From: a virus
Lineage: Duplodnaviria; Heunggongvirae; Uroviricota; Caudoviricetes
Reading direction: 5' to 3' (one strand)
DNA: 64,000 nt
IMG/VR virus record: IMGVR_UViG_3300029935_000001
Location: 64,001-128,000 of that record
Part shown: piece after piece, positions 1 through 64,000 of the stretch
Layout of the letters: the number at the start of each line of letters is the position of its first letter
How positions within the stretch are numbered: position 1 is the stretch's first letter
Program-made: the position numbers and the translations under genes
The notes under the pieces: generated by a model
Told to the model about the DNA's origin: nothing
Seen by the model: the letters and a program-made list of their open reading frames with translations, nothing else
Database searches by the model: none

Positions 1-3000
1 CTGATATCACCTAAGCTTACTGGCACTACAATCTCAGTTGCAGTTGTTGAATAAAACGCCCGGTGCAATTGGTTGCCGCCACCGATTCCGTATACTACTA
101 TCTTAAATAGGTTAGCATCGTTTGGCAAGTCGGTTACTGTTTGTGTATGCCAATTAACCGAATAATCAGCCCCTTCTTCTAGTAGCTGATTACTTTGCAA
201 GTCTATAACACGCACAAACGAAGGCACTTGAACCAGGTTAGCAAACCCAATCTGCCCAGCAACCGGTTGTTTAGTTGCCGACTTCACTTCAAACGCAAAG
301 CCTCGGCCGGTGTAGTCTGCGCCCGGTCGTTGATACACACGAAGATCTAATGTATCAAACGCAATACCGGGCATTAATTCCTCAGGTGCATGTGAATGGT
401 GCACTGATATAAATTCATCGCCGTCGATGGTTGCAGCAGGATCAACTCCGTCAAACGCAGACTGTAAAATGGTGTTAAGTTCGTCGGGGTTTTCTGGCGA
501 CCAATGTTTGCCATACACCCACGACGCGCCAAACCGGGTGCCTGGAATTACTAATCCAAGCTCGTTTCCGGGCATGTTTAGAGATGGCTGGTATGCCTCG
601 GTTGTCCTGTCGGCTGCGCCAAAGTGCTCAAGTCGTGCACGGGCAACTTGCACTTCTTCAAAATACTCGGGACGGAACACCAACATCTGGGCCGACGGCT
701 GGGTCGCTGCATAAACTTTCCCCGCGACTGTTACCAATTCGCGGGCAGCATACTCGGCAGCTGGCGACCATGCTGCTATATTAAACACTTCTGCAGCGTC
801 TACACTGTAATCTGCTTCAAGACCGCGGGCTGCTAAAACAACTGGCGTGCCGACTACATAGTATTCGTGATCTTTTTTAACAATGTCGTCAGCTGTGTAT
901 TGCACTGCGGATTGCCATTGTGTCACGTTTGCTTGATACTCGTAACGATCAAACTTTATAGCAGTTTTTTGTCTTCTGACGGAACCTGGGGTCATCACTG
1001 GTGTAAGTAAAGCGCCTGCGCCGCCGCCGCCGACGACATTAATCAATGGCGCAGATGTATAGCCGCTGCCAGGGTTACGGACCTCAACTCCGATAATATG
1101 ACCAGCGGAGCTCAGCCGGGCTACTAATTCCGCCGGCACTTCGGCGTCGCCTACAACTTCGAGGATCGGTCGCACGGTGTATCCATTTCCGGGAGAGACC
1201 ACTGCTACCGACTCGACACTAAGCAAATAGTTCTGAGCCCAATCAGCCCAGGGCATACTGGTCCAAATTGGATGGTCTATGGCATGCTCGTGTAGGCTGA
1301 TGCCGCCACTGGTTGTGACCACTGGACTAATAAATCGTTGTAACAACGGGTCGTAATACGCCGGGACATCAAAGTCAGTATAATGCCCGTTGGCTGTTTC
1401 GAGCGCCGAATATTTTGATGAAAATTCGCGAATCTTAGAGTGGTATGGTTTGCCTTCGTTTACAAAATCTAAAACAAAGTCTTGGTTGTCTCTCTTGTAA
1501 TATTCGTCTTGTTGCAACTCGCGAACGGTGTGTTCGACATCAATTAGCGAGGTTTTTGTTAACCATTCGGGCGCAATTTGTTCTGTCAGGATATAATTAA
1601 ACATCAACATTAGCGCAGCGTTTCGCTCGCCTGCTAAATCGTCTACTAACAGCTCTTCGTTGATTGCTTCAATTACTCGCCGAGTCTCTGTTGTAGGTTC
1701 CTGGTCAAAATAGGTTGAGTCATAAACTTCAAGATCAAAACCGTAATTCCCTAACGAGTAGTCGTAGATCTTCTCCGCAATTTGAATGGTGCCTTTTTCA
1801 ACTGCTACTCTTTGCCACTCATCACCGACGCGATCGTACAATTCCCAGTGCCCTGTTCCGTTGGTCCGCACCCGTACTAATGTACGGTCTGGGACCGACA
1901 GCCTGTCAAGCTCCGAGGCGTATCCAACTTCGGCAGACGGTTTCATGGCACTGTTATATCCAGGTGCATACCAGTTAACATAGTTCCAATATTGACGAGT
2001 GTCATAATATTGGACCTGAACCAGTTTTAATGTAAACACCGGACCGGCAACAGAAGCATTTTCAACTACTTCGTAGATCGCCCAGCGTCCGGCATTACGC
2101 GAATCATGTTCAACTAAGTACCGGAATCCGTTACCGTCGCTTGCTAAGTCTTGATATTGTAATTCAATTTCGGATAGCATGCGTTTGTTCCACGCTCCAG
2201 TGGCCGATCCGGGCGGCAGGTCATAAGTATTGAGAAGCTGAAATACTTTAGTTTCGCGAATCGGTGTTTGTAACAGCACTGAGTTAACACGAGTAATGTA
2301 GTTCTTTAACGCCGCAAATCGATCTTTAAACATCGATTGGCGCGGACGATAACTTACGCCATACATTTCAGCAGGCGAAAGCGTACGATCCGGTACTGCA
2401 TTGCCCAACGAGTCGACTCCGCAGAAGCTGTCAACAAATTTACGATACAACCGGGCAGACATAAACGACGATGGGTTGTTTTCTGCTATAAGCTCGTACT
2501 CAACATGAACATTATTATCAGTTTTGATTGTTTCGAACTCGACGTGCAATACAATGTCATCAGCCACTAACATTTCGCCAACGTTAAACAGCGCAACCGT
2601 ATCGGCAGCAACAAATGCCACATACGGCACTCCCGAAGTTTTCGGCAATTGAATATATCTTGCGATGTTTGCAGCGCTTAATGTTTTACCGCGAGCGGTT
2701 GCTACCGTTTGCGCGTTTTTAACCCAGAAATAATACCGTTCTTCAAATTGCCCTGAAATATTCAGCGTAGGTTCTAACGTATATTGATCAACCGAATATA
2801 CTTCGCCGGCGGTATACTCTGCAGGCGGAACCGCACTTTCAACCCATTCATATACTTCGATTGTGCTACCAGGAAACAGCTGGCTCCATCGCTGAGCACT
2901 ACTGCGACCAGTGGTTGAAAAGTAATCTAAATATCGGCAATTTTCAGTGTTCCACCATATTGAGCCTACTTCAGCTTCAGACCAGCGACGGCCTACATTT

Positions 3001-6000
3001 CCAACCGGGCCGTTGTTATAATACGCAGGATCAAAAGTTCCAATGTAATCGATGTTTTGGCGCGCAATGCCAAGAATCTTAGCCTGTAGCGGATCTATGT
3101 AGTCCAAGTCTGCTACTACTTCTTGAGTGGTTTTGTTGTATAAGTAAACGCTATTGATTCTCGAAATATCAACAATATTGCGCTGAGTAGAAACGGTTTG
3201 CCAAGCAGCAGCAGCCGCGTCGTTAGTAGCCACAAAAATGCGGCCTGCATTTTTGATTTGTACATAGCCATACGCTGTTGGATTTTCTACCAGCGCAGAG
3301 TCCGGCTGGTAGAAAATTGGATAATCGTTATTGCGGGCGCTTAGAATTTGTTTTACTGCATCAACGCGTGTTACAAATTGCGCGCCTAACCGATACACAT
3401 CAAGTAGCGGGGCAGAAACTACTAACTGATGATTGTCGCTTAGCGCTATTGCACTTCCGTACCGGCACGCTGTCTCAACTGAGTTATTAACAATTTGCTG
3501 CCCGAACACAAATTTGCCCGGGTTCTCGCTGTCGTCACGATTAACCAGCAAATCAAAAGAATATACCGCACCTGCGTTTATAATCTGATCAGACCACCGA
3601 GATGTAGCAAAGTCAAATGTTGTTTGATCGCGATCAAATGTTTGTGGCAACCGTGCATGAGCGCCTGGCGCGCCAACAAAAAGCATATTCGACGCCGGGT
3701 TGACACGAATAGTGGCTCCAAACTCAGCAAACTGATTTGGTTCCGGTTGCGTAATAGTTTGTACTAACTCGCACACCATAAACCCGTAGGTCTGTAACGA
3801 ACTACTTCCGTCCAGCGGCAGAATCGAAAGCATATTCAGAGGCTCAGCATTTGCAAGCGACCGCACACGTATTACCAATTGGCGGGACACTGTGTTAAAC
3901 TCTGCCACTACGTTTGGTACCGGCAAATCATTAATATTAGCAGCGAACTCTTCGGGCGTATCACCCGTTGCAACCTCTACCCCGTTGATCAGAACCGGGC
4001 TATTAGCCCATGTAATAGGCAAGTCAACAGTCGAACGCACTATTCCGTAAACACGACCAAAATTAACAAACCGTTCTACCGCGCCCGAGGACTGCGCGCC
4101 GGGCGCGCCGACGAATATACTGCACTTAGCTTGGCATATTTCAACTGCGGTGCCAAATAGAGCTCCGTCGGCAGCAGTGAGCTGAGTTAAGGTTTGTAAC
4201 GGACCGACATAGTCGTCGCCGATGGTTGCTATACTCAACCCATTGCGGCGATCGTTACGAGAATATACAAACACTGCACCGGCGTTTGTGCGCCCAGATA
4301 CAGTCTGATACGGTGCACCTATTACTAATTCTGCGCCATCGCTTGAGCATGCAAGCGACCTACCAAATCCATTGGCAGAGTTGGAAATTGTTTTAAACCG
4401 CCGGAAATGGGACTTGACAGCAATAACCGCAGGCGCAGCAGGTGGATCGGCGAACTCGATTACGTTTGTCGCAGAAATGGTATAGTCAATACCAAGACGC
4501 AAAACTCCACTATTGACTGTCACAACAACCGATTCTGGGCCGCTGTAATCAACAAACAAGCTGTCTAATGCTGTAGCGACGGGTCCGTCTGCTGTTATAA
4601 CTGTCTTTTTGCTGACACGGATTTGGCTACCCGCTGGCACCAACAAAGCAAAATTGATTGTTTTGTTAACCGGGTCGATGGTATAATCAACCAGTGGGGT
4701 TTGTAGCACATTGTCCACTAATACGTTAAGCTGCGTTGCTGCATTAACATCAACTTCATATCCAACTTGAGAAGTTGCCGCCTGGAGAGTTTGGTCTTCG
4801 AATATCGCATCTGCTACATCAACGCGCGTGAATACTTCAACGGTTGCTGAGCCCGGAGCGCCCACAAACAGCCACCGAGAGTCGGCACTCATTGCCAATG
4901 CATATCCCAATGCTGAACCAATATCGCCCACCAGCACTTGTTGAATGCCGTGAACCGACGAAGTTGGTTGCTGGTTGTAAATTGCAACATACCCACGGCC
5001 ACTGGCTGAGTCTGGGGAGCTCACAGCTACCCATGCGCCGTCGCCGACGGCGGCAGCATGTCCCAGATTGTTTACGTCTGGGAAATTAAATAAATTTAAC
5101 CACGAAGTCTCAGCAAATTCGGCACCGATTTTAGCATAAACATATGCCCCGTTGTCACCGGGCGCGCCGACCACCATTAAAGTTCCTTGAACGTTCTGAG
5201 CTAAGCTTGCTGCATACCCGGCCGACGACGATACCGTTGCGCCCGGAGCACCGGTGTCTTCGGGAAAATATTTTAAGGTGAGGCTGTTTTCAAAAGAGTA
5301 CGGACTTGTTCGTTCCACTACTCCCCATTTGTTATTGCCGATATCACGTACCCAAACCTTACTTCCGAGTCGAGTATGCCCAGCATGTGGCAGGTCAATG
5401 ATGTCGGAAATGCGGTCTACCACTGCAGAACGCATAACAAAAGCAACGCCCTGACCTATCATTTCGGTTTGGCCCCGAGCAAGACTAATTTCAAGTTGAA
5501 CACGCGATTCGTCGACAATTTTTTTGACCCTATACGCGCGATCGATTTGTGCGTCAAAATCTCGTATTACTATGATATCCGCAACATTTAATTTATGTGC
5601 CCGATTAAACGATACTATACTGGTCGAGTCGAGCTGATCGACTACCCGAACCACAAATGCAGGGACTGCAGCAGCCACGTAAACATCCCAATTATGTCTG
5701 TTTACTTTAGCTACCCAGACCTTAGTGCCAGCAACTATCCGAGTGAGTTGATTGTTTAACTCCGTCAAATCAGACAAGTCAAATACTGTTATATCAACAT
5801 CACTGATGTTTACAAACCCAGCAGTCGGCAATCCAATTGCTCTGTCTACCGACTCAACAGTTGGAAACACCTGGGCGGTTTGAATCGAAGCACTGCTTTT
5901 ATACAAACGCGATATCAGTACTGACTGGTCTGCATCGCTGTGCATGCCGGGCTCTATATACGAAACAATAGCTGGGTTAGCCCTCAGGCGATCTTCGTCT

Positions 6001-9000
6001 AACGCAACCTCGATATATTGCCTATTTGCATTAGCTCCGTATGTTGCGGCCTTTACTGCCCAATTTTCATAAACTTTATATCCGGTGAGATCAGACTCTA
6101 CGTTTGTAGAATTAAACATTTCAAGCGAAGGCAAGGTGCCTTTGGCTCGAATAAAGTCACTATAAACCTCAACTTGTGTGATGTCATCTAAGTTAATATC
6201 ACTTAGATACTTGCGAGGCCGGAATCCGATGATACCAAACGACAATAAATCAATATCTTGCTCTAAGTTTGCTTCCCTATTGTTGTAGAAATTACGTGCT
6301 TGTTCAGCCTTGGTAGCAATATTTGGTAGCAATCCACGCGGAGTAATGGCATAGTTAGAACGCTGCCATACTTGTGTGTCGAATGTCTCTGTTGGTATGG
6401 TCGGCTTAGAAGCCGACCAGTATTGATTTTTAAATCGGACAATTTCGCCTTTGGCGTAACGGCGATTCGGTGACCACTCAGTAACCGTGTCTTCGTTAAT
6501 AACAAACCCAGGCGCGGTTGGCAATCCAGACCAATTTGCAGTTTTGTTACCTGCCAACTTGACGCGCTGCTGACGAACACCAGATTCTAAGTCATAAATT
6601 ACGTCACCGAAAACACTCTTATTATCGAGCAACAAAATATGTTCAAATGATACCAGCGACAGCACCAAGCTTGAAATAATGTCGTCAGTGGCCGATTCGA
6701 GTACAAACTCGTGCCCGATTCTACTTACATACACATCGTTGACTTTGACTGTTTTTCGGTCGATGTTGACAATAGTGTGATCCACTCTGGACTCGTTTAA
6801 CGCGTCGACAACGGCGCCTGGCCGTTCAAATATCAATGCGTTAGCAGCTGGGTTTAGGTTAATTATAGCTCCAGCGGGCCAGGCCTGCTGAGACCACTGA
6901 ACAAACTCTTGTGCCATTGTCTGCCAGGTCAGCGCAACATTATTGTCAACATCGGTAAATTTAAACCCTACTTCTTCGAGGTATTTGCCGTAGCCAATTA
7001 AGAAATTAACTACAGCGTCTACACTCGACAACTCACTGCCATAGGGTATGCGCTGCGGTTGACCTTCAAAGTCACGAGCGTATTTTACTGTAGTTGCGCC
7101 AACTTGCACGGTGCGGTAGTTACTGTTCAAGACCACCGGGTACGCAGTGAAGAATGGTACCATTTCGTCATACCCACGCACGCTAAACCCGAGCTCGGTG
7201 CGCTGTATTACAACAGCACTATAGCGGACTGTATCAAACGCTGCGTTTTTATGCCGCACAATATCGTAGCTTTCGTCTGGCAATAGCAACGACGTGTTTG
7301 CTGATGTAGGCGATGTTTGCTCCGCAAAGATTTTTAAATATCGTTTGTCGCTAAATCCCGCTAAGCGGTATGCCAGCTTTACATTTGTAGCAGCGAATGT
7401 GTCAGTAATTGTTGCGGCTGCATCAATACCAAATCGGCGGGCATAATCAACTAACCAGTTTAAGTAGCTGTGGCGCGCAACATCATTTTTGACGGTTATT
7501 TCAGATAATTGAATACGCTTGTGATTATCAAGTAACCACTGGTCTAAGCTGTTATTATATCGATAATTGTCTTTGTCAAAGTTTAATGAAAGATATCGGG
7601 CCGGTTTAGTCAGCAACAGAATTTTTTGCACAACAAACGGCCACTGGCTTGACCGGCGGAACGCCGCTGAAGTTGGACTGCCGGATACTAACTGCCATGG
7701 CGTGCGGAATGTATTTTGATTATACTCTTTTACTACGCAACGATACGGCGAAAGTAGGCGGCCTTGCCCGTCAACAGGAATCACTTGTTGAAGACCCGGG
7801 CGAGCGTAGCGCAAGTCTACGTGCGTATTAACAGGGTCGCGAATTATGCCCGCGGCGAGATCATCCCACAGTACCATGTCAGTGTTGGTCCATGGCCCAG
7901 GACCGTATTCATTATCCCACCACCGTGGTTTTTCACCAAATCCTAATAGAGCCCACGGAGTTAAATGCGGTGTATCTGTTCCGTACAGCTCAAAATAAAT
8001 ATCGCGCCAGTATGCCTTTAGCGTGTGATTTGGGAGCTTGCTAACACACTGACTATAATTCCAAGAAAATTCATTGCTTAAATCAAACTCTTGAGCACTG
8101 TAATCGATTCTGTTCCAGCTAACCCACGATATTAATTCCGGGTCGGCAATAGCAGCTATTTCTGCAGCCGTATATTCAGTTGTGCGGAAACCCGACGGAA
8201 CAACATCCGAGTCTCGTAAAACCCCACTTTCTACAGTTTTGAGGTTGTTATAAACCCGCTTTTCGAATTCCAGAAGAACATCGTCGCGGATATCTCCAAA
8301 CGCTAATGTTATGCTTCCGTCGTGTCCGCGTATTGCATCCTGCGGAATTTTGTATGTATTGTCGACAAATTTCTCAGGCTTATATGCAGGATACAACCCT
8401 AACTTTGTAGGAGTGTCCGGCACACCAGATCCGTACGTTGCGTCATATTCCCGGACGGTGATTACATCACCGTCAGTTATTGGGGTTAACAGTTGTATGC
8501 GTGGCCCGTCGACAGCGAGAGTATAATCGTAGTTTCGTAATAACAGATCGCCGTTTTTATAAACCAACACTGCCAGGAAAGACGCAGTTTGCTGGCCATA
8601 AATTTTCGTCGTGTCTATAATAGACGACGTCGCTGGTGTTACTGTAATCGACACTTCACGCATAGGCACTTTTGCCGGCAGCATGTCAGTCCAATAAAAC
8701 GCATTAGCCGAAGTTTTACTTGACGCTAAAGTCTCAATAATTTGGTCCAATATTTCAGCCGGCGAACTGGCTCCATACTCTTCGTCAACAGCCAACTGAA
8801 GAATACGATGTTTATATTTTTCGTATTCAACAGCGGCGGATCGAATCGCTGTTACTATATCGATATTCGTCTTAGCTGTTAGCGACGGAACCAGGACCGC
8901 GGGAGCCGAATGCTGAACTATAGATGTAGCGTGCGCAGCAACAGCTGGCAAGTCTCGCGAGTTGTTTAACCCAAAAACATCCCCTGAAAACGCGCGAATG

Positions 9001-11765
9001 TTTTCAACTGCCGTTGAAAAATGAGTGCGCATAGCACCGAGCGTAAAAGCAGTTGGTATTGAATTAAACGCATTTTTGTCCAGTGACAATGGGATTTTAT
9101 ATTGTCCAACGCTCGATACCTGAGATGTTACTACACGGATTTCTATTAAATCTGCGGAGTTGGTTTGTTGTTTTAGTTGTATTTGTGTTGTTGAGCTGCC
9201 AACTACTGCGTCAAATTCAGACTGTGTTACTAATTTATTGTTAACCCACACTTTAATAGCAGCAGTTGGTGCAGCATCTACACTAACGTCTAAAACATAT
9301 TGGGTACTGCCGCCGTCAAAATAAAACACTGTTTCGACTGTACTCGGCACTAATGATTTAACCCACCCGTTTTTATATTGGCCAGATTTATAATCACGCA
9401 CCAGCGATTGGTTAGCAGTTCCTACACGACTTGACCCGTCGGCTACATACGAAAACGTGTCTGTGAATAAAAACGGTTCAAACACAATATCGCCAACGTT
9501 GTTTATTGCTTTGTATTTTAGCGGAAACTTTAATACCGGGTCAGGAATACCAGTGCCGATTGCATATCCAAATAATTTTGAGCCTACGAACGACGAGCTT
9601 AGATACTTGCTAAGATCGTTTAACGGTATTTGTTCGTTGTCATAGAGAGCAAACAGCGGAGCTTGATTAACTCCATGCTTTTGCTGGGCCTGACGCCACT
9701 CGGCGTTAGAGTAATAAAATGTTTTGCCGCGTGTCGATCCGCCGCGTAGACACACTACGCTATCAAATTCAGCAATAGACGCAACCGGTTCCAACACTAC
9801 AACAAATTGATCCGCCACTGTAGTATCAACTTGTGCTAATGTAACTTGATACACTGTATTCCGAACATTCGAATCAGAATCTCGGGCAAATACCACCTTC
9901 GACCCCGCCTGAAGTTGATAACCATCAATCTCTGGTAGGTCAGTAAACGCCAGTCCGTTAATGTTTGACAGTGCGTCGGTTACAGTATAATCAATAACAT
10001 CTATTAGTCCGGCGAATCGAGTTCCGTGGTTGAATAATTCTAAGTTTGCCACAAATTCAATAATTGGGCGATTAGCTCGGAGGTTGTTGTCAATTACTCC
10101 GGTGAATTTATTGTACTCAAATGTAGCGTTAATAACCTCAATATGCGTCCATCTATTAGATCTCGACCAGGCGTTTCGATCGTGCGCGGCACGATTTATA
10201 GTAATATAATCCGGAACCACCGGGCTTAACACCGACGCATCGTAAGGGAGCTCGTCGTAAGGAGCAGTGTCCCATGGCTCACTAATTTCTTTTGTATATG
10301 GCTCCGGAGTTACAGTTTCGTTAACTGGTATTAATTCGATTCCAGTTCCTACGCCTTCGACGTAATATGTTTGGCCACTATACGACTCTGGCACTGTAGT
10401 TCCTTGGAACTTAATCTTCAAGCCATTGGTAAATTGAACGCCATTGCCAGAAATGTACGTTGCTTTACCGAGGATGTCATACTCGACGTTTATTGATTGG
10501 TTCCCGGCAGCGGTGATCAAATCAATTTCGCCAAAGAATAAAGGGTCATCTGCGTCTTGATAGTATAACTTCGATAAGTTTGCCGTTAGGTGCGGCACAG
10601 CCTGAAATACGCCAGCAAGGGTCTTGTGATAGAACTTATTACTTTCGGTAGTACCGTATAAAATCTTAAATTTGGTATTGGGCGCAATGTCGCGAACTGG
10701 CACCAACTTAATGAAGCTCGCCGCCGGTGTGGACGTCGGCTCCAGTGGGTTATTTGGGATGCCTGATGGATTGGTAATTAATGTAACCCGCCAAACTTTG
10801 TAACGGTCCGATTCAGGGACTTCAACGGCTGCGTCAAACCCATTATTATCGTATTCGCCGTCGAACACAGAATTTGCATACCACCCTTCTGTTTGTGGTT
10901 TGAACACCAACGTCAACCCGTCGAGTGCCGCTATACCATCAATCCCGCCGAATTGAGCTAAGAACTCACTTACTGGGCGATTTTGAATTTGAGAAAACAG
11001 CATGTCGGCTACTAAGTCAACAGACTGGACTTCAGGCATCGAGAAGAACGCATCTTGCGCGTTTTCCATTGGAACTCGAAAAGTTATTGTGCCGTCATCG
11101 GCGCCGTTGTTTTCTACACCCAAAACGTCCTGTGTGCTAATATTATTAGCATACGAATATACTCCGTCGACTCCAGGCTGGGTCTGAATATACACGCGGC
11201 GACCCGGGGTATTAAATTTAAACTCGTATTCGCCGCCGCGTATTACTGTCACTGTTGGGTTGTCGCCAGCAAAACCTTTAACCCGAAAGCCGCTGTTGCG
11301 AGTAAACTCGAAGGTTGCTTGAATCGGCACTTCTGACGCAGCAACATTGACTGAGTCTGGCCCATTGGGTAACCAGTAATACTGACTAAAATTCACCAGT
11401 TTATCTAAATCTACCAATGGCGCAAACGAATAAAACTCGCTGTCAAACAGTCGACGGTGGTTTGTCACCGTCGCGCCCATATTTTGCAGCGCGTCGAGAA
11501 CTTCCGGGTAAGTCACTGCACGTATAGCGTCACCGTTTTCGTCACTGACTACAACCGCCGGCTCAAGTTGATACTGCTCGCGAGCGAGTTCCGGCTCGCT
11601 GATATATTCGCCAGGCTTTGCTATTTTTTTCCGCCCAACAAACCCTTGAATCTTTTGAAGCTCGGGTTCTTGGACTAATTGATCTAACGTTGCTGCTAAA
11701 AAGCGCTTGTTAGTATCGGTTTGAAAAATTTCAGGAAGTAATTGGACGGATCGAATTTGTTTCAT
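1..11765 (-). CDS. Giant virion structural protein (probable baseplate wedge/attachment protein) with FG-GAP-like repeats; 3' end lies beyond the window, >3,900 aa
   Basis: ATG at 11765 reads MKQIRSVQLLPEIFQTDTNKRFLAATLDQLVQEP. Hand translation gives sensible protein in the same frame at ~8000 (YWRDIYFELY), ~4100-4170 (LFGTAVEICQAKCSIFVGAP), ~370-400 (HSHAPEELMPGI) and 3-59. The ORF track has no long minus ORF here, consistent with no stop inside the window. It lies directly downstream of the gp6-like gene. Not every codon was checked. Confidence 0.85.
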   Translation of the reverse strand, partial: MKQIRSVQLLPEIFQTDTNKRFLAATLDQLVQEPELQKIQGFVGRKKIAKPGEYISEPELAREQYQLEPAVVVSDENGDAIRAVTYPEVLDALQNMGATVTNHRRLFDSEFYSFAPLVDLDKLVNFSQYYWLPNGPDSVNVAASEVPIQATFEFTRNSGFRVKGFAGDNPTVTVIRGGEYEFKFNTPGRRVYIQTQPGVDGVYSYANNISTQDVLGVENNGADDGTITFRVPMENAQDAFFSMPEVQSVDLVADMLFSQIQNRPVSEFLAQFGGIDGIAALDGLTLVFKPQTEGWYANSVFDGEYDNNGFDAAVEVPESDRYKVWRVTLITNPSGIPNNPLEPTSTPAASFIKLVPVRDIAPNTKFKILYGTTESNKFYHKTLAGVFQAVPHLTANLSKLYYQDADDPLFFGEIDLITAAGNQSINVEYDILGKATYISGNGVQFTNGLKIKFQGTTVPESYSGQTYYVEGVGTGIELIPVNETVTPEPYTKEISEPWDTAPYDELPYDASVLSPVVPDYITINRAAHDRNAWSRSNRWTHIEVINATFEYNKFTGVIDNNLRANRPIIEFVANLELFNHGTRFAGLIDVIDYTVTDALSNINGLAFTDLPEIDGYQLQAGSKVVFARDSDSNVRNTVYQVTLAQVDTTVADQFVVVLEPVASIAEFDSVVCLRGGSTRGKTFYYSNAEWRQAQQKHGVNQAPLFALYDNEQIPLNDLSKYLSSSFVGSKLFGYAIGTGIPDPVLKFPLKYKAINNVGDIVFEPFLFTDTFSYVADGSSRVGTANQSLVRDYKSGQYKNGWVKSLVPSTVETVFYFDGGSTQYVLDVSVDAAPTAAIKVWVNNKLVTQSEFDAVVGSSTTQIQLKQQTNSADLIEIRVVTSQVSSVGQYKIPLSLDKNAFNSIPTAFTLGAMRTHFSTAVENIRAFSGDVFGLNNSRDLPAVAAHATSIVQHSAPAVLVPSLTAKTNIDIVTAIRSAAVEYEKYKHRILQLAVDEEYGASSPAEILDQIIETLASSKTSANAFYWTDMLPAKVPMREVSITVTPATSSIIDTTKIYGQQTASFLAVLVYKNGDLLLRNYDYTLAVDGPRIQLLTPITDGDVITVREYDATYGSGVPDTPTKLGLYPAYKPEKFVDNTYKIPQDAIRGHDGSITLAFGDIRDDVLLEFEKRVYNNLKTVESGVLRDSDVVPSGFRTTEYTAAEIAAIADPELISWVSWNRIDYSAQEFDLSNEFSWNYSQCVSKLPNHTLKAYWRDIYFELYGTDTPHLTPWALLGFGEKPRWWDNEYGPGPWTNTDMVLWDDLAAGIIRDPVNTHVDLRYARPGLQQVIPVDGQGRLLSPYRCVVKEYNQNTFRTPWQLVSGSPTSAAFRRSSQWPFVVQKILLLTKPARYLSLNFDKDNYRYNNSLDQWLLDNHKRIQLSEITVKNDVARHSYLNWLVDYARRFGIDAAATITDTFAATNVKLAYRLAGFSDKRYLKIFAEQTSPTSANTSLLLPDESYDIVRHKNAAFDTVRYSAVVIQRTELGFSVRGYDEMVPFFTAYPVVLNSNYRTVQVGATTVKYARDFEGQPQRIPYGSELSSVDAVVNFLIGYGKYLEEVGFKFTDVDNNVALTWQTMAQEFVQWSQQAWPAGAIINLNPAANALIFERPGAVVDALNESRVDHTIVNIDRKTVKVNDVYVSRIGHEFVLESATDDIISSLVLSLVSFEHILLLDNKSVFGDVIYDLESGVRQQRVKLAGNKTANWSGLPTAPGFVINEDTVTEWSPNRRYAKGEIVRFKNQYWSASKPTIPTETFDTQVWQRSNYAITPRGLLPNIATKAEQARNFYNNREANLEQDIDLLSFGIIGFRPRKYLSDINLDDITQVEVYSDFIRAKGTLPSLEMFNSTNVESDLTGYKVYENWAVKAATYGANANRQYIEVALDEDRLRANPAIVSYIEPGMHSDADQSVLISRLYKSSASIQTAQVFPTVESVDRAIGLPTAGFVNISDVDITVFDLSDLTELNNQLTRIVAGTKVWVAKVNRHNWDVYVAAAVPAFVVRVVDQLDSTSIVSFNRAHKLNVADIIVIRDFDAQIDRAYRVKKIVDESRVQLEISLARGQTEMIGQGVAFVMRSAVVDRISDIIDLPHAGHTRLGSKVWVRDIGNNKWGVVERTSPYSFENSLTLKYFPEDTGAPGATVSSSAGYAASLAQNVQGTLMVVGAPGDNGAYVYAKIGAEFAETSWLNLFNFPDVNNLGHAAAVGDGAWVAVSSPDSASGRGYVAIYNQQPTSSVHGIQQVLVGDIGSALGYALAMSADSRWLFVGAPGSATVEVFTRVDVADAIFEDQTLQAATSQVGYEVDVNAATQLNVLVDNVLQTPLVDYTIDPVNKTINFALLVPAGSQIRVSKKTVITADGPVATALDSLFVDYSGPESVVVTVNSGVLRLGIDYTISATNVIEFADPPAAPAVIAVKSHFRRFKTISNSANGFGRSLACSSDGAELVIGAPYQTVSGRTNAGAVFVYSRNDRRNGLSIATIGDDYVGPLQTLTQLTAADGALFGTAVEICQAKCSIFVGAPGAQSSGAVERFVNFGRVYGIVRSTVDLPITWANSPVLINGVEVATGDTPEEFAANINDLPVPNVVAEFNTVSRQLVIRVRSLANAEPLNMLSILPLDGSSSLQTYGFMVCELVQTITQPEPNQFAEFGATIRVNPASNMLFVGAPGAHARLPQTFDRDQTTFDFATSRWSDQIINAGAVYSFDLLVNRDDSENPGKFVFGQQIVNNSVETACRYGSAIALSDNHQLVVSAPLLDVYRLGAQFVTRVDAVKQILSARNNDYPIFYQPDSALVENPTAYGYVQIKNAGRIFVATNDAAAAAWQTVSTQRNIVDISRINSVYLYNKTTQEVVADLDYIDPLQAKILGIARQNIDYIGTFDPAYYNNGPVGNVGRRWSEAEVGSIWWNTENCRYLDYFSTTGRSSAQRWSQLFPGSTIEVYEWVESAVPPAEYTAGEVYSVDQYTLEPTLNISGQFEERYYFWVKNAQTVATARGKTLSAANIARYIQLPKTSGVPYVAFVAADTVALFNVGEMLVADDIVLHVEFETIKTDNNVHVEYELIAENNPSSFMSARLYRKFVDSFCGVDSLGNAVPDRTLSPAEMYGVSYRPRQSMFKDRFAALKNYITRVNSVLLQTPIRETKVFQLLNTYDLPPGSATGAWNKRMLSEIELQYQDLASDGNGFRYLVEHDSRNAGRWAIYEVVENASVAGPVFTLKLVQVQYYDTRQYWNYVNWYAPGYNSAMKPSAEVGYASELDRLSVPDRTLVRVRTNGTGHWELYDRVGDEWQRVAVEKGTIQIAEKIYDYSLGNYGFDLEVYDSTYFDQEPTTETRRVIEAINEELLVDDLAGERNAALMLMFNYILTEQIAPEWLTKTSLIDVEHTVRELQQDEYYKRDNQDFVLDFVNEGKPYHSKIREFSSKYSALETANGHYTDFDVPAYYDPLLQRFISPVVTTSGGISLHEHAIDHPIWTSMPWADWAQNYLLSVESVAVVSPGNGYTVRPILEVVGDAEVPAELVARLSSAGHIIGVEVRNPGSGYTSAPLINVVGGGGAGALLTPVMTPGSVRRQKTAIKFDRYEYQANVTQWQSAVQYTADDIVKKDHEYYVVGTPVVLAARGLEADYSVDAAEVFNIAAWSPAAEYAARELVTVAGKVYAATQPSAQMLVFRPEYFEEVQVARARLEHFGAADRTTEAYQPSLNMPGNELGLVIPGTRFGASWVYGKHWSPENPDELNTILQSAFDGVDPAATIDGDEFISVHHSHAPEELMPGIAFDTLDLRVYQRPGADYTGRGFAFEVKSATKQPVAGQIGFANLVQVPSFVRVIDLQSNQLLEEGADYSVNWHTQTVTDLPNDANLFKIVVYGIGGGNQLHRAFYSTTATEIVVPVSLGDI

Positions 11766-11772
11766 AGTATAG

Positions 11773-11778
11773 TATTTA
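11773..11778 (-). promoter_or_regulatory. T4-type late promoter core TAAATA for the giant ORF
   Basis: TAAATA on the minus strand overlaps the gp6-like stop codon, just upstream of the ATG at 11765. Confidence 0.55.
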
Positions 11779-14700
11779 CTCGCTGCGAATGTTGCCTGTT
11801 GTAATTGCTTCGATGACTTCGATATCGTTAACTGTTGCTGCACTAACAAAAATTTCGTTTGGCCGCGATTTAACTTCGAATAACGCACCAAATTTTTGCA
11901 ATGGATTCCGTGGCACAATTACCGCCGACGAAATTAATTCTCCAAGTTCTTTGTGTAAGAACGCAGCTAACTCCGAAAAATAGAAAGTATCGCCGAAGTC
12001 CCATTTGTCAATGGTAAAAAACTCATTGATAGCTCGAATTACCTTGGACTTAATTTCAGAATCAGACGCATTTACTTTAGAATTGCGGACCACCTTTATT
12101 GCTGCTCTAAGGCCTAACTCAGCTTTATCGCCAAACAACGGTTTAAATCTAACAGAGTTAAACACTATGTTGTCAGAGACCATTTTATACTTGTTGAGAT
12201 CCTTGTACGCCACTTCTAATTCATTTACCGTTGGCGCTATAGGTTCGACTATGGTATTAGTGGTGTCACGAAGATACCGTTGGTATTCAGTGTAGTATGA
12301 ATTCACCACTAAGTACAAATCAATGATATTGGTGCTGCCAGGGTCAATTCGGCGACTTGTTGGACTGTTGTGACGGTAATGATACTGAAGTCCTTGCCGG
12401 CCGCGACTGATTATAAATTCAGGCACTTGCCCTGGCTGCTCAGTGCCTTTAATAACTCGTTGGCTTAACATACGTTGACCACTGGCGTCAAGCTCAATAA
12501 CGAATATCTTGTGTTCGGCTGTTGCGTAAAACGTAGTACCGATGTCATAACTATAAATCGCTACTGAAAGATCGGTTTCAGTGGCGTAGTCTACGTTAAT
12601 TGAGTTTGCTGCCAGAGGCATTACTTCTTCTAAGTTGTCGGACGTCCGAGTCACTCGGAAAAAGACATACGACGAGTCGTCGACCAAGTAGTCAAAAAAG
12701 TCAGGGTCGTCGGCAATGCCGTCGAGATTTAAATCCGTAAAACTTATACTTACTCTGTAATCGTTGATATGCCCGTCGACTTCAGGAGGTTGGCCTACGA
12801 TATCTAGAATTACGTCAGAATCAAGTGGTTTTAACGATGCAGGTAAGGTATTTGTTTTTAGCAAACGAATATAATCATTTACTACAGTACCGGTTTTGGG
12901 GTCATAAACCTGCTGCGTGCCGTCATAAAAGAAACGAGTCTCAGCTAGACTTGCAAAGTAGTAAGCCAACCACCGTGTTGTAACCGTGTAAGTTTGTGTG
13001 TCGGTTTCAAACCTAACTAACCATGAACGAGGGTTATATGGGTCTGCCATTGTGGCTGGTTGGAACTGGTCGGCAGGTAACCCAGCTGCTACAGCTTCCT
13101 GGTTGGCCTGGTCGAGCGCTGTTCCTTTGATTAAAAACCACTCGCGACGATACGGATTGTATCCTAACGCAAAATTTAAATTTAGCGAAATTTCTCGTGT
13201 AATGTCTTGTTCTAGCCCAACAGGCAAATCTGTCGAGAAAACAGGTATTACCTTGTCTAATATAGCATTACTCGGAACAAATACATTCAGTGATATTGGG
13301 CCCGACCCGTCTTCAAGTGCGCCGACACCGCCGTTTGCTCCGTCGGTTTTTAACGAAGTGATTGTAGCCCATATATGGTACTTTGCTTTTTGATTTGCCC
13401 CTGGTTCGCCGAAGACCAGTCTATTAGATTCATTAAAGAAATACCCACTCGGCGGCACAAATTTTATTAACGCAGCAGGCACTAAGTAGCGGCGATTGTC
13501 AGACGTTAATGGACCCACAACCTGAGGCGTGTCGCTGGCATTAATAAAATACCCTGTAGTTTCGTTTAGCTGAACGGTTTTTTGGACCCATCGGTATGGT
13601 GTCGAAAACGCCGGGCGCTCATAATTGCGCTCTTTATAATAAAAGTGCGAAACCGCGCGGCTAGCCAATAAAGGCTCAAGGCGGTTAATAATAACGTCAG
13701 CAATGTCGTTGAGATCGTTCCACGAAAAGCTAAAGTTATTCAGCTCATCTTCTTCGTACAACACACCGTCCGACCCAAAAACGTTTGTCGAACTATACTT
13801 GCCTGTTACATCTACTAGATCAAGATATCTACTTGCGCCGATTGTGCTGCGATTAACTGCTTTACTCTTTAAGATCGAACCGTACTGAGTAAACGGAAAG
13901 TTTGAATAATCTTCCCCGTTTACCATTCTGTGCTGCGAGTAATACCGCGCAGGAGCTCGAGCTTTGATTTCCTCAATGGTCTCGCGCACCTTGGCGTTTG
14001 ATACTGCAGTCGTCAGCCCGACTGTGAGGGTAGCAGTTTCGACTCTATTGCGCCGACTAACATATGGCAGTGTTATAGTAATTGCAGCCATTTCATTGGG
14101 CGTGATTACATATTGCAACCCATTCGACGACCGGCAAAATACACGCAACAACCCAACCGGAATTTCGGCAAATACCCCGTCGCCGAAATTGATTGTAACC
14201 TTATCGTTAGCGCCGGAAGTGATAGAGTAGTACCATTTATTTTTATTGCGCTGCACATCTGGCGGACTAACCAAGCTATCAACGGCGGTCCACTGATTTG
14301 AATACTCGTTGTTCTGATCTGCAGAGAACACCCAAACATCAGAATTATTAACTCCTGGAACCTCTACATCAAGATTACGATTAGCAATTCGGTCTGTTAA
14401 ATTATAGTCGCGGGCTTGCAAAGAACCTTGCTTGAACAATATAAAAAACCCTGTATTGGGCGACGCAAACCCAAGCTGATCGTTACGATATAACAAGTTG
14501 AACACAGCAGACAACCGTGGCGCTGCTTCTATAACTCGCCCTGTGGTTATGTCGCTGCTCACAGCTTCGAAGTTCATCGAAACATTGTTTACTTTGCTTG
14601 TAAAAGCGCGCGTTGGCAAGCTGCCAGGGACTGTATTAACAGAATATTGCGAGGTCTCGACACCGAGAATTGTTTTTTTGTTGCCAGGGCGGCCAACGCG

Positions 14701-15204
14701 CTGGCTGTCTACTAGCATAGCATTCAGAATGGTGACCATTTGCTCGTACCAGTCTGGATTAGTTGAATCGTCCCACGACACTGCAACATCACGCAGGTTG
14801 TTGCCATTGTAGTCCGTTATGTTTTCGGTTGTACTAATGGAGAATAGCTTTAAAAACCCACTGGCAGTTTCGTTACGCTTAGGCGAATACGCAACCAGTT
14901 CAGCCAACTTAACTACACTTTCGCGGCGGTCTGCTGTTTCGAGAAAATTTTCGCGAGCGTTTAATTCGCTTCTAAAAGCAAGCGACTGTCCCATAAACGC
15001 TATTAAATCTAACAATGCTATAAACTCAGAAGATTCAACAAAATCGTTGAAAGTTTCTGGGTAGAAAGTGCGCAAATAATCAACAAAACTTTTGCGTATA
15101 GTTTCAAAGTCGTAACTCTGAAAATCCGCTTCCTGGTAAGTTTGATAAATCCTTTTCCAGTCTTCTATACCAAAAATAGCAGTTTGTCGGGTGGTGTTGG
15201 CCAT
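11776..15204 (-). CDS. Baseplate wedge subunit, T4 gp6-like (extended, 1142 aa)
   Basis: N-terminal DFETIRKSFVDYLR...FNDFVESSEFIALLDLIA...ENFLETA..RESVVKLA..V.Y.PKR, plus I.FGDG.F...P.G and ETIEEIK..AP..Y..Q.RMV..EDY, are gp6/baseplate J motifs. It is adjacent to the gp25-like gene. Confidence 0.85.
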   Translation of the reverse strand: MANTTRQTAIFGIEDWKRIYQTYQEADFQSYDFETIRKSFVDYLRTFYPETFNDFVESSEFIALLDLIAFMGQSLAFRSELNARENFLETADRRESVVKLAELVAYSPKRNETASGFLKLFSISTTENITDYNGNNLRDVAVSWDDSTNPDWYEQMVTILNAMLVDSQRVGRPGNKKTILGVETSQYSVNTVPGSLPTRAFTSKVNNVSMNFEAVSSDITTGRVIEAAPRLSAVFNLLYRNDQLGFASPNTGFFILFKQGSLQARDYNLTDRIANRNLDVEVPGVNNSDVWVFSADQNNEYSNQWTAVDSLVSPPDVQRNKNKWYYSITSGANDKVTINFGDGVFAEIPVGLLRVFCRSSNGLQYVITPNEMAAITITLPYVSRRNRVETATLTVGLTTAVSNAKVRETIEEIKARAPARYYSQHRMVNGEDYSNFPFTQYGSILKSKAVNRSTIGASRYLDLVDVTGKYSSTNVFGSDGVLYEEDELNNFSFSWNDLNDIADVIINRLEPLLASRAVSHFYYKERNYERPAFSTPYRWVQKTVQLNETTGYFINASDTPQVVGPLTSDNRRYLVPAALIKFVPPSGYFFNESNRLVFGEPGANQKAKYHIWATITSLKTDGANGGVGALEDGSGPISLNVFVPSNAILDKVIPVFSTDLPVGLEQDITREISLNLNFALGYNPYRREWFLIKGTALDQANQEAVAAGLPADQFQPATMADPYNPRSWLVRFETDTQTYTVTTRWLAYYFASLAETRFFYDGTQQVYDPKTGTVVNDYIRLLKTNTLPASLKPLDSDVILDIVGQPPEVDGHINDYRVSISFTDLNLDGIADDPDFFDYLVDDSSYVFFRVTRTSDNLEEVMPLAANSINVDYATETDLSVAIYSYDIGTTFYATAEHKIFVIELDASGQRMLSQRVIKGTEQPGQVPEFIISRGRQGLQYHYRHNSPTSRRIDPGSTNIIDLYLVVNSYYTEYQRYLRDTTNTIVEPIAPTVNELEVAYKDLNKYKMVSDNIVFNSVRFKPLFGDKAELGLRAAIKVVRNSKVNASDSEIKSKVIRAINEFFTIDKWDFGDTFYFSELAAFLHKELGELISSAVIVPRNPLQKFGALFEVKSRPNEIFVSAATVNDIEVIEAITTGNIRSE

Positions 15205-15224
15205 ATGAAATACCTCTTATGTAT

Positions 15225-15230
15225 TATTTA
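15225..15230 (-). promoter_or_regulatory. Late promoter core (CA)TAAATA
   Basis: CATAAATA lies ~20 nt upstream of the gp6-like ATG, followed by a GAGG Shine-Dalgarno. Confidence 0.65.
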
Positions 15231-15254
15231 TGGCCGCAAAAATCAGCGGTTTTG

Positions 15255-15632
15255 CTATAACATAGTCACTGACTGCTGATTTGTATCGAACTTTAAAAAA
15301 AGATGCTCTACTGAGTGATCTGGCCGCGTGTCCAATTCAACATCCGCAAGTATAGTATGGTCTTGGGCATACAACTTTAAGCTTATTAACTCGACTCGCG
15401 GGTCGGATGCGATAACTCGCCGAATTTCGGTTTCTAATTCACCGACTCCAGTCTCGTCTAAGTTTTCAAAAACAATACTGTGAATAGTTGTGCCGTATCC
15501 CGGGCGTCCAGGAATTTCCCCTAACTTAATCAAAAATGAATTTAAAATATCTCGCTTAACCAACTCAAAATCGTGCATGGAGAATTTTTTCTTTTGACCG
15601 ATTGTATTGAAACCTTTAAACGTTGCATCCAT
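15255..15632 (-). CDS. Baseplate wedge subunit, gp25/GPW-like
   Basis: 125 aa with ELVKRDILN...K.GE.PGRP.YGT.I..IVFE and DPRVEL, typical of the GPW_gp25 family; fits the gene order. Confidence 0.85.
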   Translation of the reverse strand: MDATFKGFNTIGQKKKFSMHDFELVKRDILNSFLIKLGEIPGRPGYGTTIHSIVFENLDETGVGELETEIRRVIASDPRVELISLKLYAQDHTILADVELDTRPDHSVEHLFLKFDTNQQSVTML

Positions 15633-15636
15633 GTCA

Positions 15637-17964
15637 TTATCCTAAATTAAAACCATCTACTGCGGACCTCACAGTAGCAGTTAGTTGGTTTGCTGTTGAT
15701 TGTAAATCAGAGGCAATCTTTTGTGCCCCAGCCGCTGCAGTTTGGACTTGATAAGCAATCTTAGGGATTTTGGCGTTGCCTAAAATCTCGTTAGTGGTTT
15801 TGTCCAGGCCATCACGCGCTGCTGTTGCGATTTGTCCAGCTTGCTCTCCGACTTGCGCAATTTGTGCCGGTAACTTGTCAGTAACAAAGCTTACTGCGTA
15901 TTTTGCCTGCTGCATTGCTGCGTCAACTTGCGCTTTTACATCGGCTGTAATTGCACTAACTTTTCCGTTAACAAAATTAGCAACATCCTCAGGGGATGTA
16001 TTTGCTGCCGCTTGAATCAGTCCGGCTACTTGCTTAACATCTGCCACTGCTTGTATAACCCCTAACTCCTCGAGCCTATCGTGTGCAAGAGAATACAACT
16101 GCTCTTGCACTTTGGTTTGTAACTTCTCCGATTGCAGGAACCCTGCGATACTGTCAATCCCGCCTTTGAGTGTCCAATTAGATGAGTCGCTAAGTAATTC
16201 AGTAATTGTCTCTGACACATTACCCACTTCGTTTAACATGTCCGCAACACCGGGCTTAATAAACCCTGCAGCCTCTAGTTCGCCGACTGATACTCCAAAC
16301 TTTCCGATTAGCCCATCTGGGCTAACCGTAGTAAGTGTTTGCCCTAACGCTTCCATTTTTTTAGCGCTTTGAGCTAGCATACCGGTTACCTGATCAGGCG
16401 AAACTTTGCCAATGGCAACCGTAGCTTTTTCAGCATTTAACACGTCGCCTGCTGAAATACCCGATTCGAGCGGCGGTTCATTCGGTGGCGGTGCGGGCAT
16501 TGCAGGCGGTGGCGGCGCCGGCGGTTGCACTTCCATTACTACTCGAGCCTCAACTCCTTTGTTGTGCTCGGAGTACGGTTCGTGTGTTGGTGCTCGAGGC
16601 ACAATTGACGTAAGGGTCGCTGGGGCCGAAACCCAGCCGCTGCCGGTCAACTTTGCATCCGCTAATTTTGTTTTTACAATTTTTGTTACTGGATTAACCG
16701 AAGCTGCGCCGCCGGAGTTTAGATTTATTCGGCTGCCGGTGACCGAAAAAGCGCCTGCTGAGCTAACAGCCGCACTCGAATCCGACTTAATACCTAAGCT
16801 GCCATTGGCCAAGATGCCCAAAGTAGCAGCAGAATGAACGGTCATGTTTCCGGACGAAAACGCAGCATATGTTCCGTTAGTTTCTGTGTGGATACTGCGT
16901 TCGGCATACACGTTAAATTTCTCTCCAGCATACATATTGATTGACTTGTCGGCGTGAAAATTTAGTTCCCCTTGTGTGCGCAAATTCACCGAGTTAGTGC
17001 TATACACGTCAATGGCGCCTTCTTTGCCCATTTCAATCCATGATTGACCGTTAGCGTGAATAAAATAAAAGCAGTCGCCGTCGTCGGACATTAACAACTG
17101 ATGGCCCCTGCTGGTACGGATCCGTACCAGCGCGTCTTTGCCTTCGACATCGCCGTCGTCCATAACAAACGTGTGACCACCGCGCCGGCCAACAACTTTT
17201 ACATCCTGAGGCTTGAGTTTACCTGACGATAACTGACTTCGAATATCAGCTTCGCTTAATCCGCCGTCGTAAATTGCACGGCCAGGTGTTGAGATTCCGT
17301 ATACCGACGACGGCGATTCTCGCTGTGAGCTGCTTCCAATTGGGCCGCGAGTTCGATCATTGATTAGGCCTTGCTGAAACAATGTAGCAGCAGTGTACGA
17401 ATGTACCGGCTTTACTTTGTCGTGAAATCGCGGGTCTTCTCGAATTTCGTCGTTTTTGTCGTTGATTTCTGCAACCGGTAACCGAGTCGCGCCGCCGAAT
17501 AACTTTTCTTGTGCTTTGTTATCGCGCTTGGCTTGGGCAGTAGCGCCAATGGCTGGAACCATGTGTGTTAGCCCTGGCTCAGGTATACACCCAACATAAT
17601 ACCCTAAGTTAGGGTCGCCGTTGGCGAAAAAACACAGCACTCGAGTCTCTAGGTCCGGGGGCGTAAACCACATTCCATACGAGTGCCGATTGCCAACATA
17701 GTCACCTTCAGTTTCCGACGATGCGGTATTTGGTGTGACTCCGTAATACGGCGGCAGGTATGACACTGTGCGCCATACGCTGGTGTCCGTTTGATCCGAC
17801 CCACTTGCTAACTCAGTGATAAACACTTGCAGTCGACCCGACCGGGTCGGGTCAACGTTATTCTTCACTATGCCAATAAACGGACCGGGGTCGGCTGCAG
17901 CGCCACCGCGGTCTAACTTATACTCCGAACCGCGGCCGGTGTTGCGTTGAATGTTTTCTGCCAT
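15637..17964 (-). CDS. Baseplate central spike, gp5/VgrG-like (OB-fold plus beta-helix) with a C-terminal extension
   Basis: GIVKNNVDPTRSGRLQVFI and WFTPPD..TRVLCFF.NGDPN.GYY fit a gp5 OB-fold. GHTFVMDD...RIRTSRGHQLLMSD and short beta repeats follow, then a Pro-rich linker and an extra domain. Confidence 0.75.
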   Translation of the reverse strand: MAENIQRNTGRGSEYKLDRGGAAADPGPFIGIVKNNVDPTRSGRLQVFITELASGSDQTDTSVWRTVSYLPPYYGVTPNTASSETEGDYVGNRHSYGMWFTPPDLETRVLCFFANGDPNLGYYVGCIPEPGLTHMVPAIGATAQAKRDNKAQEKLFGGATRLPVAEINDKNDEIREDPRFHDKVKPVHSYTAATLFQQGLINDRTRGPIGSSSQRESPSSVYGISTPGRAIYDGGLSEADIRSQLSSGKLKPQDVKVVGRRGGHTFVMDDGDVEGKDALVRIRTSRGHQLLMSDDGDCFYFIHANGQSWIEMGKEGAIDVYSTNSVNLRTQGELNFHADKSINMYAGEKFNVYAERSIHTETNGTYAAFSSGNMTVHSAATLGILANGSLGIKSDSSAAVSSAGAFSVTGSRINLNSGGAASVNPVTKIVKTKLADAKLTGSGWVSAPATLTSIVPRAPTHEPYSEHNKGVEARVVMEVQPPAPPPPAMPAPPPNEPPLESGISAGDVLNAEKATVAIGKVSPDQVTGMLAQSAKKMEALGQTLTTVSPDGLIGKFGVSVGELEAAGFIKPGVADMLNEVGNVSETITELLSDSSNWTLKGGIDSIAGFLQSEKLQTKVQEQLYSLAHDRLEELGVIQAVADVKQVAGLIQAAANTSPEDVANFVNGKVSAITADVKAQVDAAMQQAKYAVSFVTDKLPAQIAQVGEQAGQIATAARDGLDKTTNEILGNAKIPKIAYQVQTAAAGAQKIASDLQSTANQLTATVRSAVDGFNLG

Positions 17965-17965
17965 C

Positions 17966-20101
17966 TTAGGTTCCTAGTCGAGTTAGTGCTGTGCTAAACT
18001 CTCTGTCATTTAGCAAGGTTGGATAGTCTTGGCGTAATTTTAACAACTCTGCAGTAGTCGACACCTGACGCTGTTGACCATTGCTGAGGACTACTGTAAC
18101 CGTAGTAGTCGGGCCAAATGCCGAGTTACCGTTGCTGGCTACTTGAGTCTGCTGCGGCGAGTCGAACTGCACTAAGTTTGGATTCAATGCGTTTGACCCG
18201 TAAAAATTACTACCAGTGATCGGTGTTGGCGCTGAAATATTAGTAATACTACTGCTTGTGGCTTGTTGAACATCCGGCGGTCGAACCTGGCTATTTACTG
18301 TTGAATCTTTTTGCACTTCATTGTCGCTTAGCCGCAGCCAACCAATTAACTCTTGCGTAAACTGACCATTTTTAAACATACTTGTAACCACGCGGGCGTT
18401 ATACACAAAAGTGTTTATACGCACTCCTGGGAAGTTACTGGTTCTTCCGGTGTTTGCTTGATTTACATCCATGAGCCCTGTTCTCATGTTATAATCAACT
18501 GGAACATTAAAACTAACCTCAAACATTACGTGCCCGGCTTCAAAATTAACAGCACCATTAGAAGTAAACGGCATCATTTCGGAACCGCCAACCGTTGCTT
18601 CTCCGAGCCAGTCTGGGTCACCGTGGATTACTAGTCTAACTTCCGCTTGGTCAGCTAAGCTATATAAGTTTGCTGCGTAAAATGCAGCAGGGTCCGCAGC
18701 ACCGTTACGGGCACCTTGTGACGAAACATTTGCTCCTGGAGTTACAATCGACGCCGTCGGTGATCCGATATTGTTAATTGCATTTTTAGCCTCTGCTGGC
18801 GCCATTCGAGTAAAATATAAAAAGTTATACTCTTGCTCAAAGCTCAGCACTTCTTTGTTTTGACCAGTGAACCAATAATCATACCGTTTGTGCGGGCCCT
18901 TGTATGCAGTCTTAGGCATTGAGCCAGTGTTTAGATATACCTCATACGGACGGACTACATATGTGGTTTTATACAGTGTTGAATTCTGTGCCTGGTCAAA
19001 AGTCAATTCGGTTCGACCGCCTACTAGGAACCATTTAGCTACTTCATTAACATTTGGCTTAATTATTACTTCGCCGGTTTCGGTTATATCGTAAGCTTGT
19101 TGGTCGCTAATATAAGAACTTGCGCGAACGATTGTATCAATAAACTGAATAATCGGGGTGCCAGCTGCAACTGAAAAATTACGGTCATTGGTCTGCACTT
19201 GCCCTTTTTCTGGCAGAATACGGTCTGCTTCAGTTGTCATGTTTGCAGGAGTTGCATCTAGTGCAGTAGGGCCCGGGCGTTTTAACACAGCATTAGCAAT
19301 AGCTGGGTCAGCAAATTCTATCGCTATTTCGTTTGTTCGCGTCCCTCCTGGCGCCAGGCTTTTGTAATACCCGTTAATTGCGTCAGTAAGGCTGCGCACA
19401 TTAGCCGCTGGGGTACTAGAGCCTGTGCCGGCCAATAACTGCCCAACTGTGCTTGCTGATAATTCGAGGGGAATTGGAACTGCGCCAGTTAGCCCGCCTT
19501 GTGCATAGTAGCTCCACTCTGGTACTCCTGCGCACTGATACTCTACTGTATTGCCGTTTACTTTAAATTTTATTTCTTGAAACTTAAACGGAATATACTT
19601 TTCGATCGCAGCCGCTGAGTCTGAGGTATTACTGCTGATTCCGCGAATTGGCTTACCGTTTTTGTCAAAACCATAAAACCTAATTACTAACAAATACGGC
19701 TGCGACCAATACGAAGGATCCCCGCTTCCTAATTTTTGAACTTCTTTTTCTAAACGGTCTAAAAAAGTAATACCATATGGCTCAATAACTTTAAACCGCA
19801 TTTCATACGAAAGTGACGGACTTCCGGTTTCTTGAGTGGAGACCAGCGACTTTATTTCAATGTCATCGATATAAAAATCAAGATCGAAAAATTCACTACG
19901 TTCGGCGGTGAGATTACCGTTTGCTGATGCTTGACCACGCGCAGGTGCGCCACCGTTTTGAGCAATCAACGAAAGTCCAGCGACTGTGCGCTCGCCAGCC
20001 GCTAAGCGAGTAAAATATTCAAGCGGACCGGCATATAACGAAGCAATGTATGTACACGAACTAAACGTTGAAAGTATGTTGTCTCTGGGCAATAAACTCA
20101 T
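17966..20101 (-). CDS. Probable baseplate hub protein (gp27/gpD-like)
   Basis: 711 aa between the gp53-like and gp5-like genes. C-terminal L.I.GDP.W and Y.A..V.S.F.NGQFTQ.L fit hub-family patterns. Confidence 0.55.
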   Translation of the reverse strand: MSLLPRDNILSTFSSCTYIASLYAGPLEYFTRLAAGERTVAGLSLIAQNGGAPARGQASANGNLTAERSEFFDLDFYIDDIEIKSLVSTQETGSPSLSYEMRFKVIEPYGITFLDRLEKEVQKLGSGDPSYWSQPYLLVIRFYGFDKNGKPIRGISSNTSDSAAAIEKYIPFKFQEIKFKVNGNTVEYQCAGVPEWSYYAQGGLTGAVPIPLELSASTVGQLLAGTGSSTPAANVRSLTDAINGYYKSLAPGGTRTNEIAIEFADPAIANAVLKRPGPTALDATPANMTTEADRILPEKGQVQTNDRNFSVAAGTPIIQFIDTIVRASSYISDQQAYDITETGEVIIKPNVNEVAKWFLVGGRTELTFDQAQNSTLYKTTYVVRPYEVYLNTGSMPKTAYKGPHKRYDYWFTGQNKEVLSFEQEYNFLYFTRMAPAEAKNAINNIGSPTASIVTPGANVSSQGARNGAADPAAFYAANLYSLADQAEVRLVIHGDPDWLGEATVGGSEMMPFTSNGAVNFEAGHVMFEVSFNVPVDYNMRTGLMDVNQANTGRTSNFPGVRINTFVYNARVVTSMFKNGQFTQELIGWLRLSDNEVQKDSTVNSQVRPPDVQQATSSSITNISAPTPITGSNFYGSNALNPNLVQFDSPQQTQVASNGNSAFGPTTTVTVVLSNGQQRQVSTTAELLKLRQDYPTLLNDREFSTALTRLGT

Positions 20102-20400
20102 TAAATTCCCAATGCCTTTTTAAGTGTTTCGATTTTTGGCACCCACAATTGAGTGCCTTCGACGAAATCCAGTAACGGATTAATCAATACATTCGGGTTC
20201 CGCACTGCGAATACCCACCAAAGCCTGCTGTCGCTGTATAAGTCATACGCAAGTAGGTCTGGTCTCAGGTGGTAAGTCCGATCCAACATAATCACTGCGT
20301 CGTCATCGAGTGCCGGAAACGACCTTTGATCCCAAACTTCTAAATAGCCCGCCGAGTCAACCTTTGTTTTAAAATACGGACTTTGTGGCGCAAAATTCAT
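20101..20400 (-). CDS. Baseplate wedge protein, gp53/LysM-like
   Basis: Contains RPDLLAYDLYSDSRLWWVFAVRNP...P..DF..G..L.VP, the gp53-type motif. Confidence 0.8.
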   Translation of the reverse strand: MNFAPQSPYFKTKVDSAGYLEVWDQRSFPALDDDAVIMLDRTYHLRPDLLAYDLYSDSRLWWVFAVRNPNVLINPLLDFVEGTQLWVPKIETLKKALGI

Positions 20401-21368
20401 TATATAAACCCTCGAGTAATAAGTTCTCCGGATGCGTACTTTTTGAGACTAAAATCAGTTGACATTTGGTGCCGGCTCATCATTGGCAGCAGGGTGAGCG
20501 TGATTTCCAGTTTAGTAGGCACATACGATGCTCCTACACTCCCGGCAGTAATCGAGTTACTTGCTGCTTTTTTGCCCCCGGGCAAAATCCCAAGACGTTC
20601 GAGTCTCGATAACGTTGCCGACAATGGATTAGTGCGACGGCGGTTTGTATCCACTGCCGGGCCCGTCGGCGCTGAAATCGTCCCGGGCTCAGTTCGAACA
20701 TAGTTCACATCCGACGGCAGTAAGTAGTTAAAGTCTTTAATTACCACCGGTACGCGATTGTACTGGTGTTGCCCGTGCGCGGAGAAAAACAACACCGGCG
20801 GTGGGGTTCCGCGTTCGTAATCTTGTCCGTAAAACATCTTAGACGCTGATTTGAAAAAATGTATCGCTGCTAACACGTACTTAGCTTCGGCATTATCTTG
20901 CGCTGTAAACGTGGCCTGAAGCTGTATCTCACCGGGGTTTGATCCTTGATAATGGTACCCGTTCCAGTTTGAATACGGTAACGTAGTAGTCGAGTAGTTT
21001 GCGTGGTGTATTGTATCAATTTGCGGCGTATACGGAAAAATCACTCCATTGGTTTCGCGCAACGGAGCCAAAATCCCAGGCTGGCTTGCGTTATACAAAT
21101 AATCAGCATCCGGAGCTAACTGTAATCGTGCGCGCCAATCGCTGGCTGCTGTTGCTGTGAGGTCAACGGTTTGCACCGCAGATTTATTTGGCAAGTTAGC
21201 AATAAAGTCGCCCATCGGGTCCGAGCTTGTTTGGGCCCGGGTGAGGTCTACTGTTGCAACGTTTTGAACAGGATCCGGCTGGCTAATTTGCCCGGATCCA
21301 GCTGAGGCTGTAATAAACGATTGTTGGTTGTTGGTAACTGGTGCCGGGGAGCTTATAAGCGTAGCCAT
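20400..21368 (-). CDS. Tail tube initiator / baseplate protein (gp48/gp54-like)
   Basis: VIFPYTP.I...H.ANY and GTPPPVLFF...G.....VPVVI..F...LP are tube-initiator-like. It is the first gene of the baseplate operon. Confidence 0.55.
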   Translation of the reverse strand: MATLISSPAPVTNNQQSFITASAGSGQISQPDPVQNVATVDLTRAQTSSDPMGDFIANLPNKSAVQTVDLTATAASDWRARLQLAPDADYLYNASQPGILAPLRETNGVIFPYTPQIDTIHHANYSTTTLPYSNWNGYHYQGSNPGEIQLQATFTAQDNAEAKYVLAAIHFFKSASKMFYGQDYERGTPPPVLFFSAHGQHQYNRVPVVIKDFNYLLPSDVNYVRTEPGTISAPTGPAVDTNRRRTNPLSATLSRLERLGILPGGKKAASNSITAGSVGASYVPTKLEITLTLLPMMSRHQMSTDFSLKKYASGELITRGFI

Positions 21369-21387
21369 GGTAAAATTCCTTATACCT

Positions 21388-21393
21388 TATTTA
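21388..21393 (-). promoter_or_regulatory. Late promoter for the baseplate operon
   Basis: GATAAATA on the minus strand, then an AAGGA Shine-Dalgarno and the ATG at 21368. Confidence 0.65.
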
Positions 21394-21432
21394 TCGGGGA
21401 GATCTATAGGTATTTTTCCTTTACCAAAACGT

Positions 21433-21460
21433 TTGACATTATAAAAAGCTATGCTACACT
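21433..21460 (+). promoter_or_regulatory. Sigma70-type (early/middle) promoter for the late sigma gene
   Basis: TTGACA (21433-21438), a 16-nt spacer containing an extended -10 TG, and TACACT (21455-21460), followed by an AAGGAG Shine-Dalgarno. Confidence 0.7.
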
Positions 21461-21485
21461 GTATGTAAGGAGATAAATCTTACAT

Positions 21486-23306
21486 ATGGCCGCTAAAGTC
21501 AACTACCTAAACAACCGCGATCTTCTTAAAGAGATCCATCTTTCAAAAAACTCGTTCTGCACTTTCCGCGATCCTGTAAACGATCACCAATATGATGTTA
21601 TTGTAGAATCAGTAGCTGATATTCCCAGTTCGATTCCTACTGCGCAGCAAAACCGTGCCGACCGCATTAAACGAGCAACCGGTGAAGTGATAGAGCCATC
21701 GACTATTCCGCACACAGATTTGGTTTTTCGAGTAATCGAGTGGGAGCATATTCCGTTTGCTCCGCCTAAGGCCCCTAAGGCCAAGAAGAAAAAAATTGCC
21801 GAACTGTTTGATTTTGACGAAGAGCTCGACGACGATGAGGATTTTCCTCCTCTCGACGATGTTCACATTCGACTCAACTTTCCACCATTTTACCATTATC
21901 GCTTAAATGCAAGTGGCGAGCCGTTTATTGTGGGCAAGTCACACTGGAAGGGCACGCTCGAAGATGGCGAATTTTGCAGAACACATGGGTCAATTAACAA
22001 CAACTTAGCTCGTATGTTCCTCAAGCTGTGCGAACGCTACGCTACTCGGTCAAACTGGCGAGGGTATTGCGTCGACGACCAAACCGAAGCCCTTACAAAA
22101 CGCGGTTGGCTCGATGAATCTAAAATTACCACTGCTGATGAAATCTTATCGTTTAACGGCAATGAGATGGTCTGGTCGCCAATACGCTCTATTTTCCGAG
22201 ATGTGTATAACGGCAAAATGTTTAAGATGACATCGCGCGGGATCGACGCGCTAATGACCCCAGGGCACAAAATAGTAACCGACAAGGGCTTGACTAAAAT
22301 CGAGCACCTACTCGAGTCTGACCGAATCGTTATCATGGGCAAGGCACCTGAGTCACCCGAGACCGCAATATACAACGACGCGACCGTTGAGCTCGCCGGA
22401 TGGATTGTAACCGAAGGTAATTATCAGCCCAATAAACAAATAGTTACAATTTACCAAAACGAAGGCAGGTATGCTGATCGGATCCGCACCTGTCTAAATA
22501 CCTTAGGGTATGAGTATTCCGAAAGTAAATCGTTAAAATCCGAAAACATAGCCTTCTCAATTCGCCGCAAGCACTGGGGCGAGATCGTAGCATTGCTTCC
22601 AAACAAAAATCTAACCATGGAATTCTTGCTATCACTAACTTCTGCACAAAAAGAGTTGCTGTTATCGACTATGATCGACGGTGACGGGCACCGCGATGGA
22701 CTAAAAATGCGGTACACTCAGAAGAATAAAGAGCATATGAACATGTTCCAAGCTCTGTGCGCGCTAACTGGTCGCAAAGCCAACGTGAAATTCGTAGAGA
22801 ATAAGATGTCATTCGATAAACCAACCTCTTACTACACAGCGACTATCTTTACTGAGCGAGGAAATCATACCCGCGGTTCTTCGGTCGACCTGCACGGCGG
22901 TAAAAACAACGGTCGCAAGTCGCCCGGACAGGGGAAGTTTGCTCACCCTAATTTTCCCACAGTAGACTACACCGGAACTGTTTGGTGTCCCGAGACTGAT
23001 TACGGATGCTTCTTGGCTCGTCGCAATGGCATGCCATACCTAACTGGCAACACCTACAACGAAGAAATGAGAGGCCAAGCATTGCTCCAACTTGCTCAAG
23101 TTGGCTTACAGTTTGACGAATACAAATCACAAAACCCGTTTGCCTACTATACTACGGCTATTAAAAATTCGTTCACTCGCATTGTGAATTTAGAAAAGCG
23201 CAATCAAAACATTCGCGACGACATTCTCGAAATTAATGGTTTGAATCCAAGTTGGAGTCGGCAAAACTCTGCCGCAGGCGGTAGTCATAACTACGATTAT
23301 GACTGA
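21486..23306 (+). CDS. Late-transcription sigma factor (T4 gp55-like) interrupted by an intein; mature protein ~278 aa
   Basis: N-terminal NYLNNRDLLKEI. The spliced junction reads L.ERYATRSNWRGY/TYNEEMRGQALLQL..VGLQFDEYKSQNPFAYYT.AI.NSF.R....EK, a gp55-type core. It lies upstream of gp47/gp46. Confidence 0.8.
   Translation: MAAKVNYLNNRDLLKEIHLSKNSFCTFRDPVNDHQYDVIVESVADIPSSIPTAQQNRADRIKRATGEVIEPSTIPHTDLVFRVIEWEHIPFAPPKAPKAKKKKIAELFDFDEELDDDEDFPPLDDVHIRLNFPPFYHYRLNASGEPFIVGKSHWKGTLEDGEFCRTHGSINNNLARMFLKLCERYATRSNWRGYCVDDQTEALTKRGWLDESKITTADEILSFNGNEMVWSPIRSIFRDVYNGKMFKMTSRGIDALMTPGHKIVTDKGLTKIEHLLESDRIVIMGKAPESPETAIYNDATVELAGWIVTEGNYQPNKQIVTIYQNEGRYADRIRTCLNTLGYEYSESKSLKSENIAFSIRRKHWGEIVALLPNKNLTMEFLLSLTSAQKELLLSTMIDGDGHRDGLKMRYTQKNKEHMNMFQALCALTGRKANVKFVENKMSFDKPTSYYTATIFTERGNHTRGSSVDLHGGKNNGRKSPGQGKFAHPNFPTVDYTGTVWCPETDYGCFLARRNGMPYLTGNTYNEEMRGQALLQLAQVGLQFDEYKSQNPFAYYTTAIKNSFTRIVNLEKRNQNIRDDILEINGLNPSWSRQNSAAGGSHNYDYD
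22068..23051 (+). mobile_element. Intein with LAGLIDADG homing endonuclease, 328 aa
   Basis: Block A CVDDQTEALT, block B TPGH, LAGLIDADG motifs ELAGWIVTEG and LLSTMIDGDG, block F VWCPETDYGCF, C-terminal YLTGN and +1 Thr. Confidence 0.92.
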
Positions 23307-24897
23307 CTTAACTGCGTTGTCTGCGCACAAATACCTAACATTATCTAAGTTAGAGGAAGCTGATACCAATGGCTTACTCACACCTTTCAAAGTGTTAGGT
23401 ATTTCAAACCCACGGCAATTGTTATATCATTACACACAACAATTATTTTCTATCCCACAATGTCCGTGCGGCAATAAGCTTGAGTGGCACGCAGACCGGC
23501 GGCGCTATCGAGCTTATTGCTCTAAAAAATGTACCGCAACCTATTCTCAACAAAAAGCTAAGCTAACTAATATTGAAAAATATGGTGCGTCTCGCTTTTC
23601 ACAGACTGCCGAATTTCGAGACAAAATTAAAAAAACTTCATTACAAAAGTTTGGCACAGAGCACTATAGCCAAACCGCCGAGTGGGTTTCTCGAACTGCT
23701 GCCACAAATCAATATCGCTTCGGAGTTGATCGCCCAGCACAGAATTCAGCCATCGCTGAGCGCACAAAGCAAACAAACATTGCGCGTTATGGTAGCGCGG
23801 CGCCTGCAGGCTCTGCTCAAATTATTCAAAAAATAAAACAAACAAACTTACAAACGCGTGGCGTCGACAACCCCAGCAAAGCTCATTACTCTGCCGACGC
23901 TCTTGAGTTTTTAACTAACCTTGAATTATTCGCTTCAGAGTGTGCTCAGTTATCTGTAGCAGATTTGGCAAACAAATACCAGATATCAGTTAAACCAATA
24001 TACGACCGCATTAACGCGTTAGAACTTTCTATTCCAAAAAACCCGTCGCGGCTTGAAACCGAAATTGCTAGCTACATATCTAGCATATACAACGGCCCAT
24101 TGTCGCAAAACGTTCGACATTTAATTACTCCGTATCAACTTGACTTACTCCTTCCAGACTTGAACATCGGAATTGAGTGTAACGGCAGCTACTGGCACAG
24201 CGAGCTAAACGGCCGTGATCGTTTATACCACATTAACAAAACCAAACGATTAGCCGAAAAAAACATACGCCTTATTCACATTTGGGAACATCAGTGGGCA
24301 AATCAGAGACCTATTGTTGAGTCTATGCTTTCCACTGCGGTCGGGCAGAATCATCGGATTTACGCACGGGACTGCCAAGTTAAAAAAATCTCGCCTGCTG
24401 CTAGCCGGGAGTTTTTATCACAAACCCACCTCCAAGGGTCTGCTGCTGCTACAGTCCACTATGGACTCTTTTGGCAAAACAAGCTTGTTTCGGTGATGTC
24501 ATTTGGGCAAGCCCGGTTTAACAAACAATACCAATGGGAGTTGATACGGTTTGCAAGCAAACTACACACCACTGTTGTTGGAGGGGCTTCTAAATTGTTT
24601 CGCCGTTTTATTCGAGATTTTTCTCCGACTACTGTATTATCGTACTGCGACCTTTCGTTTTCTGCTGGTAACTTATACCAAAAACTCGGGTTTGAATTTT
24701 CTCACAACAGCAACCCTAATTATTTTTACACTGCAAATTACAAAGATTTTTTTTCGCGGCACAAATTTCAAAAACACCGATTAAAAAATCTAATAGAAAA
24801 TTTCAATCCAGCACTATCCGAATGGGAAAATATGAAAGCTAACGGATGGGATAGAATTTGGGATTGCGGCAACGGAGTTTACATTTTTAAATTATGA
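23299..24897 (+). CDS. Free-standing putative homing endonuclease (Cys-rich N-terminus, (K/R)YG repeats, PD-(D/E)XK/Vsr-like nuclease, GNAT/Mom-like C-terminal domain)
   Basis: CPCG...YCSKKC, repeated TN..(K/R)(Y/F)G, QLDLLLPDLNIGIECNGSYWH and WELIRFA...VGGASKL...SYCD. It overlaps both neighbours and is paralogous to 39761..41632. Confidence 0.7.
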   Translation: MTDLTALSAHKYLTLSKLEEADTNGLLTPFKVLGISNPRQLLYHYTQQLFSIPQCPCGNKLEWHADRRRYRAYCSKKCTATYSQQKAKLTNIEKYGASRFSQTAEFRDKIKKTSLQKFGTEHYSQTAEWVSRTAATNQYRFGVDRPAQNSAIAERTKQTNIARYGSAAPAGSAQIIQKIKQTNLQTRGVDNPSKAHYSADALEFLTNLELFASECAQLSVADLANKYQISVKPIYDRINALELSIPKNPSRLETEIASYISSIYNGPLSQNVRHLITPYQLDLLLPDLNIGIECNGSYWHSELNGRDRLYHINKTKRLAEKNIRLIHIWEHQWANQRPIVESMLSTAVGQNHRIYARDCQVKKISPAASREFLSQTHLQGSAAATVHYGLFWQNKLVSVMSFGQARFNKQYQWELIRFASKLHTTVVGGASKLFRRFIRDFSPTTVLSYCDLSFSAGNLYQKLGFEFSHNSNPNYFYTANYKDFFSRHKFQKHRLKNLIENFNPALSEWENMKANGWDRIWDCGNGVYIFKL

Positions 24898-25907
24898 ACC
24901 TTTTTAAGAAAGCAATCGTCTTTACAGACATTCATTACGGGCTGAAAAACAACTCGGTTAGACACAATCAAGACTGCCATGAATTTATCGAATGGGTAGT
25001 AAGATTAGGAAAAGAACAAGGGTGCGACACTTGTTTGTTCCTCGGCGACTACCACAACAACCGAGCCTCAATCAATCTCCATACTATGAATTACGGTGTT
25101 CGTGGTCTCGAGTTACTTGCAAAGAACTTTGACCAGGTGTTTTTCATTCCGGGAAACCATGATTTATACTACCGCGACAAGCGTGACATTCACGGTCTTG
25201 CGTGGGCGCCACATATCCAAAATATCCACATCATCAACGACTGGTTTAAGGAGGGCGATGTTGTCATTGCTCCCTGGCTCATTAACGAAGACCACAAGAA
25301 AATCGCCAGGCAAAAAGGCACCTATATGTTCGGTCACTTTGAGCTGCCGTCATTTATGATGAACGCGCAGGTCGAGATGCCCGATACTGGCGAGGTCCGG
25401 CTCGAGGACTTCCAGCGTTTTGATTCTGTCTTTTCGGGCCACTTCCACATTCGCCAGCGGAAAGGTAATATCCACTATATCGGCAATGCCTTTCCGCATA
25501 ACTACTCCGACGCCGGCGACGATCGTCGCGGTGCTATGATCCTCGAGTGGGGTAAGAAGCCCCAATACTTTACCTGGGACCAGCAACCTACGTATCGTGT
25601 CTTTAAGCTGTCTGAGCTAATTGACCGTCACGAAACTCTACTGAACAAAAACGTCCACGCTCGTGTCCACCTTGACATCGACATTTCATACGAAGAGGCT
25701 TCTTTTATCAAGGAAACATTTGTGTCTAAATACAATGTCCGCGAAATGTCCTTGATTCCAGTCAAGGGCGAAGCAGTAGCGCAGGATTTGGCACCCGGTG
25801 ATATCAAATTCGAATCGGTTGATCAAATCATTCACCAACAGCTAACCGCTATTAACTCTGAGTTTTACGATCCGGCACTACTCCTACAAATCTATCAAAA
25901 TCTATGA
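24894..25907 (+). CDS. Recombination endonuclease subunit, gp47/Mre11/SbcD-like
   Basis: Metallophosphoesterase motifs FTDIHYG, FLGDYH, PGNHD, GHFE and FSGHFH. Confidence 0.93.
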   Translation: MNLFKKAIVFTDIHYGLKNNSVRHNQDCHEFIEWVVRLGKEQGCDTCLFLGDYHNNRASINLHTMNYGVRGLELLAKNFDQVFFIPGNHDLYYRDKRDIHGLAWAPHIQNIHIINDWFKEGDVVIAPWLINEDHKKIARQKGTYMFGHFELPSFMMNAQVEMPDTGEVRLEDFQRFDSVFSGHFHIRQRKGNIHYIGNAFPHNYSDAGDDRRGAMILEWGKKPQYFTWDQQPTYRVFKLSELIDRHETLLNKNVHARVHLDIDISYEEASFIKETFVSKYNVREMSLIPVKGEAVAQDLAPGDIKFESVDQIIHQQLTAINSEFYDPALLLQIYQNL

Positions 25908-27661
25908 TCGTTTTTAAGAACATTACAGCAAAAAATTTCCTGTCTATAGGCAACGCTACCCAAGGAATCAACCTCGATCGTTCTGACCTAACACTTATTT
26001 TAGGCGAGAACCAAGATCTCGGTTCCAATGGTAGTCGTAACGGGGTTGGCAAAACTTCATTACTAAACGCAATCTCATACGCGCTGTACGGCCAGGCGCT
26101 AACTAACATCAAGCAAGATAACCTAATTAACCTAACTAATGCCAAGGGCATGGTGGTTAGCTTAGAGTTTTCTATCAACGGCAAAGAGTATAGAATCGAA
26201 CGTGGTCGCAAGCCTAAGGTATTGAGGTTCTTTATTGATAACAAAGAACAAGAAACCGATGACAACGCACAAGGCGACTCTCGGCAGACCCAAGTTGCAA
26301 TCGAAAACTTACTTGGGATGAGCCACGACATGTTTAAGCACGTTGTTGCCCTTAATACCTACACCGAACCGTTTCTTAGTTTAAAGGCTAACGACCAGCG
26401 AGCGATCATCGAACAGCTTCTTGGCATTACCTTGTTGTCCGAAAAGGCTTTGGCAGTTAAAGAACAAATCAAGCTAACGCGAGATGCCCAGCAGTCTGAG
26501 GAATTTCGGTTAAAAGCTATTCAAGAAGCCAACAAACGTGTAACTGAGCAGATTGATAGCCTGCGACGTCGGCAAACCGTTTGGCAAAACAAAAACGCAC
26601 AAAATATTACCGAGCTCGAAGGCGCGATCCAAGCACTCGAGCATATTGATATTGCAGCCGAAGTAGAATCACATCGTCAACTTGTTGAATGGAACGCTGC
26701 TGTATCCAAGCAAGCCCAAGTTGGGCAAGCACTACAGCGCGAAAAAGACGACTTGGCGCGAGCAGAAAAAGACTTTACTAAGCTTATTCAGGAAATTGAA
26801 CAATTAAAGAACCACACCTGCTACGCGTGCGGTCAAGCGTTTCACGATAGTAAACACGAAGAGGTTTTATCCAACAAAGAAAGTCAAGCTGCTACGCGGA
26901 CCGATTCGATTGCTCGGCACACAGGAACAGTTGCTTTGCTCGAAGCTGAACTCAACGAAGCTGTAATCCCAGGCCCAAAGCCTGATGTCTTTTATAGTAG
27001 CCTCGAAGAAGCATTGGGGCACAAAAATAGTTTAGAAGTATTGCAACGCGACCTCGAAATTGCTAAACGCGAAACCAATCCATATAGCGAGCAAATTGCC
27101 GAGATGGAACATCGGGCTTTGCAGGAAGTCAAATACGACACCATTAATGAACTGTCGCGTATGCTCGATCACCAAGAGTTTTTGCTCAAGCTTCTAACCA
27201 ACAAAGATTCGTTTATCCGTAAAAAGATTATCGATCAAAACCTTAGCTACCTAAACAGCAGACTAACTTATTACCTTGACAAAATTGGGTTGCCGCACGA
27301 AGTGGTATTCCTTAATGACCTTAGTGTTCAAATCACTGATTTGGGCCGCGACTTAGACTTCGACAATTTGTCACGCGGCGAACGCAATCGCTTAATTATT
27401 AGTTTGAGCATGTCGTTCCGCGACGTCTGGGAATCACTTTATCAGCCAATTAACCTACTCCTTGTTGACGAAATGCTTGACTCGGGACTTGATCCGGTAG
27501 GAACCGAAGGCGCAATGGCTATTCTCAAGAAAATGACACGCGAGCGCAAGAAATCGATTTTCTTAGTTACTCACCGCGAAGAGTTTATAAGTCGGGCAGA
27601 AAATGTCTTAATGGTAATCAAGGAAAATGGATTTACAACTTATATCAGTGACCAGCAATAA
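25904..27661 (+). CDS. Recombination ATPase subunit, gp46/Rad50/SbcC-like
   Basis: KNFLSIGN, Walker A NGVGKT, coiled coil with CYAC zinc hook, signature LSRGE, Walker B LLLVDE and H-loop VTH. Confidence 0.95.
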   Translation: MIVFKNITAKNFLSIGNATQGINLDRSDLTLILGENQDLGSNGSRNGVGKTSLLNAISYALYGQALTNIKQDNLINLTNAKGMVVSLEFSINGKEYRIERGRKPKVLRFFIDNKEQETDDNAQGDSRQTQVAIENLLGMSHDMFKHVVALNTYTEPFLSLKANDQRAIIEQLLGITLLSEKALAVKEQIKLTRDAQQSEEFRLKAIQEANKRVTEQIDSLRRRQTVWQNKNAQNITELEGAIQALEHIDIAAEVESHRQLVEWNAAVSKQAQVGQALQREKDDLARAEKDFTKLIQEIEQLKNHTCYACGQAFHDSKHEEVLSNKESQAATRTDSIARHTGTVALLEAELNEAVIPGPKPDVFYSSLEEALGHKNSLEVLQRDLEIAKRETNPYSEQIAEMEHRALQEVKYDTINELSRMLDHQEFLLKLLTNKDSFIRKKIIDQNLSYLNSRLTYYLDKIGLPHEVVFLNDLSVQITDLGRDLDFDNLSRGERNRLIISLSMSFRDVWESLYQPINLLLVDEMLDSGLDPVGTEGAMAILKKMTRERKKSIFLVTHREEFISRAENVLMVIKENGFTTYISDQQ

Positions 27662-27693
27662 TTAGTAGGATATGTAGGTACATAAATACCTAC

Positions 27694-27777
27694 ATGCCAA
27701 GTAAATCAAAAACCAAAGGGTTGGGGTGGGAGCTCGAAGTAGCTAAGTTCCTACCAGGCTGTTATCACTCTGCATAA
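27694..27777 (+). pseudogene. 27-codon 5' stub resembling the N-terminus of an Hjc-type Holliday junction resolvase
   Basis: MPSKSKTKGLGWELEVAKFL matches the S.K.KG..(W/F)E.EVA..L start of Hjc/PD-(D/E)XK resolvases, then reads PGCYHSA and stops. It has its own late promoter at 27683-27688. Confidence 0.55.
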
Positions 27778-27800
27778 ATAAACATAATGCGGAGTTTAAA

Positions 27801-28856
27801 ATGGATTTAGGACACTGGGAGTTTTCTTGTGAGTTTGAGCCGACTGAGTGGTTCGGGTTTGTATATCGTATCATCGACCTCACTACGATGCAAGAATACA
27901 TAGGCAAAAAACAATTTTTTTTCACTGTCCGGAAAGTTGTCCGAGGCCGGAAAAACAGAAAAGTTGTCAAAAAAGAATCAGACTGGCGGACCTACACAAG
28001 CTCATCCGCCCATGTCAACGCGGCCATTGAATTAAAAGGCAAAGAAAACTTTCTTTTTAAAATCGAGTCATTGCATAAAACTAAAGGATCATTGTCTTAT
28101 GCCGAAGTCCAAACACAACTATTTGAAGATGTTCTTTGTGCTAAACTTGACGACGGTGTTACCCCCAAGTTTTATAACCGCCAGATCCCCGGTATTAAAT
28201 TTATACCACCAGAAGAGCACAGCGAAGAAACCAGAATCAAAATACAACATTCGTTGAAAACTCGATATGCTTCAAACCCGTATTGGAAGGATCACCTAAC
28301 TGACGAACAAAAAGAAGAGTTCTTGGATAATTTTTACCGAGGTGAAAACCATTATCTATACAGAAAAATGTCCACATTTGAACGGGCTCAGTTTATAGCT
28401 GACACTAAATCTGGCAAAAACAACCCGATGTTTGGGCAAACTCCTTGGAACAAAGGGTTAACATTCGAAGAGATGCACCAAGAGTTTGCCGAAGATGTCC
28501 GGCAAACTCTCCGTGAGAAATGTGTTTCTATGGGGTTTAAAGGACACTCGCACACAGAGGAGCAAAAAGAAGCGTGGCGCTCTGACGAACGACGAATTAA
28601 ACGCGGCGACGCTAACGGAATGTTTGGCAAACCATGCTTTTACAATATGTCAGATGATCGAAAAGCACAATGGGCCGCCAACATTAGCAAAGCATCAAAG
28701 GGCAAACCAAAAAGCGAAGACCATAAACAAAAGATACGGGCGGGACTAACAGGATTGAAAAGAAAGCAAGTAACCTGCCCGCATTGCGGAAAAACCGGCG
28801 GGGTAAACAATATGTTTCGCTATCACTTCGACCGCTGTAAATTTATCCAACATTGA
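27801..28856 (+). CDS. GIY-YIG endonuclease with NUMOD3-like C-terminal repeats (homing endonuclease-like)
   Basis: GFVYRI...EYIGKK, ESDW.TY.SS, FYN; C-terminal GKNNPMFG, HSHTEE, GKPKSEDHKQKI and CPHCGK. TAAATA lies at 27775-27780. Confidence 0.85.
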   Translation: MDLGHWEFSCEFEPTEWFGFVYRIIDLTTMQEYIGKKQFFFTVRKVVRGRKNRKVVKKESDWRTYTSSSAHVNAAIELKGKENFLFKIESLHKTKGSLSYAEVQTQLFEDVLCAKLDDGVTPKFYNRQIPGIKFIPPEEHSEETRIKIQHSLKTRYASNPYWKDHLTDEQKEEFLDNFYRGENHYLYRKMSTFERAQFIADTKSGKNNPMFGQTPWNKGLTFEEMHQEFAEDVRQTLREKCVSMGFKGHSHTEEQKEAWRSDERRIKRGDANGMFGKPCFYNMSDDRKAQWAANISKASKGKPKSEDHKQKIRAGLTGLKRKQVTCPHCGKTGGVNNMFRYHFDRCKFIQH

Positions 28857-28890
28857 AAAATTTTTCTGCGGTGAAAGATTTGTGTAAATA

Positions 28891-29835
28891 ACTGTGTCTA
28901 GCACAATGCGGCCGCGCTGAAGCTTATGGTGACGGGGTGCGTCGCGCCGCTAGACCAGTGAAAAATTCTTCTGAGACCATCTCATATAATTTCTAGGATA
29001 CACCCGATAGCTGCAACTTATGGAAGTAGTGTATCGGTAGTGCGTTTTTGCGTAATTTTCCCTACTCGGGTGGCAAATTAGGCACTCTTCAGCGGTGATG
29101 ACTAGTGACCGTGTCGTAACAGTTAACGGTTAGTCCCGGGACTCGACCAGTGGGTTGAGTGGGTTGTACCAAACTAGCGGAAAATGCTAGCCCTAGCCTT
29201 AAGCAAGCACCTTACGGACTATAAATAGAATTCTGGCTTTGTCTGGCATACGCTGGTATGCCCTCATTGAGCTAGCCGAGGTAGTGCTCGTCGCCAGCGG
29301 ATCTTGAGTGCCAACCCGACATGTTGATGATCTCAGCATGTCCGTTAAGGAGATACGAGAATCTCTAAATGATGTGGGCACTGCTAAAAGTCAACCCACG
29401 CCTTGGCCCTTTCGATTGTGGGGGAGTAAGCCAGGGTCCGCTGTCAGTCAAGTCTGGATGTATGGGGGTACAGGACAACCGCCTCCGCGCAATATGCAGA
29501 GTAATATGCTGCTGAGCAATCGCCTCCCACAATATGGTGTAAGAACTCACATGAAACTGAGCTTCTTTTTCATTTTTGCCCGTTCTGGGCAAAGTATGGC
29601 TGAATCTACATGAACCAGCAGCAGCTTAAATCACTTCGTTAACAAATAATAAAGCGTAACAACAATGTTAACCGTTTCTACAGTGGTTTAATAAAAAGCT
29701 CACGAGTGATGAGTGAGCTGCTAAGCGAAACGAATAAACGAAGTGAGCAAGCGAACTTCGTTCGCTTCTAAACTATCTTCTAAAGTAAAACCACTGTGGT
29801 GTTATTTGCGTCAGGGATTGCGAGCGTAAAATCAA
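28891..29835 (+). ncRNA. Candidate large structured non-coding RNA (family unassigned)
   Basis: About 1 kb with no credible ORF in a gene-dense genome. It starts right after TAAATA (28885-28890), contains many local and long-range helices, and ends at a terminator hairpin. The strand is inferred from the promoter. Confidence 0.55.
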
Positions 29836-29866
29836 AAAAAATAGCACATCCTTTGTGTGCTATTTA
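29833..29866 (-). terminator. Intrinsic terminator of the gp26/gp51 unit, possibly bidirectional
   Basis: AAATAGCACA-TCCTT-TGTGCTATTT inverted repeat preceded by an A-run, which is a U-tract on the minus strand. Confidence 0.7.
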
Positions 29867-30052
29867 GAAATACGGCAATCCAGTTTTCTTCACTACTTCG
29901 TGATTGTCTTTAACAATCTTCCCGATTATTTCCCGTTCCTTTTGGCTTAACCCTAGTGCTACATCGTATGTGACTCCTCCCCGCATGGACCAGGAAACGC
30001 GTAAGCATTCTTCTCGAATTGCCTGGCATTCCCGGTCCATAGTAGAGAACAT
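29864..30052 (-). CDS. gp51-like baseplate hub/tail assembly chaperone; possibly made as the -1 frameshift extension of the upstream gene
   Basis: W.MRGGV.Y..A..LS..ERE.I motif. The frame stays open upstream to the slippery site at 30094-30103. Confidence 0.65.
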   Translation of the reverse strand: MFSTMDRECQAIREECLRVSWSMRGGVTYDVALGLSQKEREIIGKIVKDNHEVVKKTGLPYF

Positions 30053-30078
30053 CTTCTCTACTTGTTCCCTACTTGCAG

Positions 30079-30918
30079 TTAAGAGTCGGAGCCGAAAAAA
30101 TTTGAAACGTCCAACGTAAACGGCGTTTCGTATGTTTGGTTACATTCTTCGTTTTGGCATTGGATAACCAATGGTTTTATTTCTGCTTTTTGCCGCAACT
30201 CGATAACTCGATCGCGTATCACGTTAAACGTTGCACTGTCAGCTTTGGCGACAAATTCTTCAATGTGCTGTTTGTCAGTTACTAACGTGTCGGGTGTTTT
30301 GATAGCTGCAATGCTGTTAGCAATAGCAGACACAGTAAGATGCTTTATTGCCGAAAACGCTTCCTGTATCCGCTTTAGCTTTTCATCCTCGGGCATCTGG
30401 GCAGCTGAGATGGCACTCAATGCTCGCTGCTCATTGAATTGAGTCTTATTATTTTCGTCTAGCTCGCGGTAGCTTAGTGGCTTACAGTATATTTCTAAAC
30501 CAGCAACTTGTAGAGCTTGGTCGTATTCAGGAGCTTCGAGTTGGTCAAGGATGGATCTCAAATCCAGTTCAAATTCGTTTTCGTGACCACAGTGGGGGCA
30601 TGTAGATTCGAAGTCCATCGAGTGCCCGTACGATGCAATTCTGATACCAATTAGTAATGCGTCTAAGTCGATTACTGGCATTTCCCATGGGTCTTGAATG
30701 GCAGGAACACAACTTTTTATTACATCAACAATAGCGCTGCCATTGAATAGCGCGTCAGGGGTGCGGTAAGTAATTTCATCGATTGCAGTCATTGGGTACA
30801 CCGGAACTTCCCCATTGGCTGGTAAGTTAAGCGCATTATTGTAGTAAAACTTGCCTCGACTCAATAGTGGCAAGTGAATAGCGGGTTGGCGAAAAAATTT
30901 AGCTAACGGATTAGACAT
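30079..30918 (-). CDS. gp26-like baseplate hub assembly protein / tail assembly chaperone
   Basis: LPL.SRGKFY, VYPMTAIDEI, IDLDALLI.IRIASYG, two Cys clusters (CPHC and CQNEEC) and a C-terminal NFF. Confidence 0.75.
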   Translation of the reverse strand: MSNPLAKFFRQPAIHLPLLSRGKFYYNNALNLPANGEVPVYPMTAIDEITYRTPDALFNGSAIVDVIKSCVPAIQDPWEMPVIDLDALLIGIRIASYGHSMDFESTCPHCGHENEFELDLRSILDQLEAPEYDQALQVAGLEIYCKPLSYRELDENNKTQFNEQRALSAISAAQMPEDEKLKRIQEAFSAIKHLTVSAIANSIAAIKTPDTLVTDKQHIEEFVAKADSATFNVIRDRVIELRQKAEIKPLVIQCQNEECNQTYETPFTLDVSNFFGSDS

Positions 30919-30965
30919 GTAGGTATTTCCTGGTTAAATAATAATAATACTTATGGTAACCAAAA

Positions 30966-33752
30966 ATGACTGATCAAAATATCCTTGACATGCTTGACGA
31001 AATACGGCGCCAAACGCAAATCTTAGAGTCGATTGCAAAAGGCACAAGTGTCGGGCCCAACCGACCGAGCCCGGCCAGCCGGAACGCCCCGGGAGAGACC
31101 CGCGAGGAGCGCCAGCAGCGCAAAGCTGCTCGCGAGCTTGGAAACCAGTTTGACGATCTAGCAGACTCGTCAAAGGGCGTTACAGTAAGTTTTGATCAGC
31201 TTGCTCGCCGCACTAACTTAGCAATGCTAGCGTTTGCTAAGCAAACACTACAGATGTCAAACAACTTGTCCTCGCTTAAACCGGCTATTAGTGCAGTTTC
31301 AAATGTAGCTGCTACTGCGGTGTCGGCAATAACTGGCGCGGTAGGTAATGCGGTATCAACGCTCAGTCTTCTGGGCGGCCCTATTACAAAGATTGTGGGT
31401 ACCATAACCGGCGGCCTAGTCGGTGCCGTGGGCACAGCATCAGCGGAATTAATAAAAGCGGCCGGCGAGGGTGCTGGGCTAGTGCTTGAGCAAATGGAAG
31501 CAATTAGCAATAATTACACAGCAATTGCTCAACTCGGCGGCGCTACTGCCCGCGGCATGACTGACTTGTATGAATCAGTAGGTGAAACCGGTATCCGTAT
31601 GGAGCAGTGGGCAGCGTTAGTAGGCAAACATTCTGAGAAGTTGGCCTTTTCCTTTGGGTCTGTGGGCGATGGCTTGTTAACCGTCAATCAAGCTGCTGAG
31701 AAAATGCGCAAGACAGGCATTACTGAGCAGTTTCTGCGGTTAGGAGTCGGAGTAGATGAACAAGCATCGGCGCTAGCATCGTATTCGAAAATGCACTCGA
31801 TGAATTCACGCCGCGAAAAGCTCAGTGTTGATCAGCTTATCGAAGGAACCCAGCGCTGGTACACTGAAATAGACCAAATAGCAAGGGCAACTGGTAAATC
31901 TCGCGAAGCCATTAACGAAAGTGTGCTCGCTCAACAGCGTAGTCTGCGCTGGGGCGCGACAATGGAGATCCTCAACCGTCGCCAAACTGACCTAGGAAAT
32001 AAGCTCGCTGCTAGCTTTGAAAAAGTTGACGCTGTAACTGGCGGCACGTTTGTTACTGATGCATTGCGCGACATCTTCTCAGGTGGCCGGTTGGGTAAGG
32101 AAGCGCAATCACTAATGACATTGGCCGGGCAAGACATAATTCCGATAGTTGACAATATCAAACGAGGGTTACTTGGTGCCGACGAAGGTATGAGTCAAAT
32201 TGTCGACGCAATTGCTAAGCGCGGTGGCACAGGCGCTATTAACTTAGAGTCATTGGTTGGTAACCAATTAGCGGAGCTCGGCGAAGTCCTAAGAGCTGCG
32301 CGCCTGTCGCAAAACTTTATCGCCGCTGGTGAATCGCTTGATGCATATGCAGGAAAATTAAAAGACTCGCAGCAAAGCGTAATCAAAGGCAACGACCTCA
32401 CTACCAATAACATTGCTAGCACGCAAGAAGCAGTAATGGATATTTACGCTGAGATTCAAAAAGCGTTTAGCAAGGTACTACCTTCTGCCTCGACTCAAAT
32501 CGCTAATTTTGCCGATGTGATTAGCGAAAAATTGCCGCTAATGGCTCAAGCGATTGACGACTATATCGAAAAATTAACCGGAAATCGTCCAGTTTCGGCT
32601 TTTAATAAGCAGATGCAGGCTGCCGAATCTGCGCGCCGCAACACAGCAACAGTTTCGGGGACCCCCGAAACTGGTCAGCGCGGAACGTTCTGGGAAAACG
32701 TATCCGGAAAAGTGTCTCCGGAAAACGTAGCGTCTCTGCTGTCGGATGTTGGAATAACCAACACGCGGGCCCAGGCTAATATTTTAGCACAGTTGCAAGC
32801 AGAATCAGGGTTCCGTCCTCGATCCGAAAACCTTCAGTACAGCGGAAAGAAATTGTTTGAAATGTACGGTCCCAATCAAACTCGCAATAAAGTTAGATTT
32901 AATAGTTTAGCCGAAGCCGAAGCGCTATCGAAGCAAGGCCCTGAGGCAATTGGAAACGTAATATATGGCGGCCGCATGGGGAATGCCGTCAATGAAGGGT
33001 TTTTGTATAGAGGCCGAGGTCTTATTCAGCTCACCGGCAAGGATAATTATGCAAAGTATGGACGAATAATCGGCGAAGACTTGGTTAATAACCCAGACCT
33101 AGCTAATGATCCGCAAATTGCTAAGAAAATTGCCGTCGCTTATATGCAAGAGCAACAAAAAGCCGGCGTAAACTTAGCTGACATACAGCAAGTAGGAAAA
33201 GCAATGGGATTTGCTACGAACGACCAAGCGTCGCGAGCTGCGCTAGCATCAGATTTTGAAAAACGGTTGCAACGCGGCGGATTCCGTGACGGTGGAATTT
33301 CCACCGGTCCAATGACCGGATACACACAGCTTTTACACGGAACTGAGGCTATTGTGCCTTTGCCCGACGGAAAAACTATACCAGTAGACTTAAATTTTTC
33401 GAGTATTACTCGAAAAATGACGCAAGATTTTAAAACTACAAATGCTGATCAAAATAAGTTCAGCCCGGCAGATTTAGTTAAGAACTTAACGGCTGATTTT
33501 AAAACTACAATGGCCGGCCCGCTTGAAAAGCTAGCACTTAATTTAAACAGCATTCAAGCACAGCAACAATTGCCAGCACGCGTAGAGCAGCCATCTGGCC
33601 TTAACTCGCCCGAGCTACGCGAAATGAACGCCAAAATGACTGAACAAATGAGCGCAATGAATGCACAAATTTCGAAGCTGACTGAAGTGGTAGATATCCT
33701 GCGCCGCAGCAATGCTACTAATGAAAAGCTTTTACAAGCGGCACGAAACTAA
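30966..33752 (+). CDS. Tape-measure-like protein with an internal GH19 (chitinase/lysozyme) peptidoglycan hydrolase domain
   Basis: Long Ala/Gly-rich helical body. AQLQAESGF...SENL and YGGRMGN...GFLYRGRGLIQLTGKDNY are GH19 signatures, followed by GGI..GP..GY...LHG.EAIVPL. TAAATA lies at 30935-30940. Confidence 0.75.
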   Translation: MTDQNILDMLDEIRRQTQILESIAKGTSVGPNRPSPASRNAPGETREERQQRKAARELGNQFDDLADSSKGVTVSFDQLARRTNLAMLAFAKQTLQMSNNLSSLKPAISAVSNVAATAVSAITGAVGNAVSTLSLLGGPITKIVGTITGGLVGAVGTASAELIKAAGEGAGLVLEQMEAISNNYTAIAQLGGATARGMTDLYESVGETGIRMEQWAALVGKHSEKLAFSFGSVGDGLLTVNQAAEKMRKTGITEQFLRLGVGVDEQASALASYSKMHSMNSRREKLSVDQLIEGTQRWYTEIDQIARATGKSREAINESVLAQQRSLRWGATMEILNRRQTDLGNKLAASFEKVDAVTGGTFVTDALRDIFSGGRLGKEAQSLMTLAGQDIIPIVDNIKRGLLGADEGMSQIVDAIAKRGGTGAINLESLVGNQLAELGEVLRAARLSQNFIAAGESLDAYAGKLKDSQQSVIKGNDLTTNNIASTQEAVMDIYAEIQKAFSKVLPSASTQIANFADVISEKLPLMAQAIDDYIEKLTGNRPVSAFNKQMQAAESARRNTATVSGTPETGQRGTFWENVSGKVSPENVASLLSDVGITNTRAQANILAQLQAESGFRPRSENLQYSGKKLFEMYGPNQTRNKVRFNSLAEAEALSKQGPEAIGNVIYGGRMGNAVNEGFLYRGRGLIQLTGKDNYAKYGRIIGEDLVNNPDLANDPQIAKKIAVAYMQEQQKAGVNLADIQQVGKAMGFATNDQASRAALASDFEKRLQRGGFRDGGISTGPMTGYTQLLHGTEAIVPLPDGKTIPVDLNFSSITRKMTQDFKTTNADQNKFSPADLVKNLTADFKTTMAGPLEKLALNLNSIQAQQQLPARVEQPSGLNSPELREMNAKMTEQMSAMNAQISKLTEVVDILRRSNATNEKLLQAARN

Positions 33753-33867
33753 CCACCATTATAATCGGCGGTAAATACACCATGATCAGTAAATATCTAA
33801 AACAAAACGTTAATGACACTGAGCCAACAAGATCCAGTCTTGGGTTGTTGTATTGGAGAATCACATA

Positions 33868-35625
33868 ATGGCCGAACAGACTAAAGGATGGAAAAAGTAT
33901 TTTAAGCTAGCCAACCAAGACGGAGTGATGAGTCCTATTTCTGGACAGACCTCCCGACCGGGGCACGAGCATGCTTCACAGTCGTTTGGATTTAAGAACT
34001 ACGCATCGTCGTTGCCAGAAGTGTATGTTGGGCATCCAAATCGTATTGAGCGTTATAATCAATACGAAGCAATGGATGCCGACTCGGAGATCAATGCGTG
34101 TTTGGACATCATTGCTGAATTTTCCACTCAATGGAACGAAAAAAATAACACACCGTTTGAAATACGTTTCAAAGACAAACCTACGGATTCTGAGGTAGAA
34201 ATCCTCAAAAAGCAGCTTCAACAGTGGGTCAAGTTGAATCAATTTGACAAGCGTATGTTCAAGCTATTCCGCAATACAATTAAATATGGGGATCAAGTAT
34301 TCGTTCGTGACCCTGAGACATTTGAGTTAATGTGGGCTGACATGACCAAAGTAGTTAAGGTTATCGTCGACGAGCTGCGTGGCAAAGAGCCCGAGCAGTA
34401 TGTAATACGCGACCTTAACCCTAACTTTAAGAATTTAACTGTTGCAGCCAAGACTACGCTTGATGCCGCTGCTAACCCTGTAGGCGGGGCCTCGCCGGCT
34501 CAAGGATATACTGTGCCTGGGTCTCAAGTTGGTGGCACCACCGGCCGATTTGCAGCCGCAGTAAATGAAAGTGTAATAGACGCTGAGCATGTACGACACA
34601 TCTCGCTTAGCGAAGGGCTAGATCCAAATTGGCCGTTCGGTACGTCAATCCTCGAAAACATCTTCAAGGTGTTTAAGCAAAAAGAGCTACTTGAAGACGC
34701 AATCCTAATCTACCGCGTACAGCGCGCGCCCGAGCGCCGAGTGTTTTACATCGACGTAGGCAACATGATGCCTCACATGGCTATGGCGTTTGTAGAGAGA
34801 GTAAAAAACGAAATCCACCAGCGCCGCATTCCAACTATGAACGGCGGCGGATCGTCAATGCTAGACGCAGCCTACAACCCGCTTAGCATTCACGAAGATT
34901 ATTTCTTCCCGCAGACTGCCGAAGGCCGAGGCTCGAAAGTCGAAACGCTCCCAGGCGGCGAAAATCTTGGTCAAATCGACGATCTTAAGTATTTTAACAA
35001 CAAACTATGTCGTGGTCTACGAGTACCGTCTAGTTATTTGCCAACCGGGCCTGACGATCAAACTACGCCACTCAGCGACGGTCGTGTTGGTACTGCACTA
35101 ATACAAGAGTATCGCTTCAACCAGTATTGTCAACGCCTTCAGAGTCTTATAATCTCTGCGCTTGACGACGAGTTTAAGATGTTCTTAAATTGGCGTGGGT
35201 TCAATATTGACTCTGGCATTTTTGACTTAACCTTTACTCCGCCGCAAAACTTTGCGTCTTATCGGCAGACTGAGCTCGATTCAACGCGTGTTAATGTATT
35301 CCAGTCACTTGAGCAAGTTCCATATCTGAGTAAGCGATTTTTGTTGCAACGATTTCTTGGGCTTTCGAAAGAAGAAATGCTCGAAAACGAAACTCTGTGG
35401 CACGAAGAGCGAGACGAACCCGGGGCAATTACTCCAACCGGTGATGACTTGCGATCAGTTGGTGTTATGCCAGGCGGCATGAATGCCGACATTGAAATGG
35501 GCGACGAGTTTGGCGAGCCCGGAGATCTCGAAGCTGGGGAGATGGAAATGCCCTCAGAAGCTCCGGGCGCACCGCCGTTAGGTGGACCGACTCCTCCAGC
35601 TGCAGCAACTCCTCCGGCGCAATAA
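33868..35625 (+). CDS. Portal vertex protein, gp20-like
   Basis: LLEDAILIYRVQRAPERRVFYIDVGNM, EDYFFPQ...GRGSKVETLPGGENLG.IDDL.YF..KL..GLRVP.S. Start moved to the ATG after GGAG at 33868. Tandem TAAATA motifs at 33772 and 33790. Confidence 0.95.
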   Translation: MAEQTKGWKKYFKLANQDGVMSPISGQTSRPGHEHASQSFGFKNYASSLPEVYVGHPNRIERYNQYEAMDADSEINACLDIIAEFSTQWNEKNNTPFEIRFKDKPTDSEVEILKKQLQQWVKLNQFDKRMFKLFRNTIKYGDQVFVRDPETFELMWADMTKVVKVIVDELRGKEPEQYVIRDLNPNFKNLTVAAKTTLDAAANPVGGASPAQGYTVPGSQVGGTTGRFAAAVNESVIDAEHVRHISLSEGLDPNWPFGTSILENIFKVFKQKELLEDAILIYRVQRAPERRVFYIDVGNMMPHMAMAFVERVKNEIHQRRIPTMNGGGSSMLDAAYNPLSIHEDYFFPQTAEGRGSKVETLPGGENLGQIDDLKYFNNKLCRGLRVPSSYLPTGPDDQTTPLSDGRVGTALIQEYRFNQYCQRLQSLIISALDDEFKMFLNWRGFNIDSGIFDLTFTPPQNFASYRQTELDSTRVNVFQSLEQVPYLSKRFLLQRFLGLSKEEMLENETLWHEERDEPGAITPTGDDLRSVGVMPGGMNADIEMGDEFGEPGDLEAGEMEMPSEAPGAPPLGGPTPPAAATPPAQ

Positions 35626-35649
35626 ATAAAGTATCAGGATATAACAATT

Positions 35650-35868
35650 ATGATTTTAAGTGAATTATACGAGCCAAGCAAGCCCGGTTATCAAAGCCAA
35701 GAAGACGATGAGTCTCGTATAGCTCTCAGCGATCTCAGAAAAACAAAATTAACTTTGCGCCAACTAAACAAGTTGCGGCGTTTAATGGATGTGCGTAATT
35801 TTGAGATGAAAGAAAATCTTAAAAAAGTTAAAACTCAATACGCGCCGCCGCCGCAACAGATGATGTGA
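35650..35868 (+). CDS. Small head-region protein (72 aa)
   Basis: Compact ORF with an AGGA Shine-Dalgarno and TAAATA (35623-35628), between the portal and core genes. Contains RKTKLTLRQLNKLR. Confidence 0.7.
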   Translation: MILSELYEPSKPGYQSQEDDESRIALSDLRKTKLTLRQLNKLRRLMDVRNFEMKENLKKVKTQYAPPPQQMM

Positions 35869-35871
35869 TTG

Positions 35872-35923
35872 AAAATATAGGCAAAATGAGTCGTTTTGAC
35901 CATTAACTGCCTATATTTTTTTT
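35872..35923 (+). terminator. Stem-loop with T-run after the 72-aa gene
   Basis: AAAATATAGGCA ... TGCCTATATTTT inverted repeat followed by Ts. The loop is large, so a terminator role is uncertain. Confidence 0.4.
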
Positions 35924-35968
35924 GTGTGGTGTAAATACAAGCAGAACCTAGCCTTTGGGAGAATTTTA

Positions 35969-36754
35969 ATGAGTAAGAAATTTGAGCAACTGATCGAATT
36001 TGTGATCAATGACGACGAACAAAAAGCTCGCGAGCTTTTTCATGAAATCGTAGTAGAAAAGAGCCGCGAAATTTACGAAAGCCTTATGGCCGACGAGTTT
36101 GGCGACGAAAGCAGCGATATTGCTGCTGGAGTCGAAGCAGACGAAGAAGGATTTAGTGACGCAGGCGACGAAGATCTTGACTTTGACAGCGAAGAAGGCA
36201 CCGACGAGTTTGGTGCCGAAGAAGAAGTTGACTTTGACAGCGATAACGATGTCGAAGAGCTTGAGGACCGTGTTGTTGATCTCGAAGACAAACTCGACGA
36301 GCTAATGGCTGAATTTGACGCTCTTATGGCCGGCGACGAAGAAGGTGCCGACGAGTTTGGCACCGAAGAAGAAGTCGACTTCGACGGCGAAGAAGGCACC
36401 GACGAGTTTGGTGACGAAGAAGAAGTCGACTTTGACGGCGAAGAAGACGAGTTTCAAGAAGGCCTACATGAAGAAGTTAAACTAACTCCAGTGTCGAAGC
36501 CAAGCAATGCTGACGCTGCTGACAACCGTAAGTCAGTGGGCCTACAAAACTCAGGCAAAGGCGGTGTAAAAGCTGGTGGCAACCCAATTAAGACTGACAC
36601 TTCGGCAGAAACTGGCCGTTCAGCTCCAGGAGCTAAGAAAATGGGCGTAGCCGGACCGCAAGATGCTGCCCGCGGCGCATTCAAGTCAAAAGCACCAGCT
36701 TCGGCGAAATCTGAACCAGCTGGCACTGACAAGCAGAGCATTGTTCGCAAGTAA
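35969..36754 (+). CDS. Highly acidic prohead core / internal protein
   Basis: Start moved to MSKKFEQL after GGGAG. D/E-rich body with a basic tail, in the position of T4 gp67/68 between portal and protease. TAAATA lies at 35932-35937. Confidence 0.7.
   Translation: MSKKFEQLIEFVINDDEQKARELFHEIVVEKSREIYESLMADEFGDESSDIAAGVEADEEGFSDAGDEDLDFDSEEGTDEFGAEEEVDFDSDNDVEELEDRVVDLEDKLDELMAEFDALMAGDEEGADEFGTEEEVDFDGEEGTDEFGDEEEVDFDGEEDEFQEGLHEEVKLTPVSKPSNADAADNRKSVGLQNSGKGGVKAGGNPIKTDTSAETGRSAPGAKKMGVAGPQDAARGAFKSKAPASAKSEPAGTDKQSIVRK
36191..36439 (+). repeat. 51-bp in-frame repeat (EEG[TA]DEFGxEEEVDFD[GS]), three copies
   Basis: Copies start at ~36191, ~36338 and ~36389; the last two are tandem. Confidence 0.85.
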
Positions 36755-36766
36755 TAAGGACTGGCG

Positions 36767-37399
36767 ATGAGATTACTCCAAGAACACCTTACTTTTGACG
36801 CCGCCCGCATTGTTGTTGAGGGCGACGAAAAAGGTAAAAACCTTTTTATGAAAGGAATATGTATTCAAGGTGGTGTTAAAAACGCCAACCAGCGAGTATA
36901 TCCGGTGAGCGAGATCTCTAAAGCTGTTACTACTTTAAATGAACAAATTTCTGGTGGTTATTCAGTCCTTGGGGAAGTAGATCACCCAGATGATTTAAAA
37001 ATCAACCTCGACCGGGTCAGCCATATGATCACTGAAATGTGGATGGATGGCCCTAACGGGTTTGGAAAACTAAAAATATTGCCCACTCCAATGGGCAACC
37101 TAGTGCGCACAATGCTTGAAAGCGGTGTAAAGCTAGGAGTTTCGAGCCGAGGCAGCGGAAACGTTAACGAGGCATCAGGGCACGTCAGCGAATACGAAAT
37201 TGTAACCGTAGACGTGGTTGCCCAGCCTAGTGCTCCTAATGCATATCCAACAGCAATCTACGAAGGATTGCTGAATATGCGCCATGGTCATCGTTTGTTT
37301 GACATGGCAAAGGAAGCTAGTGCGGACACAAAAGTTCAAAGATACTTGAAAGGTGAGATTACCAAGCTGATCAAGGATCTAAAGATATCAGGAGAGTAA
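36767..37399 (+). CDS. Prohead protease, gp21-like
   Basis: GICIQG..KNAN.RVYP, LGEVDHP, INLDRVSH, LGVSSRGSG and DVVAQPSAPNA. Confidence 0.95.
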   Translation: MRLLQEHLTFDAARIVVEGDEKGKNLFMKGICIQGGVKNANQRVYPVSEISKAVTTLNEQISGGYSVLGEVDHPDDLKINLDRVSHMITEMWMDGPNGFGKLKILPTPMGNLVRTMLESGVKLGVSSRGSGNVNEASGHVSEYEIVTVDVVAQPSAPNAYPTAIYEGLLNMRHGHRLFDMAKEASADTKVQRYLKGEITKLIKDLKISGE

Positions 37400-37401
37400 G
37401 C

Positions 37402-38493
37402 ATGATTGATGCTATGAAGCCATTGCTTGAAAGTGGCATTATCAACGAGGAAACTCGCGAAGCTATCAACGAAGCTTGGAACGCCAAGCTCAACGAAGCT
37501 CGCGAAGAAATTCGCTCAGAAATGCGCGAAGAGTTTGCTCAGCGATATGACCATGACAAAGCTGTAATGGTTGAGGCTCTTGATCGTCTGGTAACAGACA
37601 AGCTTATGGAAGAAATTCAGCAGGTTCAAGCTGAGCGTCTTGCACTAGCTGAGGATCGCGTAAAAGCTCAAGTTAAACTTCGTGAAGATTCAACTCGTTT
37701 CAACAACTTCATGGTAGGGAAGCTAGCTGAAGAAATCAGTGAGCTGCAAAAAGATCGTAAAACACAAAAGGCCGGCCTCGCAAAGATGGAGTCTTTTGTT
37801 ATGCACGCACTTGCTCGTGAGCTAAATGAATTTGCTCAAGACAAGCGCGAAGTGGTAGAAACCAAAGTTCGCCTGGTAAAAGAAGCACGCCAGCAGCTAT
37901 CTGCCCTTAAGAAGCGATTTGTTGCCGAAAACTCAGCCAAACTAAGCAAGTCGGTTGCAGGCCATCTAAAGTCTGAGCTAACACAGCTTCACGAGGACAT
38001 CAAAGTCGCCCGTGAAAACAGTTTTGGTCGTCGTATTTTTGAAGCATTTGCTACAGAGTTCGGCGCAACACACCTAAACGAAAACGCAGAGATTCGTAAG
38101 TTAATGTCAGTGATCAAAGAAAAAGACGCTGCCCTTAATGAGTCTCGCAAACAAGCTCAACAAGCTAAAATGATTGTTGAGACCAAGGAAAAGCAAATTC
38201 GCGTGATCCAAGAGTCGACTAAGCGTCAAGAAATCTTGGACGAGTTGCTAGGAACCCTCAAAGAGGACAAAGCATCCGTAATGCGTAATTTACTTGAAAA
38301 CGTCCAAACAGCTCGTCTAAAGGGCGCTTTCGAAAAGTATCTACCAGCTGTATTGGCTGAGCGTGCTACTGTGGAATCGACATTTAAGAAGCCACTTGTA
38401 GAATCGCGCGCTACTGTAACTGGTGATAAATCTGCCGCGGTTGAAGATAAGAATAACGTTATCGACCTCAAGCGTCTGGCAGGGCTTAACTAA
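37402..38493 (+). CDS. Prohead scaffold protein, gp22-like
   Basis: Coiled-coil protein with an RRIFEAFA motif, located between the protease and the major capsid gene. Confidence 0.85.
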   Translation: MIDAMKPLLESGIINEETREAINEAWNAKLNEAREEIRSEMREEFAQRYDHDKAVMVEALDRLVTDKLMEEIQQVQAERLALAEDRVKAQVKLREDSTRFNNFMVGKLAEEISELQKDRKTQKAGLAKMESFVMHALARELNEFAQDKREVVETKVRLVKEARQQLSALKKRFVAENSAKLSKSVAGHLKSELTQLHEDIKVARENSFGRRIFEAFATEFGATHLNENAEIRKLMSVIKEKDAALNESRKQAQQAKMIVETKEKQIRVIQESTKRQEILDELLGTLKEDKASVMRNLLENVQTARLKGAFEKYLPAVLAERATVESTFKKPLVESRATVTGDKSAAVEDKNNVIDLKRLAGLN

Positions 38494-38518
38494 AACAAAA
38501 AAGGAATAGGAGAAAAAT

Positions 38519-39712
38519 ATGTCCAAGGAATTACTTGAAAGCCGTTGGAACGAGGCTAAAGAAGCCCTACTAGAAGGCCTTGCTGGTACTCGTCGTTCAA
38601 CAATGAGCGTAGTGCTCGAAAACACTCGCCGCCATCTGCTATCGGAATCGGCTGCTGCTGGCAGCACCGTGTCTGGTAACATTGCTACCCTTAACCGCGT
38701 GATTCTACCGGTTATCCGTCGAGTTATGCCGACCGTTATCGCTAACGAGCTAGTCGGTGTTCAGCCAATGACCGGCCCAGTGGGCCAGATCCACACACTG
38801 CGCGTTCGTTATGGCACCACTATGCAGGATAACTCTGCTGCTGGTACTTCGACTGTCGCTGGCGAAGAAGCGCTAAGCCCATTCAAGATCGCCCAAGCCT
38901 ACTCGGCCGGTGTTGGTAGTGTTCAGAACTCGTACCAAGGCGCATCTACTGCGCAAATGGAAGCTGTTGGTGGTCGTAACATTTCGGTTCAGTTGCTAAA
39001 GCAAGCTGTCGAAGCTAAGACCCGCAGGCTACAAGCTCGCTGGACCTTCGAAGCTGCTCAAGACGCGCAAGCTATGCACGGTATTGATATTGAAGCTGAA
39101 ATCATGGCCGCTCTAGCGCAGGAAATCACTGCTGAAATCGACCAAGAGATCCTTCTCTCGCTACGTAGCCTAGCCGCTACCGAGTTCTCGTTTGACCAAG
39201 CTGCTGTGTCCGGTACTGCTACTTTCGTTGGTGACGAGCACGCTGCCCTAGCTGTTCTTATCAACCGCGTTGCTAACCTAATCGCTCAGCGCACACGTCG
39301 TGGTGCTGGTAACTGGGCGGTTGTTTCCCCAACCGCGCTGACCGTACTCCAGTCGGCTACTACTTCGGCCTTTGCTCGTACCACCGAAGGCACGTTTGAA
39401 GCTCCAACCAACACCAAGTTTGTTGGTACGCTAAACAGCGCCATGAAGGTCTATGTTGACTCCTACGCCAACGACGCTACACCTGTGCTTGTTGGTTACA
39501 AAGGTTCTTCGGAAGCTGATGCGGCTGCGTTCTACTGCCCATACATTCCGCTAATGAGCTCTGGTGTTGTGCTTGATCCAACTACGTTCGAACCAGTCGT
39601 AAGCTTTATGACACGTTATGGTTACCTCGAGTTGACTAACACCGCATCGAGCTTTGGCAACGCAGGGGACTATGTTGGTGCTATTTCGCTGTCGAACCTC
39701 TCGTTCAGCTAA
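38519..39712 (+). CDS. Major capsid protein, gp23-like
   Basis: IRRVMPT.IA.ELVGVQPMTGP.G.I..LR.RY, VEAKTR.L.A.WT.E.AQD..A.HGID.E.E, FYCPYIPL and F.TRYG. Confidence 0.97.
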   Translation: MSKELLESRWNEAKEALLEGLAGTRRSTMSVVLENTRRHLLSESAAAGSTVSGNIATLNRVILPVIRRVMPTVIANELVGVQPMTGPVGQIHTLRVRYGTTMQDNSAAGTSTVAGEEALSPFKIAQAYSAGVGSVQNSYQGASTAQMEAVGGRNISVQLLKQAVEAKTRRLQARWTFEAAQDAQAMHGIDIEAEIMAALAQEITAEIDQEILLSLRSLAATEFSFDQAAVSGTATFVGDEHAALAVLINRVANLIAQRTRRGAGNWAVVSPTALTVLQSATTSAFARTTEGTFEAPTNTKFVGTLNSAMKVYVDSYANDATPVLVGYKGSSEADAAAFYCPYIPLMSSGVVLDPTTFEPVVSFMTRYGYLELTNTASSFGNAGDYVGAISLSNLSFS

Positions 39713-39735
39713 TAAGCAACAGCACACGCTTCAAA

Positions 39736-39761
39736 ACAAAAAGCCCCTTGCGGGGCTTTTT
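39736..39761. terminator. Bidirectional intrinsic terminator after the major capsid gene
   Basis: AAAAAGCCCC-TTGC-GGGGCTTTTT between convergent genes. Confidence 0.9.
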
Positions 39762-41632
39762 CACGGGTGTAGCACCCAAGTCCGAGTGCCGCAGTCCCAT
39801 ATTCGCAAGTATCCGAGACCGGCAGTGATTTCTCGTTCGGTTTTATTTGGGTCGTGACCTTGCTCAACTAACTTAAATTTGGCCATTGAAAATCTGTTTT
39901 TTATTTCTCCAGTGGATGGGTGAAAATAAAAATAACCTGCTTTGGTCTCGTTAGTTAATGAAAACCCAAGTTTTTGGTACATACCGCCGGTACTATATTC
40001 ATTATCTGAGTATGATGTAATGGTCGTAGGATGTTGCGTCTTGATAAAATGTTTTAGCAATTTTGACGCACCCCCAACTACTGAACACGATGTAGCATAT
40101 CTAACAAGTTCAAACCAGCAAGCGTTTTTGTTTTTTCCGCCGATACCAGCTCTTTTTCGCGAAAAAGTCATTACGGCTACAATTTCGCCTTTATATTTCA
40201 ACCCATATTGAAATGGAGTAACGCAATAACCTTGGATATGATTTTTATCTAAAAACGGTCGTGATTCTTTTGTTGTTAGCTGTACCACTTGCGTTTGTCT
40301 GGCAAATACTTTCGGCGCATTAGAATGATTGAGTTTGTGACGAATTTTGGCCTTCCATATATCTTTTTTGGTGTCCCACGAATGACTAAAGATGGATAGC
40401 AGCAAAATACCTTTTGCTTCACATTCTTTGAATTTGCGATAATGGTATAATGGGTCGATTCGTTCGTGGCCATCGTGGTGCCAGAATAATCCGTTGAACT
40501 CAATTGCTATATTATAGTCTGGTAAGAAAATGTCAATTTCTTTTGGAGGAATAACTTGTTTTGAGTTACACACAATATTAGAAACTCCGAGAGATTCTAA
40601 AAATAAGACAATTTCTTTTTCAAACGAGGACCTGTATTTGTCGCGAAGATCGTGTATAGCAAGATACTTATACACTGTGACTATATGAACTTCTAATTTA
40701 GAGGCTATTTCTTCAACAGACAACGCAGGAAATAATTCTAGAAGTTTTTCTTTGTCTCTAAGGACTATGAGATTTGGATTTTGGCTATTTTCTGTCAAAA
40801 CTCCAGGATTTCTAACCCCGTATTTTTCAAGACAAGTGCGTTTTGCTTTTTCGAGGTTATTGTAATTCTCGTCGCCGTACCGAGCTTTTTTGGTTTGTTT
40901 TACTTTCGTTTTGTATTCGTTGGTTTTTGAGTAATATTCAACGCCGTGATTTTTAACGGTAGAATTACGTATTTTATTCTGAATATCGGGGTGGGCAAAT
41001 GGATTACCACCGTATTTTTTAAATAGCTTCGCCCTAGCTGCTACCATTAGTCCGCCGTGTTTTTCTTGCTGAGTAGTGAGGGCTTTTTCTAAAATTTCTT
41101 TTGACTGAAATGGAGACTCGACTCCGTAACGTTCTAAGTTAGTAGTCTTAATTTTTTCTTTAATAATTGCCGAAGCAAACGGCGATTCAGCTCCATACCT
41201 TTCGAGGTTAGTGGCTTTAATTTTTTCTTTTACTTCCTTGGCTTTTGCTGCGTTAGTGCAGCCGTATCTCTCAAGAGTTGTTTGCTGCATTTTTTTGAAA
41301 CGAACAGCAGTTGTTTCTTTGTCTTGTTGCTGCCAGTTTTCTTTAAGTTTTTCGGAGTGATGCTCGCGGCTACATTGGCATTTATTTCTCGGACCGCAAA
41401 ACTGCCGATACCCTTTTTCGAGCGTATTGAAACTACGCTTGTTATTATGCTGGCAATACGGTGAGATTTGGTGCTCCCATAGATAAACTCGCTCAGGAAC
41501 AGATAGGTCGGTATATTGTGCAGTTTCTTCGCAGATATGCGACCATAGTCCAGCATCGCGTGTAATAGCTTTACAGATTAGTTTCGGCGGATATTTTTCT
41601 TTAAGCGAGTGATATTGTTGGATAAAATTCAT
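39761..41632 (-). CDS. Free-standing putative homing endonuclease, same family as 23299..24897
   Basis: Repeated T.LERYG, KEIDIFLPDYNIAIEFNGLFWH, FELVRYA...VGGASKL..SYSD and RIWDCG. Visibly AT-richer than its neighbours, in opposite orientation, with CATAAATA at 41651-41658 (minus). Confidence 0.75.
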   Translation of the reverse strand: MNFIQQYHSLKEKYPPKLICKAITRDAGLWSHICEETAQYTDLSVPERVYLWEHQISPYCQHNNKRSFNTLEKGYRQFCGPRNKCQCSREHHSEKLKENWQQQDKETTAVRFKKMQQTTLERYGCTNAAKAKEVKEKIKATNLERYGAESPFASAIIKEKIKTTNLERYGVESPFQSKEILEKALTTQQEKHGGLMVAARAKLFKKYGGNPFAHPDIQNKIRNSTVKNHGVEYYSKTNEYKTKVKQTKKARYGDENYNNLEKAKRTCLEKYGVRNPGVLTENSQNPNLIVLRDKEKLLELFPALSVEEIASKLEVHIVTVYKYLAIHDLRDKYRSSFEKEIVLFLESLGVSNIVCNSKQVIPPKEIDIFLPDYNIAIEFNGLFWHHDGHERIDPLYHYRKFKECEAKGILLLSIFSHSWDTKKDIWKAKIRHKLNHSNAPKVFARQTQVVQLTTKESRPFLDKNHIQGYCVTPFQYGLKYKGEIVAVMTFSRKRAGIGGKNKNACWFELVRYATSCSVVGGASKLLKHFIKTQHPTTITSYSDNEYSTGGMYQKLGFSLTNETKAGYFYFHPSTGEIKNRFSMAKFKLVEQGHDPNKTEREITAGLGYLRIWDCGTRTWVLHP

Positions 41633-41701
41633 ACTATGACCATGCTGTATTATTTATGACTATAACATAGCAAATAATAAAGTCGAGGAAATAGGTAAAA
41701 C

Positions 41702-41724
41702 AAAAGCCCCGCAAGGGGCTTTTT
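41702..41724. terminator. Second terminator, near copy of the one at 39736
   Basis: AAAAGCCCC-GCAA-GGGGCTTTTT. Confidence 0.85.
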
Positions 41725-42080
41725 CACGGGCGCAAAATCCATTTCTTCTTTCCGCAATCCCATACTTTTAACAAGCCCATTTCTTTGGTTATTTGTGATT
41801 CGGTCAACTCGCTACTATATCCAAGCTGTATTAGTTTCTGTTTATTGAATGAGTACCTGTGATACAACCGATGCTCATTTGGTTTTAAATACCAGTAACT
41901 GGGGGCAACTTCCTTGACTAGCGTAAACCCAATCGCGTTATACAGATTGCCTGTGCTCCATTCGTTATCAGAATAGGAAATAACAGTTGCGTCTGGATAA
42001 TCTTTTTTGAACTGTGCCAATAGCTTGCTAGCACCGCCGATTACTCGACCGCCGCAAAAAGCTACCTAAGTTAGTTGAGC
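41724..42080 (-). pseudogene. C-terminal remnant of a third endonuclease paralogue
   Basis: GRVIGGASKLLAQF...ISYSDNEWSTG.LY..IGF...KVWDCG...WILRP aligns by eye with the C-terminus of 39761..41632. Upstream the frame is broken (CAA CTA ACT TAG GTA GCT where a QLxRYA-like motif is expected) and the nuclease domain is absent. Confidence 0.8.
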
Positions 42081-42369
42081 AACTGGTGCAATTTGAATTA
42101 TCAAAAGGCAAGTAAAATATTAGAAACTATGATTTGGTATTACCCAGCGCATTTACTGGTTAGCACCTAATAGGAGTCCAGTGGGCTAATACTATTAAAG
42201 AACGAAGAGTGCGTTCTGCTTTGTGTAATGAATGATAGCAGTGGCTACACTAGCAATGTCTAGAATCGACGGATGCTCTGTGAACTGCGGGCTTTTCTTT
42301 TATTTATTCTGTTAGATTACTAAAATTAGTGACTCTGGTAAATATTAGAAGGATCAGGAAATCATTTTT

Positions 42370-43512
42370 ATGGCATCAAGAATTCGGCATAAACGCAGTT
42401 CAGTCCCGGGAAAAATTCCCACGTCGCTCCAACTTGAAGTGGGCGAGTTGGCCATTAACTGTGCCGATAAGGCTGTATATACAAAAGATTCATCTAACAT
42501 TATAGTTGCTCTTAACGATTGGGAAAATATAGCCAATAGACCGGTTATTAGCACAGTCTCAGATGAATTATACATAGGCGCATCTGCTCCGCCCGCGACT
42601 GAATACGCATATTGGTGGGATCAAAACTCGCAGATTTTCAGTGTCTCGGTTTCGGGTACGTGGCAACAGTGCAGCACTGGGCCAGTTGGTGAGATAATCG
42701 ATATTCCTGTGTTACAAACAAGAGAATATCTAACAGCAGACAGAACATATTATGTTGATTCAACGGGGTCTAACTCGAACAACGGACTAACCGCTGGTAT
42801 GCCATTTGCTACAATTCAATATGCAGTTGATTTTGTAGCAAACAATATTGATTTAGGCGGCCGAACAGTAACCATTCAACTTGCAGACGGCACATTCAAT
42901 GAATCGGTGACTCTAAAGCAATTGGTTGGTTATAGCAGTGTAGCCTCAGTGGGAGTAATAATTCAAGGCAACCAGTCAAATATTTCTGCAGTCACCATTC
43001 AAGGCGACGGAGCAAGACCATGGGCAGTTGCATCAACTTCGGCCGAAAAAGGGTATTTGCTGCGATATATGCGAATACAGAATTCCGCCACTGCCGGAAA
43101 TTCGCTTGTAGCAGCAAAGAATTCAGTAGTACGTATTTCTCAAATTAATTTTGGAAGTTCTGCAGCGGCTCATATGTTTGTATACGAAGGCGCCCAAATT
43201 GAAATATCCGGCGGCTACTTAATAAGCGGCGGTGCTCAGCGACACATGCTTTCAAATTCTAAAGGTAATATTATTTTTGTTACTGCCCAAACAGTAACAA
43301 TAACTGGCTCTCCAACATTTTCGACAGTATTTGCTAGGGCAGCTCTCGGTGGTAGCATCATTTACCGAGCAACAGTTACGTACTCTGGCAGTGCTACTGG
43401 TAAAAGATACGAAGCTACGCTACTTGGGTTAGTAGACACTAATGGCGCTGGAACTTCATACCTACCAGGCAATACTGCAGGGACAGTCGGCACCGGCGGA
43501 ATATATTACTAA
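42370..43512 (+). CDS. Tail fibre/spike paralogue 1 (shared N-terminal module plus beta-helix-like body)
   Basis: HKRSSVPGKIPT..L..GELAIN N-terminus and RTYYVDSTGSNSNNGLT...PFATIQ.A. TAAATA lies at 42339-42344. Confidence 0.7.
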   Translation: MASRIRHKRSSVPGKIPTSLQLEVGELAINCADKAVYTKDSSNIIVALNDWENIANRPVISTVSDELYIGASAPPATEYAYWWDQNSQIFSVSVSGTWQQCSTGPVGEIIDIPVLQTREYLTADRTYYVDSTGSNSNNGLTAGMPFATIQYAVDFVANNIDLGGRTVTIQLADGTFNESVTLKQLVGYSSVASVGVIIQGNQSNISAVTIQGDGARPWAVASTSAEKGYLLRYMRIQNSATAGNSLVAAKNSVVRISQINFGSSAAAHMFVYEGAQIEISGGYLISGGAQRHMLSNSKGNIIFVTAQTVTITGSPTFSTVFARAALGGSIIYRATVTYSGSATGKRYEATLLGLVDTNGAGTSYLPGNTAGTVGTGGIYY

Positions 43513-43523
43513 GGACAATAATC

Positions 43524-44672
43524 GTGGCTCCAACAATTAAACACAAACGCAGCTTGGTACCTGCTAAAATTCCCACAACTGAGCAATTAGAAATCGGTGC
43601 GTTAGCAATTAACGCAGCCGATAAGATACTTTATACAAAAAATTCTGCTGGTGATATAGTAGCAATCAATGATTGGGCAAACGTTCAAAATAAGCCAGAC
43701 GTGAGTGCTTGGCAAGGCAGTTCGTCGTTGTTCACCGGCAACACTGCACCAAACGTTAACACGTATTCCTTTTGGTGGAACACATCTACAAACACATTGT
43801 GGACCGCAGTGAATGATAGTGTAAACCCGAGAACATGGGTAGAAACTGTTACTCCGCAACCGGGCGCCGAGCTACACACAAGCTCAACATACCTGCGCGA
43901 AAGATTAACGACACAAAGAATATACTACGTGGCTACAAATGGTAGCAACAGCAACACCGGATTAACAGAAACAACACCGTTTGCTACCATTCAGAAAGCG
44001 ATAGATACTGTAGCAGCATTAGATATATCTACAGGGTCAGTTATAATTCAGCTAGCAGATGGGACATATAACGAATCTGTTACATTGAAACACATCGTCG
44101 GAGCTGACAACACAGGCATAAAAGTGACAATTCAAGGCAATCTGTCAAACATGTCTGCTGTTACAGTTAATGCGGTTTCAAACGGATGTTTTTATAGTGC
44201 CGGAACAACCAGTTGGATAATTCGCAACATCAAAGTAACATGTTCTGTAGCCGGAACGTATTGTATTAATGCTGCGTTCAATTCTGTAATACGCTTTTTA
44301 AATATAGACTTTGGGTCAGCTACCGCCGGCCACATTGGTGTGTTTACCGGGAGCCTGGTAGAAGCAATCGGGGCGTATGTGATAAGCGGCAATGGACAAT
44401 ATCACATTTATGTAACTGATGGATCTGAAGCCAGAATTGTGAATACTCCTGTGACGTTAAATGGAACTCGCAATTTTTCTACTGCTTTTTGTGGAGTAAG
44501 TAGATCGTCGTTGCTTTACGGGCAAGGTGCTACGTTCACTGGCAGTGCTGTTGGCAGTCGTTATTCTGTAGACAGATTAAGCATAATCAGCGTCGCAGGA
44601 GCGACTCTAACTTTTTTTCCTGGCAACATTGCAGGAACAACTAGCACCGGCGGTATTTATATTTACAATTGA
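43524..44672 (+). CDS. Tail fibre/spike paralogue 2 (GTG start)
   Basis: Same architecture as 42370..43512, with an AAGGA Shine-Dalgarno. Confidence 0.7.
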   Translation: MAPTIKHKRSLVPAKIPTTEQLEIGALAINAADKILYTKNSAGDIVAINDWANVQNKPDVSAWQGSSSLFTGNTAPNVNTYSFWWNTSTNTLWTAVNDSVNPRTWVETVTPQPGAELHTSSTYLRERLTTQRIYYVATNGSNSNTGLTETTPFATIQKAIDTVAALDISTGSVIIQLADGTYNESVTLKHIVGADNTGIKVTIQGNLSNMSAVTVNAVSNGCFYSAGTTSWIIRNIKVTCSVAGTYCINAAFNSVIRFLNIDFGSATAGHIGVFTGSLVEAIGAYVISGNGQYHIYVTDGSEARIVNTPVTLNGTRNFSTAFCGVSRSSLLYGQGATFTGSAVGSRYSVDRLSIISVAGATLTFFPGNIAGTTSTGGIYIYN

Positions 44673-44682
44673 GGCTTAGCGG

Positions 44683-45822
44683 ATGACAACAATTAAATTA
44701 AAAAGAAGTTCAATTCAAGGGAAAGTTCCTACCACTGAGCAATTAGCATTGGGCGAATTAGCTATTAATACTACTGACATTGCACTGTATACCAAGGATA
44801 CGTCAGGTAACGTGATAGCGTTAAACGACTGGAACAATTTACTTAACAAACCAGATTTGACTTCGCTCCCTTCTACTGCAAGTGTCTTTTTTGGAACTAC
44901 CGCGCCGGAAATTGATGAATACGAATTTTGGTTCCACATTGGCAACGGGCGTTTATATGTAGGTCAGCCTGCAACTAGCGATAACGCAGCCGGGTGGACG
45001 GTGGTGTATAGTGGATCGCGTGGCACTTCTAACGTGCCTGTGGGTAATTCATTAGTGGTGTCTGAGCGGTTAATAGCGGACAGAACATACTATGTGTCTC
45101 CGCACGGCAACGACCGGAATGACGGGTTAACACCCGCTACTCCATTTAGAACTATTATGATGGCTATGTCTGCGGTGCAGAAGCTCGACGCATCTTCATT
45201 TAGCGTAACTGTTCAATTATTAAAAGGGACGTATTTAGAGGAAGTTAATTTGCCTGTTGTAGTTGGGGCAACAAGCGGGTCAGTGTGCTCCCTCAGAGGA
45301 AATTTGCAGAATGCGACTGACGTGTTGATTAAATCGCCGTCGCCTGCTATAACAAATAGCGGGAATACTCTTTGGAAGGTAGAGGCTCTAACAGTAGAGT
45401 CTACTGCTGGCTCGGGAATTGTAGCTCGCCGCGGCGGAAAAATAGAGCTATCCCAAGTTAGGATAGGGCAATGTGCAGGGAATCATCAACTTCAGGCAGC
45501 GTCTGAAGGAAGAATATACATAACGAACAACTGCGATTTTTATGGCGGCGGATTTAGTTGTCTTTTCTCAAATGCAAATGGTGCAATAGTAATCTCCCCG
45601 GGAGTTACTCTGACGTTCTATGCTAATCCTGTATATAATACTGTAGTTGCTTGTTATAACGGCGCGTATATCGAAGCAGCATCTGTTACGTTAACCGGCA
45701 CGGCCACTGGTTATAGGTACGTTGCTTCTGGGAATTCTTGTATATATACCGGTACTGGAAACGCCACTTATTTTCCTGGTTCACTGAGCGGAGCAGCAAC
45801 TAATGGAAGTCAATATTTCTAG
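44683..45822 (+). CDS. Tail fibre/spike paralogue 3
   Basis: Same architecture: LKRSSIQGKVPT..QL.LGELAIN and RTYYVSPHGNDRNDGLT. Confidence 0.7.
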   Translation: MTTIKLKRSSIQGKVPTTEQLALGELAINTTDIALYTKDTSGNVIALNDWNNLLNKPDLTSLPSTASVFFGTTAPEIDEYEFWFHIGNGRLYVGQPATSDNAAGWTVVYSGSRGTSNVPVGNSLVVSERLIADRTYYVSPHGNDRNDGLTPATPFRTIMMAMSAVQKLDASSFSVTVQLLKGTYLEEVNLPVVVGATSGSVCSLRGNLQNATDVLIKSPSPAITNSGNTLWKVEALTVESTAGSGIVARRGGKIELSQVRIGQCAGNHQLQAASEGRIYITNNCDFYGGGFSCLFSNANGAIVISPGVTLTFYANPVYNTVVACYNGAYIEAASVTLTGTATGYRYVASGNSCIYTGTGNATYFPGSLSGAATNGSQYF

Positions 45823-45887
45823 GCTCTGAATAAATAAAAGAGTAAGTATGCTTTGCATATTTTTACATTATTTTAAAGGAGCCGACT

Positions 45888-46844
45888 ATGGCAAGCATCA
45901 AACATAAACGATCCGCAGTTCCGGGTAAAATTCCTACTGCACTTCAGTTAGCCGCTGGAGAAATTGCAGTTAACACCGCCGATAAGTTACTTTACATTAA
46001 AGATTCGAGTAATAGTGTAGTAGCGATTAACGACTGGGCAAATATTGCTAATAAGCCATTGGATTTTGGTGGGTCAGGGTCTGGGCGCGAATTACTCACA
46101 GAACCTCGAACGTACTATGTTAGTACCACAGGTAATAATGCCAACAATGGGTTGACAGCAGGCACCCCGTTTCAGACTATTCAACATGCTGTAAACGTAG
46201 TTCAGAATCTTGACTTGAGCACCCACAACGTAATAATTCAATTAGCTGATGGGTCATACGCAGAAAACGTATTGCTTCGTAATACCATTGGCGCAGGTCT
46301 TCCGATTATTCGCGGAAATTTAGCCACACCGGGAAACGTGTCTCTATCCGGTCCGGCCGGATCAACCTTAATCTCAGTGAACCGCGGGGGCATGTGGAAC
46401 GTACAAGGGATGTCGTTTACTGGTGGAGCAATTCACCTAGCCTGTGATGGTTTGAGTTTATTGTCGTTCCGCGATGTGCGCTTTGGTGCTGCTAGTGGCA
46501 GTCATATTGTTTGCTACAGCGGCCGAGTTCAATGTACAGGGTCGTATACAATTACTGCCGCAGCTACAGCATATCACATCAATGTTACAGGAACGGCAGC
46601 AGATTACATGTGTTCGGGTTCTGGGTTTGTAGTGACAGTTAACAGCAATCCAGTGTTTAATACATTCCTTAATGTCTCAACTGGGGGCACTGCTACCTTC
46701 TTTGGTACCACATTCTCTGGTGCAGCAAGCGGCAAGCGCTATAATGTTGAACTTAATGCTGCTATCCAAACTTTTGGGGCTGGCGCATCGTTTATACCTG
46801 GCACTATTGCAGGAACAGCAATAACCGGCGGCCAGTACGCGTAA
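45888..46844 (+). CDS. Tail fibre/spike paralogue 4 (lacks the ~60-aa linker of paralogues 1-3)
   Basis: Same architecture, with its own late promoter (45831-45836) and AAGGAG Shine-Dalgarno. Confidence 0.7.
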   Translation: MASIKHKRSAVPGKIPTALQLAAGEIAVNTADKLLYIKDSSNSVVAINDWANIANKPLDFGGSGSGRELLTEPRTYYVSTTGNNANNGLTAGTPFQTIQHAVNVVQNLDLSTHNVIIQLADGSYAENVLLRNTIGAGLPIIRGNLATPGNVSLSGPAGSTLISVNRGGMWNVQGMSFTGGAIHLACDGLSLLSFRDVRFGAASGSHIVCYSGRVQCTGSYTITAAATAYHINVTGTAADYMCSGSGFVVTVNSNPVFNTFLNVSTGGTATFFGTTFSGAASGKRYNVELNAAIQTFGAGASFIPGTIAGTAITGGQYA

Positions 46845-46919
46845 ATACACAGTTCGCCACAAAATGGTTTATGCAGACCCACTGCGTATAGCCTAGAACG
46901 CTAATTAAAGGAGAAACAA

Positions 46920-47381
46920 ATGGGAAGACCACTAAAAGTAGCAAAAGGCGAGAATAAAAGCTCGGCATTCAACAATCCAGCAGGTATTACAAACACCTAT
47001 GGTGTAGTCGGCGGGAATATTTTAATCCCTGGCACTCAAATTGTTTGCCGTGTGAAGGTTGGCGAAAACGCCGAATCTGTCGGATCGATTATTCGTCAGA
47101 AAGGGCGCGCTAAGTTTTTAGTTGAAGATGCCAGTGGCAACCGTGGCATCTGCACGTTGTCAGATTTGGCCGACGGCTCGTTAACAGCCAACACCATGAC
47201 AGTTACAACGTCAGTTGGTCGATTGTCTCGAATTACGAACCGCTGGGGACATGGTTTCGACGGCACCAAGTATTTGCTGTCGTTTAACGCTATAGCACCT
47301 GGCGCAACCGTGTATCCGACGGCTACTGTAGCATTCGACATCCCACCGGGGTCTATCGACGATGGCAGCACCATCATTTAA
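46920..47381 (+). CDS. Probable virion structural protein (153 aa)
   Basis: Strong AAGGAG Shine-Dalgarno and a late promoter at 46842-46847. MGRPLK N-terminus and IIRQKG..KFLV. Confidence 0.65.
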   Translation: MGRPLKVAKGENKSSAFNNPAGITNTYGVVGGNILIPGTQIVCRVKVGENAESVGSIIRQKGRAKFLVEDASGNRGICTLSDLADGSLTANTMTVTTSVGRLSRITNRWGHGFDGTKYLLSFNAIAPGATVYPTATVAFDIPPGSIDDGSTII

Positions 47382-47401
47382 CTACGCATAAAATACTGCC
47401 G

Positions 47402-47436
47402 AAAAACTCCCAGTGTAAATACATTGGGAGTTTTTT
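47402..47436 (+). promoter_or_regulatory. Hairpin with TAAATA at the loop and the Shine-Dalgarno in the 3' arm; also terminator-like
   Basis: AAAAACTCCCAGTGT-AAAT-ACATTGGGAGTTTTT, immediately followed by the ATG at 47437. Confidence 0.7.
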
Positions 47437-48009
47437 ATGATTATAGGGTTTGTTTTAGGCAACGGCAGCAGCCGCAAAGATATCGACCTCGACGTTTTAA
47501 AAGAAAAGGGGTTGCTCTACGGATGTAACGCGTTATATCGCGATTATATCCCTGACGTGTTAGTAGCCACCGATAAGCTAATTTCTACTGAAATCCAAAA
47601 GATTGGCTACAGTAAAAGGCATAGATTTTACACGCGCGTCCCTGAGGATGGCAAGGGTGCGTATCCTGTTCCTGCCCAATACTACGGGTTTAGTTCAGGT
47701 CCGATAGCGGTTGCGTTAGCTGCGCAGTATTGCGATGTTATTTTTATGTTAGGGTTTGATTTCGGCAGTGTCGACGGCGCGCGATTTAATAATGTTTATG
47801 CTGACACTCCCTTTTACAAAAAGTCAACTGACCCTGCTACACCAGGCGAAAACTGGATAAAGCAAATTACAAAAATCGCCGGCGATTTTCCAAACACATC
47901 TTTTGTTCGCGTAGTGTCTGACAGCAGTAAGTTTGTAGAGTTAAACCATATAAAGAATTTAGAAACACTGCCACTGAAATCGTTTTCCAAACTGCTAAAT
48001 ACGCTATAG
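47437..48009 (+). CDS. Rossmann-like Maf/GT29-GT42-like putative glycosyltransferase-fold protein
   Basis: FVLGNGSSR, YGCNALYRD..PD.LVATD and SSG..A..LA...C..IF.LGFD. Confidence 0.55.
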   Translation: MIIGFVLGNGSSRKDIDLDVLKEKGLLYGCNALYRDYIPDVLVATDKLISTEIQKIGYSKRHRFYTRVPEDGKGAYPVPAQYYGFSSGPIAVALAAQYCDVIFMLGFDFGSVDGARFNNVYADTPFYKKSTDPATPGENWIKQITKIAGDFPNTSFVRVVSDSSKFVELNHIKNLETLPLKSFSKLLNTL

Positions 48010-48019
48010 AGGAATAATA

Positions 48020-48673
48020 ATGGCCACAGTTAAACGATTATCGGGTGATTATAGCATAGTCACAGTCGGCTCCGACGACAATGTTAATATTCAAACTCGC
48101 ACGGTAAACATCGACGGCAATCTAAATGTTGTAGGCAATGTGCAGTTTGTTGGATCAATCACCGACATTCAAGTTCAAGAAGCTACTATTTCGGATCCGA
48201 TAATCACCGTCGGCGCCGGCAACGACGGTCTTTTTACAGCTCTCGGCATCGAAGTGGTAAAAAATCAAAGTTTAGGGTCTAAAGCCGGCCTCCGATGGAA
48301 CACTTTGTCAGATCACTGGGAAATCAGTAAAGATAACATTGTATGGCACCCAATTGGTGCGTCGGGGTTGTTGATAGACGACCCAAGCCCGACACTGTCG
48401 GCTCCGTTAAACACCAACAATCAGGCTATTACCGGACCAAACGACGTAACTATTTCGCCGACATCAACCATTGTTAATATCAATGCTTCGCTAAAGCTTC
48501 CTCACCAAACACTTGCGCCGGCTGCTGCTGTGGATTACACTATAGTCTATGCGCAAGCAATGAAAGAAGGTGGCACCGCACTGTATGTTTCGACATATGA
48601 TTCGGCGTTAAATGAAGTCAAAGACGAACTGGTGAGTAAGTCGAAGGCTATTATATATTCGATAATATTTTAA
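48020..48673 (+). CDS. Virion structural protein (fibre-associated)
   Basis: IDGNLNVVG and I.DPII segments resemble modules in 51204..56327. Late promoter at 47996-48001. Confidence 0.6.
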   Translation: MATVKRLSGDYSIVTVGSDDNVNIQTRTVNIDGNLNVVGNVQFVGSITDIQVQEATISDPIITVGAGNDGLFTALGIEVVKNQSLGSKAGLRWNTLSDHWEISKDNIVWHPIGASGLLIDDPSPTLSAPLNTNNQAITGPNDVTISPTSTIVNINASLKLPHQTLAPAAAVDYTIVYAQAMKEGGTALYVSTYDSALNEVKDELVSKSKAIIYSIIF

Positions 48674-48682
48674 GGATTAACT

Positions 48683-48997
48683 ATGGCAATCGCTAATACG
48701 CTTGTTGGTTCGGGCTCGAACACGATATTTTTGAGTTCTGGAAATACCGCAATTACATTTATGTCGTTGTGCAATACGCTGTCAGACTCAGTGACAGTGA
48801 GTGTTTACATTGTGCCGGCAGGCCAAACCCCGCTACCGCAGCATCTAATTGTGACAGATTTACTAATAGCCAGCAAAGACACATATATGTTTTACCATGC
48901 TGCTGAAAAAATTATTTTGTCTGATGGTGACTACGTTTATGTTGCCAGTTCCGACAACGATGCTATTGCCGCTTTCGTAAGTTACACAGGATTCTAA
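48683..48997 (+). CDS. Small beta-rich structural protein
   Basis: 104 aa with an AAGGA Shine-Dalgarno, within the structural operon. Confidence 0.65.
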   Translation: MAIANTLVGSGSNTIFLSSGNTAITFMSLCNTLSDSVTVSVYIVPAGQTPLPQHLIVTDLLIASKDTYMFYHAAEKIILSDGDYVYVASSDNDAIAAFVSYTGF

Positions 48998-48998
48998 G

Positions 48999-49466
48999 AT
49001 GGGCTACATGGTAAAAAACCGGCGAATTCAAGCAGGAGATTCGAGCATTGTGGCCCCTAAAGGCCCGACTGCGCATCGCCCGTTTGATCCAGTGCCAGGA
49101 CAAATCCGATATAATGAAGATTTGTGTAAGTTTGAATATTATACCGGATCGGGGTATAGAATAATTGCAACCGAAGGCAAAACTAACCTTACGGTTGATA
49201 CTTTTCTCGCCGACGGTAGTAGTGCCTGGTTTTCGGGTCTGTCGTATAATGTTGAAAATGCCAGCGATGTTTTAGTCTTTGTTGGTCATTTATACCAAAT
49301 CCCTAACGAAAGTTATACCGTTGACGGAACAGATACAATTTACTTTGCAGAAGTAGTTCCGCCGGGAGTTAACGTAAGCGTTATACATAATTTAGGCACT
49401 ACAACCACTGCTGGTTGCGCTATAGGGCCCGGCCCCGGCGCGATAGGGCCCGGCGTACCGCTCTAA
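48999..49466 (+). CDS. Small structural protein sharing modules with the long fibre proteins
   Basis: PKG.TA.RP..P..GQIRYN...FEYY.G, then F.ADG...F......VLVFV...YQ.P..SY.V.G. Confidence 0.7.
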   Translation: MGYMVKNRRIQAGDSSIVAPKGPTAHRPFDPVPGQIRYNEDLCKFEYYTGSGYRIIATEGKTNLTVDTFLADGSSAWFSGLSYNVENASDVLVFVGHLYQIPNESYTVDGTDTIYFAEVVPPGVNVSVIHNLGTTTTAGCAIGPGPGAIGPGVPL

Positions 49467-49489
49467 TTTTAAGCACTCAAGGATTGAAA

Positions 49490-51130
49490 ATGTTAAACAG
49501 AGTTGACGGCGAGATGTTAAAAGCAAATTTACTCCGACGAGGAGTAAATCTTGCTGTTGACGGAAACTTGCTTTATTTAGACGTCCAGTCGCGGCGTGTT
49601 GGGATTAACACAGTAGTGCCCACTCATTCTCTCACCGTCGAGGGCAACGCCCGCGTAGGCAATGTTTCGATTGACGGGAACGCCGTACTGAGTTCCGGGA
49701 ATTTAGTGTTAGCGCCCGACGAGAATGTAATAGTAGAAACAGCGTTCCCGCATTGTGTTGCGTTTTACGGGCCTAACAAAGAGCTATCTTTTTCGACAGC
49801 GTTAAATTTCGATGGAACCACGCTTGCGGTTTCTGAAGCGATCTCAGTAGCTGATATTTCATTGAGTGCTGGGTCGATTCTCGGTAACAACAACTTAAAC
49901 ATAGGTACAACCACTGGGAATGTCAATATTTTCCCAGGGCCTGGCGGAAGTGTTAATGTTAGCGGGCTTTCGCTTAGTGGCTTAGTGCCTAATAGGTTTT
50001 TGGTCACCGATTCGGCTGGTAATTTAACAACAGATCCGCGGGTTTTGTATAACGTTGGTGGGTCTGTGTTGTCGATTACAGAGCAAGCGCAAATTGGCTC
50101 TTTAACGTTTAACGCAACTACAATATCGTCGCCGTCGTCACTTAGTGTTGATTCAAGCACTATCCAGTTAAACGGAGCGGTATATGTTGCAGGCCGCCAA
50201 CCAACTGAGTTGTTGTTTACTGGTGCCGCTGGCGAAATAACGAGTGACTCGTTATTAACCTTTAATACTGGGGTGTTGGCAGTTGATGCCACTCGGCTTT
50301 CCAGTGGGCTTATTAACACACTAACTGGTGATCTACACCTCGGCGCCGCCGGCGATCTGATCGCTGAAAAAACAATTAAAATAGCCGCAACCTCGCAACA
50401 ACCTCTAATAGAAATAGCAGTGCCAGACTCTGGCAGTATCAGCCGAGTAGCCACCGGAACTTCGTTGCGAGTGGTAGCCGGCACTACAGAAACGGTTGGG
50501 CGGCCAGGGCGACTTGTATTTGATGCAGGCGGGTACACCGACTCGGTGTGGGATGAAGCTTTAGCGGTATACACCGACGGTCGAGTGTATGTCGGATCTT
50601 TGGCTGTTGCAGGCGACGTCGAAACCAGTGGAATAAGATTGTCTGGATCTCAGATTATATCTACGGTGCCAGACACAAACTTAGACATTATCACAACTGG
50701 TAGTGGATTAGTTAATATCCACGGTTCCGGCGGTGTTGTCTTGCCAAGCGGCAGCACAGCATCGCGCCCAAGTGCGCCGTTGTTGGGGACCACTCGATAC
50801 AATTTGGAAAAACTGGTAGTCGAGATGTGGGACGGCACGCGATGGGCCGAAATAGGACCGAACTATGTAGAGCCACGATCGCAAAGCTTCAACGGTGATG
50901 GGTCAAGTTTGTTATTTGTTTTAGATTACGATGCCACTCCGTTGACTATTTTAGTCAGCATTAACGGCATTGTCCAACAACCGTTTTCGGCTTACTCGAT
51001 TATGGGAGATTCTATCCTATTTGCCAGTGCACCTGAAGTCACCGACGTTGTTGAAATTAGATATCTAACCGGCGCAGTTTCGCTTACTGTTGCGCTCGCT
51101 GATCCAACAGTCGACTCTGGAGAATTCTAA
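49490..51130 (+). CDS. Fibre-like structural protein (~546 aa)
   Basis: Start moved to the ATG at 49490 after AAGGA. Beta-rich repeats, RVGINT..P, an LP.G.T..RP module, an FNGDG module and a C-terminal VDSGEF. Confidence 0.7.
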   Translation: MLNRVDGEMLKANLLRRGVNLAVDGNLLYLDVQSRRVGINTVVPTHSLTVEGNARVGNVSIDGNAVLSSGNLVLAPDENVIVETAFPHCVAFYGPNKELSFSTALNFDGTTLAVSEAISVADISLSAGSILGNNNLNIGTTTGNVNIFPGPGGSVNVSGLSLSGLVPNRFLVTDSAGNLTTDPRVLYNVGGSVLSITEQAQIGSLTFNATTISSPSSLSVDSSTIQLNGAVYVAGRQPTELLFTGAAGEITSDSLLTFNTGVLAVDATRLSSGLINTLTGDLHLGAAGDLIAEKTIKIAATSQQPLIEIAVPDSGSISRVATGTSLRVVAGTTETVGRPGRLVFDAGGYTDSVWDEALAVYTDGRVYVGSLAVAGDVETSGIRLSGSQIISTVPDTNLDIITTGSGLVNIHGSGGVVLPSGSTASRPSAPLLGTTRYNLEKLVVEMWDGTRWAEIGPNYVEPRSQSFNGDGSSLLFVLDYDATPLTILVSINGIVQQPFSAYSIMGDSILFASAPEVTDVVEIRYLTGAVSLTVALADPTVDSGEF

Positions 51131-51203
51131 GACCAAAATAATTGCTCCGCGGGCTTGATTTACCAAATTTCGGTAAATATCAATATAACAAGGAGCAATC
51201 ATA

Positions 51204-54200
51204 ATGGCAATCACGCGCATTAAAAACAACCAGATCACAGATGCAACAATTAACGCTTCTACAAAGTTAGTTGATCACACTGTAACTGGTTTAAAGTTAG
51301 CCGATTCGTTAGTTTACGATTCGGATTTAACTGTAACCGGTAACCTCGTAGTTCAAGGGGTTACTACAACCATCGATACTACTAACACTACAATCGAAGA
51401 TCCGATTATGGTGCTTGGTGCACAAGGCACAGTCGGCGTAGACATCGGCTTTGTTGGTGTCCGTTCTGCAGGTGACAACATTGCGTTAGTGTGGGATGAG
51501 TCCGCTGGCGAGTTTAAAGCAGTATTCACTGACTCCGACGGCTCTGATTCGACCATCGACGAAAGTGCAGCTGGGTATGCAAACATTCGCGTAGCCACTT
51601 TAACTGCTGAAGCAATTTCCGGGAATCTTGCGCTAACTGGCCAGACTGAAAACGCAGTGGTATTTACTGATGCCAGCGGCCGGGTTACAACCAGCGAAGA
51701 TTTTACCTTTACTGCCGGCGCACTCGATCTAACAGGTTCGCTTAAAGTTGACAACGTTACTATCAACGGTGGCACAGTGTCTGCCAATGCGCCACTGATA
51801 ATTTCAGTGTCGGGTAGCGATTCGATATCAATACAGCCAGACACTGGCTCGACTGTTGTAAAGAATCTTCAAGTCGACGGTCATGTTGCTAACTCAGTGG
51901 TAGTAACCAACAGTTCAGGGCATTCAGTAACTTCGGCTAACCTAACGTTTAACGGCACTTCGTTAGCGCTGGTTGGTGACGCCACCGTGTCGGAGTCGGC
52001 TTCGATCGCTGATATTGTTATCAGCGAAGGCTTAGTTGCTGCTGATGCTAACTTGGCTGTCACTGCAGTCGGCAACCTTGTACTGGACCCGACAGCTAAT
52101 GTTATTGTTGACACTGCTACTGCAGGTCGAGTGTTTTACTCGGGCACCAATAAAGAGCTGATTGGTTCTGCTAACTTTGCTTTTGATGGCGCTAACGCAG
52201 TTATCACCGGTTCGGCAACTGTTGACAATGTTACCATCGACGGCGATTCGATCGAGTCGGCTGGCTCGCTTACTATATCTGCAGCTGAAGATCAAGATGT
52301 AACTATTGCTGTTGCTGGAAACGGTGTTGTAAATGTTGCAGATTTGGTCTTCGACGGTACCACAGTCACTACTACGGTTGTTGACGGATCGATCATCCTC
52401 GATCCAAATGGCAACGGTGTTGTGAGTGTTTCGGGCGCAGTGATTCAAAATGTTGGCACACCTGTTACTGGCACTGATGCTGTAAACAAAAACTACGTAG
52501 ATCAACAAGTTGGCGATCAGTCGGCGATCGGCGCTGACGACTCGGGCATTGCTGTCAACGACGACGGTGTAGCTCCTGGCGAAGTAGTTATTACTGTTGA
52601 TAATGTTGCTGTAGTAACCACTACGCTTGCTAACACAGTGTTTGCCCATCCAGTCACCGCCGACGACGTAACAATCACTGGCGCTACAGTAAATGCTGAT
52701 GCCGGTAACTTGGTGCTCAGCTCTACCGCTGGCACAGTTAATGTCGCTGGCGCTACACAATACGAAGTGTTTGTTGCTGGTGCCAGCGGCGCGCTCGAAG
52801 GCTCGTCGGACTTTACCTACAACGGAGCAAACCTTGCTGTAACTGGTAATGTAGCAGCCACCGGTCAAGTATCGGCTGCATCGTTGGTAGTTGATAACGT
52901 TACCGTTGACGGCGACACAATCACTGGCGCCGCTTCGACTACAATCGCAGCAACTGGCAACATTGTGCTTGATCCAACTGCCAATGTCATTGTTGATACT
53001 GCCACTGCCACTCAGATCTTCTATGCCGGCGCAAACCGAGAGCTTGTTGGCTCTGCTAACTTTGTGTATGATGGCAACGGAGTAATTCTCGGCGGCGATC
53101 TTACCGTAACAGGCGACGTTGGTGTAACCGGTTCGCTTACTGTAGACAACGTTACTATCGACGGCTCAACCATCTCTTCAGACGGCTCGTTAACTCTTGC
53201 TTCTGGTAACGACGGCAATATCAACCTCACTCCAAACGGAAACGGTGTTGTAAATGTAGCTAACCTTCAAGTTGCTGGACAAACTCCATACCGTGTGGTA
53301 TTCACTGATGTCGACGGCCTGATGGTAACCGACGGTAACCTACAGTTCGACGGTGATGATTTCACAGTCACTGGCTCGCTCACTGTAGATAACGTAGTGC
53401 TTAACGGCTCAACCATTAACACCACTGGCACCAACACCCAGCTTCGCATCGATCCAAACGGCACTGGTGACTTTTATGTTGACCGTAATGTAACTGTTTC
53501 GGGTAACTTGTCGGTTCTCGGCACCACTACTACTGTAGATTCGACTGTAGTGCGCATCCAAGATCCAATCATCGAGCTTGGCCGCGGCGCCAACGGTGCT
53601 CCGCTTACTGCCAACGACGGTAAGGACCGTGGCGTTCGCATGTGGTATTACGACGTTACTGCAAACGAAGAACAATCAGCCTGGATGGGTTACGATCACC
53701 CAACTGAAGAGTTCCGTTACTTTAACGACGCAGTAATCACTGACGAAGAAGTAACCGGCGTACTCGGTACCATCAACGTTGGTAAAGTTATTGTTGATAC
53801 AATCGAACTTAACGATTCGTCAATCACCGCATCTGGTCAACTTCAGATTATCTCTGGCCTCGACACAGACTTAACACTAACTGCAACTGGCGCCGGTAAA
53901 GTATTAATTCCAAGTGGCGATCAGCTTCGTGTTGCCGACTTAGGCGAAAACCGTGTAGTGTTCACCACAACCGGCGGCGAATTGATCACCGACGCAGACC
54001 TTACTTTCGACGGTGCTAACTTAGCGCTTGTTGGTAAGCTCACTGTAGACAATGTTACTATCGACGGCACTACTGTTTCGTCTGACGCTGCGCTTAACCT
54101 TACTTCTGCTGCAGGCGAAGACATCAACATTACCCCAGGCGCAGGCGGTGTAACCAACATTGCTGGCCTAACAGTTGGTGGCGTAACAGCAAACCGCGTA

Positions 54201-56327
54201 GTCGTTTCCGACGGCGCCGGCGGCCTGACCAGCGACGATGACTTCACTTATAACTCTGCAACTAACGCACTGGTACTAACTGGTTCAGCAACTGTAGACA
54301 ATGTTACCATCGACGGCAACAGTGTAACTGCCGCAGGTAACCTTGAAGCCGCAGGCCTAAATATTGTTCTGAACCCAACCGAAGATGTAGTTGTGTCGAA
54401 CGCAACAGCATCTCACGTGTTTTATGCAGGCGCTGCAAAAGAACTTGTTGGCTCGGGCAACTTTACGTTTGATGGTGCCAACTTAGCAGTGACTGGTTCT
54501 GCAGCAATTGATAATGTGCGAATCGACAGTAACGCAGTGTCGTCTGTTGAAGCACTTAATATCACCAGTGGCGCTAACGGCAATATCAACATTACTCCCA
54601 ATGGAACTGGCGTAGTAAATATTTCGAACCTAAATATTGCTGGGTTTGATGCTGATCGTGTGGTAGTAACCAATGCGCAAGGTGCGTTAGTTGAAGTAGA
54701 TACCTTTACGTTCGACACCGCTACTTCAGCATTAACGCTTGATGGTTCTGCAACTTTCGACAATGTCACAATCGACGGCGATTCGATAACTGGCGCAGCC
54801 ACTACATCGATTGTAACTGCAACAGGCAATCTGGTGCTTGACCCAGCAGCCAATGTTGTTGTTGACGTTGCTGCAGTCGCTGCCGGTCAACTATTTGTTG
54901 CAGGCGCTGCAAAAGAACTACAAACTGCAGCCAACTTGGCGTTTAACGGTACTACATTAACTGTAACCGGTAATGCTACAGTAACCGGCACACTCACTGC
55001 TGGTGCTGCGGCGATTGATAATGTTGTAATTGATGGTGATGCTATCACCAGTTCCGAAGGGCTGGCAATCAATGCCGAAGATGACATCGTTATCGAATCT
55101 GCAAACGGTGCAGTTATTATCAACGATCTGGTATTAGCTGGTATGGCCGGCAACAGTTTCGTAGTAACTGACGCAAACGGTGTATTGCAAACGGTTGCAG
55201 CACTTCAGTTCGACGGCGCCAACGTTGCAATAACAGCGTCAGCGACTGTAACAGGCGATCTTACTGTAGATAACGTTACTATCAACGGTAATGTTGTAAG
55301 CTCCGCAAGCGACCTCGACCTCCAGGCTGGTAACATCAACCTAAACGCATCCACTGGTGTATTTGTAAGCACTGCTACCGCGCAAGAAGTGTTTTACGCA
55401 GGCGCAAATGGCGAGCTAATTGGATCGGCCAACCTTACGTACGATGGCACCGAGCTTCGTGTTGCAGGCGACGCTGAAGTCACTGGCACTTCTGTGTTAG
55501 GCAATGTTACTGTTGCAGGCGACGACATTACAACAGCAGGCACTATGCTAACTGTAAATGCTGCCGGCGCAGACATTGACTTCCGCGTGTCAAGCGACAC
55601 CAAAGCAAGTGCGTTGTTTGTCGATGGTGCAACAGGTTCTGTGGTATTAGGAAGCAGCACACCAACTGCTAACGTGTCGTTTAAGGTTGACGCAACTGAC
55701 GCAATGATGGTGCCAGTAGGCTTAACATCCGAGCGTCCAAGTGTGCCAGTGGCCGGTATGGTGCGTTTTAACACCAACCTCGGCGACCTTGAGCTTTACG
55801 ACGGCGATTCGTGGAACAGTACCAGTGCTGAATTTACCCTAATCGCTTCCGAAGTGTTCAACGGTGACGGGTCGACGACTACGTTTACACTAAGCAGCAC
55901 CCAAACCACTGCCAGTTGTATTGTTAGCATCAACGGTGTAATCCAGTTCCCAACACTGGCTTACGCAGTTGCTGGTACCTCGTTAAGCTTTACCGAAGCC
56001 CCGCTAAGCGGCGACGTAATTGAAGTTCGTAAGCTAACTACCACAAAGTCGTTTGCGCTCGAAGTAGTTAACACTTCTGAGACTGCGCGTGTTATTGCTT
56101 CCGAATCAGCAGCACAAATTGACGTTACTGGCAACTTAGTTCCGACTGCTAACGAAGAGTTTGACTTAGGATCCGCAAGCTTCCGTTGGCGCGATCTTTA
56201 CCTGTCAGGCAACACCATTGACTTGGGCGGCGTAAGGTTGAAGAACGATAGTGGAGTATTCCGTATTCTCGACAGCAACAACAATCCAGTGTCCAGCGAC
56301 ATTGATGTTGACGCAGGCGAGTATTAA
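51204..56327 (+). CDS. Long repetitive fibre/scaffold protein (1707 aa)
   Basis: Many VDNVTIDG, LDPTANV, FY.GA.KEL and F.FDG repeats. Shares C-terminal modules with 49490 and ends VDAGEY. Late promoter at 51174-51179. Confidence 0.75.
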   Translation: MAITRIKNNQITDATINASTKLVDHTVTGLKLADSLVYDSDLTVTGNLVVQGVTTTIDTTNTTIEDPIMVLGAQGTVGVDIGFVGVRSAGDNIALVWDESAGEFKAVFTDSDGSDSTIDESAAGYANIRVATLTAEAISGNLALTGQTENAVVFTDASGRVTTSEDFTFTAGALDLTGSLKVDNVTINGGTVSANAPLIISVSGSDSISIQPDTGSTVVKNLQVDGHVANSVVVTNSSGHSVTSANLTFNGTSLALVGDATVSESASIADIVISEGLVAADANLAVTAVGNLVLDPTANVIVDTATAGRVFYSGTNKELIGSANFAFDGANAVITGSATVDNVTIDGDSIESAGSLTISAAEDQDVTIAVAGNGVVNVADLVFDGTTVTTTVVDGSIILDPNGNGVVSVSGAVIQNVGTPVTGTDAVNKNYVDQQVGDQSAIGADDSGIAVNDDGVAPGEVVITVDNVAVVTTTLANTVFAHPVTADDVTITGATVNADAGNLVLSSTAGTVNVAGATQYEVFVAGASGALEGSSDFTYNGANLAVTGNVAATGQVSAASLVVDNVTVDGDTITGAASTTIAATGNIVLDPTANVIVDTATATQIFYAGANRELVGSANFVYDGNGVILGGDLTVTGDVGVTGSLTVDNVTIDGSTISSDGSLTLASGNDGNINLTPNGNGVVNVANLQVAGQTPYRVVFTDVDGLMVTDGNLQFDGDDFTVTGSLTVDNVVLNGSTINTTGTNTQLRIDPNGTGDFYVDRNVTVSGNLSVLGTTTTVDSTVVRIQDPIIELGRGANGAPLTANDGKDRGVRMWYYDVTANEEQSAWMGYDHPTEEFRYFNDAVITDEEVTGVLGTINVGKVIVDTIELNDSSITASGQLQIISGLDTDLTLTATGAGKVLIPSGDQLRVADLGENRVVFTTTGGELITDADLTFDGANLALVGKLTVDNVTIDGTTVSSDAALNLTSAAGEDINITPGAGGVTNIAGLTVGGVTANRVVVSDGAGGLTSDDDFTYNSATNALVLTGSATVDNVTIDGNSVTAAGNLEAAGLNIVLNPTEDVVVSNATASHVFYAGAAKELVGSGNFTFDGANLAVTGSAAIDNVRIDSNAVSSVEALNITSGANGNINITPNGTGVVNISNLNIAGFDADRVVVTNAQGALVEVDTFTFDTATSALTLDGSATFDNVTIDGDSITGAATTSIVTATGNLVLDPAANVVVDVAAVAAGQLFVAGAAKELQTAANLAFNGTTLTVTGNATVTGTLTAGAAAIDNVVIDGDAITSSEGLAINAEDDIVIESANGAVIINDLVLAGMAGNSFVVTDANGVLQTVAALQFDGANVAITASATVTGDLTVDNVTINGNVVSSASDLDLQAGNINLNASTGVFVSTATAQEVFYAGANGELIGSANLTYDGTELRVAGDAEVTGTSVLGNVTVAGDDITTAGTMLTVNAAGADIDFRVSSDTKASALFVDGATGSVVLGSSTPTANVSFKVDATDAMMVPVGLTSERPSVPVAGMVRFNTNLGDLELYDGDSWNSTSAEFTLIASEVFNGDGSTTTFTLSSTQTTASCIVSINGVIQFPTLAYAVAGTSLSFTEAPLSGDVIEVRKLTTTKSFALEVVNTSETARVIASESAAQIDVTGNLVPTANEEFDLGSASFRWRDLYLSGNTIDLGGVRLKNDSGVFRILDSNNNPVSSDIDVDAGEY

Positions 56328-56338
56328 TTTTTAGGTAA

Positions 56339-56371
56339 ATAGAGCTGTGCGACACTGTCGCACAGCTCTAT
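56339..56371 (+). promoter_or_regulatory. Perfect 15-bp hairpin overlapping a late promoter
   Basis: TAAATA at 56336-56341, with ATAGAGCTGTGCGAC-ACT-GTCGCACAGCTCTAT. Confidence 0.65.
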
Positions 56372-56390
56372 TATCGCACGGAATCTCACA

Positions 56391-58298
56391 ATGACAAATA
56401 AAATCTTACACAAACGCAGTTTAGTTCCGAACCGTATTCCGACTTTAGCTGATATAGGCTACGGCGAACTGGCGATGAACTCGCACGACGTTAAGCTGTT
56501 TATTAGAAACGCATCAAATCAGATTGTTACAGTCAACTCGTGGGAAAGTATTCACAACAAGCCAGTGGGTTTAGCCGCTGGCTCGACGGCTAATACGCCA
56601 AATACAGTAGCTTTACGTGATAGTAATGGAGATTTCTCTGCTGGAACAATCACAGCAAACTTAGCTGGCAATGCGCTCACAGCTACTTCGTTATTAACAC
56701 CAAGGTCTATTGCTGGTAAGACATTCGACGGCACGCAAGACGTAACTCTTAGTAGCTTGTCCGCCGGCGATTATTTAGTAGGTGGACCATTCAATGGCAG
56801 TGCGACGGTATCTTGGTCCGTAAACGCGTCTGCTTCAACCGCAGCTAATACCATAGTGGCCCGCGACGTGTCCGGGAATTTTGCTGCTAACACGATTACT
56901 GCTTCGCTGGTTGGCAACTCCAGCACCAGCACTACTTTACAAACTGCTCGCACTATTCAAGCAACAGGTGATGCAACCTGGCAAGTTGAGTTCGACGGAA
57001 GTGCTAACGCATCAGCGACACTAACCTTGTCAAACTCAGGGGTTGCAGCAGGCACCTACGCTAAAGTTACAGTTGATTCGAAAGGGCGAGTCACAACGGG
57101 TAGCAATTTGTTGGCTGTGGATATTCCGGACATAACAGCAGCAAAGGTTACTGATTTCCACCAAGCAGTGCGCACGTCTGGCTTAGACCAAATGGCCGCT
57201 CCGGTATCAAACGTATCGCTTAATAGCCGGCGTGTTGTAAACTTAGCTGAACCAATAGACTCGCAAGACGCTGCAACCAAGAACTATGTTGACATGGCTG
57301 TGCAGGGCCTCGATCCAAAGCAGTCGGTTCGGGTAGCGACTACAGGAAATATTACACTAAGCGGACTTCAGACAATCGACGGTGTTATGATCGCCGACGG
57401 CGATCGTGTTTTAGTAAAAGATCAACTTACGCTGGCTCAAAACGGTGTGTATGTAGTGTCGTCGAGTTCCTGGACACGCGCCGAAGATGTTAACACTTGG
57501 GAAGAGTTAGTTTCAGCTTTCTTGTTTGTCGAAGAAGGATCTCAAAACGCTGACAACGGATATCTTTGTACGGTAAATGCCGGCGGAACCTTAGGGTCCG
57601 ATCCAGTGGTGTTTGTTCAGTTCTCAGGCGCCGGGCAAATTCAAGCCGGACACGGCTTAACTAAGACAGGTAACACGCTCGACGTCTTAGTAGGCAACGG
57701 TATTGGAATTGAGTCTGATACAGTTCAACTGTCAGGACAGGCATTAGCTTTACACAACTTGGCTACCAATGGTATTATTGTACGCAGCGGCACAGCTACA
57801 GTAATCGCTCGAACAATCGCAGCCGGAACCACAGGCATTTCGGTTACCGACGGCAATGCAGTGTCGGGTAATCCAACTATTAGTTTGTCTTCGTCGCTTA
57901 GCACCATTGGGGCGTTAACCCCTGCAGCTAATAATATTGCGTATTACAATGGTGGCAGTACAGCAGCGCTCACTTCGCTCACGGCATATGGCCGGTCTAT
58001 TATTGCAACCGCCGATGCTGCTGCTGCTCGGACTACATTGGCCCTGGGCTCGATTGCTACGCAAAATGCAAACTCAGTGGCAATCACCGGCGGATCGCTT
58101 AGCGGCGTGTCTGGTAGTTCCTTAACATTGACTAATAGCACCTTTACAAACGGCTCGATGAATGGAACAACGCTCACTGGAGTAACGGTTTCTGCGAGTA
58201 CATTGCAAAACAACGCTATAAGTGATGGCACAATGAGTAACGTAGCAGTAACCGGCGGCACGATAGATATGGTCGTTATCGACGGCGGCAGTTATTAA
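56391..58298 (+). CDS. Tail fibre protein (635 aa)
   Basis: Shared HKRS...PT.....GELA.N N-terminus, AGTY.KVTVD.KGRVT, DAATKNYVD...GLDPK.SVRVATT.NITLSG.QTIDG and RVLVKDQ....QNGVY. Ends IDGGSY. Confidence 0.85.
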   Translation: MTNKILHKRSLVPNRIPTLADIGYGELAMNSHDVKLFIRNASNQIVTVNSWESIHNKPVGLAAGSTANTPNTVALRDSNGDFSAGTITANLAGNALTATSLLTPRSIAGKTFDGTQDVTLSSLSAGDYLVGGPFNGSATVSWSVNASASTAANTIVARDVSGNFAANTITASLVGNSSTSTTLQTARTIQATGDATWQVEFDGSANASATLTLSNSGVAAGTYAKVTVDSKGRVTTGSNLLAVDIPDITAAKVTDFHQAVRTSGLDQMAAPVSNVSLNSRRVVNLAEPIDSQDAATKNYVDMAVQGLDPKQSVRVATTGNITLSGLQTIDGVMIADGDRVLVKDQLTLAQNGVYVVSSSSWTRAEDVNTWEELVSAFLFVEEGSQNADNGYLCTVNAGGTLGSDPVVFVQFSGAGQIQAGHGLTKTGNTLDVLVGNGIGIESDTVQLSGQALALHNLATNGIIVRSGTATVIARTIAAGTTGISVTDGNAVSGNPTISLSSSLSTIGALTPAANNIAYYNGGSTAALTSLTAYGRSIIATADAAAARTTLALGSIATQNANSVAITGGSLSGVSGSSLTLTNSTFTNGSMNGTTLTGVTVSASTLQNNAISDGTMSNVAVTGGTIDMVVIDGGSY

Positions 58299-58366
58299 CA
58301 AGTAAATAATTAACCCAGGCTGTTATTACGGCCTCAGATTTAACCAAGCCTTATTAGGAGAATTTA

Positions 58367-61300
58367 ATGGCTAATAGAATTGTTCACAAACGTAGCTCAG
58401 TCACTGGAAAGGTGCCAACTGTTGGCGACCTCGAATACGGGGAGTTAGCAGTAAATACCGCCGATTTAAAAGTATATCTTAAAGATTCGGCGAATACAGT
58501 CAGATCGTTAACTGACTGGGAAAATATTCATAACAAGCCTGCCGGTCTTGCGTCGGCAGCAACAGCTAATACTGCCAACACCTTAGTTTTACGTGACGGG
58601 TCGGGTAACTTTTCCGCCGGCTCGATCACTGCGTCGTTGCTTGGTAATGCCACTACTGCAACAGCGTTAGAGACTGCCCGCACTATTGCTGGCAAGACGT
58701 TCAACGGCACACAAGACGTTACTCTAAGCACTTTAACCCGTGGCACATACTTAACAGGTTCAAATTACAACGGCAGCGCCAATCAAACGTGGGCCGTTGA
58801 TGCTACATCAGCAAATACAGCTTCAAAAGTAGTAGCCCGTGACGCTTCTGGTAACTTCTCAGCTGGTATGATCACTGCTGACTTAACCGGAGCAGTTACT
58901 GGCAATGCTTCATCGGCAAGCAAATGGACAACACCTCGTAACATTACATTAACCGGCGACTCCACAGGAACCGTTAACATCGACGGCACTGCTGATGTAT
59001 CGTTTGCAACTACATTAGCGACTACTGGTGTTACTGCTGGTACTTATACCAAGGTTACGGTCGACGCTAAAGGTCGCGTCACAGTTGGATCGACATTAGC
59101 TGCCAGCGACATCCCAAACCTCGACGCTGCAAAAATCGCATCCGGCACCTTGGCCAATGCTCGCACCACTGGTACTTCTGCCAGCACAGCAAATACATTG
59201 GTACTGCGTGACACTTCGGGCAACTTTTCCGCTAACACCATTACCGCTAACCTGTCGGGTAATGTAACTGGTTCAGTAACTGGCAATGTTTCGGGGAACG
59301 CCGGCACTGCTACTGCCCTTCAAACCGCGCGCACTATTGCGGGACAAACGTTCGACGGCACACAAGATGTTATTCTAAGCACTTTAACCCGTGGCACATA
59401 CTTAACAGGTTCAAATTACAACGGCGCAAATGCAACCACCTGGGCCGTTGATGCTACATCAGCAAATACAGCTTCAAAAGTAGTAGCCCGTGACGCTTCT
59501 GGTAACTTCTCAGCTGGTACAATTACTGCCAACCTAACTGGAGCAGTCACCGGGTCAGCATCCAACAACGTGCTAAAAGCTGGTGATACAATGACCGGCT
59601 TCCTAACGCTCCACGCTAATCCAACCGCCGCACTACACGCTGTCACAAAGCAATACGTCGACAACTTAGAGCAAGGTTTAAAAGCAAAGCCTGCGGCCAA
59701 AGCCGCGACTACTACCAACTTAGTTGGCACATATAATAATGGAACTGCTGGCACTGGTGCTACCTTAAATCTCGGCACGGCTGCTACATTGACTATCGGC
59801 GGCGTGTCAGCATGGGCGCTCAACGACGGGGTATTAGTAAAAGATCAAACCAATGCTGCGCACAACGGTCGTTATTACGTTTCTCAGGTCGGTAGCGCAT
59901 CAGTAGCTTGGATTCTAACCCGTTGTGGGCTTTGCGACAACGCAAACGAAATTCCAGGCGCCTATACTTTCATCACCGACGGCACGTACAAGGGCACTGG
60001 TTGGGTTCAAACAGTAGCCAACTCAGCAACGTTTGTAGTTGGCACCGACGCAATCACGGTAGCTCAGTTTACAGGCGCTGGTGACTATACCGCCGGGAAC
60101 GGCATTACGGTTAACGGTACTGAAATTTCAATTACCCCCACCGGGGTGTCGGCAGGAACCTACCCTAAGGTCACAGTTGACACAACCGGGCGAGTCACTG
60201 CAGGCGCTTCGTTGGTAGCTGCGGATATTCCAAACCTCGACGCAGCAAAAATCACCACCGGCACCTTAGCTAACGCAAGAACCAGCGGTGTGTCTACTAA
60301 CACTGCTAACACCTTAGTTTTACGTGACGGGTCGGGTAACTTTTCGGCTGGTACAATTACTGCTAACCTAACTGGAGCAGTCACCGGTAATGCTTCTACA
60401 GCAACTACTTTAGCCACTACTCGGACTATCTGGGGTCAAAACTTCAATGGCGGAGCCAACGTTACTGGTAACCTAACATCAGTGGGTAACATCACTGGTT
60501 CCGGGGCTATAACGATTGCTGCCGGCGGAACAGATCAAAGTATTACAATTACACCATCTGGTACCGGCACAGTCAATGCTCCAACGTTCAACGCTACTTC
60601 AACCACTGGCGGCGGATTCCAAGGCATTGCCGCCGACACTGCTGCTGCTCCGAGCTTTACCTGGACCGGCGATTTAGACACTGGTATTTTCCAACCTGGC
60701 GCTGATATTATCGGATTCACCGCCGGCGGCGCCGAGCGCGGCCGAATCAACACCACTGGTTTCTCGGGCAACGGCTCGCAGCTATCGAGTTTAAATGCAT
60801 CGAACTTAGCGTCGGGCACAGTAGCAGACGCTCGCCTGTCGGGCACTTACTCGGGCATTACCTTAAAGGTAGATGGCTCAAACACTGTATATACAACGCC
60901 AAGCCCGGGTTCGTCGGACATTTCTGCACGCACCGTATACGGCCTGGCTGAATATCGTAGCGTGAGCTCAGCCCAAGTTGGCGCGATTGTATTCATAGCC
61001 CCTAACACAACCAGCACAGTAATGCACCAGCTCGAAGTTGCAGGGTTGTTGTATAACCAAAACATCGTAAGCATGCAGGTTCAAGGTTATCGCACCACCG
61101 GCGCATGGTCGGATTTACGCAAAGTAAGCACCGGCACCGTTGATGTCCAAACACGCTGGGGTGTTACACCCGACGGCAAGAACTGCTTAATCTTAGGCGA
61201 TGTTGGGACATCGTGGTCGTACCCGCACTTGTCAATAGTTCGGGCTATGTTCTCGCACAACGTTAACGACGCATATTGCACCGGCTGGACTACAGCAGTA

Positions 61301-62494
61301 GTAACAGACTTGTCTGCTTACACCAACGTATCGGCGAACATCAGTGACTCGGCTATGGTCGGCAGCGTCACCGGCAATGCCGCTACTGCTACGGCTCTTC
61401 AAACAGCTCGTACCATTAACGGAACCAGTTTTAATGGCTCGGCTAATATTACTACTGCTAATTGGGGCACTGCTCGCACACTTACGATTGGAGCAACTGG
61501 TAAATCTGTTGATGGCTCTGGCAACGTTAGCTGGTCTGTTGACGAAGTATTGCCAACTCGTCTCCGTGGTGTTGCGCAAACAGTAACGGACTGGAATACT
61601 GCTATCGAAAATGGTTGGTACATGGCATCGGGCGCCACAAATGCGCCAGCTGCTGGGTGGTGGTTAGGCTCGGTTGAAGCTCACAATGCATCTTGGGTAA
61701 CGCAAACTGTTCACGCATTTACAGGGGACTCTGCAGCCGACGGTCAAATATGGCGCAGGCAATTAAACAGCGGAACCTGGGGCAGTTGGTACAGGCTACG
61801 TTGGTCCGAAGCAGAACAGGATGCTCGTTACGCGCAAGTAAATGGCACTGGCGCTACCGGTACGTGGGGTATTAATATCACCGGCTCGTCGGCGTCTACT
61901 ACAGGTAATGCTGCTACTGCTACGGCTCTTCAAACAGCCCGTACAATCAACGGTGTCAGCTTTAATGGCACAGCTAATATCACTGTAGCAGATTCGACCA
62001 AGCTGCCGCTGAGCGGCGGCACCATGACTGGCACTATAATAAATTCGGCTACCTCGCTAATTCTCGGCAATGCCGACGGTGTTACCCGCGGGCTTTTGTA
62101 CAACGATGCCGCTGGGTTTGGATTCTTAAACAGTAGCTCAACTTGGGCACTTCGCGTTAACCAAGGCACTTCTAATGTGTCGGCATTTGGTGACTTTACT
62201 GCGTCGGGTAACGTAACAGCGTATTCAGACGAGCGACTTAAGAAAGACATCGAGCTAATTCCCAATGCTTTAGCAAAAGTATGTGAGTTGCGCGGCGTCA
62301 CCTATACCCGAATTGACACAGGCGAACGCCAAACTGGTGTTGTTGCCCAAGACGTTCAAAAGGTATTGCCCGAAGCAGTTAAAGACGGCGAACATCTAAG
62401 TGTTGCGTATGGAAACATGGTAGGCTTGTTAATCGAAGCAATTAAAGAGCAGCAAAAACAAATTGACGAACTGCGGGCCCAGATAAATAAGTAA
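58367..62494 (+). CDS. Long tail fibre with a pyocin-knob-like domain and a C-terminal peptidase S74 intramolecular chaperone
   Basis: Shared N-terminal module and ATALQTARTING repeats. DWNTAIENGWY...W.TQ...WRR....TWGSW is knob-like. YSDERLKKDI...GVVAQDVQKVLPEAV...VAYG..V.LLIEAIKEQQ is the S74 chaperone. Confidence 0.9.
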   Translation: MANRIVHKRSSVTGKVPTVGDLEYGELAVNTADLKVYLKDSANTVRSLTDWENIHNKPAGLASAATANTANTLVLRDGSGNFSAGSITASLLGNATTATALETARTIAGKTFNGTQDVTLSTLTRGTYLTGSNYNGSANQTWAVDATSANTASKVVARDASGNFSAGMITADLTGAVTGNASSASKWTTPRNITLTGDSTGTVNIDGTADVSFATTLATTGVTAGTYTKVTVDAKGRVTVGSTLAASDIPNLDAAKIASGTLANARTTGTSASTANTLVLRDTSGNFSANTITANLSGNVTGSVTGNVSGNAGTATALQTARTIAGQTFDGTQDVILSTLTRGTYLTGSNYNGANATTWAVDATSANTASKVVARDASGNFSAGTITANLTGAVTGSASNNVLKAGDTMTGFLTLHANPTAALHAVTKQYVDNLEQGLKAKPAAKAATTTNLVGTYNNGTAGTGATLNLGTAATLTIGGVSAWALNDGVLVKDQTNAAHNGRYYVSQVGSASVAWILTRCGLCDNANEIPGAYTFITDGTYKGTGWVQTVANSATFVVGTDAITVAQFTGAGDYTAGNGITVNGTEISITPTGVSAGTYPKVTVDTTGRVTAGASLVAADIPNLDAAKITTGTLANARTSGVSTNTANTLVLRDGSGNFSAGTITANLTGAVTGNASTATTLATTRTIWGQNFNGGANVTGNLTSVGNITGSGAITIAAGGTDQSITITPSGTGTVNAPTFNATSTTGGGFQGIAADTAAAPSFTWTGDLDTGIFQPGADIIGFTAGGAERGRINTTGFSGNGSQLSSLNASNLASGTVADARLSGTYSGITLKVDGSNTVYTTPSPGSSDISARTVYGLAEYRSVSSAQVGAIVFIAPNTTSTVMHQLEVAGLLYNQNIVSMQVQGYRTTGAWSDLRKVSTGTVDVQTRWGVTPDGKNCLILGDVGTSWSYPHLSIVRAMFSHNVNDAYCTGWTTAVVTDLSAYTNVSANISDSAMVGSVTGNAATATALQTARTINGTSFNGSANITTANWGTARTLTIGATGKSVDGSGNVSWSVDEVLPTRLRGVAQTVTDWNTAIENGWYMASGATNAPAAGWWLGSVEAHNASWVTQTVHAFTGDSAADGQIWRRQLNSGTWGSWYRLRWSEAEQDARYAQVNGTGATGTWGINITGSSASTTGNAATATALQTARTINGVSFNGTANITVADSTKLPLSGGTMTGTIINSATSLILGNADGVTRGLLYNDAAGFGFLNSSSTWALRVNQGTSNVSAFGDFTASGNVTAYSDERLKKDIELIPNALAKVCELRGVTYTRIDTGERQTGVVAQDVQKVLPEAVKDGEHLSVAYGNMVGLLIEAIKEQQKQIDELRAQINK
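58723..59519 (+). repeat. Nucleotide-identical internal duplication in the long fibre gene (offset 651 bp)
   Basis: 58723-58774 equals 59374-59425 (52 nt), and 58790-58868 equals 59441-59519 (79 nt). Confidence 0.9.
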
Positions 62495-62497
62495 GGA

Positions 62498-62526
62498 GTT
62501 ACATAGAGGCCGGGCCTCTATGTAAC
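62498..62526 (+). promoter_or_regulatory. Perfect 13-bp hairpin between the fibre and chaperone genes
   Basis: GTTACATAGAGGC-CGG-GCCTCTATGTAAC, with TAAATA at 62484-62489 just upstream. Confidence 0.55.
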
Positions 62527-62543
62527 ATTAACTAGGAATAAAC

Positions 62544-63023
62544 ATGCCAAAAACACACAACTTTACTTTTGTACTTGAAAATTATTACCCCGAAGATTCG
62601 CGGGCATATGTTATATACACAGCCAGCGATGAAAACATACCGCCTCGCGGGCAATGGGTATATATTTCGCCCACTTGGGATAGCAATGCAATCGAGCAAG
62701 CAATTATTTCGGCGTATCCTGCAAACCAAATGCGGCCTGTTCCGCCGGCAAACGCCAATATTTCGGAACTAGTTGGTGAGCCCCGCACTGGTGAGTATTC
62801 AGAACCGATCCACGTGCCTGCGGAGCCGATCGTCGACGAAAGCTCAGTGCGCATCACGCGCGACTCGTTGCTAAGTCTCTCAGACTGGACACAACTAGCG
62901 GATGCTCCACTGTCGGCAGCATTGCGCGCCGAATGGGCAGTATATCGTCAATCTCTTAGGGATGTCCCGGCTCAAAGCGGATTTCCACTAGACGTAATCT
63001 GGCCAGCTGCACCAGGGGAGTAA
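62544..63023 (+). CDS. Tail fibre assembly chaperone (Tfa-like C-terminal domain)
   Basis: VR..RDSLL..SDWTQL.DAPL......W..YRQ.LRDVP.Q.GFP.DV.WP..P. Confidence 0.88.
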   Translation: MPKTHNFTFVLENYYPEDSRAYVIYTASDENIPPRGQWVYISPTWDSNAIEQAIISAYPANQMRPVPPANANISELVGEPRTGEYSEPIHVPAEPIVDESSVRITRDSLLSLSDWTQLADAPLSAALRAEWAVYRQSLRDVPAQSGFPLDVIWPAAPGE

Positions 63024-63024
63024 T

Positions 63025-63801
63025 ATGACTTTACCACTTAGTGGAACTATCTCAATGAGTCAGGTAAACACAGAGCTCCAGCTCCCTGCGACCTCAAATA
63101 TATCTCTCAACCAAACGGCCGTGCGAGACCTTGCTGGAAAGCCGTCTGGTATTATTTCTATGAGTGATTTATACGGTAAGTCATTCCGATTGCCAGAGTT
63201 GACTTTAGTCAGCGGAACAGCGGAAACAGGTTCTAGTAGCATTTCCCGCACGCTTAACTTAGGACCGGAGCACCCAACAAGATCGATTATAGTTTGGGTC
63301 ACATCGCATGACGGTGCTCCTGCGCAATTTGTGCTTCTCCCTCGGTTGAACAATCAAGTCCCTACACGAACGATATACTCAAGAGCAGCGGACAACCGGC
63401 TTGCTTCGATGTTAGACATGTGGGATTTACCAACCGGTACTACTGGTACTGTAACGTTTACTACGGATCCAAGTGACGATCGCTTTACAATTCACGTGTA
63501 TAGCCTTCGGTTTGCTAATTCCAATGTTCCAACCTGGTCTAACTTCCTCACTGGCACCCATACTATGACAAACATTTCTATAGGCGCCGCCGGGTCGGTT
63601 GCGCTGGCAGTTAGTTATAGATGGCTTAGTACAACCCCGTCGTGGACTGGCGCTCATCATCGGCGCACAGACTCTCCGCAAGGAACAGTATCTTCTGCCA
63701 CTCAAACTTATTCAGCACCGACTCCTGTTACTACTATTAGTAGTGGTATGACGCTTGGCGGTTATAGTGCCGATGGCATCGCAGTAGCAGTTTGGCGTTA
63801 A
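63025..63801 (+). CDS. Putative fibre-tip adhesin / receptor-binding protein
   Basis: N-terminal LP.SG.ISMSQVN.EL......ISLN...VR.LAG..SG.ISMSDLYGKS is typical of proteins following S74-bearing fibres; the C-terminus is beta-rich. Confidence 0.6.
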   Translation: MTLPLSGTISMSQVNTELQLPATSNISLNQTAVRDLAGKPSGIISMSDLYGKSFRLPELTLVSGTAETGSSSISRTLNLGPEHPTRSIIVWVTSHDGAPAQFVLLPRLNNQVPTRTIYSRAADNRLASMLDMWDLPTGTTGTVTFTTDPSDDRFTIHVYSLRFANSNVPTWSNFLTGTHTMTNISIGAAGSVALAVSYRWLSTTPSWTGAHHRRTDSPQGTVSSATQTYSAPTPVTTISSGMTLGGYSADGIAVAVWR

Positions 63802-63811
63802 CCAAAAGTAG

Positions 63812-63843
63812 TATAAATAAAAGGGTCGAAAGACCCTTTTATT
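63812..63843 (+). terminator. Terminator hairpin overlapping a perfect TATAAATA late promoter
   Basis: TATAAATA at 63812-63819, with ATAAAAGGGTC-GAAA-GACCCTTTTAT. Confidence 0.75.
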
Positions 63844-63853
63844 ATGGCCAAAA

Positions 63854-64000
63854 ATGTTAGAACGCTACAGAAAAGATTATCAAGGCGAATTTGTAATAGT
63901 CAATACTACGTGGAAAGACGGTAAAAAAATTCAGGAGCGCGAGTGGGTTCCAAATCCACTCGAAAACAAGCATATATCGAAGCGTGCAGTGGTAATAGGC
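63854..64000 (+). CDS. Partial CDS running off the right edge (hypothetical)
   Basis: Open frame MLERYRKDYQGEFVIVNTTWKDGKKIQEREWVPNPLENKHISKRAVVIG after a late promoter. Confidence 0.65.
   Translation, partial: MLERYRKDYQGEFVIVNTTWKDGKKIQEREWVPNPLENKHISKRAVVIG

Follow-up and report, generated by a model that had tools for sequence, protein, structure and literature searches.

Inteins are known mainly from proteins of replication, repair, nucleotide metabolism and packaging. The structurally solved elements TliVMA and PhoVMA (7qsu, 7qss, 7qst), PI-PfuI (1dq3) and PI-SceI (1vde, 1ef0) combine a Hint splicing domain with a two-motif LAGLIDADG homing endonuclease and sit in archaeal or yeast proteins, which for TliVMA, PhoVMA and PI-SceI is the VMA ATPase. 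Transcription of the late genes of phage T4 starts from the promoter TATAAATA and uses the sigma factor gp55, a protein without an intein (7D7C and 7D7D, chain F). Late sigma factors of this type act together with the co-activator gp33 and, by way of a clamp-binding motif at the C-terminus, with the sliding clamp gp45. Cryo-EM has shown that residues E70, D74 and E77 in helix H3 of T4 gp55 bind the beta-prime clamp helices (PMC7892883). Here we describe a gp55 gene that, unlike that of T4, is interrupted by an insert with the domain layout of the solved inteins. The gene lies in a window of 64,000 nucleotides, by which we mean the whole stretch of DNA that was analysed, from the genome of an uncultured jumbo phage. 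The insert is very probably a selfish intein of the class 1 type that carries a LAGLIDADG homing endonuclease and resides in the only gp55-type late sigma factor of this phage.

The virus record from which the window was taken is 323,407 bp long, has direct terminal repeats and is rated 100% complete by CheckV, and no second copy of gp55 was found in this genome. The open reading frame of the late sigma factor occupies positions 21486..23306 on the plus strand, as do all features given here, and is open throughout its 606 codons. The N-extein (21486..22067; aa 1-194, 22.5 kDa) ends in NWRGY, and the C-extein (23052..23306; aa 523-606, 9.7 kDa, plus the stop codon) begins with TYNEEM. Between them lies an insert of 328 aa and 37.1 kDa (22068..23051), composed of the Hint splicing domain and the inserted endonuclease, whose translation starts with CVDDQT and ends with YLTGN, followed by Thr. 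The junction codons are TAT-TGC on the N side and AAC-ACC on the C side. A previous sequence-only reading of this DNA had placed an intein at 22068-23051, which is exact to the base, and had expected a precursor of ~69 kDa to give products of ~32 and ~37 kDa; by computation, the precursor has a mass of 69.2 kDa, the ligated exteins of 32.2 kDa and the intein of 37.1 kDa. Neither GC nor GC3 of the intein deviates from the gene or the window, and composition thus gives no sign of foreign origin.

The gene is flanked by virion structural genes on one side and by an SbcD/gp47-like gene on the other. The downstream order of gp55, SbcD/gp47-like gene and recombination endonuclease subunit is shared with Pseudomonas phage PA5oct and Synechococcus phage B23. 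A megablast search with the gene against deposited phages returned no match, and the nearest isolates reach a protein identity of only ~40-50%. The same phage appears to require trans-splicing of a split terminase as well.

By profile search and by fold, the host gene is a gp55-type late sigma factor. In the PHROG profiles, the whole precursor matched phrog_12791 ('sigma factor for late transcription') with E = 6e-66, while the N-extein alone matched as far as position 189 of the profile (E = 1.1e-39) and the C-extein took up the match at position 190 (E = 6e-26). The match is resumed at the very next position across the insert, and the insertion is therefore clean. The break falls within the conserved NWRGY/TYNEEM core, where it had first been read, and the exteins are sigma-like, in keeping with the gp55-like host proposed at that time. 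The profile phrog_234 was matched by the C-extein (E = 8e-14) and in a test of the sigma-region-2-like domain (E = 4e-17). A profile built from 112 homologues found T4 gp55 (PDB 7d7c_F) with E = 9e-6. A search of the PDB with the single sequence was marginal, with E = 0.09 for gp55 and E = 0.31 for a mini-intein, so that profile and fold searches were required. The AlphaFold model of P0121, the closest intein-less allele, has a mean pLDDT of 82.8, and its top PDB match by Foldseek was 7d7c_F (TMt 0.51), followed by many sigma-A region 2 chains. The architecture of the precursor is not a product of chance, given its E-value and the presence of the same build in over 120 clusters at the 90% identity level.

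Alignment with T4 gp55 locates the insertion point between Y63 and T64 of the T4 protein, at the turn that joins helix H2 to helix H3 in the sigma-region-2-like domain. The C-extein aligns with T4 gp55 residues 68-116, and the N-terminus of the precursor also aligns with T4 gp55. The insertion site lies four residues before E527, the residue aligned with T4 E70, and in place of D74 and E77 the protein has Gln and Leu, E70 alone being kept. The sigma-region-2-like helices are common to T4 gp55 and the exteins of the window; unlike T4 gp55, the latter include a large extension at the N-terminus, which contains a beta-rich insert. The C-terminal tail of gp55 is poorly conserved among homologues, and no stretch of the gene is more highly conserved than the one that holds the insertion site. 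Homing sites usually lie in highly conserved stretches. With the insert at the turn beside the helix that binds the clamp helices, the precursor is plausibly inactive, and a 37-kDa domain at the H2-H3 turn would plausibly be what blocks its function.

A motif containing TAAATA stands upstream of many genes of the window. Using crude gene calls, we found TAAATA in 17 of 39 upstream regions in the window, against 1.1 expected, mostly in the form [A/G]TAAATA and 21-37 nt before the ATG. By the same crude calls, [A/G]TAAATA stands ahead of about 20 of the 43 window genes, including the neighbouring virion gene. The motif resembles the T4 late promoter, but the exact octamer TATAAATA is not enriched (three found versus 3.0 expected). 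No TAAATA was found upstream of gp55 itself. The best site of that region in a consensus scan is a sigma-70-like promoter candidate at 21433..21460 with TTGACA, a 16-nt spacer, TACACT and a TG ahead of the second hexamer, which agrees with the consensus at 10 of 12 positions and is a consensus match only. Since gp55 is present in a single copy and the motif precedes so many genes, late transcription should need splicing of the intein; this dependence had been put forward in the sequence-only reading, and it is a sound one to infer.

An insertion of 1 kb in an essential gene could also disable it, and for this reason we considered whether gp55 survives here only as a remnant without function, late transcription being directed by another factor. 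We found no point in support of this. The reading frame has stayed open, the exteins are conserved as they are in the empty alleles, the genome, rated complete, offers no other gp55 and promoter-like [A/G]TAAATA is kept upstream of many genes, all of which make a dead gene extremely improbable.

In order to assess the splicing residues, the protein of the window was aligned with the top 120 precursor-length homologues, giving 121 sequences. Cys1, the Thr and His of splicing block B (TPGH, T64..H67; 22257..22268), Cys307 and the terminal Asn328 were invariant (121/121 each), and the penultimate Gly327 was found in 120. The +1 residue was Thr in 117 sequences and Ser in the other four. Cys307, Gly327 and Asn328 belong to splicing blocks F and G (VWCPETDYGCFLARRNGMPYLTGN; 22980..23051), Cys307 being at the F:4-equivalent position by motif register only. 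The full intein with Cys1, terminal TGN and Thr at +1 that had been read from the letters is confirmed at the level of these residues. In class 1 inteins a penultimate His is usual, though not obligatory, and the F:4 position is usually Asp. The usual His is absent here and replaced by Gly.

Phage inteins of class 1 often lack the penultimate His, and the residue at this position tunes their splicing rate (PMC5050341). Because the Bethlehem gp51 intein, a mycobacteriophage class 1 intein with a penultimate Gly, splices completely, Gly is no obstacle in principle; in that intein, His at the penultimate position sharply slowed splicing (PMC5050341). Lacking the His and having Cys for Asp at F:4, the intein of the window may differ in detail from textbook class 1 chemistry. 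Assignment to class 3 was considered and rejected, as the WCT triplet is missing and a Cys occupies position 1; by motif register, B:12 holds Ile, Leu, Met or Phe and G:5 holds Gly, and the Cys at the F:4-equivalent position is the sole element of the class 3 signature.

In the AlphaFold model of the precursor, most of the intein has a pLDDT above 90, and three beta strands lie at blocks F and G in the expected arrangement. Foldseek matched this model to the TliVMA, PhoVMA, PI-PfuI and PI-SceI inteins with E = 4e-15 to 1e-7, and the profile search also matched the Spl DnaX and AceL NrdHF mini-inteins. Taken together, motifs and modelled structure identify the insert as a predicted class-1-type intein with a Hint fold, and the precursor encoded in the window would be expected to splice. 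It could be argued that the 328-aa module is instead retained by the mature sigma factor as an additional, domesticated DNA-binding domain, as LAGLIDADG domains bind DNA and the extein helices still form around the insert in the precursor model. If there were no splicing, however, invariance of Cys1, of the Thr and His of TxxH and of Asn328, and the restriction of the +1 residue to Thr or Ser, would be needless. Furthermore, intein-less alleles with 93-95% identical exteins are common, and the insert adjoins the helix that binds RNA polymerase. We therefore consider a retained domain very unlikely.

Both LAGLIDADG motifs noticed earlier are present in the intein. The first, ELAGWIVTEG, spans intein aa 108-117 (LAGWIVTEG at 22392..22418) and contributes the acidic residue E116; the second, LLSTMIDGDG, spans aa 198-207 (22659..22688) and contributes D206. 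The Pfam family PF14528 (LAGLIDADG_3) was matched with 28.8 bits, above the cut-off of 22.5, in a match that includes motif 1 and has its best stretch at intein aa 197-240. Among the 121 aligned sequences, the acidic residue of motif 1 is E in 111, the others having K, N, D or V, and that of motif 2 is D in 113. The fold was also matched by Foldseek to the free-standing enzymes I-DmoI and I-Tsp061I (TM ~0.6, target-normalised). On motifs and modelled fold, we assign the inserted domain as a two-motif, monomeric LAGLIDADG homing endonuclease. In two locus pairs (L004/L005 and L007/L013), pN/pS of the endonuclease domain was ~0.07-0.13, which indicates that the endonuclease is kept under purifying selection, and the copy in the window is probably active.

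The survey of empty and occupied alleles that had been proposed with the sequence-only reading was carried out and found both, the empty ones being far commoner. At E <= 1e-5, there were at least 7,656 short intein-less gp55 homologues versus 499 of precursor length, and the IMG/VR loci comprised more than 600 empty and 34 occupied sites. The exact empty-site sequence NWRGYTYNEEM was found in 114 of the 120 best short homologues. The intein is thus polymorphic for presence and absence at a clean insertion site.

Comparison of exteins and inteins points clearly to recent horizontal transfer of the intein between divergent gp55 lineages. The inteins of the window and of P0002 are 99% identical, whereas their exteins are only 69% identical, and identity falls sharply at both junctions. 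In both cases the nearest extein relative is an empty allele, namely P0126 for P0002 (95% identity) and P0121 for the window (93%; 91-93% for the N-extein alone). The opposite relation is seen in P0041 and P0054, where the exteins are 98% identical and the inteins only 59%, a pair best read as independent invasions. In an extein tree of 238 tips, parsimony required ~20 changes of occupancy, compared to ~80 with shuffled labels, and occupancy was mixed in eight well-supported small clades; the tree was built from the top 120 hits of each kind and has limited resolution, so that the number of gains and losses is approximate.

Transfer was also assessed at the DNA level, using IMG/VR loci that are more distant than the nearest occupied (P0001, P0002) and empty (P0121, P0126) alleles. 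As synonymous sites were saturated in nearly all pairs when dN/dS was calculated with the Jukes-Cantor correction, raw pN and pS were used for the two unsaturated pairs. In L004/L005, pS was 0.68 in the exteins versus 0.07 in the endonuclease domain, and in L007/L013 it was 0.78 versus 0.18; in these two pairs, the intein shows a synonymous divergence 4-10 times below that of the exteins. Horizontal transfer, intein swaps, frequent gain and loss and low synonymous divergence of the intein are together the marks of an active homing cycle in which the endonuclease is maintained by selection.

That the element may simply be parasitic had been offered as one option, and it is the one favoured by the recent transfer, the abundant empty alleles and the purifying selection on the endonuclease. 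An ordinary, recently mobile selfish intein is well supported. According to this explanation, the gp55 gene would be translated as a 69-kDa precursor, from which the intein would remove itself by an acyl shift at Cys1, transesterification to Thr+1 and cyclisation of Asn328. Ligation of the exteins would yield a 32-kDa sigma factor reading NWRGY-TYNEEM. In a mixed infection, the endonuclease would cut intein-less gp55 alleles, and the intein would be copied in during repair of the cut allele. The occupied allele spans deep gp55 lineages, being found in the long gp55 of jumbo phages as well as in the short gp55 of cyanophages. This fits a long-lived homing cycle, and some benefit to the phage would be compatible with it as well.

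An alternative would be conditional splicing, the intein having been kept or co-opted as a post-translational gate on the switch from early to late transcription that responds to oxidation, temperature or another cue. Possible routes are a reversible disulfide between Cys1 and Cys307 at the F:4-equivalent position, or a slow, temperature-dependent step. Late transcription must await splicing if the only gp55 is interrupted, the precursor is plausibly inactive with the insert four residues before the E527 that corresponds to the clamp-helix-binding E70 of T4, and Cys1 and the F:4-equivalent Cys are both invariant. Disulfide traps that involve catalytic cysteines regulate other inteins (PMC6195587), and the penultimate residue tunes the rate in phage inteins (PMC5050341). 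These points are circumstantial, and the sequence, tree and model comparisons made here gave no support to a timer or gate. Most close relatives do without the intein, frequent changes of occupancy and swaps of inteins are the pattern of a parasite rather than of a fixed regulator, and the requirement that an essential host protein be restored accounts for the conserved catalytic residues. A regulatory gate is therefore unlikely, and splicing is presumably constitutive and fast enough not to matter. If splicing did prove to be conditional, it would constitute a checkpoint through which a large group of jumbo phages and cyanophages pass from early to late transcription.

The gp55 intein is of interest in several respects. 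It would add a transcription initiation factor to the known list of intein hosts, and the whole late (virion) gene programme of the phage would hang on one autocatalytic protein reaction, which offers a clean, naturally occurring case in which to examine if the rate of splicing can ever limit or time a developmental switch. The occupied allele is common in uncultured jumbo phages, and the abundant pairs of empty and occupied alleles are ready substrates for a new LAGLIDADG enzyme. For studies of splicing, penultimate Gly, Thr at +1 and Cys at the F:4-equivalent position form an unusual catalytic set. In a full-text search with most subscription journals outside its coverage, we found no paper describing inteins of gp55 or of any other sigma factor, and a survey of mycobacteriophage inteins never mentions a sigma factor; gp55 is thus a host protein for which we found no description as an intein host, which is no proof of novelty.

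Hundreds of metagenomic phages have an intein at the same site of gp55, with the common pattern N-[W/F]-x-x-Y before the intein, C-[V/I]-D at its start, T-G-N at its end and [T/S]-[Y/F] after it. Occupied sites are seen both in the long gp55 of jumbo phages and in the short gp55 of T4-like phages and cyanophages; the top 150 representatives (50% clustering) include 22 long occupied and 27 short occupied proteins and 32 gp55 proteins with a partial intein match. Among 50,697 deposited phage genomes, the intein was found only in Synechococcus phages B3 and B23 (E <= 1e-8). In B23, b23_0289 (QGT54902.1) carries the product name 'hypothetical protein' and the note 'phage T4-like gp55', its intein being left unannotated. 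As the intein is unannotated in both deposited cyanophage genomes, annotation pipelines evidently miss it.

The elements of B3 and B23 are among the closest known counterparts. Their intein is ~43% identical to that of the window and lies at the homologous site (...NY followed by CVD ... LTGN and then SY), with gp47 and gp46 following the gene. The +1 residue is Ser in these phages, the exteins are far more diverged, and their gp55, being of the short T4 type, lacks the N-terminal extension of ~150 aa that the protein in the window has. The closest inteins outside gp55 have 42-44% identity over the whole intein and belong to metagenomic ParB_N-DUF4417 proteins and an AAA_25 helicase-like protein (P0301, P0310, P0314, P0326 and P0345). 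Such similarity between inteins in different genes implies that this intein lineage has moved between insertion sites. More distant are the actinobacteriophage inteins in portal protein, TerL, DNA methylase and DNA polymerase of Gordonia phages GordTnk2, Belphegor and Woes and Mycobacterium phages ShiLan and Lilac, which share 24-31% identity over all 328 aa and differ from the gp55 intein in host protein and insertion site. The class 1 intein of Bethlehem gp51, as described, resembles that of the window in its penultimate Gly. The solved TliVMA, PhoVMA, PI-PfuI and PI-SceI inteins, with which the intein of the window shares its overall architecture, have only 8-18% sequence identity to it, and the penultimate Gly and the Cys at the F:4-equivalent position set it apart from them.

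Directly adjoining the intein-bearing gp55 gene, a free-standing homing endonuclease gene was identified (window 23299-24897, + strand; 532 aa; phrog_3339, E = 5e-125), which overlaps the gp55 stop by 8 nt and lies between gp55 and the SbcD/gp47-like gene. The encoded protein contains the Pfam domains DUF7487 and Vsr-like REase_MTES_1575, and among the 114 related loci a homologue occurs only in L007, at 35% identity. With the gp55 intein and this adjoining gene, the locus therefore carries two independent mobile elements. In most relatives 50-180 nt separate gp55 from gp47, as against a spacer of 0.6-2.4 kb in about 30, which suggests that this junction is a hot spot for insertions. Metagenomic gp55 homologues of 750-980 aa exist (P0323, P0245, P0250, P0251, P0268, and P0280), and P0323 appears to carry a second intein, beginning after ...FAFYTQIAKH|CLSGET. 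This apparent second insertion site lies in the helix equivalent to NPFAYYTTAIKN in the window; the second insertion is itself absent from the window.

Proteins of the long gp55 type carry an N-terminal module of about 150 aa that T4 gp55 lacks; in the window it is located at aa about 25-165 of the N-extein (within window 21486-22067, + strand). The high-confidence model of this module shows a long helix and a small beta sheet, together with an acidic/basic linker at aa 99-118 that is disordered. PDB matches to the modeled long gp55 were confined to the sigma core, with none obtained for the N-terminal module.

The motif [A/G]TAAATA was observed upstream of about 20 of the 43 called genes in the window, mostly 21-37 nt before the start codons, as exemplified by the copy at 21388-21395 (- strand) preceding the virion gene at 20400-21368. 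Non-coding DNA, which makes up 22% of the window, holds 25 of the 49 TAAATA copies. [A/G]TAAATA is a likely late-promoter core. It is shorter than the T4 late promoter TATAAATA, which is itself not enriched in the window.

Outside the window, the large terminase of the same phage is split into two ORFs separated by six bases (L120:496-2505 = G000:C1:153888-155897, + strand; Terminase_6N / Terminase_6C). The first ORF (306 aa) contains Terminase_6N and ends in a 31-aa intein N-fragment starting with CLTGNS, while the second (360 aa) begins with an intein C-fragment of roughly 110 aa ending in ILVSN|C, followed by Terminase_6C. This looks like an atypically split intein of the type represented by AceL-TerL and GOS-TerL, in which the N-fragment is short, at 25-37 aa (PMC11766414). 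If so, the phage would also need trans-splicing for packaging.

What the first reader, a model, noticed from the sequence alone, without database searches (positions are those of the whole stretch)
28885..29640. Candidate large, ornate, late-expressed non-coding RNA
Seen: the only kilobase-scale non-coding gap in the window, starting right after TAAATA and almost continuously paired. Helices include ACTGTGTCTAGC/GCTAGACCAGT (28891-28959), CCGATA/TATCGG, TAATTT/AAATTA, GACTA..ACCGT/ACGGT-TAGTC, ACTCGACC/GGTTGAGT, CTAGC/GCTAG, GGCATAC/GTATGCC, GACATGTTGA/TCAGCATGTC, GTGGG/CCCAC and TTTGCCC/GGGCAAA. Long-range pairs include CCTTACGGAC (29210) with GTCCGTTAAGG (29340) and ATTGTGGG (29415) with CCCACAAT (~29526). 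Several stems use G-T pairs on the plus strand, as expected for RNA. A TATGG..GAA..ACATGAA motif occurs twice (~29533-29555, ~29595-29614), and a perfect TATAAATA sits at 29220. Known: phages encode large structured RNAs such as GOLLD and ROOL. Inference: a multi-domain RNA of 0.7-0.95 kb, possibly an undescribed class. I cannot assign it to a family.
Basis: partly seen in the sequence, partly recalled or inferred. Interest (0 to 1): 0.85.

Follow-up and report, generated by a model that had tools for sequence, protein, structure and literature searches.

The report
Twin-box phage RNA, three paralogs
The right-hand 400-530 bases of this gap encode a real, doubly knotted non-coding RNA of a large family of uncultured T4-like phages; the family is mostly missing from RNA databases and its function is unknown, and this 323-kb phage unusually carries three diverged copies.

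Summary
The finding is partly right. Only window ~29234-29625 (+), probably extending to ~29765, is a conserved structured RNA.

- **Left part:** 28885-29219 folds no better than shuffles (z -0.74) and has no homologue in 220 related loci.
- **Family:** the core recurs twice more in this genome. It also occurs in more than 100 IMG/VR phage contigs, ~3.5-6 kb upstream of the portal gene in the 32 distinct portal-anchored loci.
- **Structure:** in 37 sequences, 30 pairs of the central domain, including a pseudoknot, are 93.7% paired against 38-51% in slid controls. G.U outnumbers A.C 208 to 13, so the RNA is read from the + strand.
- **Twin boxes:** Position 1 flips at least 22 times and is identical in 77 of 79 sequences. 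No complementary partner lies in or near the RNA.
- **Databases:** Rfam has no match for the window. In some relatives the 5' domain is Polynucleobacter-1 (RF01718, function unknown).
- **Scan history:** earlier agents of this scan reported the same family on other genomes.
- **New here:** three paralogs with three different box words, where 22 of 25 related records show one copy. This copy also has a 5' domain that does not match RF01718.
- **Function:** unknown.

The parts
27801..28856 (+). SegE-like GIY-YIG homing endonuclease gene (351 aa) directly upstream. A frequent but not obligatory neighbour of the RNA.
   Evidence: PF19835 at 3.5e-31, plus a weak, sub-threshold NUMOD3 match (18.3 bits against a 20.4 cut-off). 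Its N-terminal domain is 38% identical to the 142-aa GIY-YIG ORF upstream of the RNA in L043. Paralogs B and C and L047 lack it.
28885..29219 (+). Lineage-specific spacer with a TAAATA word (28885-28890) and a long hairpin (28891-28959). Not part of the conserved RNA.
   Evidence: z -0.74 on + and 0.05 on -. No DNA or translated match in 220 related loci or elsewhere in the genome. Not shared by paralogs B and C.
29220..29227 (+). TATAAATA, a promoter-like word 6 nt before the point where the three paralogs start to align.
   Evidence: A has TATAAATA, B TAATAAAT and C TATAAAAA at the same place. TAAATA occurs 35 times on + and 14 on - in the window, and lies upstream of 12 of 17 + strand genes. 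TATAAATA itself is not enriched. Promoter function is inferred.
29234..29312 (+). 5' domain. P1 is 29235-37/29310-12, P2 29245-51/29256-62, P3 29263-66/29305-08 and P4 29271-80/29287-98, with the invariant stretch ATTGAGCTAGCCGAGGTAGTGCTCGT.
   Evidence: Alifold of the three paralogs with compensatory changes in P1-P3. The same domain type occurs in L004 and L006. It does not match RF01718.
29318..29366 (+). Two hairpins in an insert found only in this genome's paralogs (GACATGTTGA/TCAGCATGTC; GGAGAT/ATCTCT).
   Evidence: The insert is absent from relatives. B and C carry different sequence at this place that also looks like hairpins, read by eye and not counted.
29367..29489 (+). Central domain. 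P6 is 29374-78/29395-99 and P7 29401-07/29430-36. Pseudoknot 1 is formed by GCTGTC 29440-45 with GACAAC 29474-79, interleaved with GGGGGT 29464-69 / GCCTCC 29481-86.
   Evidence: Alignment A4, 37 sequences, 30 pairs: 93.7% paired against 38-51% slid; 144 double-change cells against 18-33; 0 of 500 shuffles reach the observed values. G.U 208 against A.C 13. Covariance model R1 scores this copy at 95 bits.
29415..29422 (+). Pseudoknot 2, 5' strand (ATTGTGGG in the P7 apical loop).
   Evidence: Pairs with 29526-29533. The homologous loop and segment are complementary with many different words across the family. The own pair reaches 7 or more bp in 67 of 81 sequences, against 21% of swapped pairs.
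29526..29533 (+). Pseudoknot 2, 3' strand (CCCACAAT, just 5' of twin unit 1).
   Evidence: In B the pair is GGCTGAA/TTCAGCC and in C GGTGTAG/CTACACC.
29533..29557 (+). Twin unit 1 (TATGGTG..GAACTC + box 1 ACATGAA at 29549-29555).
   Evidence: Identity covariation with unit 2.
29575..29593 (+). Conserved hairpin between the boxes (TTTGCCC GTTCT GGGCAAA).
   Evidence: Present in 73 of 81 family members by a strict search. The stem covaries, for example TTCACCG/CGGTGAA.
29594..29616 (+). Twin unit 2 (GTATGGCTGAATCT + box 2 ACATGAA at 29608-29614).
29631..29800 (+). Probable 3' module. It includes hairpin 29738-29764 (ACGAAGT GAGCAAGCGA ACTTCGT) with the family's GAGC..AGCGA loop.
   Evidence: The motif lies within 200 nt downstream of box 2 in 63 of 72 members, 56 of them with a stem of 5 or more bp, against 1 of 72 in a control window. 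It follows all three paralogs in this genome. Whether it belongs to the same transcript is inferred.
29839..29865 (.). Hairpin AAATAGCACA..TGTGCTATTT between the RNA and the convergent baseplate-hub gene. Possible shared terminator.
   Evidence: Scored as a terminator-like site on the - strand. On the + strand only 3 T follow, so the RNA's 3' end is not fixed.

Best explanation
Window ~29234-29625 (+), probably continuing to ~29765, is a stand-alone gene for a structured non-coding RNA of about 0.4-0.55 kb. It belongs to a large family carried by uncultured T4-like (mostly jumbo) phages.

In other lineages the 5' domain of this family is the Rfam motif Polynucleobacter-1. The rest of the RNA is uncatalogued.

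Shown:
- The molecule acts as RNA from the + strand.
- It folds into a 5' domain, a central domain locked by two pseudoknots, and a 3' domain.
- The 3' domain presents the same 7-nt word twice (here ACAUGAA), on either side of a conserved hairpin.
- The scaffold is conserved, while the two boxes change often and always together.
- This genome carries three paralogs with three different words.

Inferred:
- Transcription from its own TAAATA-type promoter.
- The boxes are a specificity element read in trans by something that tells A from G. A nucleic acid bound twice, or two copies of one, seems most likely (about 30-35%). The three paralogs would then address three partners.

The biological role is unknown.
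For: **Conservation**
- Two further copies lie in the genome. There are exactly three by covariance model.
- nhmmer finds 151 related loci, of which 112 are full length and 81 are under 93% identical.
- In the 32 distinct portal-anchored loci the RNA is on the + strand, ~3.5-6 kb upstream of the portal gene.

**Structure**
- 29 of 90 pairs are compensated among the three paralogs alone.
- Central domain with pseudoknot 1: 93.7% paired, covariation score 0.445 against 0.108 or less in slid controls, 0 of 500 shuffles.
- Pseudoknot 2 is supported in 67 of 81 sequences.

**Strand**
- 208 G.U against 13 A.C cells.
- MFE z is -2.5 to -3.0 on + and -1.2 on -.

**Twin boxes**
- The highest mutual information in the whole RNA is between the two boxes: APC-MI 0.89, 0.90, 0.64 and 0.76.
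- Position 1 changes at least 22 times on the tree and is identical in 77 of 79. All 8 of 8 independent pairs go the same way, p about 0.008. Position 5 gives 7 of 7.
- The paralogs carry ACAUGAA, CUGGAR and UCGAAU.

**Stand-alone gene**
- The three copies sit in three different gene contexts.
- The copy in the window is convergent with the next gene.
Against:
- The promoter and the 3' end are inferred. TATAAATA itself is not enriched.
- No partner for the boxes was found. No column of the RNA covaries with them in a complementary way, and no complement lies within 1 kb on either side.
- Most family members use only six words of the form RGAURAW. That looks more like a constrained motif than a free address.
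- In paralogs B and C the two boxes match over only 5-6 nt.
- The tree used for counting changes is a quick one built on about 310 columns.
Confidence: 0.85

Rival explanations
1. The twin units are two binding sites for a protein, such as a dimer or a K-turn/K-loop binder. Each unit reads RUGAC..N(8-10)..RGAURA, which resembles a D'/C' box pair. The RNA would then be a protein scaffold or sponge rather than a base-pairing RNA.
For: Two units of the same build flank a hairpin. Only six RGAURAW words are common. No nucleic-acid partner was found in cis. The resemblance to box C'/D' K-loops is from my own knowledge and was not tested.
Against: A protein site does not explain why free A/G and U/A choices must be the same in both units (77 of 79 and 76 of 77 identical). 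It also does not explain three paralogs in one phage carrying quite different words, including words without the GA dinucleotides a K-turn needs.
Confidence: 0.2
2. The RNA is cargo or a cis element of the GIY-YIG homing-endonuclease cassette. It could be a 3' UTR, a processing signal, or the conserved target next to which the endonuclease inserts. On this reading it has no function of its own.
For: A SegE-type GIY-YIG gene lies directly upstream on the same strand, both here and in L043. Judging from a shared coding 3' end in the alignment, it does so in many relatives. Weinberg et al. 2010 also noted a conserved upstream gene family for Polynucleobacter-1.
Against: Paralogs B and C, and L047, have the RNA without the nuclease gene. 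The RNA is far more conserved than a UTR needs to be, with two pseudoknots. An endonuclease that inserts beside a conserved RNA gene, as segB does in the T4 tRNA cluster (my own knowledge), explains the adjacency without making the RNA dependent on it.
Confidence: 0.08
3. The element acts as DNA. The direct repeats would be iterons of a replication origin or sites for a recombinase or packaging enzyme, and the apparent RNA structure would be incidental.
For: Direct repeats that stay identical are typical of protein-read DNA sites. The position beside the baseplate genes recalls oriE of T4, from my own knowledge and untested.
Against: Compensatory changes occur in at least 6 helices. There is strong strand asymmetry: 208 G.U against 13 A.C, and 93.7% paired on + against 76.1% on -. 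Three copies with three different words would need three different proteins.
Confidence: 0.04
4. The region codes for a small protein (the 101-aa frame 29308-29613), or the boxes are take-off and landing sites for ribosomal bypassing as in T4 gene 60.
For: In most members the boxes read sense codon plus UGA or UAA. The frame 29308-29613 ends at the UGA of box 2.
Against: The frame has no family match. Box spacing varies from 48 to 62 nt with no rule modulo 3. The open frames running into the boxes have a median of 5 codons. The paralogs differ by indels that are not multiples of three.
Confidence: 0.01

Closest known systems
Polynucleobacter-1 RNA motif (Rfam RF01718; Weinberg et al. 2010, Genome Biol 11:R31, PMC2864571)
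   Same: In relatives (L087 120 bits, L088 39 bits, L092 33 bits) RF01718 lies immediately 5' of the domains shared with the window's RNA, at the syntenic place. Both are found in aquatic metagenomes, downstream of a conserved small gene, with unknown function.
   Different: The window's three copies do not match RF01718 at the thresholds searched: E up to 10 for the window copy and E up to 1 for B and C. Their 5' domain is another type, shared with L004 and L006. RF01718 covers 141 nt. The central domain, both pseudoknots, the twin boxes and the 3' hairpin are not in any Rfam model.
GOLLD and ROOL large ornate RNAs (Rfam RF01998, RF03087; cryo-EM: PMC12286853)
   Same: Large, multi-domain, phage-borne non-coding RNAs of unknown function. 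Like GOLLD, this family has a conserved 3' part combined with alternative 5' domains.
   Different: No Rfam match. The RNA is smaller (0.4-0.55 kb). It is not next to tRNA genes. No evidence of oligomerisation was sought or found. GOLLD and ROOL have no reported twin-box feature.
'Twin-box' / extended Polynucleobacter-1 phage RNA reported by earlier agents of this scan on other genomes (e1-3440727, e1-5341615 and others)
   Same: Same family by my own independent derivation: about 400 nt, pseudoknotted, often behind a small GIY-YIG gene, with two identical 7-letter boxes that change together and an unknown reader.
   Different: This genome has three paralogs with three different, atypical box words. 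All three lack a recognisable RF01718 domain. Of 25 related records, 22 have one copy, one a weak second hit and two no hit.

Membership tests
Polynucleobacter-1 RNA (RF01718) | Match to the Rfam covariance model at or above the gathering score (37 bits) | tested here: not met
   No hit in window 27500-31200 at E up to 10, nor in L002 or L003 at E up to 1. Homologous loci of relatives do hit, at 120, 39 and 33 bits.
Polynucleobacter-1 RNA (RF01718) | Lies downstream of a conserved small phage-type gene (GOS11034 in Weinberg 2010) | tested here: inconclusive
   A SegE-type GIY-YIG gene lies upstream here and in L043. That this is GOS11034 is my inference. Paralogs B and C lack it.
Twin-box phage RNA (uncatalogued family defined in this scan) | Central domain with P6, P7 and the interleaved pseudoknot CCGUUGnn / GGRGG / nnCAACCG / CCYCC | tested here: met
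   Model R1 scores 95.1 bits at G000:93356-93491, which is window 29356-29491.
Twin-box phage RNA (uncatalogued family defined in this scan) | Second pseudoknot between the P7 apical loop and the segment 5' of unit 1 | tested here: met
   29415-22 ATTGTGGG with 29526-33 CCCACAAT. Family-wide.
Twin-box phage RNA (uncatalogued family defined in this scan) | Two identical 7-nt boxes, 48-62 nt apart, flanking a conserved hairpin | tested here: met
   ACATGAA at 29549-55 and 29608-14, 59 nt apart, with the hairpin at 29575-93.
GOLLD / ROOL / HEARO / OLE / RNase P / tmRNA / group I and II introns | Match to the family's Rfam covariance model | tested here: not met
   No match at gathering score in the whole window. 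No match at E up to 10 in 27500-31200. ARAGORN finds no tRNA or tmRNA.
Group I intron carrying a homing endonuclease | Interrupts a host gene whose two halves flank the element | tested here: not met
   The flanks are complete genes: gp46-like 25904-27661 and a baseplate hub on the other strand, 30079-30918. The endonuclease is free-standing.

The most novel reading that the evidence does not exclude
The RNA is a programmable scaffold. A conserved, doubly knotted body presents a duplicated, rapidly switching address that base-pairs with a nucleic-acid target, either a host or rival-phage RNA or DNA. This phage has expanded it to three addresses. That would be a new class of phage RNA-guided, or decoy, function.
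Probability: 0.1. Interest if true: 0.9.

Novelty: new variant of a known kind. Interest (0 to 1): 0.68.

Why it matters
- **A large unexplained family.** Large structured RNAs of unknown function are rare, and each one solved so far has revealed new biology. Only a third of it, in some lineages, is catalogued.
- **An unusual constraint.** Two boxes kept identical through at least 22 switches are not explained by any RNA motif I know of. They point to an unidentified reader.
- **What this genome adds.** Its three paralogs, with three different words on one scaffold, argue against a single invariant reader. They also provide a natural set of variants for experiments and for target searches.

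Tried and rejected
- **Rfam:** no family at the gathering score or at permissive thresholds for the window.
- **tRNA and tmRNA:** none.
- **GenBank phages:** no blastn match with three different family members. No cultured phage carries the RNA at this sensitivity.
- **Bacterial genomes:** a 17-nt pattern gave 120 hits, all chance by nhmmer.
- **Baseplate-hub protein as a synteny probe:** no pattern matches. The portal protein worked instead.
- **Relatives of a virus record:** these cannot be drawn by the genome search.
- **RNAalifold on a trimmed global MAFFT alignment of all 81 sequences:** nearly empty structure. The alignment was too poor, so I worked by domain instead.
- **Cis partner for the boxes:** no exact 7-nt complement inside the RNA. 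A G.U-tolerant match at about position 112 occurs in one clade only and is mostly wobble pairs. No complementary covariation with any column. Nothing consistent within 1 kb on either side. No third copy of the box.
- **Phage tRNAs as partners:** only the trivial finding that paralog C's word UCGAAU equals the common T-loop sequence.
- **Translation or ribosomal bypass reading of the boxes:** rejected.
- **T4 late promoter TATAAATA as a marker:** not enriched. The shorter TAAATA is strand-biased.

Full report
**Setting.** The window is bases 64001-128000 of a 323,407-bp phage genome from IMG/VR with direct terminal repeats.
- Around the finding lie the following:
  - gp47/gp46-like SbcD/SbcC genes (24894-27661).
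  - A free-standing SegE-type GIY-YIG endonuclease gene (27801-28856).
  - The gap itself.
  - A baseplate-hub gene on the other strand (30079-30918).
  - A gp5-like gene and the T4-type portal gene (33853-35625).
- The nearest cultured phages by portal protein are only 50-57% identical: Agrobacterium Atu_ph07, Sinorhizobium Phosso and Pseudomonas PA5oct.

**Observation.** The gap is real, and the quoted helices are in the sequence.
- The whole stretch 28885-29640 folds better than shuffles on the + strand (z -3.0) and not on the - strand (z -1.2).
- Split in two, the signal comes from the right part. 29234-29640 has z -2.52. 28880-29219 has z -0.74 on + and 0.05 on -.

**Extent.**
- A search of the phage's own genome found two further partial copies of the right part only, near 217.6 kb and 310.5 kb.
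- The three copies (A in the window, B, C) begin to align a few bases after a TATAAATA-like word. A has TATAAATA at 29220, B TAATAAAT and C TATAAAAA.
- The left 340 nt of the gap match nothing else in the genome. They match nothing in 220 related loci either, as DNA or translated.
- The conserved element therefore starts at about 29234.
- A hairpin with a GAGC..AGCGA loop follows all three copies. It also follows 63 of 72 family members within 200 nt of the second box, against 1 of 72 in a control window. In the window it is at 29738-29764, so the RNA probably reaches at least that far.

**Family.**
- Using the portal protein as a synteny anchor, I fetched 80 related phage loci.
- A profile of the three paralogs found homologues in 32 distinct loci, all on the portal's strand and ~3.5-6 kb upstream of the portal gene.
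Almost all proved to be true members.
- In all, 112 are full length and 81 are less than 93% identical.
- The same pattern in bacterial genomes gave only chance hits. GenBank phages gave nothing.

**Structure.**
- Among the three paralogs alone, 29 of 90 predicted pairs keep pairing through changes on both sides.
- For the central domain I aligned 37 diverse members and added by eye a pseudoknot: CCGUUGnn pairing with nnCAACCG, interleaved with GGRGG/CCYCC.
  - The 30 pairs are 93.7% paired, against 38-51% when the partner is slid.
  - There are 144 cells with changes on both sides, against 18-33.
  - The covariation score is 0.445, against at most 0.108.
  - No shuffle of 500 reaches any observed measure.
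- G.U cells outnumber A.C cells 208 to 13, so the fold belongs to the + strand RNA.
  - The apical loop of helix P7 is complementary to the segment just 5' of the first twin unit.
  - Dozens of different words are used. B has GGCTGAA/TTCAGCC and C has GGTGTAG/CTACACC.
  - A run of 7 or more pairs occurs in 67 of 81 sequences, against 21% when loops are swapped between sequences.

**Twin boxes.**
- Each member has two units, RUGAC-N(6-9)-CUC/UCU-box, on either side of a conserved hairpin.
- The strongest mutual information anywhere in the RNA is between equivalent positions of the two boxes, and it is identity, not complementarity. The values are 0.89, 0.90, 0.64 and 0.76 after correction. No other column exceeds about 0.3.
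- On a tree built without these columns:
  - Box position 1 changes at least 22 times in each box yet is identical in 77 of 79 sequences.
  - All 8 independent contrasts go the same way (p about 0.008).
  - Position 5 gives 13-14 changes, 76 of 77 identical, and 7 of 7 contrasts.
- Six words of the form RGAURAW account for most members.
- Searches for an explanation:
  - No complementary partner inside the RNA.
  - None within 1 kb on either side.
  - No third copy of the box.
  - No link to translation: spacing is 48-62 nt with no rule modulo 3, and the frames running into the boxes are short.

**What is special here.**
- A covariance model of the central domain finds exactly three copies in this genome.
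- In 22 of 25 related records it finds one copy. These include two records that are 99-100% complete, of 337 and 345 kb. One further record has a doubtful second hit and two records show none.
- Copy A is the syntenic one. B lies upstream of a GTP cyclohydrolase I gene, and C lies downstream of an RNA ligase gene.
- The three carry different and atypical words: ACAUGAA, CUGGAR and UCGAAU. In B and C the match between the two boxes is only 5-6 nt.
- All three have a 5' domain with the invariant ATTGAGCTAGCCGAGGTAGTGCTCGT. This domain is shared with L004 and L006. It does not match Rfam.

**Comparison with known families.**
- Rfam 15 has no match in the window at its own thresholds, nor at E up to 10.
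- In several relatives the stretch directly 5' of the shared domains is Polynucleobacter-1 (RF01718), at 120, 39 and 33 bits.
- That motif was described in 2010 from lake and marine metagenomes, downstream of a conserved gene family and with no known function. It had not been found in any purified phage. I found no later paper on it.
- The upstream gene here and in L043 is a SegE-type GIY-YIG protein. The RNA also occurs without it, so the nuclease is better seen as a frequent neighbour.
- Earlier agents of this scan reported the same family on other genomes. I reached the same picture independently before reading those notes.

**Mechanism.**
- Shown: a conserved, + strand, doubly pseudoknotted RNA with two co-switching boxes.
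- Inferred: its own promoter. TAAATA words are strand-biased, 35 on + against 14 on -, and precede 12 of 17 + strand genes.
- Inferred: the 3' end.
- Inferred: the reading of the boxes in trans.
  - Three different words on one scaffold in one phage argue against a single invariant reader, and for a specificity role.
  - The narrow RGAURAW vocabulary elsewhere argues for a structural or protein-read motif.
  - I put a base-pairing address at about one in three and a protein-binding pair of sites at about one in five. The rest is unknown.

Noticed in passing
window 28885-28959: A TAAATA word directly after the endonuclease gene is followed by a long, nearly perfect hairpin (ACTGTGTCTAGC...GCTAGACCAGT). 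It is not conserved in any relative and its role is unknown.
   Followed up: partly
whole window, + strand: TAAATA (often GTAAATA) occurs 35 times on + against 14 on -. It lies within 90 nt upstream of 12 of 17 + strand genes, most of them structural. It is probably this phage's late-promoter core, shorter than T4's TATAAATA.
   Followed up: partly
window 29631-29800: Interleaved repeats rich in CGAA and GAGUGA surround the conserved hairpin 29738-29764. In relatives a single-stranded UCGCUUCGCUC after box 2 is the exact complement of the downstream hairpin loop GAGCGAAGCGA. This suggests a third pseudoknot or a switch.
   Followed up: partly
L003:315-890 and L003:1492-1900 (G000 ~217.5 kb): Paralog C lies about 600 nt downstream of an RNA ligase gene (PF09414). 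Its box word UCGAAU equals the common tRNA T-loop sequence, found in 8 of the phage's 27 tRNAs. This may be chance.
   Followed up: partly
L002:2123-2830 (G000 ~311 kb): Paralog B lies just upstream of a GTP cyclohydrolase I (folE) gene on the same strand.
   Followed up: no
window 23299-24897: A 532-aa homing-endonuclease-like gene (phrog_3339, DUF7487, with a weak Mom-like C-terminus) lies directly before the gp47/gp46 genes. It is a second mobile nuclease within 5 kb of the RNA.
   Followed up: no
G017:C1:62692-62822 (record behind L124): Weak second hit of the central-domain model (16.5 bits, E 0.01) in a related 192-kb record. It is the only other hint of more than one copy per genome.
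   Followed up: no
window 3-15204, - strand: Very large ORFs, of 3972 aa (running off the window) and 1142 aa. Not examined.
   Followed up: no

Follow-up and report, generated by a model that had tools for sequence, protein, structure and literature searches.

The gp26-like gene of the virus record IMGVR_UViG_3300029935_000001 very probably gives rise to two proteins, of 279 and 351 residues, by means of a programmed -1 frameshift at a slippery heptamer close to its 3' end, as judged from comparison with homologous loci. The stretch of DNA analysed, hereafter called the window, comprises 64,000 nucleotides (positions 64,001 to 128,000 of the record), and the record is a complete IMG/VR virus genome of 323,407 bp with direct terminal repeats. 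The explanation taken as a whole is that the gene is decoded in two ways, that the two forms are the counterparts of T4 gp26 and gp51, and that both act as non-virion factors in the assembly of the baseplate hub and tape measure; this joint statement is considered likely, with good confidence. The features of the locus are as follows.

30079 to 30918, minus strand: gp26-like baseplate-hub assembly gene, 0 frame, 279 aa, the short form (ORF list, Pfam PF12322, phrog_150)
30094 to 30100, minus strand: slippery heptamer T_TTT_TTC in X_XXY_YYZ phase, the proposed -1 shift site (sequence and conservation)
30097 to 30103, minus strand: overlapping heptamer A_AAT_TTT in X_XXY_YYZ phase, not conserved, as it needs AAT as the preceding codon
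29864 to 30094, minus strand: -1-frame extension of 76 codons plus a stop at 29864-29866, a predicted helical C-terminal domain (translation, profile)
29864 to 30052, minus strand: 62-aa ORF, the 3' part of the extension and not a full domain (ORF list)
30041 to 30062, minus strand: 9-bp hairpin whose 4-nt loop holds the ATG of the 62-aa ORF (RNA fold; specific to the window)
30966 to 33752, plus strand: divergent gene for a 928-aa tape-measure-like protein (Pfam PF00182 at residues 676-733, phrog_181)

The closest cultured relatives of the virus are jumbo myophages, including Sinorhizobium phage Phosso, Agrobacterium phage Atu_ph07, E. coli 121Q/PBECO4, Klebsiella RaK2 and Pseudomonas PA5oct, with a protein identity of only 27-34%. 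Megablast of the region against phage records gave no match, and neither did a pattern scan of IMG/VR with the single window protein. The 279-aa protein is matched over residues 60-275 by the Pfam family PF12322, T4_baseplate (E 1.7e-17, 64.3 bits with a cut-off of 24.5), and also by phrog_150, "baseplate hub"; apart from its gene, the complete genome contains no PF12322 member. A total of 5080 gp26-like homologues were found, and the best 120 all terminate in [NS]FF followed by 1-11 residues. In the alignment of gp26-like proteins (A1), the invariant positions include four cysteines forming two CxxC pairs (C107, C110, C254 and C259) together with F274 and F275.

The 3' end of the gene reads, on the minus strand, TCA AAT TTT TTC GGC TCC GAC TCT TAA. 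The heptamer T_TTT_TTC covers Phe274-Phe275 and sits four codons ahead of the stop, and the -1 frame is open from 30139 through to 29864. Past the slip, this frame reads R-L-R-L-L-T-A-S-R-E-Q-V-E-K and then runs into the 62-aa ORF, in the region of which a 58-aa gene call also exists, and the predicted trans-frame product amounts to 275 + 76 = 351 aa. The initial annotation had described two overlapping in-phase heptamers at this end (30094-30103), as well as a -1 frame open into the 62-aa ORF that would yield a fusion of about 351 aa beside the 279-aa protein, and both descriptions agree with the sequence. When the extension was compared with Pfam, PHROGs and NCBIfam, no family was matched, and a word-based homology search with its 76 residues recovered the window's own protein alone.

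The arrangement was followed across a comparative set of about 270 homologous loci from cultured jumbo phages, uncultured relatives and T4-like cyanophages. TTTTTT[CT] is kept at the slip site in all of the approximately 270 loci examined that lack an in-frame fusion. In particular, the heptamer lies at the conserved C-terminal Phe-Phe in 11 of 11 divergent cultured jumbo phages; among the cultured phages and the window it takes the form T_TTT_TTC in nine cases and T_TTT_TTT in two. In the cultured phages it stands 4-14 codons ahead of the stop, after which the -1 frame is open for 72-84 codons. The exact heptamer TTTTTTC is found in 79 of 79 IMG/VR loci, a set gathered by protein alignment in which the site was located through a protein motif and not through the T-run. 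The heptamer is likewise present in each of the 74 non-fused uncultured loci located via a downstream W-x-M-R-G motif, and the same arrangement occurs in all unique cyanophage loci (65/65). A pooled, non-redundant set of 127 frameshift-type loci, which, unlike the three preceding counts, was selected by the T-run, contains TTTTTTC in 126 cases and TTTTTTT in one.

This pooled set allows selection on the codons to be distinguished from selection on the residues. A T-ending codon precedes the run in 127/127 loci (AGT 54, AAT 49, GAT 15, ACT 3, CAT 2, GCT 2, TCT 1, GGT 1), whereas NNT makes up only 52-63% of the same codon pairs elsewhere in the genes. Similarly, the first Phe codon is TTT in 127/127, as compared to 69% elsewhere in the same genes. 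The heptamer is thus held at synonymous sites across proteins that are only 27-63% identical, well beyond what chance would give. The base that follows it is G in 126 of the 127 loci; read in the 0 frame, the residue after Phe-Phe varies (A, G, V, D or E, all from GNN codons), whereas in the -1 frame this position is invariably occupied by a CGN codon for Arg. An invariant Arg in one frame beside a variable residue in the other indicates that selection acts here on the -1 frame and not on the 0 frame. Judged by these codons, T_TTT_TTY is the only conserved heptamer, and A_AAT_TTT is a by-product of Asn as the preceding residue. Of the two heptamers put forward initially, T_TTT_TTC (in a few loci T_TTT_TTT) therefore holds in every non-fused locus examined and A_AAT_TTT only where the codon AAT is present.

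The coding sequence downstream of the heptamer is conserved as well. Members of the close clade have a -1 frame that stays open for exactly 78 codons, as against 63-84 codons in the other loci, and in an alignment of 44 extensions (A2) the invariant positions comprise F-F-R, L-L, W, R-G-G, Y and R. Conservation starts from the first residue of the extension, which follows the pattern F-F-R-x-[RQ]-L-L ... W-[YF]-M-R-G-G ... E-R. An alignment of the nucleotide ends of gp26 homologues, which the initial annotation had suggested as a check, retains the T-run, the -1 phase and the coding sequence upstream of the ATG; the relative frame does not vary, and the -1 frame is always open up to the ATG.

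These data bear directly on an explanation that does without recoding, in which the downstream ORF would be translated alone, either from its ATG at 30052 or by termination-reinitiation, and the T-run would be kept for the sake of the C-terminal Phe-Phe. Such a reading can draw on the fact that Phe-Phe is kept even in T4 gp26, which ends in ...EFFELL and encodes the pair as TTC TTT, not a slip site. It can also draw on the small ORFs that gene callers predict at the extension and on the overlaps of the two ORFs, as ATGA or TAATG, in several cultured relatives. In Phosso, 121Q, XbC2 and fHe-Yen9-04 the ATG overlaps the stop, so that coupled re-initiation could also occur there. Nevertheless, two synonymous features are invariant, namely the T that precedes the first Phe codon and the use of TTT for that codon. 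Moreover, the peptide is conserved directly after the slip, upstream of any start: in the window, homology of the extension reaches 14 codons upstream of the ATG of the 62-aa ORF, and no ATG, GTG or TTG occurs in these 14 codons between the heptamer and 30052. No start codon for the extension is conserved. Among the 127 loci, the -1 frame offers its first possible start anywhere between codons 3 and 38, and an upstream start in that frame is also absent in 99 of them. In the window itself, the ATG of the 62-aa ORF lies in the loop of the 9-bp hairpin, which argues against independent initiation. Translation of the downstream ORF alone is accordingly regarded as quite improbable.

Further evidence for a frameshift product comes from proteins in which nature has joined the two parts. 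The extension profile was searched against 1.84 billion representative proteins and retrieved 461 relatives. About 20 of the best 150 profile matches are continuous ORFs of 319-351 aa that carry the extension at their C-terminus, and PF12322 was found at the N-terminus in all ten of the fusion proteins tested. Their junction reads ...L-D-x4-F-R-x-x-[LI]..., with a single Phe. Six such fusion loci were found in IMG/VR, the continuous ORFs of both sources together spanning 319-357 aa, with CAA TTT AGA, TAT TTT CGG, ACT TTC CGA, CGT TTT CGT and ATA TTC CGG as junction codons, and since the T6 run is absent from all six, they do not result from homopolymer sequencing errors. An AlphaFold2 model of one natural fusion (P0149) has a mean pLDDT of 94.8 and a pTM of 0.89, and the extension part of this model is made of helices with a pLDDT of 90-98. 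The in-frame fusions and the model thus identify the extension as a true C-terminal domain of the gp26-like protein, which also speaks against a downstream ORF translated on its own. Where the two parts are encoded in different frames, nothing but a -1 shift at the heptamer can bring them together at the position given by the alignment. The programmed -1 frameshift proposed in the initial annotation is in this way strongly upheld by the conservation of the heptamer, of the frame and of the coding sequence upstream of the ATG, and by the existence of natural fusions.

The same comparative data effectively refute the notion that the two frames reflect a sequencing error or a decaying gene. Homopolymer runs are indeed prone to indel errors, but hundreds of independent assemblies share the arrangement, as do finished genomes of cultured phages, and both frames are under purifying selection; the probability of an artefact or of decay is negligible.

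A slip could also take place during transcription, as RNA polymerase adding an extra U on the T6 run would lead to an identical long protein. The RNA structure of the locus is relevant in this respect. The fold of positions 29990-30093 has a minimum free energy of -34.5 kcal/mol (z -3.25), and the hairpin of the window (30062-30041) begins 32 nt past the heptamer, outside the spacing of a stimulator. RNAalifold on 44 close relatives returned 0 conserved pairs and the hairpin is not kept among them, and the window holds no stimulatory structure 5-9 nt downstream of the heptamer. The lack of a conserved stimulatory structure in the window would fit transcriptional slippage, as would the longer runs of two relatives (T9 in RsoM2USA and T7 in XacN1). 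A downstream stimulator is, however, a common and not an obligatory feature of -1 sites, and lambda G/GT works without a strong one. U_UU.U_UU.C is among the heptamers that shift above 0.1% without stimulators in E. coli (Sharma et al. 2014, PMC4066793), and heptamers of the type H_HH.U_UU.Y are among the most efficient in this host (PMC4066793).

Structure downstream of the heptamer is nonetheless present in part of the family. Over the 60 nt past the heptamer, 90 non-redundant relatives have a mean z of -1.2 relative to shuffled sequences, and 32 of them fall below -2. In a subclade of 12 loci, a 12-bp stem begins 6 nt after the heptamer; pairing is seen in 94% of its cells and compensatory changes in three of its pairs, and its covariation was reached by 0 of 500 shuffles. 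Stimulators of ribosomal frameshifting typically stand at such a distance of 6 nt. Bacterial RNA polymerase is known to slip efficiently on runs of 8-9 or more T, and the T6 run is shorter than these. Thus, the stem at stimulator spacing together with the short T6 run favours a ribosomal shift over transcriptional slippage. The exactness of the run, which is T6 followed by C in 126/127 loci with the codon phase fixed, points in the same direction, and a transcriptional origin of the long protein is given a correspondingly small probability.

Under programmed ribosomal frameshifting, decoding of the gene would proceed as follows. Most ribosomes would end at the TAA (30079-30081) and release the 279-aa protein. 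With Phe274-Phe275 in the P and A sites, the two tRNA-Phe on U_UUU_UUC would in a fraction of ribosomes slip back by one base, upon which CGG (30094-30092) would be decoded as Arg and 76 residues added to give the 351-aa protein. As the window has no conserved RNA stimulator, the long form is probably the minor product. Both forms may then serve as non-virion assembly factors for the baseplate hub and the tape measure. By analogy with lambda gpG/gpGT, the shared N-terminal chaperone-like domain would hold the tape-measure protein, and the extension would dock the complex to another tail component.

The two predicted forms resemble a pair of T4 proteins of the same PF12322 family. T4 gp51 (249 aa) consists of PF12322 over residues 1-201 (E 3.9e-52) followed by a 48-aa tail, and T4 gp26 (208 aa) of PF12322 alone, with both T4 proteins matching the full profile. 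In both systems, the short form ends at Phe-Phe and the long form is the same domain with a C-terminal tail. What differs is the genetic arrangement, as T4 relies on two divergently transcribed paralogous genes and no slip site, whereas here there would be one gene and a -1 frameshift. In agreement with this, PF12322 genes number two in T4 and one each in the genomes of the window, S-RSM4, 121Q, PA5oct and SP-15. The correspondence of the short and long forms to gp26 and gp51 is therefore supported in terms of domain architecture and gene count. The initial annotation had noted that gp26 and gp51 of T4 are conventionally regarded as separate genes; in T4 itself, gene 51 does not come after gene 26 but is transcribed divergently from it, and gene 25 lies downstream of 26. 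Both T4 proteins are listed as hub assembly chaperones, and gp51 is required for assembly and absent from the particle (Leiman et al. 2010, PMC3004832, Table 2).

In the cyanophage S-RSM4 (SRSM4_230/SRSM4_229) the 3' end of g26 reads GCC AAT TTT TTC GGA TAG, which shares with the window both the heptamer and its flanks (AAT TTT TTC GG), and the -1 frame, open from the heptamer onwards, contains the annotated "g51" of 44 aa. The whole cyanophage extension is 63-65 aa long and is annotated as that separate 44-aa gene. A profile built from 26 T4-like gp51 proteins matches it clearly (hhalign 90-92%, E about 1e-6), in an alignment that corresponds to the gp51 tail and reaches upstream of the annotated ATG. 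The jumbo in-frame fusions, in turn, can be aligned collinearly with gp51 from end to end (probability 58%, E 1e-4).

The extension of the window differs from that of the cyanophages in belonging to another sequence family, and it is longer than the 48-aa gp51 tail (76 aa), to which it is weakly similar. When the extension profile of the window clade is compared with gp51, the best match is the gp51 tail, although this match is weak (E 7e-4, probability 26%). The comparison of the window-clade extension (A2) with the cyanophage extension (A8) reaches a probability of 2.8%, with the E-R motif in the same register. From these alignments, the extension of the window clade probably descends from the same origin as the gp51 tail. 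Homology of the extension to whole T4 gp51, gp25 or gp28 was considered separately and rejected (hhalign 2.6%, 1.0% and 0.2%, respectively), and a search of the T4 genome in six frames with the extension profile gave no match, which is a weak negative. Homology to the whole of gp51 thus does not hold for the 62-aa ORF, and "gp51-like" is the right name by position and architecture. The label given initially to this ORF accordingly stands in these respects and in the sense in which it is used for cyanophages, but not as a likeness to the whole of gp51, and the match to the tail is weak.

The initial annotation had gone further and equated gp26/gp51 with the lambda G/GT pair. The correspondence with gp26/gp51 is borne out by architecture and gene count, and the lambda analogy is plausible, resting on gene position, a fold match of low Z and absence from virion proteomes. 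A conserved -1 frameshift in the tail assembly chaperone genes of long-tailed phages was reportedly described by Xu, Hendrix and Duda in 2004. In the review by Atkins et al., the G-T frameshift is presented as conserved in long-tailed phages "except T4" (PMC5009743). As in lambda, a frameshift late in the first ORF would yield a short and a long product with a common N-terminus (279 and 351 aa predicted here), neither site has a strong stimulator, the gene adjoins a tape-measure-like gene, and its products were not detected in the virions of relatives.

With regard to the fold, the N-terminal portion of about 100 residues is, among solved structures, most like the HK97 and YqbN tail assembly chaperones, with low Z and high rmsd. 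Foldseek returned no match, and none of the Pfam chaperone families matches the protein in sequence. As to the neighbouring gene, its 928-aa product combines a hydrophobic, Gly/Ala-rich N-terminal part with a GH19 lysozyme-like domain, and its RaK2 counterpart is annotated as similar to tail tape measure protein, features from which we infer a tape measure. The counterpart of this neighbour in CBB (CBB_251) is an abundant virion protein identified by 29 peptides, whereas the gp26-like CBB_250 is not in the CBB virion MS table; similarly, the PA5oct annotation carries an ESI-MS/MS note on the neighbouring protein and none on the gp26-like one.

Gene order is informative in some relatives. In the Bacillus phage SP-15, the order of sheath, tube, gp26-like gene, small ORF and tape measure corresponds to the canonical chaperone slot; gene order alone was used as evidence in this phage, and its +1-frame peptide shows no similarity to the gp51 profile. 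In IG49, the PF12322 gene directly follows the tube gene, which is a partial chaperone slot. The gene in the window is not located between tube and tape-measure genes; it is divergent from the tape-measure-like gene, unlike in lambda, and a portal gene lies beyond. Additional differences from lambda are the roughly doubled size of the gp26-like protein, which also contains extra helices and a zinc-ribbon-like unit with four Cys, and the fact that some gp26-like relatives encode the fused long form only. Lineages of the latter kind make the long form alone, which is at odds with a G:GT ratio being strictly required. On balance, the scales tip slightly towards the gp26-like pair working like lambda G/GT.

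A broader proposition is that T4-like and giant myophages have their long-missing tail assembly chaperone in the gp26 family, with an ancestral G/GT-style T_TTT_TTC frameshift that underwent duplication in T4 and fusion in some lineages; it is evenly poised between being right and being wrong. According to this ancestral reading, the frameshift would survive in cyanophages and jumbo phages, and T4 genes 26 and 51 would represent the short and the long form, respectively, so that the two genes of T4 would be the resolved form of the frameshift trick. What T4 gp26 and gp51 do in hub assembly has lacked a clear answer for decades (PMC3004832). If true, the proposition would give these two proteins a concrete mechanism and remove the sole cited exception to the tail-chaperone frameshift. 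It would also mean that a large and ecologically dominant group of phages, spanning marine cyanophages and the RaK2/121Q-type jumbo phages used in phage therapy work, obtains two proteins from one gene.

A full-text search of the literature, with most subscription journals outside its scope, found no report of a frameshift in gp26 or baseplate-hub genes, and the word "frameshift" is absent from the genome papers on RaK2, PA5oct, 121Q-type phages, CBB, Atu_ph07, RsoM2USA and MIJ3. Should the frameshift operate as proposed, the long product would be absent from protein databases, for example in the case of PA5oct, RaK2 and RsoM2USA, for which no gene is annotated downstream of the gp26-like gene. 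Across hundreds of public genomes, the extension is annotated as a tiny "gp51", as a hypothetical gene, or not at all.

In one subclade of relatives, a 12-bp stem formed by GCCUAAUUAG pairing with CUAAUUAGGC begins 6 nt 3' of the heptamer, and compensatory changes are present within it (alignment A7, which comprises the loci L099, L102, L103, L112, L115, L118, L131, L137, L139, L142, L143 and L169). A second subclade, to which L116, L126, L146 and L153 belong together with others, has another, putative stem, placed at the same spacing from the heptamer as in the A7 subclade. A hairpin is also found at the start of the 62-aa ORF:

30041-30062, minus strand: 9-bp hairpin with arms AGUAGAGAA and UUCUCUACU

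The ATG of the 62-aa ORF sits within its 4-nt loop, and the hairpin is confined to the window, with no conservation among the relatives. The T-run of the heptamer is extended to T9 in the Ralstonia phage RsoM2USA (locus L007, about 2270-2285) and to T7 in the Xanthomonas phage XacN1 (locus L011), lengths at which transcriptional slippage could be a contributor.

A different frame relationship is present in two phages of Firmicutes, in the regions that hold the gp26-like gene and the next ORF:

L175, 1492-2431: Bacillus phage SP-15
L176, 1492-2500: Streptococcus phage vB_SagM-GXN1

In both, the ORF 3' of the gp26-like gene lies in the +1 frame and not in the -1 frame, and the +1 frame stays open through the stop codon of the gp26-like gene; in GXN1, a CCC_C run is found ahead of CGA. 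This layout may represent a +1 variant of the two-product gp26-like arrangement. The +1-frame peptide of SP-15 had no profile similarity to gp51.

The T4-like gp51 homologues (proteins P0273-P0364) are assigned both PF12322 and PF28602 in the precomputed Pfam list, the latter presumably being the family that spans the gp51 tail. When the model m372fddaa32d9 was searched against BFVD, the gp26-like fold was matched, with E values of 1e-4 to 1e-6, by proteins of 450-690 aa from other jumbo phages (Erwinia phages phiEaH2 and Special G, Klebsiella Eowyn, Aeromonas PS1), which suggests the existence of larger fused relatives.

The frameshift locus is surrounded in the window by the following features:

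23299-24897, plus strand: large homing-endonuclease-like ORF, between the sigma-like and SbcD-like genes
27801-28856, plus strand: 351-aa ORF
28885-29860: about 1 kb without a long ORF, after the 351-aa ORF and immediately downstream of the frameshift locus
30966-33752, plus strand: tape-measure-like protein gene
33853-39712: portal, prohead protease and major head genes, after the tape-measure-like gene
39761-41632, minus strand: large homing-endonuclease-like ORF, after the major head gene

A GH19 domain, of the chitinase class I / lysozyme-like type, occupies residues 676-733 of the tape-measure-like protein. For the two large homing-endonuclease-like ORFs, the matches are to phrog_3339 and phrog_559, both families of homing endonucleases, with E values of 1e-121 to 1e-125.
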